In this document: piece by piece, positions 1 through 64,000 of the stretch | Numbering within the stretch: position 1 is the first letter of the stretch | How the letters are laid out: each line of letters starts with the position of its first letter | NCBI RefSeq assembly: GCF_035084215.1 | Contig: NC_090353.1 | Coordinates: 7,440,001-7,504,000, forward strand | DNA length: 64,000 nucleotides | Direction of reading: 5' to 3' | DNA from: Heptranchias perlo | Taxonomy: Eukaryota | Translations under genes and position numbers: made by a program | Notes under the pieces: model-generated | What the model was told of the DNA's origin: nothing | The model's database searches: none | The model's input: only the letters and a program-made list of their open reading frames with translations

Positions 1-1169
1 TGCAATTCTCAGGATGGTAGAAGGCAAATTAGAGGGACCTTTGCCTTATCTGGCAATTCCAATGGCTAACAGGTAACTACATCTATTGGGTGGCTTTTTG
101 TACAATGAGCAGGGGTAAGGAAATCAGTTTTATAGCACCACAAGATTCCAAAACACTTCACAACCCATAATTTACTACTGCAGTGCAGTCACTTATGTAG
201 TGAAACACAGTAGCCAATTTGTACAGATCAGAAGATCTTGAGGGGAGGGCCTTGGTTTAATATCTCAGACCAACAATGCAGTGCTCAGCACTGACATATC
301 CTAGATCTGCACTCTGAAGCTCATGTTCTGATTCAGTGCACAGCTAAAATGAAACATTCCTGGCCAAAGGGTGTAAAGTGTTAACGAGGCAGCAAAGACC
401 TCAGGGTTGAGCATTTAAAATTACCCAGTTAATGTAGCAGATATGCAATTTGCATCTTGGTTGAACTGATGGTCATTAAGCTTCTTTGTACATGCATGAA
501 ATTGGCAGTGACTGATGGGCCCTCCCTGCCTAGGGATAATGTTGAACAGATTTCCCTTTTGCCTCAAATTCTACAGCCCCATCAGAAAACTCACTGGCCT
601 CACTCAGGAGAGGAGCAACATTCAGTATTGATGTCAGTCAGAACAGATGTCAGCCTATTTCCTGCAACAGGATTCCAACTCTACAACATCCAACACCTGG
701 AGTTCAGGTAGGATCAGTGATGCTCCTCAGCTGGGCACCACTGTTGCCTTTGAGAGTCAGTTTAAAAAATCTTGAGCCATCTACTTTTGCAAGCAAAGTA
801 AGCCACCTACATATTTTGTCCTAGGATTTAAAAAGGGGAAACTTCGATGGACGAATCCTCAAGAAATTTAGACCGCAGCAGGGAGGTCCCAAAACATCAG
901 GAAATGCATCACAGCGAGGGGAATTCAAAACCCAACTGTATCGCTGACAAATGCCTGAGGTGGGGAAGCAGAAAGCCTCAGTTAACTTTAACTAGACACA
1001 AGGGTGCAGGATTAGATAGTTACCATGTCTGACTGTTTACCTTCAGTCAGTTTCTACCTTCTCCCTCCCATTAGTGAGATTTCATTAACTACTTTTGTCA
1101 CCATGATTTTTGCTACTAGCCGTTTCATGGGTCACATCAATACCCAAAGTCACATTTCTCACTATCGGC

Positions 1170-1175
1170 TTTATT
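1170..1175 (-). terminator. AATAAA polyadenylation signal of ZP copy A
   Basis: Plus-strand TTTATT at 1170-1175, 25 nt after the TGA stop. Confidence 0.65.
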
Positions 1176-1200
1176 TCTGTTCAGTGTCTACAGTTCAATC

Positions 1201-4200
1201 TCAATTACATTGAGAAGGGACAGCTCTTTGTTTCTTCATCCTGTAAACTGCAACCATCACCAACAGGGACAGCGACACCACAACAAAGCCAACGCCTGCT
1301 CCACGCAGAACCAGAGAAGGAGACCCAGCACCGTCTATTGGAGACACAAGAAGTTATATTCGGAAGGGTTCACGGTGACCTATGAGAGACTCCACTTACC
1401 ATTCTCTTCAAGCAGCTTCTTAGACTGACGATTCTCATCTTTCAGAAAAATGATGGGACCAGGAGCGCTCACCAAGGTTCCCTCATGGTCATCTGTACTC
1501 CTGCGTCTCTCTATTGGGGAAAATGAGATAGTTAGCAGCTAGTCCTGAGCCCATGTTCCGGCCTGGATATCCAGGGACCATCTCAGAAAGAAAAAGCCTA
1601 GTGACTGGAGGTCAGAGACTACTAGTTATATAGACAGACCAACCCACATCTGCATTTCCAGTTCAATGTTGCAATGATGGGCACTGAGCTAGACAGGAAT
1701 GTAGTCAGGCCCTGGAGATACTGGTTAAGAGTTGTAGCTCCCATTTAGAGACAAAGACACCCTTCCCATTCAGGGAGGGGTTGGTCACACTGGGAAGGAT
1801 GGACAAACTCACCTGCAGGGCACAAATCAGTTATTCATTCTTTGATTAGAAAAATCTAGATTAGGAAGTAACCCTAATTCAGCAAGAGATTAAATCTTTT
1901 AAAAAAAGGAACTCACTTGTGCCACATTTGGACATACAATCATCCTGATCAGAGGGAGAGCAAACCTCAGCAGTGCAGTGCAAGTAAACCTAGAAGGGAA
2001 AGGAGTTATTTTAGGGAGAGATTCATGTGGATGAACCAGGCTGTTCTACAAGGAGCCAATAAAGGGTTTCATTGGCTCCAATCCTTCCTACAGTTTGGTT
2101 ACCTGTCCAGTTAGAGGCTGGGCTGAGTCTCCATCCAGGAAAACAAAAGTCTTCACTTCAAACCGCTTGTGATGGGTTGGGAATGTCAGGCCAGAAAACA
2201 CATCCACTGGGTGTAGGAGGGTCAGGTAGTCATCACCCTCATAGGGGCACCTGCAACAGGAGGGCTGGTCAGTGGGAGCAGGAGAGGTATTTGATCTACT
2301 GAGAAGGAGAGTCTTAAAATGGTACTTCTTGGCATTGGTGACAAGGATTACAGCATTCAATCCAGGGCTCATTCTTTTAATGAGAAAGTAGTAATCATCT
2401 ACATCTAATTTGTTCACCCCATTGATCTAGAGCTGGGGTCATCCATTCAACTCCTAGTTTAATGAGAGAGAGTGTTAGGTGTTCTGTGCACAGATCATTG
2501 AAGGCTCATGACCAATGTTGAGAAGCTGTAATTACAGCCACCAGGATATTGGGCTGTATTAATAGAACTAGTCACTACAAATCAAAAAGGACTTCAGTCA
2601 TTATCAGGTCACTGGAATACTGGGTGCAGTTTTGATCCCTCACATGGGGAGTGATCATCATGTCCTTGAAGGTTCAGAGGAAAGCTAGGTGACCAATTCC
2701 TAGGTTAAACAAGCTTAGCCTCAAAGAACAGAGTCCATTTACTCATTAGCCGCATAGACTTACATGGCCTGATAGAGGACTATAATAAAAGGGTTGGATA
2801 GTGTGTCCATTGATTATTACAGTCTGACAAATTGTGGAGGACCAGCAGACAAGCTACATAAGAGTAGGGATTAGATGGATGGAGAGGGGTGGCGAGAGAA
2901 CCACTTAAGTAGTGAGTCTCTGGAATACATTGCCAGCTGGTGTGGTGGGTGCCAACACTCTGCCTTCAAGAGGGATATGGATTGGTTCTTAACTGGGGCA
3001 GAGATTGCATCATATAGAAGGTAAGTGTCTTCAGAGAACACTTGGTCCATGGGATCTCCTGGACTGGGTTCGATCACCTGAGGGGTTCAAAAGGAATTTG
3101 CCAGAGCATTTGAAGTTCTAAAACAGTCAGCCCTTCCTTACCCATCCACCAGTAGACTCCATTGCACCTCATGGTTCGGGGCTGGGACAGGAGTCGCCCA
3201 GCAGTCATGCAACCTCAGGACAATCATTGGGTCAGTGCGGTCCTGGACACGAACCTCCACAAACACTGGGTCCTGAAGGATACTCTGAATGGGGTACTCA
3301 CTATCCACATACCAGGATCTGTAGTCACCACCTGAAAGGCAGACACAAGAACCAGTCACTCCCTCCACTGGTACATTCCCAGTGCTTCCATTCACCATTA
3401 CCCAGAGCTGTTGTACCTTTTGCAATTCTCAGTTCCAGTTGCAGAATCCCCTCCTCAGAAGCAGGAGGTGGTGGAGAAACAGTGTAAACTGTGACATTGA
3501 TTTGCAGGCCGGTCTCTTGCCTCCCCTTGTACTTGCACTGGACATGCAGGCTGTAAAGAGATTGTGGCAGATTGAGCTTCATTCAATAACACTTCCCTCC
3601 AACCTGCCTTCTCCCCACCATCCCCCTCCTACCTGAAGGTGCTGTCCCGGGTTATCGAGCCCCGTTTCCCAGTCAGAATCTTCCTCTTGCCCAACACATC
3701 CGTTTCATACACCAAGCTTCCATTCTCCTCCTGCAATCAGAACACGGGTTAATATGGAGCTGGTTCATTCACCGAGACTGCTCGGCCCTTCAATACTCAC
3801 CCGCTTGGTCGAGCCACAAGAGGTAATAGGGAAACGGAAGATCACAAGTTGGGCAGTGGTCAGTTTAGGCCTGCACTCCGCTTCTTGTCCATCTTTCACA
3901 TACACAGATGACAGGTTGAGAGCAGGACGGGTCAGGTTCTTGGAGATTACTAGGATAAACTGGCCATCTGCTGTACACACTGCAAGAGAATTCAATTCAT
4001 CCCATGAGGGTCAGGGGCTTCTCATTAGTGGAGAAAGTAGGCATCTCAGACCATAGATTGGAGGGACTGAGTCAAAAGCTCCAAACCAGCTCAGCTGAAA
4101 CAGGAGCAGAATCCAAGTGGAAACAACCATGATTAGTTAGTGGAGTGAGCAAGGATGCATTTATACTCTGGGTCCAATTGGTGTCATCCTGCTCAGTTGA

Positions 4201-5587
4201 AGTCTGCGGGAGCATGTTGTATAAATTGCCCAGTCAGGAGACTGCATTCATCTTAAATAAAGATAAGGGCAAAAATGGAGCTCAACGTCAGAGGGCATCT
4301 TGAGGACCTGGAAAACCGTTTGACCCAGCACTTGCAATTTTACTCTATGGAAAGTCAAATTTAAGTGATGCCTTTATTGGCTAATTCAAAATAGGAAAGA
4401 CAGAGTTTCCCCAGAAAGACAGCTCCATAAGTTCCTCCTGTTAAGGAGCAGGATCAATATAATTACAAAGCTATAATTCTAAATCATTGTGTCAATTAGA
4501 CACTTGCCCCATGGTACCCACCATGTCAAATTTGCCCCTGCTCTAAATGAAGACACACCATTCCTTTCTCTCACTGTTCAATTCACATTGGTGGAAAATC
4601 AATAATCAACTCATTAAAGAATCCACTAGAAGAAATATTTAAAGCCAACTGAAGAGACTCCATGCACTCAGTAACAACTACCCATCCTAACAGTGACTCA
4701 ATTGACCAGTCAACCTAAAGTGCCCTGAAGCTCTGCAGACTTCCCCAACACAGTTAGCACATCACCAATTCTACTAAAAGGCAAACTTCACTTCCAATAT
4801 TCCTTCACCAGGTGGATCAACCCAGAGACCAAAGATGAAGCACAGGTTTGAGATATACTGTCAGACTATAAATGCAACACAACTTGTACTTTGTTAGTAG
4901 ATTGTGTTAGAACATTCCCAACAGCCATCTGATCAACACTCAGCACAGCAATAGTTTCACCCACTGTAGATTGTCAGCACCACCTGGTTACTTTACCTCA
5001 ACTGACCCAAAGGAGACACCATTTCCTCATTGAGCAAGTTCTCTCATACCCAGCCAATTCCTTCCAACACCAGTCACCCCGATCCTCAGCTTCATCTAGG
5101 GACACCTGCCTTCAATGTGCTGAATGAACAGCCATACACCTTGATGCTCTACTTAGTTAAATACAATACACCAAGCGGAATCAACCGCTTCACAGGACTC
5201 CACGGGAGGGAGTTTGCTCAACAGACAGATCCACCTTTACACAGAATGAAACAGCAACAAGACCGTGTAGTTGCTGACTGGATAATTGCCTAATGTACAA
5301 GTTAGATTTCTCCCCCTCCCCACAAGTATCTCCTCTAGAATGGGGGAGAGGAGCTGTTTGATACCTGGGCTGTTCCTCAGACTGTAGAAGCAGGGATGGA
5401 CATTGGAGCTCCGCGGGTCAAAGCAACAACCCTGAGCGGTGCACTCGGTGCTGTTAATCCCTGGGTGGCCGCAGTCAAATCTCCAGCCTGGCTCTGTTGG
5501 ACAAACATCATCTCCCAGGAGCAGTGGGTGGGCTCGGAGTAAGGAGAGCCCGGCCAAGAGCCAGAGAGAAAGCACCCAATGATCCAT
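1201..5587 (-). CDS. zp4: Zona pellucida / egg-envelope glycoprotein, ZPB (ZP4/ZP1-like) type, tandem copy A; 9 coding exons, 429 aa
   Basis: Exons with GT-AG boundaries and matching phases: 5587-5365, 3979-3801, 3730-3633, 3550-3417, 3331-3142, 2250-2103, 1989-1917, 1510-1400, 1334-1201 (1290 nt, stop TGA 1201-1203). Protein: signal peptide MDHWVLSLWLLAGLSLLRA; six-Cys trefoil CPTEPGWRFDCGHPGINSTECTAQGCCFDPRSSNVHPCFY; ZP-N (VCTADGQF..FPITSCGS..SITRDSTF..LHVQCKY); ZP-C (DCWATP, DGCPYEGDDY, HKRFEVKTFVF, VYLHCTAEVC..DDCMSKC); furin site KRRRS; TM GVGFVVVSLSLLVMVAVY; basic tail. ZP4 versus ZP1 orthology is not resolved. Confidence 0.92.
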
Positions 5588-5633
5588 CTCCGTTACTGCA
5601 AGTAGACTAATCATCTCCTCCAACACCAACCCG

Positions 5634-5693
5634 TTTTATAGCCGGGCTCCGAGTGCGGCAGGGAATTGGGGGCCAATCCCGGGTTGGGGCGGG
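5634..5693 (-). promoter_or_regulatory. Core promoter of ZP copy A: TATA box, inverted CCAAT pair, GC box
   Basis: TATAAAA on minus at 5640-5634, about 47 nt above ATG 5587; ATTGG 5665-5669 and CCAAT 5673-5677; GGGGCGGG about 5686-5693. Confidence 0.7.
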
Positions 5694-7300
5694 TTCCTGT
5701 TTCCACGGGTTCCTCGGGAAGCTGGTTTCCATTTTTGATCAGCTCGACCTGTCAGCCTGTCCCCGCTGGTCCCCAAGTCTCAGATTCGTCTCCCAAAGGA
5801 CATCCCAGCGACTGACCCTCGGGCCCATTGCACTCACTTCCTCTGCTCGAGTATCAGAAAGTTGGAGCTTGGAGCCTTCCTGCAGGATTTGAAGACAGAA
5901 TATCGGCTGATATTGGTGTTTGTCAGTCTTGATATGTGCACCTTGTCTGCCACGTTTGCCGACAGAACAACAGTGACTACACTTTAAAAGTAATTCATTG
6001 GATGTGAAGTGTTTTGAAATGTCCTGAGCATTTGATCAGTCGCAATTTCCCCAATTTCAGATTGACCATTGCTTTTTGCCCTCATTGACAATTAATTTGT
6101 GTCCCATCTTGTACCATGAGCCCTCACTCAGCAACTTTCTGTCCGGGATTAGAAACACAGGACAAGACTTTTCAAAGACTTCAAAGGCCTCAGCCATGCC
6201 CTCTGTCTCCATGCGTAGATCTTTTTGGTCCCTAATTGGCTCCACCCCTCCTCTTACTACCCGTTTACTATTTATGCCTATAGAAGACTTTTGGATTCCC
6301 TTTTATGTTAGCCTTCAGTCTATTCTCATACTCTCTCTTTGCCCCTCTTATTTCCTTTTTCACTTCTCCTCTGTACTTTCTATATTCAGCCTGGTTCTCA
6401 CTTGTATTATCAACCTGACATCTGTCATAAGCCCCTTTGTCTGCTTCATCTTACTCTCTCTCTCTTTTGTCATCCAGAGAGCTCTGGCTTTGGTTGCCCT
6501 ACCTTTCCCCCTCGTGGGAATGTACTTAGACTGTACCCGAACCATCTCCTCTTCCGGCGCGGAAATGATGGGCCGAATGGCCTCCTTCTGTGCCGTAAAT
6601 TGTCTATGACTCTATGAAAGGCCGCCCATTGTTCGATTACTGTTTTGCCTGCCAATCTTTGATTCCAAAACAATCCATACAAGTTTAACATAACTTCTCT
6701 GCTTTTCAATTCTATCCCTCTAGAAATGAACGCCAGTACTTGGTTTGCTTTTTTCAAAGGCCTTATTAACCTGCGTCTTACTTTGTGATGTGTATCTGTA
6801 ACCCCAGATCCCTCTGCTCCTCTACCCATTTAAACTCTTATTATCCAAGCATTATGTGGCTCCCTTAGTCTTCCCAGCAAAATGTAATACCTTAGACTTG
6901 CCTATATTGAAATTAATTTGCCAATTACACGCCCATTCTGCAAGTTTATTAATGTCTTCCTGTATTTTGTCGCGGTCCTTCTCGGTATTAAGTATAACCC
7001 CCGCAAATTTTGAAATTGTATTTCCGATGCCCGAGTCCAAATCATTTTTGTAAATGGTGAACAACAGTGATTCCAGCACCGATCCTTGTGGAACACCACT
7101 TCCCACCTTTGGTCAGTCTGAGTAACTACCTTTAACCCCTACTCTCCGTTTCATAGCCAGCTTGCTATCCATTCTGCCAATTGTCCACTGCCTCCACATG
7201 CTCTGACCTTAGTCATGAGTCAACTATGCAGTACATTATCAAAGACCTTTTGAAAGTCCAACATATATTGTATCTACTACATTACCCTTGTCTACCCTTT

Positions 7301-9392
7301 ATAAGACCATAAAAGATAGGAGCAGGAGTAGGCCATTCAGCCCCTCAAGCCTGCTCCGCCATTTAATGAGATCATGGCTAATCTGATTTTTACCTCAACT
7401 CCACTTTCCTGCCCTTTCCCCATATCATTTGACTCCCTTGCTGATCAAAAATTGTCTAACTCAGCCTTGAGTGTATTCAATGACTCAGCCTCCATAGCTT
7501 TTTGGGGTAAAGAATTTCAAAGATTCACGGCCCTCAGGGAGAAGAAATTCCTCCTCATTTCTATCTTAAATGGACGACCCCTTATTCTGAGACTATGCCC
7601 CCTAGTTTTAGATTCCCCCATGAGGGGTAACATCCTCTCAGCATCTACCCTATCGAGTCCCCTCAGAATCTTGTATGTTTCAATAAGATCTCCTCTCATT
7701 CTTCTAAGCTCCAATGAGTATAGACCCAACCTGTTCAATCTTTCCTCATAAGGCAACTCTTCCATACCTGGAATCAACCTAGTGAACCTTCTCTGAACTA
7801 CCTCCAATGCAAGTATGTCCTTCCTTAAATAAGGGCACCAGAACTGTACGCAGTACTCCAGGTGTGATCTCACCAGCACACTGTACAGTTGTAGCATGAC
7901 TTCCCTGCTTTTATACTCCATCCCCCTCAAAATGAAGGCCAATATTCTGTTTGCCTTCCGGATTACCTGCTGCACCTGTATGTTGACTTTTTGTGTTTCA
8001 TGTACGAGGACACCCAGATCCCTCTGTACTGCAGTGTTTTGTCGTATTTCTCCATTCAAATAATATTTTGCTTTTTTATTTTTCCTCCCAAAGTGGATGA
8101 CTTCACATTTTCCCACATTATATTCCATCTGTCAAATTTTTGCCCATTCGCTTAACCTGTCAGTATCCCTTTGCAGACACTTTGTGTCCTCATCGCAACT
8201 TGCTTTTCCACCTATCTTTGTATCATCAGCAAATTTGGCCACAAGACACTCTGTTCCTTCATCCATGTCATTGATATATATTGTAAATAGTTGAGGCCCC
8301 AGCACTGATCCCTGTGGCACCCCACCAGTTACAGATTGCCATTTTGAAAATGACCCTTTTATCCTGACTCTTTGTTTTCTGTTAGTTAGCCAATCCTCTA
8401 TCCATGCCAGTATATTACCCCCAACACCATGAGCTCTTATCTTGTGCAGTAATCTTTTATGTGGCACCTTATCGAATGCCTTTTGGAAATCCAACTTTTC
8501 TGCATCCATTGGTTCCCCTTTATCCTCCCTGGCGTTACTTCCTCAGCTCCAGAACTAGCTGCGCCTCTAGCCAAGCTGTTCCAGTACAGCTACAACACTG
8601 GCATCTACCCGACAATGTGGAAAATTGCCCAGGTATGTCCTGTCCACAAAAAGCAGGACAAATCCAATCCGGCCAATTACCGCCCCATCAGTCTACTCTC
8701 AATCATCAGCAAAGTGATGGAAGGTGTCGTCGACAGTGCTATCAAGCGGCACTGACTCACCAATAACCTGCTCACCAATGCTCAATTTGGGTTCCGCCAG
8801 GACCACTCGGCTCCAGACCTCATTACAGCCTTGGTCCAAACATGGACAAAAGAGCTGAATTCCAGAGGTGAGGTGAGAGTGACTGCCCTTGACATCAAGG
8901 CAGCATTTAACTGAGTGTGGCAAAATCCTGGAACTCCCTTCCTAACAGCACTGTGGGAGAACCGTCACCACACGGACTGCAGCGGTTCAAGAAGGCGGCT
9001 CACCACCACCTTCTCGAGGGCAATTAGGGATGGGCAATAAATGCTGGCCTTGCCAGCGACGCCCATATCCTATGAACGAATAAAAAAAAAAGAACTCTAA
9101 TAAGTTTGTCAGACATGATTTCCCCTTCATAAAACCATGTTGACTCTCCTTGATTGTATTATGAATCTCCAAATGTCCTGCTACTACTTCCTTAATAATG
9201 GATTCTAGCATTTTCCCAATGACAGATATGAGGCTAACTGGTCTATACTTACCTGCTTTCTGTCTCACTCCCTTCTTGAATAGGGGTGTTACGTTTGCGG
9301 TTTTCCAATCCGCTGGGATCTTTCCAGAATCTAGTGAATTCTGGAAGATTACAACCAATGCATCCACTATCTCTGTAGCCACTTCCTTTAAG
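7301..9392 (-). mobile_element. Younger 5'-truncated CR1 LINE (RT plus 3' UTR) inserted into the older CR1
   Basis: ORFs 8987-9382, 8132-8509 and 7517-8128 ([45 protein letters not shown]); 3' tail near 7301; ACCCTTT at both 7294-7300 and 9393-9399 (candidate TSD). Confidence 0.9.
8546..9091 (+). mobile_element. Internally deleted poly(A)-tailed non-LTR retrotransposon (family B, CR1/L2 group) nested in the CR1
   Basis: APELAAPLAKLFQYSYNTGIYPTMWKIAQVCPVHKKQDKSNPANYRPISLLS, then a jump at ~8921 to the 3' end ...ACGAATAAAAAAAAAA; near-identical to 50240-50620 and 51655-51820. Confidence 0.88.
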
Positions 9393-11134
9393 ACCCTTTC
9401 GGTTAAAGACTTCAGTAAATTTGGTCAAGCATGACCTTCACTTTTGAAATCTGTGCTGACTATTTATTATATTTTTGGTTTCTAGATATTTTTCTATTAC
9501 AGCTTTGAGTAAGGATTCCATTACCTTTCTACCACCGAATTAAGCTAATTGTCTATAGTTTCCAGGACTGGTTCTATCTTCCTTTTTAAATATAGGAATC
9601 ACATCAGCAGTCTGTAAGTTCTCTGGCTACTCCCTTTTCTAATGAATTTTTATATATATGTAATAATGCCTCTGCTATCTCTTCCCTAACTTCTATTAAT
9701 ATGCACGGATGCAATCCATTCGGACATGGGGTCTTATCCTCTCTAACTTTGATTAGTTTATCAATGTTCTCCCCCTTTCGATCTTCAATGTCTTTATATC
9801 TTTTTTGATCCCTTCTTCTAATGTCCTGCTCACCATGTTAGTCTCCCTGGTAAATACTGAGGCAAAGTAATTATTTAACATTGTTGCCATTTCACACTCA
9901 TTACCTGTGAGTTTATCGTGTGTATCCCTTAGTGGCCCTATCACTATCCTGATTTGCCTTTTGTTATTTATGTGTCTGTAGAATACTTTACTATTTCTTT
10001 TTATATTCCTTGATAATTTAATTTCATCGTTTCCTTTTGCCTTCCTAATTGGTTTTTTAAACTTCTTTCCGAATCTTTTTGTATTCCCTCCTCATCCTCT
10101 CCTCTGTTGTCTTTAGTGTACTTAGTTGCAATATTGCTCTTATTTGTTTATTTATCCATGGTTTATCATTACTGGCTGGTTTGTTCTTGATTTTTATTGG
10201 GATATATTTCTCCTGGACTCTATTAATCACTGTTTTAAATGTTTCCCACTGCTGTTCTATCTCATTATTTATCAGTAAATTTTTTTTGTTTATTTTCCCC
10301 TTGTTCCAGGCTCATCCCCTGAAAATCAGCTTTATTCCAATTTATTACTTTAGTCTTTGTTTTACTTTTGTCCTTCTCAATCTTTATCTTAAACCTGATT
10401 ATGTTTTGATCACTATTACCAAGATGTTCTCTTATCTGTTCTGGTTCACTTCCCATTACTAGATCCAGCTGTGATTCCTCTCTTGTTGGGCAATTTACAT
10501 ACTGGGTAAGAGAGGAGTCCTGCACACATTGTAAAAACTCCATTCCCTGTACCTCTTTATCTACCTCTTCGTGCCAGTTTATTTGGGGACAGTTAATATC
10601 TTCCATGATCATTATTCTATGCCCTTTACTCATTTCACAAATTTCTTCCTCCACCTCCTTTCCACTATTAGGTGGTCTGTAGTATACCCCCATTAGTGTG
10701 ATCGATCCCTTCTTATCTTCTATTTCAATCCATATGGATTCTGTTTCTAGCCTTCTCTTAGTTATGTCCCTTTTTTCTACTCCCATTATGTTATCTCTAA
10801 TTAGTACGGCTACTCCACCCCTCCTCCCCCTTCTTCCTTCCCTATCCTTTCTGATTAGGTTATAACCTGCAATATTTAGTTGCCAGTCCTGTTCTTTATG
10901 TAGCCATGTTTCAGTTATTCCTACTACATCTGGTTCCTCACTATGGATTATTGCCTCCAGTTCCCCAGTTTTATTTTAAACGCTCTGAACATTGATGTCG
11001 AGGCAGTTTAATTCATCTTTAATGGTGGTTCCTTTACTTTATTTTAACAGTCCTTTTATACTTCTGTTTTCTAACTGTATTTGTTCCTCGACTGTTCATG
11101 TTATCTTTATTCCTTACCCTGGTCTGACCTTTAC

Positions 11135-11850
11135 ACCCAGGGCCCCAAACACTCCTTCCAGGTGAAACAGTGATTTACTTGTACTTCTCTCAATTTCGGA
11201 TACTGTATTCGCTGCTCACAATGCGGTCTCTACATTGGGGAGACCAAACCCAGACTGGGTGATCGCTTTGCTGAACATCTCCGCTCTGTCCACAAACGTG
11301 ACCCTCACCGGCCGGTCGCTTGCCATTTTAATTCCCCGTCCCATTCCCACTCTGACCTCTCTGTCCTCGGCCTCTTACACGGTTCCAATGAAGTTCAATG
11401 TAAGCTCGAGGAACAGCACCTCATCTTTCGTTCAGGCACTTTACAACCTTCCGGACTCAACATTAATTTCAATAACATCAGATCATAACCACTGCTCCCA
11501 TTTTTTCGGTCAGCCAGTGCTGGTAATGATTCTGCTGCTGCCATTTACAGCTACTCCTGATCAATCTTTTGTTTCTTTACCTGTCCCATTCCCACCCTCC
11601 TTGCCTTGCACCATCATCCATTTAGTTATTTAATCACTTTTGCCCTCTACCCTATCACAGACCTTCCCTTTTATTCTCTCCTCCCTCTCCCCCTGTACCT
11701 GACTCTGTACTTGCTTAAAAACTTTAACTCTTTAACATCTTCCAGTTCTGACAAAAGTATTTTGACCTGAAACATTAACTCTGTTTCTTTCTCCACAGAT
11801 GCCGCCTCACTTGCTGAGCTTCTCCAGCATTTTCTGTTTTTATTTAAAAA
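11135..11850 (+). mobile_element. Penelope-like element 3' part (GIY-YIG endonuclease relic plus terminal region)
   Basis: Translates, with small disruptions, to ..YCIRCSQCG.LYIGETKPRLGDRFAEHLRSV..VACHFNSPSHS.SDLSVLGL..KLEEQHLIFR.GTLQPSGLN, the GIY-YIG domain typical of Penelope/Poseidon elements. Confidence 0.85.
11744..11780 (+). ncRNA. Decayed hammerhead ribozyme motif at the Penelope 3' end
   Basis: AGUU-CUGACAA-aaguauuuugaccu-GAAA-CAUU-AACU; stem I AGUU/AACU is intact; core G8 and the AACGUU palindrome appear lost by CpG decay. Confidence 0.5.
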
Positions 11851-12477
11851 TCATAGAATCGTAGAAAGTTTACAGCACGGAAGGAGGCCATTCGGCCCGA
11901 CGATTCTGTGCCGGCTCTAAGCGACAGCAACCCAGCTAGTCCCACTCCCCTGCCCTATCCCCATGGCCCTGAATTTTTTTCCTTTCAAGTACTTATCCAG
12001 TTCCCTTTTGAAGGCCATGATTGAATCTGCCTCCACCACCCCTTCAGGCAGTGCATTCCAGATCCTAACCACTCGTTGCTTAAAAAAATTTTTCCTCATG
12101 TCACCTTTGGTTCTTTTGCCAATCACCTTAAATCTATGTCCTCTGGTTTTTGACCCTTCCACCAATGGGAAAAGTTTTTCTCCAGCTACTCTGTCTAGAC
12201 CCTTCATGATTTTAAATACCTCTATCAAATCTCCTCTCAACCTTCACTGTTCCAAGGAGAACAATCCCAGCTTCTCCAGTCTATCCACGTAACTAAAGTC
12301 CCTCATCCCTGGAATCATTCTAGTAAATCTTTTCTGCACCCTCTCTAAGGCCTTCACATCTTTCCTAAAGAGCGGTGCCCAGAATTGGACACAAAACTCC
12401 ATTTGTGTTCGAACCAGTGTTTTATAAAGGTTCATCATGACTTCCTTGCTTTTGTACTCTATGCCTTTGTTTATAAA

Positions 12478-12687
12478 TGATGTGGAGATGCCGGTGATGG
12501 ACTGGGGTTGACAATTGTAAACAATTTTACAACACCAAGTTATAGTCCAGCAATTTTATTTTAAATTCACAAGCTTTCGGAGGCTTCCTCTTTCCTCAGG
12601 TGAACGAAATGAAATCCTCGAAATGAAATCGCATTTATAATTCACAGAACAATGCTTGGTGATTACAGACAGTTTTTTCAACTGCCA
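12478..12687 (-). mobile_element. Penelope-like terminal-repeat fragment (210 bp) flanked by a TTTATAAA duplication
   Basis: Interrupts the CR1 sequence atgcct..tttataaagcccagg; TTTATAAA at 12470-12477 and 12688-12695; contains a hammerhead-type core. The family call rests partly on that core and on recalled shark Penelope ends. Confidence 0.7.
12565..12604 (-). ncRNA. Minimal type I hammerhead ribozyme motif (Penelope-associated)
   Basis: Minus strand UUCAC-CUGAGGA-AAGAGG-AAG-CCUCC-GAAA-GC-UU-GUGAA: stem I UUCAC/GUGAA, core CUGAnGA and GAAA, stem II GAGG/CCUC, palindromic AAGCUU stem III. Confidence 0.7.
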
Positions 12688-15600
12688 TTTATAAAGCCCA
12701 GGCTCCCATATGCTTTTTTAACTGCTTTCTCAACCTGCCCTACCACCTTCAACGATTTGTGCACGTGTACCCCCAGATCTCTCTGTTCCTGTACCCCTTT
12801 TAGAATCGTGCCCTCTAGTTTATATTGCTTCTCCTCGTCCTTCCTACGGAAATGTATCACTTCGCATTTTTCTGCGTTAATTTCATCTGCCATGTGTCCG
12901 TCCCTCTAATACTGAGTGTCTGTAGCCATCCCTAGTAACAGTCCCTGATACAGGCCTCTAATTTGTATAATATGTGCGGTTACATACTAAATGTATTTCA
13001 TGATAGATACATTGCTTAAAGTCAATTCTTTGGTATTTGTTACACTTTTAGCACACACCTGCATAATCTAACACCACCTCACACTTATCTATATGGACAT
13101 TCATTTGCCAATTACACGTCCATTCTCCAAGTTTATAAACGTCTTCTTCCATTGACACATCCCTCCTTTGTGTTAACTACACCCTCCAATTTGGTGTTGT
13201 CCGCAAATTTTGCGACTGATTCCCGAGTCTAAATCGTTAATGTAAATTGCGATCATTGGTCCCAACACTGATCCCCGTGTATCACCACTTCCCCCCTTTT
13301 ACCAGTCTGAGTAGCTACCCTTAACCCCTACTCTCTGTTTTCTGAAAATACTAAAAAGCAGATAACTGTGATTCCTTGGAAATTTTTGGCTCCAGGTCAA
13401 AGGACAGTAAATGGATTCGTTGTCTGTTGGATGAGCTTTTCCTGATATCAAAGGGTCGTTACTTCTGGCTCAGTCTAGAATATCTGGAGCTGTGAAATCT
13501 CTGTGCTCAGGTGTGTTTGGGAACTTGTACAAATCAATAGCACTGGAAGTGAAGGGTCAAGGATTCAGGCTCGAGTCATCTACAGGAATACCCTCGTTGT
13601 GATTTCAGGATCTGAGGCTGGTGAATCCAAGATTTTGTTCCCCTGTGATTCTTTTGAGTGTCACATGACTCTTTGCTACTGGGTCATGTGATGATGTGCC
13701 AGGTACCCTGTGGTCACCAGCTATGGATGTGCTGGAACATATTATTCTCTTTACCCTTCATACCAGTCCTGAATCACAACTTGAGCAGACACCTGTGGGG
13801 GGGAAAAAACAAACACAGAGCCTGCTGCCCTATTTAACTGGAGAGTTTATTACTGTTGGATTGTCTTCAGATGGTTCAGGCTGGAGCCTGATTCTCAAGT
13901 CTGCCCATCTTATAGCAATACAGCTCAGGACCGATTGTAGCTTCTTGATAGCAGCTGATGATTGGCCAAACCAAAACCTATGTTGACAGGAGCATTGATT
14001 ATTAGCCCCACCTCTACAACATTACTGCTTCATGAAAGCACAGGAGCCTCTATTTATCGATCCTGCTGTGCATTATTTCCAAGCTTTATGGTCCAAATCA
14101 TTGCCTCCTCGAATGTTCACCTGCCTTAACGCATCGGTCACAACTGTCAGACCAGCAATTCATACATTCGTGGGTGTAACAAGAGCTGTGATCTAGTGAT
14201 ACCTGTTGGCAACAAGTTCACCAAATGTCTTCGCATTGCATTTCTTAGTAATTGGAGGACGTGTAGCTATGTGTAATGTTGCATAAGTAAAACCAGGCAC
14301 ATGTAACATCATGGTCCTTTATCATGTAAAGCCCAGGCTGTACACCCATGTGCTCATTTGTGGAGTTTTCTCCAACCTCCTTAAGTTTGCTCTTTGGGTT
14401 GCACCTGTCCTCAGTTAAAGGTGCCAATTCAGTTAATTTAAATTTCCTCCAAAATTCTTTATTTAGTCTGTTAGTGGCTCTTCTATTTATGCCCCATTGT
14501 CATGGACTCTCCCACAAATGGAAACAAGGTGCACCTGGAGAACCTCTCGAACCCTTTCAGAATTAAAGACTATCAGGTTTCATGTCAAGAGCCCCAACCT
14601 ATTCAATCTTTCCTGATGGTAACAGTGGTAAATCTTTTCTGCACTTCCTCCAGTGCTTCAAATATCCTTTTTTCACTATGGAGACAAGAGCGGCACACAA
14701 TACTTAAGTATGGTCTTACCCAGGTTCTATATCAATTTAACATTACCTCCCAAGGGATAAGTGGCCTCCTTCCAGGTTGCTATTATATTCACCCAAATGC
14801 TTCTCCCTTACTAGTTTAAAATCCTTTCTACAGTCCTATTTGTGCTGACCAGGCCAAAAAAAAAACCTGATTGGAGAGATTCACAGATGAAGGCAGGGGA
14901 AAAAGTGAGCATGGAGAGGTGATGATATGTTCAAGGACTCAAGGAAAATGGGGCAGCAGTTTAAGAGGGCAGAAGGGTTGATGGTGGTCTTGAAAGGGAG
15001 GAGGACAGTACCTGAGGAGAGGGAATCATTTACAATGTCAATTAGGAAAGGAAGCTGGGTGCCCAGCAGTATAGTGGGAATTTGGAGGGGGGGGTTGGAG
15101 GAGCAGGAAGCTGGTCTAATGATGAGTGTTGCAAGGGAATGAGGTGAGAAACTAGAGCTCAGTAATGAGGGTGGGGAGAAAGACAACAGTGGGTGGACAC
15201 TGGCCAATACATCATCTGTAATTTTTCCTCCTGATGTTTGTGCCTAGGGAATAGATGGCCTAAAGAGGCAAAGATCAGAAAAAAAAACATAGTCTCCCAA
15301 TAGAAAATGTCCACAAGAAGCAACACCAACTCCCTGCCAGTCATAATCAGGTGGTTCTGACCCATTGCTAGTTTGGATTTAACTGGTTGCCCAACAAGCT
15401 TTTAGTAGCTTCAGCCTTCTTGTCTATAGCAGGAAGCCACTTTTTATGATTCCTCCTTAATGGCTAATATGGCTAAGAGACACTCAATTGTGGATGAGTA
15501 TGGACATGGTGTAGACTATCTAACCAATAGCTTTAGTAACTAGCCTTTGTTAACAGTTGTCTGCTTTTAATATGTACATGGACACCAAATGGCTGCGTGC

Positions 15601-15729
15601 ACTGTAAATCCTTGTGGAACTTGCTTAATATCAACTAGGAGCAGTTGCTTCAAGTGTAGAATGTTGAACTAAATAAGTGATGGATGGAGTTATGAACAGT
15701 TCTGTAAATCAGCACAGACTCACCTCTCA

Positions 15730-16230
15730 TCTGCTTCCCCCCTGCTCATCTCCAGACCTCATTACAGCCTTGGTACAAACATTGATAAAAGAGCTGAATT
15801 TCAGAGGGGAGGAGAGTGAGTGCCCTTGACATCAAAGTAGCATTTGACTAAGTATGGCACAAAGGAGCCCTAGTTAAAAACAAGTCAGTCAATAGGGGGG
15901 AGGGAGGGAGGGAAAGAGGAGAAGATCAGGAGGAAACTCTCCAGTGGCTGAAATCATACCTAGCACACTCATTGCAGCCCCAGGACATTGCTGCAGGAGT
16001 TCCTCAGGGCAGTGTTCTAGGCCCAACTATCTTCCCTCCATCATAAAAAGGGATGAAGTGGGGATGTTTGTAGATAATTGCACAGTGCTCAGCTCCATTT
16101 GCAATTCCTCAGACCTGGACAACATCCAGGCTTGGGCCGATAAGCTCCAAATAACATTCTCCTCATACAAGTGCCAATGACTACCTCCAATAAGTGAGTC
16201 TAACCACCTGGCCAGTCAATGTCATTACAA
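15730..16230 (+). mobile_element. Degenerate family-B non-LTR retrotransposon RT fragment
   Basis: ccagacctcattacagccttgg..ggagttcctcagggcagtgttctaggcccaac..gacctggacaacatccaggcttggg, similar to 50500-51010. Confidence 0.75.
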
Positions 16231-16790
16231 CAACTTGCATTTATGTGGCACCTTTAACATAGTAAAATTCCCAAGGCACTTTGCAGGAACATTAACAGAA
16301 TTTGATACTGAGCCACATGAGATATTAGGACAGGTGACCAAAAGCTTGGTCAAATAAACAGGTTTTAAGGAGCATCTTAAAAAAAAAGAGGGACTTCCAG
16401 AGCTTAGGCAGCTGAAAGCATAATCACCAATGAAAAATCAGGGGTGCACAAAAGGCCAGAATTGAAATGCACAGGTCTGAAGGTTGTAGGAGGTCAGAGA
16501 TAGGGAGGGGTGACACCATGGAGTGATTTGAAACCAAGGATGTGAATTTTAAAATCTAGCATTACCAGACTGGGAGCCAATGTAGGTCAGTGAGCACATG
16601 GGTGCTGGTGAACAGGACTTGGAGAAAGTTAGGGTACAGACAGTAGAGCTTTGGATGAGCTCAAGTTGAGTGGAAGATGGGAGGCCAGCCAGAAGAGTAT
16701 TGGATTAGTCAAGTCTAAGGTTAAAAAAGGCATAGGTGAGGATTTGAGCAACAGATGAATGAGGCAGGAGCAGAGACAGGCAATGTGTCC
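16230..16790 (-). mobile_element. L2-like LINE 3' fragment
   Basis: Begins acaacaacttgcatttat (reverse complement of the L2-type tail); same family as 26355-26810, 41410-42140, 54950-55400 and plus-strand copies 54440-54950, 57070-57740, 61490-61915. Confidence 0.7.
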
Positions 16791-17691
16791 ATGCCAAATC
16801 TCCCACTATCAACTGTATTTGTGCCACCTGCAAGATCAAAAGTTATTAGTACCTAGACTGTTGGAAGTCTTTATACAACACTAACTGAGCTGCTACAATT
16901 TTGCTTTGACCACATCCCCCATGAAGATTTTCCCTCAGCTTACAGAGGATGTTAATGGAATCAATAACCCATTACATGCAATAGAAAGTTGTCACATTAA
17001 CTGTTACTGAAGCAGCATTGTGGAATTCTACAAGCAATAAATCCAACAATCCTGAAAAGGCAGAAGAGAATTATTTTCTGGCTGAGAAACTGTTAGTTTT
17101 CAAATCTCAATTTCTATGTGCCCACTAACACTTTTACACCTTCCCTATGCTTTCAACACTAGTGCTGTAGTGGAGCTCCATCCATGGCAGGATCACTGAC
17201 CCCAGAAAGCTAGCCATGCAGGTAGGATAGGTGATTCTGCTCATATCTAGGCATCACTGGTGCCTTTGAGGTCTCAAAAAAACATGCTCCATCTTCTGCT
17301 TTTGCAAACAAACTAAGTCAGCTACATATTCTGTTCCAGGATTTAAGAGTCAAACTTCTATGGTCTAATCCTCCAAAGAAAAATTGAGGGCAGCAGGGAG
17401 CCCCAAAACATTGGGCATTATGCACTTTGTAATCAGGAAATGCATTAGAGCAAGAGGAATTCAAAAACCAACTATCGCTGACAAGCCTGAGGTGGGGGCA
17501 GGTACACCCGAGAACCTCAGTTAATTTTAACTGGACACAAGCAGGATTAGATTGAAGGTAAACTGTCAGTAACAGTTCCTACCTTCTCTTGCCCATCAGT
17601 GATATTAACTCTACCTTAGTCACCATGATTTTCTCTACTAGCCATTTCATGGGTCACATAAACACCAAAAGTCACATTTCTCACTATCTGC

Positions 17692-17697
17692 TTTATT
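17692..17697 (-). terminator. AATAAA polyadenylation signal of ZP copy B, overlapping the TAA stop
   Basis: Minus strand reads ...AAA CAG AAA TAA AG; the stop codon lies inside AATAAA. Confidence 0.65.
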
Positions 17698-20600
17698 TCT
17701 GTTTAATCTCATTACATTGAGAAGTGACAGCTCTTGGTTTCTTCATCCTGTAAACTGCAACCATCACCACCAACAGGGACAGCGACACCACAACAAAGCC
17801 AATGCCTGCTCCACGCAGAACCGGAGAAGGAGACCCAGCACCGTCTATTGGAGACACAAGACGTTATATTCTGAAGGGTTCACAGTGACCTATTGGAGAG
17901 ACTCCACTTACCATTCTCTTCAAGCAGCTTCTTAGACTGGTGATTCTCATCTTTCAGAAAAATGATGGGACCAGGAGCACTCACCAAGGTTCCCTCATGG
18001 TCATCTGTACTCCTGCGTCTCTCTGTTGGGGAAATGAGATAGTTAGCAGATAGTCCTCGACCTGACCCCACTTTCCAACCTGGACATCCAGGGATCAGGA
18101 CCAAGAAAAAAGCCGACTGACTCGACATGGAGCAACATTGGAGATCAGAGACTGTTTTATAGTCAGAAACCAACCGATATCAACATCTACACTTCCAGTT
18201 CAATGTTAGCAATGATGGGCACTGAGATAGACAGTACCTAGACTGTCAGGAATGTAGTCAGGCCCTGGAGATACTGGTTAAGAGTTCTAGCTCCCAATTA
18301 GAGACAAAGAAATCCTTCCCATTGAGGGAGGGATGGAGTGATAATGCTTACCTGCAGGGTACAAATCAGATATTCCTTCAACCCAAGTAATTTATTCAAG
18401 CTCAAATTAGAAAAACTCTGCAGCAGGAAGTAGGAGATTAAATCTTTAAAAAGGAACTCACTTGTGCCACATTTGGACATACAGTCATCCTGAGCAGAGG
18501 GTGAGCAAACCTCAGCGGTGCAGTGCAAGTAAACCTAGAAGGGAAAAGAGTTGTTCAGGGAGAGATTCACGTGGATGAACCAGGCTGTTGTACAAGGAGC
18601 CAATAAAGGGTTTCATTGGCTCCAACTCCTTCCTACAGTTTGGTTACCTGTTCAGTTAGAGGCTGGGCTGAGTCTCCATCCAGGAAAACAAAAGTCTTCA
18701 CTTCAAACCGCTTGTGATGGGTTGGGAACGTCAGGCCAGAAAACACGTCCACTGGGTGTAGGACAGTCTGGTAGTCATCACCCTCATCGGGGCACCTGCA
18801 ACAGGAGGAGGGCTGGTCAGTGGGAGCAGGAGAGGTATTGATCGACTGATAAGGGGACCTTAAGTTTTAGTTTTTTGGCATTGTGACCCCAGGTTAGAGT
18901 TCAATCTTTCAATTAGATAAAGAAGTAACCATCTACATCCACCCATCAGCTACAATTCAACAATTTGTTCACCCCATTGCCCTAAAGCTGGGTCATCCAT
19001 TCAACTTCATTTAATAGGAATTAGGACAGGGAACAATACTGAAGGTTGAGAGAGACAGATGCAGGTGTTATTGTGCACAGATCATTGAAGGTTCATGACC
19101 AATGTAGAGAGGTTATAGTTCTCTTGATACAACCCAATAGGTTATTGAGTTGCATCAATAGAACTAGTCACTGCAAAAATCAAACACCATTTGGTCATTA
19201 TCAGGTCACTGGTTAGACTGCATCTAGAGTACTGGGCCCAGTTTCAGTCCTCACATGGTGGGTGATTGTGTACTTGCAGTTTTCCTCTGGACCTTCGCCA
19301 AGACCCATTCCTAGCTTAAACAATCTCAGCTACTCAGAACAGAGTCTATTTACTCTTGACAAGCAAACTTAGGTAATGAGGTCTATAAAATGACAGGTCA
19401 AATAGCTTATTCCAGTCTGACCAATTGGGGAGGACCAGCAGACAAACGACACAAGAGTAGGGATAAAATGGATGTTTTGTGTTTCTTTCCCCCACCAGAG
19501 TGCAAATGTATTGGCAGCTGGTGTGGTGGGTGCCAACTCTTCAAACACAAGCTAGACCAGAGATTGCATCATAGAAGGCAAGTGTGTTTCTAGCTAACAC
19601 CTGGTCCATATGATCAAGGGGGGATGGGAAGGAGTTTTCCAGGGTATTTCAACATCTAAAACAGTCAGCCCTTCCTTACCCATCCACCAGTAGACTCCAC
19701 TGCACCTCATGGTTTGGGGCTGGGACAGGAGTCGCCCAGCAGTCATGCAACCTCAGGACAATCATTGGGTCAGTGCGGTCCTGGACATGAACCTCCACAA
19801 ACACTGGGTCCTGAAGGATACTCTGAATGGGATACTCACTATCCACATACCAGGATCTGTAGTCACCACCTGAAAGGCAGACACAAGAACCAGTCACTCC
19901 CTCCACTGGTACATTCCCAGTGCTTCCATTCACCATTACCCAGAGCTGTTGTACCTTTTGCAATTCTCAGTTCCAGTTGCAGAATCCCCTCCTCAGAAGC
20001 AGGAGGTGGTGGAGAAACAGTGTAAACTGTGACATTGATTTGCAGGCCGGTCTCTTGCCTCCCCTTGTACTTGCACTGGACATGCAGGCTGTAAAGACAT
20101 TGTGGCAGATTGAGCTTCATTCAGTAACACTTCCCTCCAACCTGCCTTCTCCCCACCATCCCCCTCCTACCTGAAAGTGCTGTCCCGGGTTATCGAGCCC
20201 CGTTTCCCAGTCAGAATCTGCCTCTTGCCCAACACATCTGTTTCATACACCAAGCTTCCATTCTCCTCCTACAATCAGAGCACGGGTTAATACGGAGCTG
20301 GTTCATTCACCGAGACTGCTCGGCCCTTCAATACTCACCCGCTTGGTCGAGCCACAAGAGGTAATCGGGAAGCGGAAGATCACAAGTTGGGCAGTGGTCA
20401 GTTTAGGCCTGCACTCCGCTTCTTGTCCATCTTTCACATACACAGATGACAGGTTGAGGGCAGGACGGGTCAGGTTCTTGGAGATCACTAGGATGAACTG
20501 GCCATCTGCTGTACACACTGCAAGAGAATTCAATTCATCCCATGAGGGTCAGGGGCTTCTCATTGGAGAAAGTAGGCATCTCAGACCATAGATTGGAGGG

Positions 20601-22098
20601 ACTGAGTCTCAAAAGCTACAAACCAGCTCAGCTGAAACAGGAGCAGAATCCAAGTGGAAACAATCATTTGTTTAATTAGTGGAGTGAGCAAGGATGCATT
20701 TATACTCTGGGTCCAATTGGTGTCATCCTGATCAGTGGAGGTCTGCACGAGCGTGTTGTATAAATTGCCCTGTCAGTTGGGAAGAGTGCACTTGCTCCAA
20801 CTGCATTCATCTCAATCCAGCTCAGGGCAAAATGGAGCTCAATGTCCAAGGACATTGACCCAGCAGTTGAAAATTCAGATTTAAGTGACATTTATTAACC
20901 AATAAAGGCAAAGATGAGTTTCCCCAGAACAGCTCCACAAGCTCCTCCTCTTGAGGCAACACTACTAGTTCAGTCTAATTAAAAACATTGTAATTCATTG
21001 TCAGTTAGACACTTCACCCCATGCTGCCCAGTTTCAATTTTACCCCTCCTTTAAATGGATAGACAATTCCTTTACCACCCACTGTAAACTTTCTACCACT
21101 GATTTAATGAGTTGAATAGTCAAAGAATTCACTTCAAGGAATGTTTAAGGCCAACTGAGGAGACTCCTTCTCACTAACGACTACCCATCCTAACAGTACC
21201 CAACTGACCAGTCAACCTACAGTGCCCTGAAGCTCTGCAGACTTACCCAACACAGTTAGCACATCACCAATTCTACTAAAAGGCAAACTTCACTTCCAGA
21301 TGTTCCTTCACCAGGAGGATCAACCCAGAGACCAAAGATGAAGCACAGGTTTGAGGTTTACTGTCAGACTATAAATGCACCATGAGCATCAAACCTGTAC
21401 TTTGTTAGTAGATTGTGTTAAAACATTCCCAACAGCCATCTGATCAACACTCAGCACAGCAATAGTTTCACCCACTGTAGATTGTCAGCACCACCTGGTT
21501 ACTTTACTTCAACTGACCCAATGGAGACACCATTTCCTCATGGAGCAAGTTCTCTCATACCCAGCCAATTCCTTCCAACACCAGTCACCCCGATCCTCAG
21601 CTTCATCTAGGGACACCTGCCTTCAATGTGCTGAATGAACAGCCATACACCTTGATGCTCTACTTAGTTAAATACAATACACCAAGCTGAATCAACCGCT
21701 TCACAGGACTCCACGGGAGGGAGTTTGCTCAACAGACATATCCACCTTTACACAGAATGAAACAGCAACAAGACCGTGTAGTTGCTGACTGGATAATTGC
21801 CTAATGTACAAGTTAGATTTCTCCCCCTCCCCACAAGTATCTCCTCTAGAATGGGGGAGAGGAGCTGTTTGATACCTGGGCTGTTCCTCAGACTGTAGAA
21901 GCAGGGATGGACATTGGAGCTCCGCGGGTCAAAGCAACAACCCTGAGCGGTGCACTCGGTGCTGTTAATCCCTGGGTGGCCGCAGTCAAATCTCCAGCCT
22001 GGCTCTGTTGGACAAACATCATCTCCCAGGAGCAGTGGGTGGGCTCGGAGTAAGGAGAGCCCGGCCAAGAGCCAGAGAGAAAGCACCCAATGATCCAT
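17693..22098 (-). CDS. zp4: Zona pellucida / egg-envelope glycoprotein, ZPB (ZP4/ZP1-like) type, tandem copy B; 9 coding exons, 435 aa
   Basis: Exons 22098-21876, 20517-20339, 20268-20171, 20088-19955, 19869-19680, 18795-18648, 18534-18462, 18022-17912, 17844-17693 (1308 nt, stop TAA 17693-17695). Exon sizes 1-8 and all phases equal copy A. The last exon has one extra Val in the TM and a 5-aa extension EIKQK. Confidence 0.92.
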
Positions 22099-22144
22099 CT
22101 CCGTTACTGCAAGTAGACTAATCATCTCCTCCAACACCAACCCG

Positions 22145-22204
22145 TTTTATAGCCGGGCTCCGAGTGCGGCAGGGAATTGGGGGCCAATCCCGGGTTGGGG
22201 CGGG
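22145..22204 (-). promoter_or_regulatory. Core promoter of ZP copy B (same sequence as copy A)
   Basis: TATAAAA on minus at 22151-22145, with the same CCAAT pair and GC box at offset +16511. Confidence 0.7.
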
Positions 22205-22694
22205 TTCCTGTTTCCACGGGTTCCTCGGGAAGCTGGTTTCCATTTTTGATCAGCTCGACCTGTCAGCCTGTCCCCGCTGGTCCCCAAGTCTCAGATTCGT
22301 CTCCCAAAGGACATCCCAGCGACTGACCCTCGGGCCCATTGCACTCACTTCCTCTGCTCGAGTATCAGAAAGTTGGAGCTTGGAGCCTTCCTGCAGGATT
22401 TGAAGACAGAATATCGGCTGATATTGGTGTTTGTCAGTCTTGATATGTGCACCTTGTCTGCCACGTTTGCCGACAGAACAACAGTGACTACACTTTAAAA
22501 GTAATTCATTGGATGTGAAGTGTTTTGAAATGTCCTGAGCATTTGATAAGGCGGATATACAAGTCACTGTGTAAGATTGGCCAGTTATGAGCTTTCTACA
22601 AAACACAGATTAAATCTGACCCAGCCAGATACAGCCCTATCATCCTCCTCCAAATCATTAGTAAAGTGATGGAAGGAGTCATCAGTCGTGCCTG

Positions 22695-23190
22695 GATGAG
22701 TCCGTGTTCCATGTATACACTGGGTGTAAGAGGCTGCAGCCCCTGTTCCACTATTTTAAGGGGCTGCTCCTCAAGTTCTGGCTGCTCTTCAGACCCACGC
22801 TCCTGATCTTTGGCCACCCGTTGAGGGGGTGGGGGTGCAGGCAAATTGGGGACGTCCTCATGGGTTTGCTCCTGGGCCTGTCCAAGGTGGCTTTCCACAG
22901 GTCCAGGCTAGACGCGGCCCGTGGGGGCAGTCGCTCCAACTGTCTGCCTCTCTTCCACGGCATTCTCCGCGCCCGGGTGGCCCTGGAGAGGGAGCACGCG
23001 GTGTCTGCCGGTACGCTTGAGGCTTTCCGCGACCGGTGGGCACCGTAGGGGCTGGAGTGCATCCTGGGACGTCACAATAAAATTGTTATTTGAGTTATTA
23101 TTTGGTTTATTGATTTGTTTTAAAAAATAAAGTTACACCCTCAGCCTCCCCCCTTCCCATAACAGGGGAAGCTTAAATACAAAAAAAATA
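22695..23190 (+). mobile_element. Tx1/L1-like LINE 3' end nested in a degenerate family-B element (~22600-23890)
   Basis: ESVFHVYTGCKRLQPLFHYFKGLLLKFWL..LLLGLSKVAFHRSR..RARVALEREHAVSAGTLEAFRDRWAP resembles a Tx1-type ORF2 C-terminus; A-rich tail near 23180; the host element resumes at agtgctatgg. Confidence 0.75.
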
Positions 23191-24092
23191 GTGCTATGGA
23201 GGCAAAACCTGCTCACTGATGCTCAGTTGGTTTTACAACAGAACCAGTCAGCATCAAACCTCATCACAGCCTCAATCCCAACATGGACACAAGAGCTGAA
23301 TGCCAGAAGTGAGGTGAGAATATCTGCGCTCTGTGTCAAGGCAACATTCCACCGAGTATGGCACCAATGAAGTCAATGGGGGGGGGGGGGGGGGTCAAGG
23401 AATGGGAGTCATACCGGATGCAAAGGAAGAAGGTTGTGGTTGTCGGATGCCCCAGGACATCATTGAAGGAACTCCTGGGGTAAGAATTCTCAGCCAAGCC
23501 ATCTTCAGCTGCTTCTTCAATGACCTTCCCTCTGTCATGTGACCATGAGTGTGGTTGTTCACTGATGATTCGACAGTGTTTAACTCTTTTCACAACTCCT
23601 CCGATAATGAAGCAGCCCACACCAGCCTACAGCAGGACCTGGCTAACATCCAGGTTGAGCTGACAAGTGTCAGGTAAAATACCGACACGTAAACACCACG
23701 CAACGAGCATCTCAAACAAGTAAAAAGCCCAGTCATTTCACCATGACTTTCAATGGCACCACCATTGTGGGAGCACCATTGTCACAAGAACAGTGGTTCA
23801 AGGAGAAAGCCCATCAGCACCTTCTCAGGGCTACCAGGGATAAGCAATAAATGGGGCCTCGCCAGAGCTGTCCACATCTCAAGAAGAAATATTTTTAAAA
23901 TGCCAGTTTCTAGTCCACTGTGGTCAGTGGGTGATGCAGGTCTGCCTCCCAAGAACGAGATAGACTTCCTGTGTTACCTGTTGTGATGGAATAGAAGAAG
24001 GTTCTGCAGGAATGCTCTGTACACCAGAGGGAGATCGTTGCGATTTCTATTGTTTTTATTGTTATTGCCAACATATACATACCTGGATAAGC

Positions 24093-24182
24093 CATGGTAC
24101 AGATAAAGATCACATATACATACCATGGTACAGATAAAGATCACATATACACATCATGGTACAGATAAAGATCACATATAAA
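24093..24182. repeat. Three-copy 31-bp tandem repeat (CATGGTACAGATAAAGATCACATATACA..)
   Basis: Copies start at 24093, 24124 and 24155. Confidence 0.9.
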
Positions 24183-26354
24183 TACACATTACACAACTGA
24201 AAGATTCATATAACATATAAGATCAGACCATGTTTAAATATGCATAGATTTTACATATCTGGATGAGTTGGGGCATACGACATTCGTAAATATATAACCA
24301 TAATGTTTTACACATTTAGGCTCTGCTGTGTGGAAGCACAGTTGAGATCTTTCCTTGGCTGGTCACTGAAGGCCAAACAGAGTCAGTGTACAATGTTGAT
24401 TGGACATGGCTGGCAGTGTAAGCTGCACTCTGGTTTGGAGTTCACAGTCGGGTTGAATGGGAGGTCAGGGGGACAATGATTTTGTCACAACTTTCTGGAC
24501 ATAATCTTAAAATTAGAGCTAGGCCATTTAGGAGTGAAATCAGGAAGCATTTTCTTACACAAAGGGTGGTGGAAATTTGGAACTCTCCCCCTAAACCCTG
24601 TTGATGCTGGTGGACAGTTGAAATGTTAAAGACTGAGATCGATAGATTTTTGTAAGGGTATCGAGCGAAATGGAACAAAGGAGGGTAAAGTTGAGGTACA
24701 GGTCAGCCATGATCTAACAGAATGGCGGCACAGGCTCGAGGGGCTGACTAGCCTATTCCTGTTCCTATGGTATGCTGGAGCGGAACTTGTGCAGATGGGG
24801 GTAAAGTGTCCCTTACATTTTGGTGCTTTACCTCCTACAAGTCCCGTACCCGTGTTCCTCATTCAATAATGGCTAAAGGTCCCACAGCTGTTTTGACCAT
24901 TTGTTTGTGGTGGGAGGGGTTGAGTTGCACTCCAACTGGGGTACGCACCTTCTGGCTAGGAGTGAGCCTTTGGCTTAGTGGGAGCATTCCTGCCTCTGAG
25001 TCAGGAGATGCTGGGTTCAAACCCCACTCCAGATGGTCCTGGAGACTGGAGCTCTGAATCCTGGGTGATACTGATGCCCGGTGGGTGTGGAGGCCCCCCT
25101 CGAATGGGTTGAGGGAGTCCATAAAACCCTCCTGCCATATAGGACTAACCCCCCCCATCCCCATCATCAGCTAGTATAACGATGGTTACGGCCACGGAAG
25201 GAGTGTTCACGTCCCGGCCTGTCAGACCGTTAATCATCCTGTGAATCTTTCCACTGTTGCACACTCTCTCTCCAAGAGAAGACTGTGAAGATATGAAAAC
25301 TACCACAACTTTCTAGCTGTGAAAACTGTACAGTAAAAGCTGGAAATACAAAGGAAGTCCATCAGCACATGAAGAGAGAAAAGGTAGGTTGATTCAGATG
25401 GGGATTCTGGGCTTATTAACCTCTTCATTGTGCTCTTTGTACATCTATTTCCAGGACACATGCAAAGACAAAGGGGGCAGAGATCCACTCTGGTCATGCG
25501 TTATGCTTCATTAGTCTTGTTGTCAAACCTGGGGTCCCCCGTTTCTTCCCAAAACTGCTGCCGGACGTTAAAGGCAACTTCCACAGGAGCAAAAATACAC
25601 GCGGCTAAACTCCCCCCAAAACAACACTGCACCTTTATGGGCTGCACCAGGTCCTCCCCCTAATGGTGCGAGTTCAATCGCAGGAGCTCGGTGCACCCAG
25701 CACAAGCCCACAATATCTAAATCACCTGAACCTGGAGTTACAGGTGGATTCAGATACGATCAGTTCAGGCACAGTCCTGGGGAACTCTGTCCATCTTGTG
25801 TTTGAGTAGAAGGAGGAGAGGCCCCTGTTGGCCAGAAAGGGAGAGGCACTTTTTAACCTCAATCCTATCTTTTAATTAAAAAAAAATCCACTCAGGTTAT
25901 TAAGTCATTGACCAACAATCTGTTGTTTCCCCCTCCCCCCCCCTCCATGATTGTTCACCTCATCTTTTTGGATCTGACAGTGTCTCTACTCAGAACGGAA
26001 ACCTATTTTTCTCTTCGGGTGTTGCTGGAGTCATTGTGTAATTCCACCTATTTTTGTTTTAGACTTCCCCCATTTGCAGTGGGTTTTTCTGTGCAGTGTG
26101 GACAGCAAACCAGTGGGATTTTAAAAGAGCTTCAGACAATGGAGAGACCAGTCCGGGCAATTGTGACTGCCAAGAATTTCTATCAGGAAGCAGTGGGTAA
26201 TGGGGCAGGCAGCAAGTCTAGGAAATGACCTGAATCGTGGCCCTTTGACCATCACCTCTCGAGATCGATCTGGGAGAAAGTGCTAGAATTGGGAGTATTT
26301 TTTCCTGGGATGAGACTGTTGTGCTGGTCTTACTTTATTTCAGGTGAGTATGGG

Positions 26355-26810
26355 ATAACAAGAACTTACATTTCTATAACACCTTTAATATAGTAAAACA
26401 ACCCAAAACACTTCATCGGAGCAATTATCATAATTTGACAGAGTCACAAGATATTAAGACCAAAAGCTTGGTCAGAGGTAGGTTTTAGGGAGCATCTGAA
26501 AGGAGAGAGATTTAGAGGGAATTCCAGAGTTAGGCCTAGGCAGCTGAAGGCAGGGCCAATGGTGGAGTGAAGGAAATGGGGGATGTGCAAGAGGCCAGAA
26601 TTGGAGGAGTGCAGAGATCTGAGGGGGAATGGAGGCAGTTACAGAAATGGGGAAAGTTGGGTTGGGGGGGGGGGGGTTGTGAGATCATGAAGGGATTTGA
26701 AAACAAGGATGAGCATTTTAATATTGAGGTGTTGCCAGACACAGAAGAAATGTAGTTTAATGTGTGCAGGGGTGATTAGTGAACAGGACTTGATGCAAGT
26801 TAGGATTCAT
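26355..26810 (-). mobile_element. L2-like LINE 3' fragment
   Basis: acaagaacttacatttctataacacctttaatatagtaaaac..cctaggcagctgaaggcagggccaatggtggag; reverse match to 61490-61915. Confidence 0.72.
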
Positions 26811-28859
26811 CAGGAGTCAAGGGCATCTGCCCAGAGTTCAACTGAACCTTTGGCTGATGGTGATTGCATGAATACATTTGTTACAACAATAAGCAATCAT
26901 AGTGACTCAGTTGTTTCATCGTTAAAGCCAACAGAATCTAACTAATCAGCAGATTGTTATAAACAGTTGATGTTGGGATGTTACTGTAATTGTGGACTTG
27001 TTTTAAATAATTTAATCTTTCACTGAAGTTTAAAATAAATGAGCAGTTGCATTATCCTTTCTAGGGAGATTCAATGTTCTTGTGTTACGCTGCCCAGCCA
27101 TATTGGATGTTTATTCAGTTGAAGTGGTATAATCCTTTTATAGCTAGTGTGCAAAAACATAACAGTAGAGATGCTGGTCAATGTTGAAGGGGCTACTAAA
27201 ACATCTGCCCAATACTAATGGAAGAGGAGGAGAGAATAAACCTCAAGAAACTGGTAAATGTGGTGAAGTAAGAGTTTAATAAACATCCAGTTGGGAAGTT
27301 ATTAAAATTGGAATGTGTGTCTATAGCTGGAGGAGTAAAAGGACAGGATTTTACTGAGTGGAACACCAGCCTATTATAGTCTCCATTGACTACACTGGCA
27401 CCATCTTACAATGGGCTGCTTTGACTAAATCCAATGTTGTATAACTAGGGTACCAACTGTCCCAGAAACAGTCCTACCATGAGATTAGTTTGCTCTCACT
27501 GTCCTTGCCTCAACTTCCCGAACAAACGAAGCAATTAAAAGCCAAGCATAGGAGGGAAAAACAGCAACTTCAAGCCCTGAAAAGATGTGGCAAATCTTGT
27601 AACTATTAGAAGCAGCTACTTCAGAATGCCTCCATTTTTAATCCTATTATCTGTTGTGGCAAACTTGACTAAATTTCTACTGATATTCATCCATTATAAC
27701 CACAGAATAGCCATACAGTATATACAATGGCAAAGTTGCCCTGGAGTCAGGAAGGGCTGATCACAATGAAGCTGTAATTAATAGAAATCTGCAGTCATGG
27801 AGCATAGATCAGAAAGTCAAGTTAGCAAAGAAATGAACTATTTTTTTTTTATAAACAAAGGGCTTATGATTTAATTATAAAACACTTGGTGTTGTCAAAA
27901 ATTTACACAGGATTACAGTTCAAAACAAAAAAAAGTGTCTTTTTAACATTAGATTGTACATTACTCAGCTGCATTTTGACTGACTGAACTTGGGTCCCAC
28001 ATCTGAAGGGAGAACCCATGTTCCAAATATCTTTACACTGACTCGATGGGCCAAATGGCCTTCTTCTGTGCTGTAACCTATGATTCCATGACATCAGGCC
28101 TTGAAAAAAAAAAATCCATAAAACAGACCATTGTGGAGGTGCACAAGGTGAACAGGATTGATTAGCAGTTATGTGAAGAATGCAGGAACAAGGCTCAGTA
28201 TCACCCAATGAGGTTCCAGTTGTATCTCCAATGTCTAGGCTATCTCAATTATTGGGGACAGTGCAAAGGGTCACCACATTGACAGATTGTCCATTGATCT
28301 AGTGCCATCTGCTGCACACTTTATTGGCTGGTTCCTAACTGGAGATTCTAGTGAAGGCACATATGTATAAATTGCATTTTACCTATCAGGCAGAAACTAG
28401 GGAGAGATTAAATTGTGGGCATTCAAAAGAATCAAAAAAGTGACTTGGCCTGAGGTGCACAGTTCCAGTCTCAAAAAAGGAAGCAACATGTCACAAGTTG
28501 CTGATGTTACATTTTTCCAGTCTGAAACATTCTCTGTCTTTAGAGGGATTATCTGATTAAGACTTGTGCATCTTTTCAGGTCTCTGTATAAGCCTTCATC
28601 TTATTCCAAGGATTGAGGCTTTAAGACTTTCTATAGGTTTGACTAAAAGAAACCTTCTCTAAACTACAAGAGGAATTCAGATTCTGTAACAGCACCAAAC
28701 CAGTTGCACAGGAGATGAAACAAACACTCTTCAGCAGCATTCTCTGTTAAATAACCATTTGAAATTAAGTATACCCTAGCCATTAGTGAGTCCATTCTCA
28801 AATCATTACTGGCCAGTGTATATAAAGTTATGATTTGAATTGTGCCAATATTTCCAATG

Positions 28860-31800
28860 CTATCTTCCAGAAGAGGCTCCATCATTCAGTGACATATAGA
28901 CTTTGTGTTTGTTGTACAGGCAATAATGCTGCACCAAGAAGACAACATCAAACAACATGGAGATCAGTCCAAGACCAAACTTTGTTGGGTCTCCAAAAAT
29001 CAGCATCCACTCATCTGGAACAAAAAGCAAAGTAGACTTGTTCAGCAAACAACTCTGCTCATCATCCAATGATTTCAGGTACACCATCAGCTTAAAGCAA
29101 ATGTCAGTCTATATTTCACATCTAGACCCAAATAGAGGACAGGATCAGAGCAAGAAAGGCAAAAATAAATGGAGGGAGGTAACTTTAATCACTCAAGTGA
29201 TCACTGGCCCAATGTTCATAGGAATGAAAATATCATTCCTAGTTCTACAATGGGTTATCTGCTCTGCCAGTTCACCACCCAGTGAAGGTGAAAGCTAACC
29301 CCCCCCAGGGTGCCCAATCCTGATCACTATTGAGACTCCCACATGAGGGCACGAGGTGAGGACAGGCCAGAGTTTGGATGTGACATCCTTTCCATTTGCA
29401 CAAACCTTCCAGCAGTCAGTCAAGACTCCAGAATAATGGACACTTGGTCAAAATACCAGAGGGCAACCACCTACAGCACTACCTCAGTGAATGAGTCAAA
29501 TCTTTCAAATGAGAGGGGCAGGGGGAGGCAGTTACTGGAGCTACAAAAACAATAGGTTTTCTTTTTGGACAGGAGGCCTCTAAGGTGCTCCAAGTTCTGC
29601 AAGGCAATGGCTTATTTATCATGCACTAAAATACATTTCCAATATGGAGCCAGGTCCTCAGACACTTGGGATACAGTTTAAGCTCTACACCTTTCCAGGT
29701 GAGGAACAGAACATTCCAGTCCCAGGTTGGTATTGTAATGAAGGAACACGTCATACTCAAGATGAGTCAAACTTAATGCCCTACATCAGTTTAAAAAAGG
29801 AAGTATGGCTTTAAAAGTGACTAAATTGCATCTGCACTCTCTGATCCAGTTACTCCCTGCCCTCAAACTCTGCTTTACAATGCGTACACTTGGCCTAGTC
29901 TGTGCAATGCCACAGGAGATTGACGAGCAAGCATTTATTTACAAGTTGACCATCACATGGTGCCTTACCATTGTTGTAGGATTGCAAGAACATCTGCAGA
30001 AGGCTGAAAATGCCTCCAGTAAAATCCAGCAGCGCATTCCAAATGCACCAACCAATTGTGCTCTTCCTCCGGTAGTTCATGTAGGCCTGGAAAAAAAGGC
30101 TGCAGTGTGACCAGACCATTGAAGCTGCTAACCTTGAGGTGAGGGTCTCAAATGCTGCCATCATTTTTAATAAATGGACAATGCACAGTGATGGCATAGT
30201 GTACAAGAGAGGATGGCCCACAAGTGAAGGTGCATCTGTGCACATCTCATTGTACAGACATTTGGGTCTTATCTTCACGAGTTGTGTCATTCTTGGAATG
30301 TAGCTCATCCCCAATAATGGGTCACAGGACAGTGTCCCTTTAGGGAATCTGGCTCATGATCTTCCATTTAGCAATTTCTGCACTGCAATCTGGTGCCCAT
30401 TTTGCACTGTAACTTTAACCAGAGGAAGGACTGTATCTGGGTTGGTGCCAGTTGAAAGAGCAAGGGGACTATCCATATCAAATCAGCAATGAACCTGGCT
30501 TTCTAGTGGCAGCAAAGCGAATGTCAAATTGGCTCTGGGGCATTATCCCAGTAATCCCTTTGAATGAGGTTCAGAATCAAGAGCAGCAAGTCTTCTCCAA
30601 AGGGAGGGAGCTTTGATCAGACATTAAAGAGACTTTGGGTTAACTCCATTAATTCAATTTCAAGACCACCCTCCATCTCATTTTTATACTGAAGGCAAAC
30701 CTCAAAATGGCCCATTATCACCACAGATGGCTGATGGACATGAGAAATTAACACAGAACATATATGTTTGACAAAAGCCATCTTCAGGCCCACATATTTC
30801 ACCTAGTGTTTGAAAACTTAACTGTTCCCCACACGAGAGAATGTCCTGTTGCCACTGATAACCACCCCCTATTGAACAGGAAGGCTGATGGTGGGGGTGG
30901 GGGGTGGAGGGAGGAGATGGCATGTTTATTATCCCTCTTCAAGATTGGAACAACTTAGTGAGACCTTCAGGATTTTGTGTGTTAAAGAATGAACTTTCAT
31001 TTATATAGCACCTTTCACAACCTCAGAACATCCTGAAGCACATTTGAAGTGTAGTCACTGTTGTAATGTAGGAAACAGCAGTGAAATTCCACATAGCAAA
31101 GGTTCCACAAACAGCAAGGTGATGACCAGATAATCTGTGTGATGTTGGTTGAGGGATAAATATTCACCAGGACACTGGGGAGAAATCACCTGCTCTTTGA
31201 AAAAGATTCTTCCATGGCACTGTTTCATCCACCTGAGGTCAGTTTAACATCTCATCCAAAAGACAGTACCTCTGACAGTGCAGCACTGAAGGGTCAGCCT
31301 AGATGTGCTCAAGTTACTGGAGTGGAGACTTGAACCCACAATCTGACAAAGTGTGCGACCCACTGAACCACAGCTGTCACCTATATCCACATGGCTGGAT
31401 TAACTATAAAGCTGTCTGCTCATTGCATTTAAATCTGCCATAAGGTTATGTACAAGCACCACCCAGACCCTTACCTGAGGGACATATTTGACAAGCACGA
31501 TGCCCAATTTGATGTAGGAGAAATAGTAGAGGAGTTGGAGCCATGTAATTTGATCAGCTAGAGCCATGATGAGAACGATAAGGGCAAACAGCCATGAGCC
31601 CACCAGTAATCCAGTAGCAAACTGGGACACTTTCTGTGCCCCTCGCTGTATCACAGTAAAGAGAAAGAATTCAAATTAATGAGTATCCCAAATGAAGAGG
31701 TTGCATAAACAAGCTGAACTTAAAATGAAACAAATTGCAAGATGGTCAAAATTGCAGAAAAGATCAAGAGTGCAGTTAAAAACCAAGTTTGCATAAATTA

Positions 31801-34800
31801 TCTAAATACTCAGCTGTAAACAGACAAATGCAAAAAAAAAGTTGCACATGGGACAAAAATAAGTGCTCTATACAAATGGATTGGATTGGGACTCTGACTC
31901 AGACCTAGGGGACAAGAGTGGACATGTTTCTGGCAATGTCTAAACAGTGGGGAGGCAATTAAGACACACACTAACAGAAGGCTGGGAAATGTATATAAAG
32001 CCAGAACAGGGGTGTGAAGGTTGGATGAGTTTATTCAGACTGTTAAGTGCACTGGTCAGATCACATTTCAGATTATTCTAGTGCATTAAATTATGATGTA
32101 GCATCAGGTGCAGAAATCAGTACCAAGAATGGTTTCAATATTAAAAAAGACATCTTATTGGGCAAAACTCAATTTCTACAATCCAGGAGAAGGCAGTAAA
32201 GGGGCAGGGTGGAGAGACCTGTTTGAAGTAGTTGGGACTGGATAAAGCAATTCATGATCACTTTAAGATGAGTTGTCAATGGACCAGAAATTAAATATAA
32301 AACAATTGAAAAATAAAAGAACCTTCATGCAAGACAAGTTCATAAATGTCTCCAGTAATGGCCCAGACAAGGTGGTAGAGATAGAGTTTAGGCATTGGAG
32401 GAGAAAGTTAGACTACTCGATGAGTCCCAATGGGTCAAATGGTCTTATCTAGTCCAACTATAAGAGTGTTCTTAAGTCTCTAACTTACACTAAACAATTG
32501 CTCAAATGGGATCACAGCACTGGAGATACTGACCTCGTAGATACAACACTGCCAGATTGTAATTGCTGTTAACAAGATAGCATGGAGGCTGAAAAAGACA
32601 TCGTTTGCTTCCACTGGGTTCACTCCTTCTGGATTACGCTGGAGAAATTGGTTCTGGAAAGACAGATTTCGGGGACTGGGTTAAAGTCAGAAAAAGTGCT
32701 CACCAACATGCATTTTATAGGACACTCAACATCAGTGGCCACAAGTGTCCAACTCAGATATGGCCACAAAGAATGACCTGGATCCTCCTGCTGGCACATC
32801 AAGACTGGAACCTATTCCCTGGTCACCATGCTTGACGCTTCTGTTTAAGGGCTTTGCCCCTCACAGGTATAGGTAACGAACAGGATCTCCTTGCACCACA
32901 CAAATGCATCTTGTACCTGCTCACTGGACCAATTTCTCCCATTATGAAAACTGCAAGCTTCTGTTTTCAGATATCCACACCCAGGTGTGTCTTCAAAGCA
33001 ACAATGCATTGGCAACAACTCAGCTTGATATTCTACATGACCTTTGAGAGCTTTGCATGAGTAACTTTCCAAAGCTTACTCATCACTATTTTATATACAA
33101 TTGCTGTGGTCTATCCATTAGGGCATTAACTTCAGTTACTTCATCAAATGGAGCACCAGCAGGATTCTTCATTTAGTCAGAAGTATGTAGAAATCATAGG
33201 TTATAGCATGGGAGCAGGCCATTTGGCCCATCAAGTCCATGCCAGCTCTATGCAAGAACAATCCAGCTAGTCCCACTCCCCTGCCCTATCCCTGTAGCCC
33301 TACAAATTTTCTTCCTTTCAAGTACTTATCTGGTTCCCTTTGAAGGCCATGAGAGAATCTGCCTCCACCACCCCCTCGGGCAGTGCATTCCAGATCCTAA
33401 CCACTCACTGTGTAAAAAAAGTTTTTCCTCATGTCACCTTTGGTTCTTTTGCCAATCACCTTAAATCTATGCCCTTTGGTTCTTAACCCACCAATGGAAG
33501 CAGTTTCCATATTTACTCTGTCTAGACCCTAGATGTGCTTACCTTGATACTGATCAAGATAGAAACCAGCATCTCAATAGTGGCAAATAGGACCTCTGTC
33601 ATCCTGGAACACAATGGGCCTAGTTATCTGCCAAGGGCAGTGACTGTAGACTCAGTATCACAAGTGGTTTAAAAGACATGTTGATGATTTAGCACCAGGT
33701 CTGAAGGCAAGTCATTTGGCACCCAATGTCCTCAAATTATATTGATATTTGGGGAAAGGAGTGGAGGGAATGAATGGCTGGTTTGCTCCAAAATCACAGA
33801 TCTGTGTGGCCATGTACAGCACGTGCCAGTTGTACAAGGCTAGATCAGCAGGAATCAGTGTTGCAATTAACTCCAGACTGCAGGAGGAGTCAGCTTCAAA
33901 AAAAAGGCTGCAATGGTTTGTTCTGAATCCCAAAAACAAGAATCTGCCTCCACCACCCCCTTGGGCAGTGCATTCCAGATCCTAACCACTGTGTGGGTTG
34001 GGGGGGGAGGGGGGTAAAAAATGAAATTTTTGCTCTTAAACCACAACTACTGAATGGTGTTTTCTTGTCATTGCAACACTCCCTTCCAGTCATTTGGATT
34101 CCTGGGATTATAGTAAGCAGCCCAGGTTGAAGAGCTAGCATTAGTGCAGACTCCAAACAACCAAATATCCACCTTCTGTAATTCCTATGAATCCATGCTC
34201 CATTCACTATGACAAGTCAACATCACGAGGCATATGGGCACCAATTCAAAACTTTACCTTAATATAAGGAATCCAGAAAAGGCCAATGTTAAACACTCCA
34301 TACGCCAAGTGACCAGTCAGATTCAGTGCCAGGAAATCAAAACTCAATCCGATCACACTATAAAAGATCAGAAATACATCACTGAGCAGGCCATAGGATG
34401 ATGAGCACAGAATGGCCATTCGGCCAATCAAGTCAGTACTTTGAAAGCTGTCCAACTGGTCCCACTCCTGCTCCTCCCCATAGCCCTGCAAATTCTCCCC
34501 CCACTTGCAAGTATTTATCCAATTCATGTTTGAAAGTTATTATTGAATCAGCTTCCACCACCCTCTCAGGCCATGCATTCCAGATCATAACGCATTGCAT
34601 AAAGAGGTCAAAGAGCACAGGCTAAATAATCTTTAAATAGACCCAGTACGGGAGTACAAATGTACTGAACACAATCCCAGTCAGCACCACAGGCATTGTC
34701 TGTAGTGAAGACCATTGCACCTTGAGGGATGTCTGGAACCATTTTACCCCCATTAAAAAAGGGGCTGGCCACTTAGTAACCAAAGAAATGGTCATCCAAA

Positions 34801-37800
34801 GTCAAAAATGCCCCTCTAGGTTAAAGGGGAAACTCAACCCCTGGACACAGGTGGTTCAAAAAACCTAGATGTACCAGTGGTTTGTAAGTTAATAACTGCA
34901 GACCTGAGTGGGATACAGCAATTACACTCAATACCTTAAAGGCATCAAGTTGCACACAGGTTAGGCTTCAACAGCAAGTACAAAAAAATAATTGAAAAGG
35001 CTAATTGAATATTGGCCTCCATCTCAAGGGGGCTGGGAATAGAAAGGGGTAGAAGTCATAACAAGCTCTGGTTAGACTATCTGGAGACTGGTCAGTTCTG
35101 GGCACTAGACCTCAGGAATAATATATTGGCCCAAGGGTGCAGAACAGGTTCACTAGAATGATACTGGAGCTAAAGGGTTAAATGAGGACAGGTTGCATAG
35201 ATGAGGCTTCTAGTCCCTTGAGTATAAAAGATTAAGGGGTGTTTAAGATTATTTAAAGGATTTGATAGGGTAGAGAGTGAAATTATTTCCTCAGTGAGAG
35301 TCCAGAACAAGGGGCATATCCTTTAGAGCCAGGCTGTTCAGGAGTGAAGTCAGGAAGCACTTCATGCAAAGGGTAGTGCAAATCTGGAACTCTCCTCAAA
35401 GAGCTTTTGAGATTGGGGGGGTGGAGATTGAAAATGTTCATAACAGATTGGTAAGGGTATCAAGAGTTATGGAACCAAGATGGGTAAATGGAGTTATGAC
35501 AGATCAGCCATCATCTGACTGAATGATGGAATAGGCTCAAGGGGCTGAATGGCCTACACCTGTTCCTAGGGCATCTATAATGTCCCTGTGCTTGTAAAAA
35601 GAAGCATCTTCTCCAACCCACTGAGTAACAGCATCAGTTAATATGAAATTTGACCCAGTCAGTCACTTAATCCACTGAGCTCAATCGTCCTCAAAATCCC
35701 AGCTCCACTTGCAACTTATGATCTATTTGTACATAGCATGTATTGAGCTTACATCATGTCCTGCAACTCTAAGCAACATTGTGAGGGATCCACCAGTACA
35801 CAGGGTCTATGAGTCAGCATATTCCAGGACAACCTGGACATTAAACTCCAGTGAAGGGCTGAACAGGAATTTAAATGTTCGGTTTCATGAGCCCAGAAAC
35901 AGTCCCCTATCTTTCTCAGTATCACCATTTACAATTACCCAGAGCACTGGCCTTTACCTTTTACGCCTCCAGTTTTCAAGCACCTGTGGGTAGAAGGAGA
36001 TGGACCAAGCCAAGAAATAAATCCAACCAATCGCCTGGTTTATTGTCTTCAGGGCACTGCTGTGCACCACAAGAAAACGAATTCGCACTGGAGTCCTACA
36101 AAACAATTCAGGCCATTAAGAGGGGGATTGGCAATGAAGGGACAGAGCCAGGCCTAATTAAGTTACATGCAATTTAAGTAGCAACACAAAAAGGTCCCAA
36201 ACTATGGGCCTGACGTTATTCAACACAATCTTACCATCTGAATAAAAAAAACCACGCAGATCCCATTTAGTCAGCAGGACAAGGATTGTGACGAATTAAG
36301 TCTTTTGCCTCGTTTAAGTTTGGTTGTTGGTCCATTCAATCGGGTCACAATACATAAAAACAGTTTAAAAGCCAACTGCAGGAATTGTGTATTGGACCCC
36401 TTAACCTCTTCATCCACATATAGCATTTTCCCCATTAATGTTACTCCCATCCCTTGTTTCTCCTCCCAATATTTATTATATCACTTCTCTACATTAAGTT
36501 GTAGATGTCACTGCCACCTATCTGGCCACTCTACTGGCCTGTAGGCACTTCTGAAGTCTTCTACATCCATCTTGCAAATTTGCTGCCACATTTCCTCTTA
36601 CAAAAAAATTAGGCATATGGTGCAATGAGTCTCCTGTGAGGCATCTTATTGAATGCCTTCTGAAAACCCATAGCAACCATATATAAACATCTACTGCATT
36701 CACTTAGCCATCCAACTGGTCTCTTCAAAAAACAAGAACACTTACACTTGTCAAACATCAGTGGCCTTTAACAAATCCATGCAGGATGTCCTTGATTAAC
36801 CCATGCATTTCTAAATGCTCCCTAATTAGAATCCATAATTTGAGATCCAAGAGCTTGTCATAACTGACAATAGCTGGCCTATAGATACCTCATGTATCCT
36901 TCTTTCTTGGAGATGTTAGAATCATAGAAAGGTTCCAGCACTGAAGGAGGCGATTCGGCCCATCAAGTCTGTGCCAGCTCAATGCAAAAGCAATCCAGCT
37001 AGTCCCACTCCCCCACCCAATCCCTGCAATTTCCCCCCCCCCCCACTTCAAGTACTTATCCAGTTCCCTTTTGAGGGCCATGATTGAATCTGCCTCCACC
37101 ACCCCCTCAGGCAGTGCATTCCAGATCCTAACCACTGTTTAAAAAAAAGTTCATGTCACTTTTGGTTCTTTTGCCAATCACCTTAAATCTATGTCCTCTG
37201 GTTCTTGACCCTTCTGCCATTGGGAAGAGAGTTTCTCTATCTAGACCCTTCATGATTTTAAATACCTCTATCAAATCTCCTCACAACTGTCTGTTCCAAG
37301 GAGAACAACCCCAGCTTCTCCAGTCTAGCCATGTAACTAAAGCCCATCATCCCTGGAATCATTCTAGTGAATCTCTTCTGCACCCTCTAAGGCCTTCACA
37401 TCTTTCCTAAAGTGCAGTGCCCAGAACTGGACACAAAACTCCATTTGTGGTCAAAACAGTGTTTTATAAAGGTTCATCATGACTTCCATACTTTTGTACT
37501 CTATGCCTCTATTTATAAAGCCCAGGATCCCATCTGCTTTTTTAAAAAAAAAACTGCTTTCTCAACCTGCCCACTTTAACAATTTGTGCACATATACCCC
37601 CAGATCTCTAATCCTGTATCCCTTTTAGAATTGTGTCCTCTAGCTTATATTGCCTCTCCTTGTTCTTCCTACCAAAATGTATCATTGCATTTTTCTGTTA
37701 AATTTTATCTGCCTATGCCATTAGCCTGTCTACATCACCAACTCCTAGGGAACACCACTGTACACCTCCCTCCAGTCCAAAAAACAACCAACCATTCACT

Positions 37801-40800
37801 ACTACTGTTGCCTGTCCCTTAGCCAATTCTGTATCCATGTTGCTACTGCCCCCTTTATTCCATGGGCCACAATCTTGACAAGCCTACCATGAGGCACTTT
37901 ATCAAATGCCTTTTGAATGTCCATATCACTACATCAACTGCACTACCCTCATCAAAAAACTATCAAGTTAGTTACACATGATTTGCCTTTAACAAATCTG
38001 TGCTGGCTTTCCCTAATTAATCCACACTCATCCAAGTGGCTTAATTCTGTCCTGGATTATTGTTTCTAAACAATAGAAATATGGGTATGCTACAGTCCCA
38101 TGGCACAATTTGCCTATTTAAGGAAAATTATGGTTAGGTTCAGCTATCTCCTGATATCCTTGAGAAGAATGAGAGGCGATCTCATTGAAAACATATGAAA
38201 TTCTTAGAGGGCTCGACATGGTAGAGGCTGTTTCCCCTGGCTGGTGAGCCTAGAACTAGGAGGCATAGCCACTGTTCCCTCTAAGCTGTGTGAGTGGGCG
38301 GCTGCACAGCAGTTTATTATGTGCTGTGCATGTCATCGTCCTGTCCACGCACCAAACCAGTGCTCTCTGGTGGAGATGCTGCTGAGGTGACATCAGCTAC
38401 CAATTACTTTGCAGCAAGGGTGAGAGTTAGTTTGGTTGGATGGGAGTGTTGTACTGCAGATGTCCACATCTAGTGCAGGTCAGTGGTCCAGCTGCTCAGA
38501 GACCAGTCTCCACAAATACTGTCCAATGGATAGAGATAATTTCAATCAGAAAACTTCATGAGGATTCAGTGAGGAGATGCAGTTAATTAAAATGTAAGCT
38601 TTTCATCTAGTGCAAATTGCAGAGAACTTACTTTAGCCTAAAGAAACATATTTAAGGCACTGGTAGCAAATAACATTTTAGGGAGTCTATGATTAGTGCA
38701 ATTAGCAGTTTTTGTCACCATACTATTAAACATGTAGTTTACTTCAGAAGCTAAAATGAACCCAAGTTACCTGGCATATTGTAATAATTGTTTATCAATT
38801 TCCATATTTCACTTACAAATTAAGTAATTCAGACAGGTAATACTGTTAAAGATTCTTCTACAATTGAGCTAAAGTATACTTTACAATTACATTAGTACAT
38901 TGTAAATCAAAACAATTAAGTTAATTTAAATTGTTTTATACAACTGCTATCCAAAAGCCCTCAGTTGCCGCAAGGATTGTCTCTATCCATTGCCTCCCTC
39001 AGTTCAGGTTCTTCATGAACCAACTGCTCCCTGCCTTACATAGAGGCAGCCAAAACTAATGTACAAGATGTACAATTGTAATGCAATCATTTTTTAAACC
39101 CTGCTGAGGATTCAATAGGGAGGGGGGCTTTAATTAAACTGTTCCCTATCCCCAAATTCACACTGATTTGACAGCTGTTTTGTATTTGACTCAACTTAAA
39201 AATTCTGATTGATTCAAACAGAAATAAATCATGTGCAGAGTCATTAAGCTGATCAGAATCATTACCATCAGATAATATTTTAATAAAATGAGATTGGTCT
39301 GCTCAATCCTAGTGCAATTTAAAGAAATCCATTTCATACATTTCAGCCAACATTAAATTGTTCAATTATCCATTATTTTGTACATTTGTTCTGTTATATA
39401 CCCTGAATAATGTTTTCTAAAAGTTTGGGATTTTTTTTTAAATGGTGGCACATCCCCCACCACCCAGTTCCAGGCCCTCATCCTTTTTAAAAAGCTGAAC
39501 CCACTATGTTGTGGTTACTATTTTCCTTATTCTCCTACTCAGCTGTCTGCTTCACTTCATTTCCTAGAATTAAGTTGGAAGGAGGAATGATCTAGGAATG
39601 TGTTTTGGATGCATTCTACTTTTATCCCAGTCCACCTCAGGTAAGTTAAATTCACCCATTATTGCCCTGTTCTGTATATCCCCACTTCACTATCTGGTGG
39701 CCTATGATGCACATCGAGTGTTGTGCCATTTTCCCTTCCATTCCTCAACTCCATCCATATGGATTGTGGCTTAATGCAGTCCTATAAATAGGATTATATT
39801 CCCACACTGCTAATACTCCCAACATGCCCTGCTCATGCCTCTCCCACAAGGTGCTCCTGAAAAGGTTGGAACCAGGAATTGAAACCAATGGAGGTGAAAA
39901 CCAAACAGTTTTTACACTGAGCAGCCAATCTGCAATGCCAGCTTTGCACCTGGCAGCAAGTTGAACATCTGCCCTAGGTTGTCAACTTCTATCTCCATGT
40001 TCACAACCTGAAAGGAGGGACTTTGACAAACAACCCCTGCCAAGTGTCTGGGACCAGGGACCTCAACACAATGATTGCTGTTTAGAATTCTAACAAGGAC
40101 TAAATATAGACCATGACAAGCTATTTCACCTTGTCCAGAACAGTACAACCAGAGGGCACAGCCTGCACCTTTAAGGGGCAGGGAATTCAAAATTAATCTG
40201 CTGAAATATCTGAGTGAGTGGCCAATCTATAGAACAGGCTCCCTAGGGAGACACTGGAAGTAATTAGTGTCAATTGCAAATGAGATTTATTTCAGAACAC
40301 ATTTTGGGATACAGTACATGTGTAATTTGAGACCTGACATGTGGAGAGTGTAACAGGCTTGGGAGGAAAAAGGTGACTTTGGACCTATGGTTCCCAAAGC
40401 TCTCCACCACTGGTGTTTTCCTCAGACATTTCTGGCTCTGCTGTAGACCAATTGATTGCTACGATTAGTCAGCAACTCCATTATTGTATCATGTGACTAC
40501 CAAGATGGCAGGAGGTGAACTAGATGGACCTTGGTCTTTCTCACTTAATTCCCTTGTTCCTATGAAGTATTTAATCAATTGCTGAGACAAGCTAACCAAT
40601 TGTTCACTGTTTCTATAGTTAGAGGAATCAAAACTGAAACCATTAGTATTTTAATCACCTTCCATCTCCACTTTGTTTTAAAACCAAACCCTTAATTGTA
40701 ACTTCTCCCACCACCCTAAATCCATTTGTGGAAAAAAAAGTGGATACAATCCTAATGTGACATAGGCTATTTTAAACTACTGATTGTAATTCTTTGCAAC

Positions 40801-43800
40801 ATTAAGTATTTCTTAAAGAAAATCTCCTGCATAATACAACCAGATGGCTGCAACTTGGATAAATACACTTCCCAGTCACAACTGTAGACAACAGGATTAA
40901 CATCCAGGACTGAGTCATAGAACAGTGAGTCAGTGAAGCTTGGACTAAGTCAGATAGAGACACACCTGGTCAGATTGCTGTTGTTGGTCTCCAGGTAGAC
41001 GGTGACCTGTCCAACCTCAATTCCTTTAACTGTGAAAGACTTTAAGCTTACAGACTTGGGCAGCATGATCTGAGAATGAGAAATTCTAAGTTAGTCTTCT
41101 ACATTTAAAAAGGGCAGGGGTCAAGGGAGGAATATAGTCAGTGCCAGTGAGGAGAGAGTAGAGTGCAGTTAATCTGAAAGTGTGCAGCTAGACTAACATA
41201 CGAGTTTAATGGAGTCTCTAATAAGACTGTTCACACAATGTCTAACAGAAGTGTTTAATTCAATGCTTGTCCCAAATTTGCATCACAAGGGCTGTACAAA
41301 GCCCAAGGCCTCACAGTTGAGCTCTTCATTCCAACCACAAGCCAAGTCAGTTTATAGTCAAGTCGTTAGAATAAAGTCTCAAAAGGAACACTGTCCAGAA
41401 GGAGGGTCCATTTATGTAGCACCTTTAATGTAAAACATTAAAAGATGCAACACAAAAGGCATAAAAATCAGAAATAAAATGGACATTAAGGCAACAAAGG
41501 GAGAGAGGTGGATTTTACAATGGTAAGGCAAAGGGAATTGGAAGGAGGATGTAGGGCTGGAGGATGTTAGAGATCAGGAGGTGCAAATCCACAAAAGGAA
41601 TTTAAACTTACAATTTTAAAATTGAATGCATTATGATCAGCAAGGACAGGAGTGATGGGTGAGTAGGACTTGATGCAGGAAAGGATATTGGCAGCAGCGT
41701 TTTGATGAGCTGAAGTATATGGAGCATGTAAGATGGGAGGGAATTAGAATAGCAGAGTCTGTAGGTCACTAAGACATTGATGCAGGTTCCAGCAGATAGG
41801 TTAAGGTAGAAGTAGGCAGTCTGTGATGGAAAGGATTGTGGGGCCAGAAGCTAATCTCAGGGTCAAACAGAATGCCAAGCATGCAAACAGTCTGGTTCAA
41901 CTGACAGTGGCTGGGGAGGATGGAATCAGTGACAAAGGTATAGAGATATTGGTAGGGGCCAAAGACAATGGCTTTGGTCTTCCTGATGTTTAACTGGAGA
42001 AAATTATGGCTCATCTAAGACTACATCAGCCAAGCAGCCTAATAAGAGGCAGAGAGGAGTTGAAAGAGGTAGAGCTGGGTGATGTCAGCATACTTGTGGA
42101 AGCTGACCCCATGCCCAAGGATGATGCAAAGGGCAGCAGGTTAATGCCACATTGGAGAAGGCCAGTTTAAAATTACACTGGCACAAACCATCCCAATAGT
42201 GTAGGAAAGTGTTTTTAATAAGTCCAGTAGGGAAGGTGAGCAACAGGGCAAACTTGTGATGGAGCAGATGTAGCAAGGGGAGGAAAATTCTGCTTAGGAT
42301 TCAGAACAGAGTCCTCACCAACAGAAGAGATTTCTCCCCTGTGTGCAAACAAAATGGACTACAGCTTATGACTGAAAAGGAACTGACCTTTGAAAACAAA
42401 TAAAACCCGACAGCAGTGAAAGGGACAGACCATGTGATCAATATAGCTGCACAAAGCCAAACTCTTCCAAGGATTGTTTTCTCTGAATGAGGAAGAATCC
42501 CAGGCATTGTGCTGGCTGCCAAAGCCCTGGGAAATGAATTTCCTCAGCAGTTCTCCTGCTCTGCCACTATAGCTCCACCAGAGACCCTGTTAACATGTAT
42601 GTGGGGTTTCCCACCAAAGTCCAAGCCACAACAGTGGAGCAGGAGAAGCCCAGAGGAAAATTACCCCCATGGTATTCAGACCTCCTGGAAGGAAGCACTG
42701 ACCAGCCCCAAGGAACTCCTTTCATAGCTGAAGGGCTGGGGGAGGGAAAGGCTGTGAGAAGAGCTGAGGGAGGAGAATATCTGGGCAAATACAGAAACAT
42801 GCCATTAGGCCAGTCAAGTCCATGCCAGCTTTCTGCAAGAGCAATCCAGCTAGTCCTACCCCCCTGACCTATCCGATTCAATAGTAACTGATAAGGGAAT
42901 TGGATCTGGGTCAACATCCTGGAACTTCCTTCCTAACAGCACTGTGGGAGAACCTTCACCACACGGACTGCAGTGGTTCAAGAAGGTGGTTCAAGAAGGT
43001 GGCTCACCACCACCTTCAAGGGCAATAAATGCTGGCTTCACCAGTAATGCCCACATCCCATGAATGAATAAAACAAATTTGAAGGGAAAAAATTCACAGG
43101 GCTATGGGGAAAGAGCAGAGAAATGGGACTAATTGGATAGCTTTCAAAAGAGCCAGTAGAGGCATGATGGGCTGAATGGCCTCCTCCTGTGCTGTACTTA
43201 TGATGAAATTCCACATGGATAAATCTCTTCCACTAATACACTAAACAGTCTCATGATATATCCCATCAATCATTACTAAATTACAAAAAGTCCTTCTGGG
43301 CCAGGCCTCCAAGTTTATTAGAAGTGTATCTGCAGTCCACCCATCTCTGACTGGAAATGGGCAGCAACCAGTGGACCCAGATTCATAGAAGGAACACCAG
43401 TCAGACAGACTTGGATGGGATCTGAATCCTATGGTCCTAAAGCTCTGACCCATTTGAAAAAGCTTCAATTGTTAAACATGAAAAGGTTTGGCTCCAACAT
43501 TCTCAGAATGAAGTTTCCTACATCAGAATTCCACCACCCTGTCTGTGGCTCTGGTAGTTTATACAGGTCTGAAAAATGTGTTACTTACTTGCTCAGGGAG
43601 TTGAACAATACAAGTTGGTTTGGATGAGAAGGTCACATTGAATGTAATCACTACAGTCTCCTGCAGGGGTGCACTGGGAGAAAAAACAGAAATCAAACTA
43701 TTGCCTTCTATCAAGAATGACTCAGTTACCAGAAGTACACTAGATGCTAGCCACTTCTACCACGTGCAGGAACGAACAGTGGCCATTATTTTTACAATGC

Positions 43801-46800
43801 CTAATCTAAGCCACTTAATCCCAGGTCTCCTTGGCTTTGATTAGCCAAGTGCCACCTCACAACAGGACCTACCTCAGAGCAATTCTGATCTTCTGAATGC
43901 TGTGGACTCCCAGGCTAACAACTTCTGGCACCATCAGTGACTCATAGGCTTCTGAAAAACACAGCAAGTGAGTATTCTGCCCACTCTAGTGTGGGATTGC
44001 AAGTGCACACAAATGTAAAACCTGAGCTTATATTTAAAAATGTATCATAGGAACAGGAGTAGGCCATTCACCCCCTCGAGCCTGTGCCACCATTCAATTA
44101 GATCATGGCTGATCTGTATCTCAAATCCATTTACCTGCCTTCTTTCCATTTCTAAAAAAAGTCTTAGTCTTGAAAATTTCTGTTGACCCAGGAACCACAG
44201 CCGTTTGACAGAGAGTTCCAGTTTTCTATTACCTTTCAGTGTTGAGAAGTTGGGTTCAAATCTAGCCCAAGTTGATGGGATAGAGTCCCCTCTGTCTGTG
44301 GGGGTCCTATGAGTGGAGTTTGGGCAATCTTAATCCAGTTTGTAGTGGGAATTAGCTTTACTATTAATTGGTTAAATTAGACAGGTCAAAGGATGGAAAT
44401 GGGGAAGGACAGAAGCAAGTTATTGAAGAGTAGGAGGTGTTTTAATAAACCTCTCTAATCACAGCTGCAACACCATCTGCTGACGTGGTGAAAACTTGTT
44501 AAGAAAAGGTAAAAATGAAATAACCCTCAACTTCTTGCTTTATCATGGATCCGTGATTTATAAATCTTCCAATCGCTAGCTTCCAAGCATTCAAGCCATT
44601 TGTGAACATATGAAAATTGACAGACTGGAGAAAAATCTGCTGGTCCATCAAGCCTGCCCCACAGAACTAACACAAGCATTTGAGTAGGCATCCATTCCCA
44701 GTCAATCTCCTGTGAGAGAGGCAAACACAAACCCAAGGCCAATCAGGGAGAAAAAACATCTTGGAAATTCCTCTCCAATCCCCTTAGGCGATTCAAACTA
44801 ATTCAGATCACATTGTGTATAGCACCCAATATTTTACCAACTTTTTAAAATGAGACATCATCATCATCATCTTCCCAATCAGGAACTGGTCCAACACTCA
44901 CTATATGAGCCGGTAACTTGTTCAATAGGTCTATTATCCTCTGGGATAGAAGAGCCATCTAACATATATTCTAGCCCTACTCTTACACAGCTTATCACAT
45001 GATCTCTGGTCATCCCCAACCTATCTAGTTGAAATAGCCTCAAGGGGAACATAATCAAGCTCTTGAACAATTTTGTATACGACCATTAAATCAATATTTC
45101 AGTCTTCTGTACGGTTGACAATGTCCACACTTTGATGCTTAATTCAAATAATTAAACAATTTAAAATGATAATGCAAATCAGAAGTAGATTAGAATTTTT
45201 CAAATTTGTAAAAAAAAAATTAGTTTTTGGTATTTCTGCAGTTTATGCTCCATTTGCACCCTTGTCTTTAAAGGTCAGCCTCCTGAGCATTTGTTTATAT
45301 TTCAATTATTAGATTGAAAGACAAAACTGTTCCATCTTATCCAGAACTGTAAAACCAGAGGACACGGTCTGCTCTTGAAAAGGGGCAAATTCAAAACTAA
45401 TCTGCGGAATCATTATTTCAATGAGCGAGTGGTCAATCTAGGGAACAGACTCTCTAGGGAAATGCTGGAAGCAGTTAGTGTTGATTCATTCTCATTGAGC
45501 GGGAGTTGTCTGTTCAGCCCCAAGCCTGTTCCACCATTCAATTAGATCATGGTTGATCTGTATTTTCACTCCATTTGCCCACCTTGGTTCCCTAACCCTT
45601 GCCTAACAAAAATCCATCAATCTCAGTTTTGAAATTGTCAATTGACCCCCAGCCTCAGCTTTCTGGAGGAAGTGTACCAGATTTCCACTACCCTTTTCTG
45701 ACATCACCCCTGAACAGCCTGGCTCTAAATAAGATTATGCCCCCTTGTTCTGGACTCTCCACTAGAGGAAATAGTTTCCCCTCTACCTACCCTATCAAAT
45801 CTTTTAATCATCTTAAGCACCTCACATTAGATCATCCCTTAATCTTCTATACTCAAAGGGAATACAAGCCTAGTCTATGCAACCTGTCATATTTAACCCC
45901 AGTATCATTCTGCTGAATCTGTGCTGCACCCCCTCCAAAGACCAATATATCCTTCCCGAGGAGCCCAAAACCTAATAGTACTCCAGGTGGGGTCTAACCA
46001 GAGCTTTCTACAACATAACTTCCACCCCTTGATAAAACCTAACATTCCATTAGCCTTTTAAATTATTTTTTGTACCTGTTCACTAGCTTCGAGTGATTTC
46101 TGTACAGGGACCCCTATGGATCACTGCTCCGCCACAATTCCTAGCTTCTCACCATTTGGAAAAACATTCTTAGGAGCAACAGGTTTTTAAAAAAAATTAG
46201 CTCATGGGATGTGGGCGTCGCTGGCGAGGCCGGCATTTATTGCCCATCCCTAATTGCCTTCGAGAAGGTGGTGGTGAGCCGCCTTCTTGAACCGCTGCAG
46301 TCCGTGTGGTGAAGGTTCTCCCACAGTGCTGTTAGGAAGGGAGTTTCAGGATTTTAACCCAGCGACGATGAAGGAATGGCGATATATTTCCAAGTCGGGA
46401 TGGTGTGTGACTTGGAGGGGAACGTGCAGGTGGTGTTGTTCCCATGTGCCTGCTGCTCTTGTCCTTCTAAGTGGTAGAGGTCGCGGGTTTGGGAGGTGCT
46501 GTTGAAGAAGCCTCGGCGAGTTGCTGCAGTGCATCCTGTGGATGGTACACACTGCAGCCACTGTGCGCCAGTGGTGAAGGGAGTGAATGTTTAGGGTGGT
46601 GGATGAGGTGCCAATCAAGCGGGCTGCTTTATCTTGGATGGTGTCGAGCTTAGAGTGTTGTTGGAGCAGCACTCATCCAAGCAAGTGGAGAGTATTCCAT
46701 CACACTCCTGATTTGTAGATGGTGGAAAGGCTTTGGGGAGTCAGGAGGTGAGTCACTCACTACAGAATACCCAGCCTCTGACCTGCTCTCGTAGCCACAG

Positions 46801-47807
46801 TATTTATATGGCTGGTCCAGTTACGTTTCTGGTCAATGGTGACCCCCAGGATGTTGATGGTGGGGGAATTCAGCGATGGTAATGCTGTTGAATGTCAAGG
46901 GGAGGTGGTTAGATTCTCTCTTGTTGGAGACGGTCATTGTCTGGCACGAATGTTACTTGCCACTTATGAGCGAAAGCCTGGATGTTGTCCAGGCCTTGCT
47001 GCATGTGGGCTCAGACTGCTTCATTATTTGAGGAGTTGCGAATGGAACTGAACACTCTGCAATCAGCAGCGAACATCCCCATAGGTGACTTTAGACCTAT
47101 GGTTCCCAAACTCTCCCACCATTGGGGGTTTTCCCCTCACCTCATGTCTGGGTCTGTTGTACACTAATGAGAGATTAATAGCCATGATTAGTCAACAGCA
47201 TCATCATTGTATTATGTGGCTACCAGATAGATGGTAAACTGAATCGTCTTTCATCTAGCAATTCATACATTCCTAACTGGTGCTCAATTGCTCCTCGAAA
47301 AACCCTCCTTGTTCCAGTAGTTCACAACTTCCTGCCTTAATATCAGATTCCCATAGTTCCATAAGTCAGAGGCTTCCTTCAGAGCCAATACCAACCCCCA
47401 CTACCAAGTTTGCTTTGGGTGGATGGGTTGTAGGAAGTGGTTCAAGTCACACTTCTGTAATGCTATGAAGTTCCCATTTATTCCACAGACCACACTAACT
47501 GTGCAAAGCTAAACTTGGTGCAAGCAAATGCTATACACAGCTTCACAGTGAACACCATCACTGACCACTTTCAGCAAAGGCAAGTCCAATATTTAAAAAG
47601 GGAGATACAATGCTGTAATATTTCGATCGGTGCTGATGCAGCAAAGGAAGTGTTCAATGTTGAGGAAATTGAACAAAGGATGATCACTTGGTTAACTTTC
47701 ACATCCATGTTGCCTTCATTACCCATTTTCTTCCCCATGAACTTACCACATTGCAGGGAGATGATCAGATTGTAAATGAGAACCAAGAGGAACACAGCAA
47801 GCTTCAT
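28860..47807 (-). CDS. CTNS: Cystinosin, lysosomal cystine/H+ symporter (PQ-loop family); 10 coding exons, 376 aa
   Basis: Coding exons 47807-47747 (61 nt, [20 protein letters not shown]), 43951-43873 (79), 43673-43589 (85), 41069-40966 (104), 36095-35958 (138), 34357-34258 (100), 32653-32534 (120), 31645-31475 (171), 30086-29969 (118), 29014-28860 (155). Sizes match the human CTNS series 61/79/85/104/132/100/120/171/118 except one +6 nt exon. Motifs [68 protein letters not shown]. Confidence 0.97.
30988..31382 (-). mobile_element. Near full-length tRNA-derived DeuSINE (SacSINE1/AmnSINE1-like) in a CTNS intron
   Basis: Minus strand begins gtgacagctgtggttcagtggg..tgggttcaagtctccactcc (A/B-box-like), then a Deu-domain-like gatgagatgttaaac..gtggatgaaacagtgccatgg and tail aaaggtgctatataaatgaaag. 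Partial copies at ~130-345, ~5900-6036, ~22410-22565, ~24960-25030 and 61119-61276. Confidence 0.75.
36915..38070 (-). mobile_element. CR1 LINE 3' fragment in a CTNS intron
   Basis: Near-identical to 11850-12900; [19 protein letters not shown]. Shorter related tails at ~33190-33530 and ~34400-34600. Confidence 0.85.
46190..47085 (-). mobile_element. Family-B non-LTR retrotransposon 3' part
   Basis: [44 protein letters not shown]; reverse match to 50950-51815. Confidence 0.85.
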
Positions 47808-49899
47808 ATCTCCAGTTTTAGACCTGCAGAAGAAAAACACCAAGAGTAAAACTAGTTTCCCCAAACTAAACCAAATCAGTTAGAAGAGATGGTAATACAC
47901 TGGGGGTTAAGAGACACCAAGTGGCCAATCAGGATAGGTTCGACCCCCAACTGAAATCTACAGTTAAGATGGCAGCATAGAGATGATTCAGCATTTCAGT
48001 TCAACGCACCTGGTCACATAACACCAGAGCCTTGAAATATGGCTTGTCATTTGAGCTACAAAAATACACATCAGGTTTATTCAATATCCAGGGAGCTTGA
48101 ACTAAAACCCATATACTAGCATTGAAATTACAGCCACGTCAGAGTGAAATTGCACATGGACCACAGTGCAGCATTTGGCCTATACACTGCAGTGAGCTCA
48201 ATTTCATAGGCAATATTTACAGTGGATACATAAACCTTTACAAGTTTTCAAGTACACACTTTGCCATGTACCCACTATCCAGAAATCATGAAGCATTCAT
48301 CTCAGTCAGGATGATGTACCTGATAGCTGTGGTGTTGGAGGAGGGTGGGAAGGGGGTGAAAATAAATGTGGAGAACAATAGCTTGGACTCTCATCTTGTT
48401 CCTTTTTTGTGGTCAGAAGGTGGGAAACACTGGAAAGGCCATATTTATTGCATTTTCCTCATAGTCCTGAGGTGGCAATGTGGGGTCTTCTCAAATTGAG
48501 ATGGTGCTCCCATAAATGGCATTAGGTAGGGAATTCTAAGACTTTGACCCACTGATCAAGGACCAGCAGTACATGTCCAAGTCAAGGCAGTGCAAGACTT
48601 GGAGCCAATGGTTTTCCCCAAGACATTGTTGCTTTGGGCTTAGAAGTCATGGGACTAGGTGGTACTGCCAAAGCAAGTTTGGCAAGTTCCTGTACATCAT
48701 ACATACTGCAACCCCAGGGCCCTGGTGGTGGGGATGGATAGAGTCCTGCTGTGTCCTGGATGGTGTTGAGCTTAGAGTTGTTGTTGTAGCTACACCCATC
48801 CAGGTGAGAATTCAGTCTCACTCCTGGTTATTGGAAAGATGGGGACACTTGATAGCTCTATTAATCACTTTGCTGATGATTACAGGGCCAATACAGTAAT
48901 TGGCCAATTAAATCCAGACATGCCTGGAGAACTGTCCAATGAGAAGTCAGGTGAATGCCAATATCATAGGTGCACTGGAACAGTTTGGCAAGTGAGGCAG
49001 CTACTGCTGTTGTACATGTCTTCAGCACTACAGCTAGGATGTAGTCAGGGCCCATAACCTTGGATGTGCCCAATATCTTAAGACCCCATTCCATTTCTAT
49101 TGATTCTAGGTAAAGGATTCAATCTCAGCTGCTTTTTGTTGAAGGTGACTGTTGGTATTTTTAAATCCAACTTGCAAATAAAACCAAGACAGAGTTCCAA
49201 TAAAGGAAGGATGCCATCATTTTGTAATTCCTTCATCAAAGTACTGAGTCACATCACTATTCAGACACAGTTCACACACCTACTAGAGATGAAAGATTAA
49301 AATGGATGCTCAGCTCCATTACAAAAACTCCCAGAAACTGATGTTCTACCAGAAAAATGAAGGCTCTTAGCAGAAGGTAAAGATGAGAATCCCACAGAAC
49401 CCAGGCATTGCTTTGTTGGGCACATTAGACTTTTGGGGCATCGTGCTTTGTTAATCTATTGGCAGCTAAAAAAAACTAACCATGAACTTAGAGGAGTCCA
49501 GGCAGATAATAGATGAGTGGCCTGGTTCATCACCAATAGCCCCCATGGACCAGGGTTTTCCAAGACCAGGTCATCTTGGTTTGTTCTGGTGATGATTGCC
49601 TTTTTAAAAAAGGGCACTGAGCAAGGCATTAACACAAGGAACTGAAGTCATAGTATTGAGTCAGTATAACTAACCAACATTAGTCAATGCAACTCAATGA
49701 AATGCCAAGCAGCCTCAAGGAAATCAAAGTTAGACCACTTAATGAGGCTGGTATAAGGAGTAAGATAAAAACCCATCCCCATTCATTGCCTGATCAACTG
49801 ATGTACTGAAGAATCACCATCATCTCCAGTATTTGAGCTGTGCCAGGGAACCACCAATAGCTCACCTTCTTTAAATTTCAAAATATACTTTATTTCATA

Positions 49900-51821
49900 G
49901 AATCAGATCAAAGCTCTGCAGTCCTGCCACATCCAGTCGTGAATGGTGGTGGACAGTTAAACAACTAACGGGAGGAGGAGGCTCTGTAAACATCCCCATC
50001 CTCAATGATGGCAGAGTCCAGCACGTGAGTGCAAAAGACAAGGCTGAAGTGTTTGCAACCATCTTCAGCCAGAAGTGCCAAGTGGATGATCCATCTCTGC
50101 CTCCTCCTGATATCCCCACCATCACTGAAGCCAGTCTTCAGCCAATTCGATTCACTCCACGTGATCAAGAAATGGCTGAGTGCACTGGATACAACAAAGG
50201 CTACGGGCCAACAGCATCCTGGCTGTAGTGCTGAAGTCTCATGCTCCAGAACTAGCCACGCCTCTAGCCAAGCTGTTCCAGTACAGCTACAACACTGGCA
50301 TCTACCCGACAATGTGGAAAATTGCCCAGGTATGTCCTGTCCACAAAAAGCAGGACAAATCCAATCCGGCCAATTACCGCCCCATCAGTCTACTCTCAAT
50401 CATCAGCAAAGTGATGAAGGTGTTGTCGACAGTGCTATCAAGCGGCACTTACTCACCAATAACCTGCTCACTGATGCTCAGTTTGGGTTCTGCCAGGATC
50501 ACTCAGCTCTAGTCCTCATTACAGCCTTGGTCCAGGCATGGATAAAAGAGCTGAATTCCAGAGGTGAGGAGAGAGTGACTGCCCTTGACATCAAGGCATC
50601 ATTTGACCGAGTGTGGCACCAAGGAGCCCTAGTAAAATTGAAGTCAATGGGAATCAGGGGGAAAACTCTAGTGGCTAGAGTCATACCTAGCACAAAGGAA
50701 GATAGTAGTGGTTGTTGGAGGCCAATCATCTCAGCTCCAGGAGTTCCTCAGGGAAGTGTCCTAGGCCCAACCACCTTCAAGGGCAATAAATGTTGGCCTC
50801 ACCAGTGACGCCCACATCCCATGAACGAATAATAAAAAAAAAGCCATCTTCAGCTGCTTCATCAATGACCTTCCCTCCAGCATAAGGTCAGAAATGGGGG
50901 ATGGTCGCTGATGATTGCAGTGTTCATTATCTGAGGGGTTGCGAATGGAACTGAAGCAGTCCATGCCTGCATGCAGCAAGACCTGGACAACATCCAGGCT
51001 TGGGCTGATAAGTGGCAAGTAACATGCAGGCCAAACAAGTGCCAGGCAATGACCATCTCCAACAAGAGTCTAACCACCTCCAGTACAATTTAACCAAAAC
51101 ACTACAGATCATACTCAAAGCATTACCATTGCCGAATCCCCCAACATCAACATCCTGGGGGTCACCATTGACCAGAAAAATAACTGGACTAGCCACAAAT
51201 ACTGTGGCTACAAGAGCAGGTCAGAGGCTGGGTATTCTGCAGCAAGTGACTCAGCTCCTGACTCCCAAAGCCTTTCCACCATCTACAAGGCACAAGTCAG
51301 GAGTGTGATGGAATACTCTCCACTTGTCTGGATGAGTGCAGCTCCAACAACACTCAAGAAGCTCGACACCATCCAGGACAAAGCAGCCCGCTTGATTGGC
51401 ACCTCATCCATCACCCTAAACATTCACTCCCTTCACACCAGCACACTGTGGCTGCAGTGTGTACCATCCACAGGATGCACTGCAGCAACTCGCCAAGGCT
51501 TCTTCGACAGCACCTTTCAAACCCGCGACCTCTACCACCTAGAAGGACAAGAGCAGCAGGTACATGGGAACACCACCACTTGGACGTTCCCCTCCAAGTC
51601 ACACACCATCCAGACTTGGAAATATATCGCCGTTCCTTCATTGTCACTGGGTCAAAATCCTGGAACTCCCTTCTAACAGCACTGTGGGAGAACAGTCAGC
51701 ACGCAGACTGCAGTGGTTCAAGGCAGCGGCTCACCATCACTTTCTCAAGGGCAATTAGGGATGGGCAATAAATGCTGGCCTCACCAGCGAAACCCACATC
51801 CCATGAACGAATAAAAAAAAT
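49900..51821 (+). mobile_element. Family-B non-LTR retrotransposon, ~1.9 kb 5'-truncated RT copy with poly(A) tail
   Basis: SAKDKAEVFATIFSQKC, NYRPISLLSIISKVM, ALDIKASFDRVWH, GVPQGSVLGP, MEYSPLVWMSAA; ends catgaacgaataaaaaaaa; frameshifted. Confidence 0.88.
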
Positions 51822-51824
51822 TAA

Positions 51825-53050
51825 GGATACACAGTTCAATGTAAATATCACAATTCAAAACCAGTACAATTCAACCAAAACATTACAGATCATACACAAA
51901 GCAATCTACAACAATTCAAATACAGTATTTCTTATGACTCATTGTGTACAAGGCCTTACCCCATAGAGCCTTTGCTTAGGTCACACCTCAGTGTCCCACA
52001 GCATGTACGCCTGGACCTTGGAGTATGCCAGTCGGCAAAACTCAGTCATGGACAGCTCCTTCAGCTGGAAGGCCAGCATGTTTTAGGTGGAACAAAGGGC
52101 CTCCTTCACAGAGTTGATATCTGTCTCTGTGTCCATCCCAGGGAACAGCCCTTAGAGCACTGTGTCCTGTGTTACCGAGCTGTTTGAGATGAACCAGGAC
52201 AGATATCAATGCATCTCTCTCCACACCTTCTGCCCAAAGGGGCAGCCCATCAGGAGGTGGACGACAGTCTTCTCCCTGCCACAGGCTCAAGGGTACCTCA
52301 CAGTGGTACTGTGGTTCCATGTGGGTTGGAGGGGCCGCACAGAGAGGGCCTTTCTCACCACCATTCAGGCTACATCCTGGTGCCTGTTGGTCAGTTCATG
52401 ACAAAACATTCTGCCAAATGGCATCAACCATCTGGTCAGGGAAGAAACCAGTCAAGTCCACCCTCTCCATTCCTTACAGGATTCAGAACATTTCATGTCA
52501 ACCGTTGTTTGACAGCCTTGTGGTCAAAAGGGTTCCTCCTCAGGAAGAAAGAGAAAGGAAACAGTCCAACTAGACAGGACATTGTGCACCTGCTCAGCCA
52601 GCATGGGTGTTAGACAGGTAGAAACTCAGCTTGTAGAGACACTTGGTGTTTGTGTACTGGGGCTCTACACATATCCTGAGGTAGCCACATACAAAGGTGG
52701 CCATCAGGATCAGAGTGGCATTGGGGACACTCTTCCCCACTTTGTCTGGGGGCTTGTACATGGTGGCCCTACAGACAAAGTGGAAGGTGGCTCAGGTGAC
52801 TAACAGCAGAGTTATGGGGAATGGGCCAGACCCTGGCCACAGGGCAACACCACAAGTATCTCACACCTTATCACCAGGTTCCTGCCAGTTATGGAGGGGG
52901 GAAATTATCCCACCCACATACCAAACTTCTGTTCGGCCTTGGCAATCCACTCCCAGTTCTTTGTGCAAGCCAGGGCCCCCCAAACTAGATCCCCAGTAGT
53001 CAGACTTGAGTGAAGGGCACATGGGACCAAGCCTCCCACCTGCTCCCCTG
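51825..53050 (-). mobile_element. Tx1/L1-like LINE ORF2 3' fragment
   Basis: Minus-strand translation around 51960-52330 gives a CCHC-knuckle-like GEKTVVHLLMGCPFGQKVWREMH..LFPGM.TETDIN, consistent with a Tx1-type C-terminus. Confidence 0.65.
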
Positions 53051-53535
53051 GCACATGAAGATTACACCAAAACCATTACAGGTATAGTTACTTCTAGAAA
53101 CATTACAGCATCTCCCTTGCCACACCCACTTGTAAAATAAGGCAACATTCAATTCATTAAAAACAGAAAGGCACCAAAGTCACAGGTTATGGCCAGCAGT
53201 AGCTAAAAGAACAAAGATTAAGGTTTTGTGTGTGAACTGTAACAAGGAGGGACCAAACCTACTTTCAAAACAGGACTGAATCACTGCAGATACCCACACA
53301 GAAGCTGAGTAATTGAGCTGAATGGAGAACCACATTAGACCACATCAATTAAACGGCTCTAAAACTACCCAGGAACATCTTAACAAGATGAAAAAAAGAT
53401 ACTTACAGAAATTTAACAAAGAAACACCAGCCACACAAATGAGTCCAGACTCCTTATCCAAATAACAATTTCCCTGATAATAAAAACCTGACCTCCGAAT
53501 GGCCATTGTCCCAACTTTAATAGTCAATTAGCTTA

Positions 53536-53570
53536 TGACGTCACCTATGCCCCTCCCCCAGGGGCGGGGC
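53536..53570. promoter_or_regulatory. Candidate promoter: perfect CRE/ATF site plus GC box (possible CTNS promoter)
   Basis: TGACGTCA 53536-53543 and GGGGCGGGGC 53561-53570 in a repeat-free, locally CpG-retaining stretch; minus-strand GTAAGT donor starting at 53406. Confidence 0.4.
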
Positions 53571-55409
53571 CTGGAGGGTTGAGTACCAATGGGATGACTG
53601 GGCTCATCACTGGTTGGGTAGTGGGGTCAATTACATTGGCCGCTTTGAGTGTAGCGGCCGCTGGGGAACGGAGCAGCGGTGAACCTATGGGTCAGTGTCC
53701 GAGTGATGGGACAACTATTGTCCAACCATGTCCAGAGACACCGCTCCCAGCCCAGTCTGTGCCGGCAGATGACACAGACCCGTGGATCCAACTCTGCTCG
53801 CCCACAAACTCAACATGTTAAGAGCTGGTGTTGAGTCAGTAGCGGCATTAGACACGAGATAATTGAAGATAATTACAGATGAGAAAGAATACCAATTAAT
53901 CCAGAAAGACCCTACAGTCTCCATATTGCAGAACAAATTGCTTCTGAATTGATTCCTGGATTTTGGCCTCCTCTACCTGGGAGTCCATTTCAGGTATTGA
54001 TCGCTCTGTGTGAACTTTTAAAAATTAATTCTTGGGATATGGGCGTCACTGGCAAGGCCAGCATTTATTTCCCATTCCTTGTTGCCCTTGAGACAGTGGT
54101 GGTGGGCCTTCTATTTGAACCCCCTGCAGTCCATGTGGTGAAGGTGCTCCCAGAATGCTGTCAGGTGGGGAGTTCCAGGACGGTGAAGGAACGGCCGATA
54201 TATGTCCAGGTCAGGATGGTGTGTGACTTGGTGGGGGACTTGGAGGTGATGGTGTTCCCATGCACGTTCCCCCAATCAGTCTTTTACCAGTTTGAACCTG
54301 TGTCTTCTCACCCACTAACCTCCAGATAAACATTGGGAAGCCCGAAGCTATTGTCCCCACCATAAACTCCGCTCCCTCTGCATCCCCTCCTTCCATGGCC
54401 ACTGGTCACAGGCTGTACCATTTTCCACAGTTTTGGTCTCGTGTTTGACCCTGTTAAGCCCATATTCTCTCTATCACAAGACATCACCGACCTCTCTCTC
54501 TACCTAAACCCACCTGCTGCTGAAACTATCATACGGGCCTTCATCACCTCCAGATTCAATTACTCTGATTCTCCCCTTACCAGCCTTCCATCCTTCACCC
54601 TCCATAAACTCCAACTCATCCAAACTCTGCTGCTCGTCTCCTATCCCACACCAAGTCCTACTCAACCATCACCCCTGTCATCACTAATCCACATTGGCTT
54701 CTGTTCCCCCAATGCCTCAACTTTGAAATTCTCATCCTTGTCTTTAAATCCCTCCATGCTCTCACCCCTCTCTAACCTTCTCCAGCCTACAACCCACCAA
54801 CTCCCTGGGAACCTTCTGTTCTCTCTCTGGCCTCTTTTGCATCCCTTCTTCCTTCATTCCTCTATTGGGGCCATGACTTCAGCTGCATTACTGTGAATTA
54901 CTTTGAGACAATTTTTCCATGTTAAAGGGTCTATAGAAATACAAGTCGTTGATAATGTTCCAAGATGCTTTAGAGGGGCGTGGAATATAGTAGATAATGG
55001 AGTAAAAGGCCAGACACTGAGCCATGGTGAGCGTTAGGAGAGGTGACCAAAAGCTTTGGTCGAAAAGATGTCATTTGAGAAGATTTTTAAAGGTGGAAAG
55101 AGAAGATGCAAAGGGGTTTGGAAAGAGAGCTCCAGTTCAGGGGCTGAGGCAACTGAAGGCTCTGCCACCAATGGTGGAGCAAAGGGAAGGGGTGCAGCAG
55201 CCCAGAGTCAGGATCGAAGGGTGTTGGAGGGGATGTGAGGCTGAAGGAGATTCCTGATATAGGCTGAGGTGAGATTGTGAAGGTGAGGATAAGGATCTTA
55301 AATTCAATATATCGGGGACTGGGATCCAGCGTAAGTCAGCAAGAATGGGGGGTGGAGGGAGGGGTGAGTGACCAGGAATTTATGTGGGACAGAATATAGA
55401 CACCTGAAT

Positions 55410-56660
55410 TATAACAAATCTTCTGCAGTTTTTTGAGGAGGTAACTAGTCGAATAGATAGGGGAGAACCAGTGGATGTAGTGTACTAGGATTTTCAGAAG
55501 GCTTTTGATCAGGTCCCACACAAGAGGTTAGTGTGCAAAATTAAAGCACATGGGATTGGGAGGAATATACTGGCATGGATTGAGAATTGGTCGACAGACA
55601 GGAAACAGAGTGGGAATAAACGGGTCTTTTTCCAGGTGGCAGGCAGTGACTGTTGGGGTACCGCAGGGATCAGTGGTTGGGCCCCAGTTATTCACAATAT
55701 ATATCAATGATTTGGATGAGGGAACTAAATGTAACATTTCCAAGATTGCAGATGACACAAAGCTGGGGTGGAATGTGAGGAGGATGCAAAGAGGCTCCAG
55801 TGTGATTTAGACAAGTTGGGTGAGTTGGCAAGAACATGGCAGATACATGGATAAATGTGAGGTTATCCACTTTGGTTGTAAAAACAGAAAGACAAATTAT
55901 TATCTGAATGGTGATAGATTGGGAAAAGGGGAGGTGCAATGAGACCTGGGTGTCCTTGTACACCAGTCGCTGAAAGCGGGCATTCAGGTGCAGCAAGCAG
56001 TTAGGAAGGCGAATGGTATGTTGGCCTTCATTGCAAGAGGATTTGAGTACAGGAACAGGGATGTCTTACTGCAGTTGTACAGGGCCTTGGTGAGATTACA
56101 TCTGGAGTATTGTGTGCAGTTTTTGTCTCCTTATCTGAGGAAGGATGTCCTTGCCATGGAGGGAGTGCAACAAAGGTTTACCAGACTGATTCCAGGGATG
56201 GCAGGACTGACGTATGAGGAGAGATTGGGTCGACTAGGCCTATATTCACGAGAGTTTAGAAGAATGAGAGGTGATCTCATCGAAACATAAAATTCTAACA
56301 GGACTAGACAGACTAGATGCAGGGAGGATGTTCCTGATGGCTGGGGAGTCCAGAACCAGGGGTCACAGTCTCAGGATACGGGGTATGCCATTTAGAACCG
56401 AGATGAGGAGAAATTTCTTCACTCAGAGTGTGGTGAACCTGTGGAATTCTCTACCACAGAAGGCAGTGGAGGCCAAGTCATTAGATGTATTCAAGAAGGA
56501 GATCGATATATTTCTTAATGCTAAAGGGATCAAGGGATATGGGGAAAAAGTGGGAACAGGGTACTGAGTTAGGCGATCAACCATGATCATTTTGAATGGT
56601 GGAGCAGACCCGAAGGGCCTAATGGCCTACTCTTGCTCCTATTTTCTATGATTCTGTGAT
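55410..56660 (+). mobile_element. CR1 LINE RT plus 3' UTR
   Basis: [60 protein letters not shown]; tail ttctatgattctgtgattc. A second CR1 3' end follows at ~56830-57050. Confidence 0.9.
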
Positions 56661-58146
56661 TCTCAGGCACTGACCCCTTCCGTGTAACATCTGCGCTATC
56701 AGACTGCTTGCCTGACATCCAATTTTGGAGGAGCTGTAACTTCCACCAGCCAAATATTAGGAAGACTAATGCCCTTGCCACAAACTCCAATAATGCTACC
56801 ATTGGCTCCATCCCTGGGTAAAGAACCAGACGAGGAGATGAGGAGAATTGTTTTTACACAGCGAGTTGTTATGATCTGGAATGCACTGCCTGAAAGGGTG
56901 GTGGAAGCAGATTCAATAGTAACTTTCAAAAGGGAATTGGATATACACTGGAAAATTTGCAGGAGAATGGGACTAATTGGATAGCTCTTTCAACGAGCCG
57001 GCACAGGCAAGATGGGCTGAATGGCCTCCTTCTGTGCTGTATGATTCTGATTCATCCTCCTCCTCGGTCACGATCTCGGCCTGAATCAGACTGTTCACAT
57101 TTTGGTGTTATGCTCAACCCCAAACTGAGCTTCTGACCCCATATCCTCTCCATCGTAAAGACTGCCGACATCCACCTCCAGAACATCACTCACCCTCCAC
57201 ATCTACCTCAGCCCATCTGAATCCCTGATATTCATGCCTTTATCATTTCCACATTAGATTACTCCAGTGCTCTCTCGGCTCACCTCCCACCCTCTGTAAA
57301 CTTGAGCTCATCTAAAATGTTGCTGCCCGAATCCTCTCCCACACCATCACCCCCACCCTTGCTGATCTACATTGGTTTACAGTCCCTCAATGTCTGAAAT
57401 TTAAAATTCTCATCCTCGTGTTTAAATCCTTTAATGGCCTCGCCCCTCCCTATCTCTGTAACCTCCTCCAACCTTACAAACCCCCCTCTCCGAACTCTCC
57501 ATTCCTCTGCCTCGGGCCTCTTGTACATCCTCCCCACCCTTCACCCACCATTAACAGCCGTGCATTCAGGCACCGAGATCCCACTTTGTGAAATTCCCTC
57601 CATAGATCCCTCCACCTCCTTCTCCTCCTTTACAACCCACCTCTTTGACTAAGCTTTTGGTCGTCCTTCTTTATCTCTCCTTCTTTGGCTCACTGGGATG
57701 TTTTTCTGCGTTGAAGGTGCAGTAAAAACGCTGTTGTTGTCATCGACATCATCGCCACTGAAATTCAAATCCCGATTTGCCATGTTCTAGCAAATTCTGT
57801 CTGATATGTTATCCCTAGAATCAGTACATTAACTCAAACTCTGATTACATTGTGATTGAATACGATGCACCTTACAGTTGAATAGCTCCCCAACACTGCT
57901 TAGGCTTACACATGAAGACTGGCCATTTGAGCCTGGTTATGGAGTACCCCAGAATGTTGCGGCCTTCAGGAGAGGAAAGGAGTGGGGGGAACATCAGAAC
58001 AAAAACATCGAACGCACTTTGTTCTTTAAATAGTGTGGTGTTTTACCTCACTTTAAGTTGGGTGAGGTGAGGTGGTGTGTAATTTAACATGGGCTTACAG
58101 TGAAATGATCTGCAAATTAATAACAAAAGCTAACACTTCTCTTAAG

Positions 58147-58380
58147 AGTCTGATAACAGAAACTAAGAGAGAAGTGAAGGAGAAGTACGATGCATTGAGG
58201 AAACATATTGAAAATGAAGAGCGAGATGTTTTTCTGTGTCTGGATAAGGAGCAGAGCCGAGTAACAGCAGCGATCGACACACACATCCGCAAGCTGGAAA
58301 AGGAAATGAAATTCTTTGAGACGTGTTTGGTCAATCTCACCGACCTTTCACAGAAGAGTGAAAAGTTTGCATTTATACAG
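58147..58380 (+). CDS. Isolated TRIM-family-like coiled-coil exon (78 codons, phase 0-0); partner exons not identified
   Basis: cttctcttaag|AGTCTG...TTTATACAG|gtaatg, 234 nt open: SLITETKREVKEKYDALRKHIENEERDVFLCLDKEQSRVTAAIDTHIRKLEKEMKFFETCLVNLTDLSQKSEKFAFIQ. The size, phase and heptad pattern ending in F.Q resemble the 231/234-nt coiled-coil exon of TRIM16/25/39-like genes. No RING, B-box or SPRY exon was found in the window. Confidence 0.6.
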
Positions 58381-61118
58381 GTAATGTGTGGTTATATAGA
58401 TAATGTGTATTTATACAGGTAATGTGTGTTTATACAGATAATGTGTGGTTATATAGATAATGTGCATTTATACAGGTAATGTGTGGTTATATAGATAATG
58501 TGTGGTGATATATATAATGTGTATTTATACAGGTAATGTGTGGTTATATAGATAATGTGTATTTATACAGGTAATGTGTGGTTATATATATAATGTGTGG
58601 TTATACAGGTAATGTGTATTTATACAGGTAATGTGTGGTTATACAGATAATGTGTATTTATACAGGTAATGTGTGGTTATATATATAATGTGTGGTTATA
58701 CAGGTAATGTGTATTTATACAGGTAATGTGTGGTTATATATATAATGTGCATTTATACAGATAATATGTGGTTATACAGATAATGTGCATTTATACAGAT
58801 AATATGTGGTTATACAGGTAATGTGCATTTATACAGGTAATGTGTGGTTATACAGATAATGTGCATTTATACAGATAATGTGCATTTATACAGGTAATGT
58901 GTGGTTATATAGGTAATGTGTATTTATACAGGTAATGTGTGGTTATATATATAATGTGTGGTTATACAGGTAATGTGTATTTATACAGGTAATGTGTGGT
59001 TATATAGGTAATGTGTATTTATACAGGTAATGTGTGGTTATATATATAATGTGTGGTTATACAGGTAATGTGTATTTATACAGGTAATGTGTGGTTATAT
59101 AGATAATGTGCATTTATACAGGTAATGTGTGGTTATATATATAATGTGCATTTATACAGATAATATGTGGTTATACAGATAATGTGCATTTATACAGATA
59201 ATATGTGGTTATACAGGTAATGTGCATTTATACAGGTAATGTGTGGTTATACAGATAATGTGCATTTATACAGATAATATGTGGTTATACAGGTAATGTG
59301 CATTTATACAGGTAATGTGTGGTTATACAGGTAATGTGCATTTATACAGGTAATGTGTGGTTATACAGATAATGTGCATTTATACAGATAATATGTGGTT
59401 ATACAGGTAATGTGTGGTTATACAGGTAATGTGCATTTATACAGGTAATGTGTGGTTATACAGGTAATGTGTATTTATACAGGTAATGTGTATTTATACA
59501 GGTAATGTGTATTTATACAGGTAATGTGTGGTTATACAGGTAATGTGTATTTATACAGGTAATGTGTGGTTATATAGGTAATGTGTATTTATACAGGTAA
59601 TGTGTGGTTATATAGATAATGTGCATTTATACAGGTAATGTGTGGTTATATATATAATGTGCATTTATACAGATAATATGTGGTTATACAGATAATGTGC
59701 ATTTATACAGATAATATGTGGTTATACAGGTAATGTGCATTTATACAGGTAATGTGTATTTATACAGGTAATGTGTGGTTATACAGGTAATGTGTATTTA
59801 TACAGGTAATGTGTGGTTATATAGGTAATGTGTATTTATACAGGTAATGTGTGGTTATATAGATAATGTGCATTTATACAGGTAATGTGTGGTTATATAT
59901 ATAATGTGCATTTATACAGATAATATGTGGTTATACAGATAATGTGCATTTATACAGATAATATGTGGTTATACAGGTAATGTGCATTTATACAGGTAAT
60001 GTGTGGTTATACAGATAATGTGCATTTATACAGATAATATGTGGTTATACAGGTAATGTGTGGTTATACAGGTAATGTGCATTTATACAGGTAATGTGTG
60101 GTTATACAGGTAATGTGTATTTATACAGGTAATGTGTGGTTATACAGGTAATGTGTATTTATACAGGTAATGTGTGGTTATACAGGTAATGTGCATTTAT
60201 ACAGGTAATGTGTATTTATACAGGTAATGTGTGGTTATATAGATAATGTGTATTTATACAGGTAATGTGTGGTTATATAGATAATGTGCATTTATACAGG
60301 TAATGTGTGGTTATATATATAATGTGCATTTATACAGATAATATGTGGTTATACAGATAATGTGCATTTATACAGATAATATGTGGTTATACAGGTAATG
60401 TGCATTTATACAGGTAATGTGTGGTTATACAGATAATGTGCATTTATACAGATAATATGTGGTTATACAGGTAATGTGCATTTATACAGGTAATGTGTGG
60501 TTATACAGGTAATGTGTATTTATACAGGTAATGTGTGGTTATATAGGTAATGTGTATTTATACAGGTAATGTGTGGTTATATAGATAATGTGCATTTATA
60601 CAGGTAATGTGCATTTATACAGGTAATGTGTGTTTATACAGGTAATGTGCATTTATACAGATAATGTGTGGTTATATAGATAATGTGTATTTATACAGGT
60701 AATGTGTGGTTATATAGATAATGTGCATTTATACAGGTAATGTGTGGTTATATATATATATAATGTGCATTTATACAGGTAATGTGCGTTTATACAGGTA
60801 ATGTGTGGTTATACAGGTAATGTGTGGTTATTTAGATAATGTGCATTTATACAGGTAATGTGTGGTTATTTAGATAATGTGCATTTATACAGGTAATGTG
60901 CATTTATATAGGTAATGTGTGGTTATTTAGATAATGTGCATTTATATAGGTAATGTGCATTTATACAGGTAATGTGTGGTTATACAGGTAATGTGCATTT
61001 ATACAGGTAATGTGCATTTATATAGGTAATGTGTGGTTATACAGGTAATGTGTGGTTATTTAGATAATGTGCATTTATACAGGTAATGTGCATTTATACA
61101 GGTAATGTGTGGTTATAC
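58362..61118. repeat. 19-bp minisatellite, ~145 copies, consensus GTAATGTG(CAT/TAT/TGG)TTATACAG
   Basis: Period 19 verified directly (58381-58399, 58400-58418); starts in the last bases of the 58147-58380 exon. Confidence 0.97.
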
Positions 61119-61279
61119 CAACGCAGGGCCTCGGTTTAACATCTCATTTGAAAGACAGCCAACTCCCTCAGTATTTTACTGAAGTGTTGGCCTAGATTTT
61201 GTGCTTAAGTCTGGAGTGAGGCTTGAACTCACAACCTTCTGACTCCGAGGCAAGATTGCTACCAACTGAATCACAGAAA

Positions 61280-62410
61280 TACAGTTTACACGAGATGACG
61301 CAGATTACGTGAGATTGTACTGTGCATTTATACAGGTAATGTGTGTTTACATAGGTATCGTTTGTTTACACGTAATGCGAGATTATACATGTAATGTTTA
61401 TTTATAGAGGCAGCGTGCGGTTATACAGGCAAAGTGTGATTCGTCAGGTGATGTGTGCTTATATAGATAATTTGCCCATGTTACATTACGTTCATCCATC
61501 ACCCCACTGTGCTCACTGACCTACATTGACTCCCTGTCCAGGAACGCCTGGATTTTAAAATTCTCATCCTTGTTTTCAAATCCCTCCGTGGCCTCGCCCC
61601 TCCGTATCTCTGTAACCTCCTCCAGCCCTACAACCCTCAGAGTTCTCTGCGTTCTTGCGCATCCCCGATTTTAATCACTCCACCATTGGTGGCCGTGCCT
61701 TCAGCTGCCTAGGCCCTAAACTCTGGAATTCCCTCCCTAAACCTTTCCACCTCTCTTTTCCTTTAAGACACTCTCTAAAACCTATCTCTTTGACCAAGCC
61801 CTGTCCTAATATCTCCTTACGTGGCTCGGTGTCAAATTTTGTTTGATAATCGCTCCTGTGAAGCAGCTTGGGACGTTTTACTACGTTAAAGGCGCTATAT
61901 AAATACAAGTTATTGTTATACAGTTAACATAAGTTTATAATTTGCGTATATAGAGCTGATGTGTCTTTATATAGCTAATTTATGTGTGTAAGAGTAATGA
62001 CGGATTATACAGGTAATGTGCATTTATACAGAAAATACGAGATTATATAGATTATTTGTATTTATACAGGCAATGTGAGTTTATTCAAGTAATAAAAATT
62101 TAAAGAAGTAATGTGAGTTTATACAGGAAATGTCTGCTTATACAAGTAATGTACAGTTATACAGGCAGTTTGTATTTATACAGGTAACGTGAGTTTGACC
62201 AGGTAAGAGAAGTTTTACAGGTATCCTGTGTTTTTACAGGTAATGTGAGAATATTACAGCCAGTGTGAATTTATACATAAATTAGTTGATTCAGGTAATG
62301 TGAGTTTAAACAAGCAATGTCTGTTTAATCAGGTAATGTGACTTTATTCAGGCGATGTGTAGTTTAATCAGGTAATGCGTGTTTAATCAGGTAATTTTTA
62401 CTTTATATAG
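61280..62410. repeat. Degenerate (older) continuation of the 19-bp minisatellite, split by an L2 fragment (61490-61915)
   Basis: Diverged units such as tgtgcatttatacaggtaat, tttatacaggcaatgtgag and tttaatcaggtaatgtg. Confidence 0.8.
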
Positions 62411-62539
62411 GATCCACAATAACCTTTACTCCTGTTCAAGCAGTTGTTTATATTTCAGTTTGTACATTAAAAGATGTTAACATGTTCCTAGCAGAGTTGT
62501 TCACGCTGTCAGTGCCTTCGGAGACTGAGGCTAAGTAAG

Positions 62540-63200
62540 GAAGGTGTGTCAGAGATGGGCCAGAAAGACCTCCAGGCACAATAAAACATCCAAAGTCACT
62601 GCCACTGATGTTAAGGTGTCCACAGTCCTCAGGGTTCATGTACTGGTGATAGCCGTAGCGTCAGCCAGCTTGCTGTCCACAGATGCATTATTCATCATGG
62701 CCAACAACTTCACCATTTTCACCACTCATCAGCAACAGTAACACAGGGCAGCATAATTCCCCCGGTCTTCAGGCTTCCTAAAAGTCCATTTGGGCCCCTG
62801 TGTACAATGCAATGCTATTTATGAACCAGATAGGCCTCATTCCATCAATATGTGGCTGGTATGGAACCGCCAACCCATAATAACACAGGTGGGAGCTTGC
62901 TTCCCAAGTATCTCCCACAATGCCTTTTTATTGAGACAATCATCACTGCCACCTTTATTTGAAGGGGAGCGGAAGGAAGACTCTTGGAAGATCAAGGAGT
63001 GACCCATGGACAGAAGCAGAATGGAGGTACAACCAGAATGATGATCAATCACACCCTGAAGTAGTGTTTCAGATATCTCGAGATGTGAGTGATGCTGGCA
63101 AGACAACATTTATTCAACTCCATGGCTCAAGATTGTGTGTAACCAATCTCCAACCATCCTTAAGGTGTCAGGCCTCTATAACTGCAGTGTAAGCATTCAC
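62540..63200 (+). mobile_element. PIF/Harbinger DDE transposase relic
   Basis: Fragments STDALFIMANNF, HSINMWLVWNRQPIITQVGACFPSISHNAFLLRQSSLPPLFE and PWTEAEWRYN match the Harbinger/HARBI1 pattern HSINVQLVCD..ARFPGS.HDAFILRQS and P.TEAE..YN; catalytic Asp positions appear mutated. Confidence 0.72.
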
Positions 63201-63297
63201 AAGGGGTGACGCCACTGTGCCTATGACCCGTCCCAATGAGGGGTCCGCTGCCAATGCCACAGGAGTGGACACATGCACCATGGCCAACTACGGTCTA

Positions 63298-63678
63298 TAG
63301 GGTGGCCAACTCCAGCTGGACCATATTTCGGGAGGTTTCACCACATGACCTCCTGCCCCCTAAGGCCCCGCCCCCACGCTGCCACCATTGGTCGCCAGGC
63401 ATGTCAGTCAGTCAATAATCGTGGCTACAATACCCAAAATCCTCTGGTCAGCAAACCACTCTATCGGTTGTGTTGTTTTACCGAGCGCACGTGCACCATG
63501 GCCGCATTGCATCCTGGGAGCATTGCGGCCTGACCGTTTGTCGTGAGTCCGGCCAGAGGGAAACAGGAGAGGGAAACGCCCTGATGGTTCTTCTCCCGGG
63601 TGGCTCGCAGGAGTATCCGGGAGATTAATCTTTAATTCCGGGAAACTACAGGTCAGTCCTGGAGGGTTGGGAACCCTA
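63298..63678. mobile_element. Non-autonomous hAT (Blackjack-like) MITE, 381 bp
   Basis: Ends TAGGGTGGCCAAC and GTTGGGAACCCTA (imperfect TIRs resembling TAGGGTGACCA/TAGGGTTGCCA); flanks ACGGTCTA (63290-63297) and ACGGTGTT (63679-63686) give a 6/8 candidate 8-bp TSD. Confidence 0.65.
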
Positions 63679-64000
63679 ACGGTGTTGGTAACCGTTTATC
63701 CAATACTGCGTGAAGCCCGGTGGAAGACAGCTCTTCAGTCCTCCCAAGACCTTGAAGGGTGTTTTGTACGGACACAAGTGACGTATGAGGTTAATTCAGC
63801 TCAAACAGCAATCTCTGTCTGCGAGCAGGCCCTAGGGGATCTGAATCCCTAGATAGAGTAGCAGGACCCCCTGCCCAGTAGGTGCTGCCTCTGATCAGTG
63901 AACCCCACTCACTTCTCCTCACAAGTGCACTGTGGGTCGGCCCTGTGCTATCTCCTTAACTTCGCTATTTCCATCCTCTGTGCTGGTGCTTGGCTGATGT

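Follow-up and report, generated by a model that had tools for sequence, protein, structure and literature searches.

The stretch of Heptranchias perlo DNA analysed here (64,000 nt, "the window") carries, at 58147..58380 on the plus strand, a 234-bp copy of the coiled-coil exon (exon 3) of a TRIM25-like gene, with intact acceptor and donor. It is followed directly by a homogeneous, junction-derived 19-bp minisatellite at 58381..61118 on the same strand. In the first-pass annotation the exon had been described as TRIM-like, and this identity is supported by protein matches: of 13 matching protein records from cartilaginous fish, 10 are TRIM25-like, 2 are TRIM14-like and 1 is uncharacterised, and P0001 (536 aa, labelled Heptranchias perlo) matches the exon at 100%. 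The Pfam TRIM_CC profile also matches the exon (E=1.4e-4), though the match falls short of the curated cut-off. P0001 itself displays RING, B-box, PRY and SPRY domains above the cut-offs, together with a weaker coiled-coil match.

A genome search with exon 3 returned two 100% copies, that in the window and a minus-strand copy 200 kb away (G000:C32:7295555-7295788), with no differences between them over the 234 bases. P0001 maps in full to the second copy. There, six exons of 564, 96, 234, 23, 149 and 545 bp span G000:C32:7298487 to 7277811, and their translation is exactly P0001, with an intact 536-aa frame. Intron 3 of this intact gene is 11,364 nt long and is followed by the 23-nt exon 4. 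By contrast, a tblastn search with P0001 of the window and 60 kb downstream found exon 3 alone. A pattern search for exon 4 gave matches in the intact copy's surroundings only, and the copies of exon 1 (at least 1) and exon 6 (at least 1) found in the genome at 97% identity or above were both located there as well.

The two exon 3 copies belong to opposite arms of an inverted segmental duplication that extends over at least 66 kb. The window arm occupies 780..64000 and runs on to G000:C32:7506416; its partner is G000:C32:7358326-7286694, hereafter the other arm. Each arm also contains a PQ-loop gene, presumably cystinosin-like, placed head to head relative to the TRIM gene (on the minus strand at about 28900-47900 in the window), and its exon-bearing stretches are 86-99.7% identical between arms. 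The arms are surrounded and separated by a cluster of at least 7 near-identical trefoil-domain genes, which we take to be zona-pellucida-like and which occur in both orientations (window 1100-5700 and 17600-22200; G000:C32:7333000-7522000).

Two structural features separate the window copy of the TRIM gene from the intact one. Upstream, 5.3 kb of the other arm, comprising exons 1-2 and 4.1 kb preceding the start codon, is replaced in the window by a 1.24-kb LINE fragment (55412..56650, plus strand; alignment breaks at 55419/56662 versus G000:C32:7302617/7297279), in which Pfam RVT_1 matches with E=2.5e-5, below the cut-off. Downstream, the window arm breaks off 2.5 kb before exon 4 would be reached, so that exons 4-6 lie beyond its end. 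The window copy is therefore without exons 1, 2, 4, 5 and 6; its exon 3 is an orphan, and the full protein cannot come from it. The orphan exon is likely to be silent or nearly so.

Divergence between the arms is a mosaic in which tracts at 0-1% are interspersed with others at 5-15%, with many insertions, and it steps sharply across the array, from 0.5% just upstream to about 10% just downstream. This pattern suggests patchy gene conversion. The flanks of exon 3 differ at 8 of 1506 bases, and this local 0.5% divergence is sufficient to explain the perfect identity of the exon (P=0.29 for 0 differences in 234), so selection on the orphan exon need not be invoked.

Inverted, neighbouring, near-identical copies are also the familiar appearance of haplotype duplication in an assembly. 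The window arm might accordingly be a mis-assembled second haplotype, in which case the two array lengths described below (35 and 144 units) would be alleles of one VNTR and the window copy a null allele. Stretches of 99-100% identity in the inverted neighbouring copies fit such an artefact. However, the sequence separating the arms, like that at either arm's end, is free of N gaps (344 kb contain a single gap, at 7240885), many tracts are 5-15% divergent with many insertions, and the multi-copy trefoil-domain cluster, with genes in both orientations, lies between the arms. These features argue for a true paralogous arm, and we regard a haplotype artefact as very unlikely.

The 19-bp array at the exon 3 donor

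The array at 58381-61118 was parsed into 144 units, of which 142 are 19 bp long, one is 23 bp and the last is truncated to 17 bp; its TRF score of 3377 is far above chance. The unit, GTAATGTGCATTTATACAG, consists of intron bases 1-7 followed by the final 12 bases of exon 58147-58380, as had been proposed in the first-pass annotation. The first unit spans the real exon-intron boundary, which in the P0001 gene model is the donor of exon 3, and the unit copies this junction, in agreement with the proposed origin by amplification of an exon-intron junction. The array thus belongs with junction-spanning minisatellites of the F7 or mirage type, in which units of 10-100 bp are arranged in tandem.

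The earlier count of about 145 tandem splice donors stands as regards the position and unit number of the array, which has 144 units, although not all of these are donors. By class, the 144 junctions comprise 81 CAG|GT, 8 TAG|GT, 44 YAG|AT and 11 TAT|AT, so that AG|GT is kept at 89 of 144 when the real donor is counted. Downstream of the real donor, 88 of 143 junctions have AG|GT and 55 are without GT. The reading frame of exon 3 runs into the array and, as previously noted, stops in the third unit. Each forward frame of the array contains 55-58 stops, with a longest open stretch of 27 codons, and a coding role for the array was rejected on this basis.

A genome-wide search for a two-unit pattern gave 80 matches, all confined to the window and other-arm loci (the reversed control gave 0). 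The 19-bp unit is thus local, and a dispersed minisatellite family was rejected.

The young array ends at a non-repeat insertion (61119..61275), which aligns with the other arm, is common to both arms and is presumably SINE-like. Older, decayed units of the 19-mer persist distally on the plus strand at 61327..61471 (TRF, 7.7 copies, 60% matches) and 62005..62395 (20.7 copies, 64% matches), each with a counterpart in the other arm. Between them, an interspersed repeat (61489..61917) that matches four other nearby places at 80-83% splits the old array. T is found at position +2 in 19 of 29 decayed units, and preferential retention of GT is not evident.

In the intact gene, the identical exon 3 is followed by only 35 units of the 19-bp array, as against 144 in the window. 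To our analysis this paralog pair, with such different unit numbers after a base-identical exon, is new. The donor sequence is reiterated within the intron in both arrays. AG|GT is found at 22 of 35 junctions of the intact gene when the real donor is counted and at 21 of 34 downstream of it, a share that does not differ from the 88 of 143 in the orphan (Fisher p=1); this equality gives no sign of tuning. The first two units are alike in both arrays, such that the +19 junction is dead and the +38 junction live. Dead junctions lean towards the 5' end (of the first 12 junctions, 7 are dead in one array and 6 in the other), although the units are not independent of one another.

The decayed distal units and the two insertions are common to both arms, and the array must therefore predate the duplication or the last exchange between the arms. 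Each young array also contains private unit variants, which indicate that the interiors have been without recent exchange. After the arms last shared sequence, the exon-proximal block turned over separately in each arm.

The location of the long array in the dead copy, with the shorter array in the live gene, might be taken to mean that array expansion inactivated the window gene, as had been considered in the first-pass annotation. The structure of the arm contradicts this. Five of the six exons are absent for structural reasons, namely the 5.3-kb replacement of exons 1-2 and the end of the arm; since the arm stops before exon 4, a complete copy may never have existed here. The 35-unit gene, for its part, is intact. 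Inactivation by the array is thus extremely unlikely.

Splicing potential of the array

Energies of pairing with U1 were computed using U1 taken from the Heptranchias perlo genome. In the window array, the 81 CAG|GT junctions pair at -9.1 kcal/mol, which equals the real donor, and the TAG|GT junctions at -7.5 kcal/mol, whereas the AT variants reach only -0.1 to -2.4 kcal/mol. The five real donors of the intact gene range from -7.0 to -14.0 kcal/mol. Judged by sequence, the pseudo-donors of the array would be competent splice sites. In the intact gene, where the 35 units are followed by a downstream acceptor (in the window exon 3 stands alone), use of any of the 21 downstream AG|GT donors is predicted to introduce a premature stop at a distance of 153-776 nt upstream of the final junction (21/21). 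Stops lying farther than 50-55 nt before the last junction usually mark a transcript for nonsense-mediated decay (NMD), and by this rule the predicted transcripts from all 21 alternative donors would be NMD targets.

It had been proposed that array length and the share of GT-bearing units act as a heritable dial on productive splicing versus NMD. At the window copy this does not hold, as five of the six exons are absent and there is nothing to tune; no productive mRNA could arise there on which a dial, or a recursive-splicing ratchet, might act. A length dial could be envisaged in the intact paralog instead, where the 35-unit array would lower the amount of productive TRIM25-like mRNA, either because the +38 donor is used or because the 23-nt exon 4 is skipped, and where the length of the array could be reset by exchange with the 144-unit arm. 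The U1 pairing energy of -9.1 kcal/mol shared by 81 window sites and the real donor, the predicted NMD-type stops at 21/21 alternative donors, and the mosaic divergence between the arms (0.5% upstream and about 10% downstream of the array), which is as expected from gene conversion, are all in its favour. There are also precedents, in the use of pseudo-sites in 6-16 and CBS (as summarised in PMC1557585) and in the length-linked skipping of exon 19 in ABCA7 (as described in PMC5954066). However, retention of one repeat unit in ABCA7 is independent of length according to the same account of that gene (PMC5954066), exon 4 of the shark gene lies 10.7 kb past the array, and the private unit variants speak against recent exchange of the young array interiors. 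Such a dial, which would in any case not reside at the window copy, seems to us unlikely.

A recursive-splicing ratchet, or a sink for U1 snRNP, had also been suggested. A working recursive site needs a 3' splice site with a pyrimidine tract in addition to a donor. The YAG|GT juxtaposition is present at 88 downstream sites of the window array, with U1 pairing equal to or near that of the real donor, but the pyrimidine tract is poor at all of them: the pyrimidine fraction is 0.41-0.53, with runs of 2-3 bases, at 88/88 internal YAG sites, compared with 0.65-0.76 and runs of 3-8 bases at the five real acceptors of the gene. An upstream AG lies at 19 nt for 82 of 88 sites, which is not discriminating, as real exon 3 is likewise preceded by an AG, at 17 nt. 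Known vertebrate recursive splice sites, which have the YAG|GT juxtaposition, are described as isolated, conserved and located in very long introns (PMC5126111). The array sites, in contrast, are 19 nt apart at the 5' end of a modest intron (11,364 nt in the intact gene), 55 of 143 (38%) are without GT, and there is no sign of conservation. As for a sink, it requires transcription, and the orphan is missing what lies upstream of exon 1. One locus could moreover not drain U1, which is far too abundant. Both proposals are exceedingly improbable.

Four of 11 listed sequencing runs were compared with a reference made up of the intact gene's exons 1-3 and 50 bases of the array. In two runs from a related organism, belonging to one study and guessed to be RNA, one contig each covers exon 3 (with 9 other letters). 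These contigs leave the genome sequence at both ends of exon 3, and at the donor end they do so one base into the intron. That base is a G, which is also the first base of exon 4, and the contigs continue for 26 or 382 letters. They fit splicing at the true donor but, since that organism may or may not carry the array, they say nothing firm about competition from one. No RNA run was listed as containing exons 1-2, and in two of the three Heptranchias perlo runs listed exon 3 had no coverage; neither result has a bearing on expression.

Junction-derived repeats elsewhere

Minisatellites that reiterate a splice junction have been described in several genes. In human F7, the first unit of the 37-bp VNTR of intron 7 (IVS7) spans the exon-intron boundary, so that identical donors are reiterated, and only the most upstream donor is reported to be used (Borensztajn et al. 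2006, PMC1557585). The F7 gene is functional and its array counts 5-9 units; here, the orphan exon precedes 144 units and the working paralog has 35. The window array differs further from F7 in that 38% of its units are dead variants. Other junction-reiterating minisatellites are those in 6-16 (IFI6) intron 2, CBS intron 13, LMNB2 and PDGFA, with proximal pseudo-sites being used in 6-16 and CBS, as summarised in PMC1557585. These arrays have 10-25 units, whereas the shark arrays have 35 and 144.

In human ABCA7, the 25-bp unit of the intron 18 VNTR includes the donor and is repeated from 12 to about 427 times (De Roeck et al. 2018, PMC5954066); the 144 units found here are thus not a record. 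In the account given there, retention of one unit leads to a frameshift and NMD independently of length, while skipping of exon 19 rises with VNTR length. ABCA7, however, is a working gene with a polymorphic series of alleles, whereas the long shark array is without a next exon.

The amphioxus "mirages" are tandem copies of exon-intron boundaries in which many, though not all, units have AG/GT, and they are described as unstable in length without disturbing splicing (Ebner et al., PMC3087553). They differ from the shark arrays in belonging to another lineage, in having longer units, located in globin genes, and in involving no duplicated orphan exon. Paralogs in segmental duplications are also reported to differ in the number of internal tandem repeats, including repeats at exon-intron boundaries (De Grassi and Ciccarelli 2009, PMC2812944). 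The repeats described there form new introns in expressed primate genes, whereas the shark window paralog is a fragment. Literature searches on shark TRIM25 minisatellites, and on VNTRs with UPF3A and splicing, found no paper. The 144-unit array is a large member of the published class that includes F7, CBS, 6-16, ABCA7 and the mirages.

Nine other paralogs of exon 3 were found. Three of them, L005, L007 and L010 (G000:C13 near 61.54, 61.57 and 61.62 Mb), carry a 20-bp minisatellite of 8, 15 and 2 units, respectively, that starts at the same donor and resembles its junction; a repeat at the exon 3 donor is absent in five of the nine. The consensus matches the 16 junction bases at 10, 10 and 11 positions (L007 requires a 4-base offset), and in a shuffle test this gave p<=0.0005 in register and <=0.007 over any rotation. 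As the three loci share one unit, a single origin is indicated. All 25 of these units have GC in place of GT, with U1 pairing of about -2 kcal/mol. The GC units may have been disarmed by selection, or they may have been amplified from an already mutated copy. This further array derived from the junction, in which three paralogs carry donors disarmed by GC, is likewise new here.

Array turnover and its possible consequences

We think it probable that the window array represents the neutral expansion of a junction minisatellite behind a stranded exon 3, and that the first donor is dominant in the working paralog. A slippage duplication of 19 bp, at a TG microhomology of 2 bases, may have seeded the array, after which array lengths would have been set by ordinary minisatellite turnover. 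In the intact gene, the first donor would win by exon definition or by 5'-to-3' scanning, as in F7. The dead second junction might help the first donor, and any leak to the +38 donor would be cleared by NMD. The six exons of the other arm encode P0001 exactly despite the 21 downstream AG|GT sites.

Some observations do not sit easily with neutrality. The longer array in the dead copy is also what would be expected if length were selected against in the intact gene, although this is a single pair. In both arms the junction immediately downstream of the real donor is dead, and on C13 25/25 units have GC; pseudo-donors could thus be selected against. Furthermore, the similar VNTR in ABCA7 is described as altering splicing with length (PMC5954066). 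One could combine these points and propose that the exon 3 donor repeatedly seeds junction minisatellites that selection then polices: the array would be kept short in the intact gene (35 units, second junction dead), changed from GT to GC in the three C13 paralogs and left to reach 144 units in the orphan, from which conversion could return a long array and lower output via NMD. We consider this broader scenario rather improbable.

The array provides no evidence of a new regulatory mechanism; it is probably a large and harmless case of a repeat type familiar from human genes. The same exon followed by 35 or 144 units, together with the GC paralogs, nevertheless constitutes material for minigene tests of 5' splice-site choice, and the comparison is suited to asking whether arrays of pseudo-donors are under weak selection.

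Unrelated minisatellites were observed at further loci. Among the other exon 3 paralogs, L006 has an 18-bp GC-rich minisatellite 23-185 bases past the exon 3 donor, and L008 has a 38-bp minisatellite of 22 or more copies in intron 3, starting 529 bases past the donor. An 8.4-kb minisatellite of 204 copies of 41 bp is found at L025-L026 (G000:C32:7553303-7561695), an example of a very long array in this region whose unit contains no splice site.
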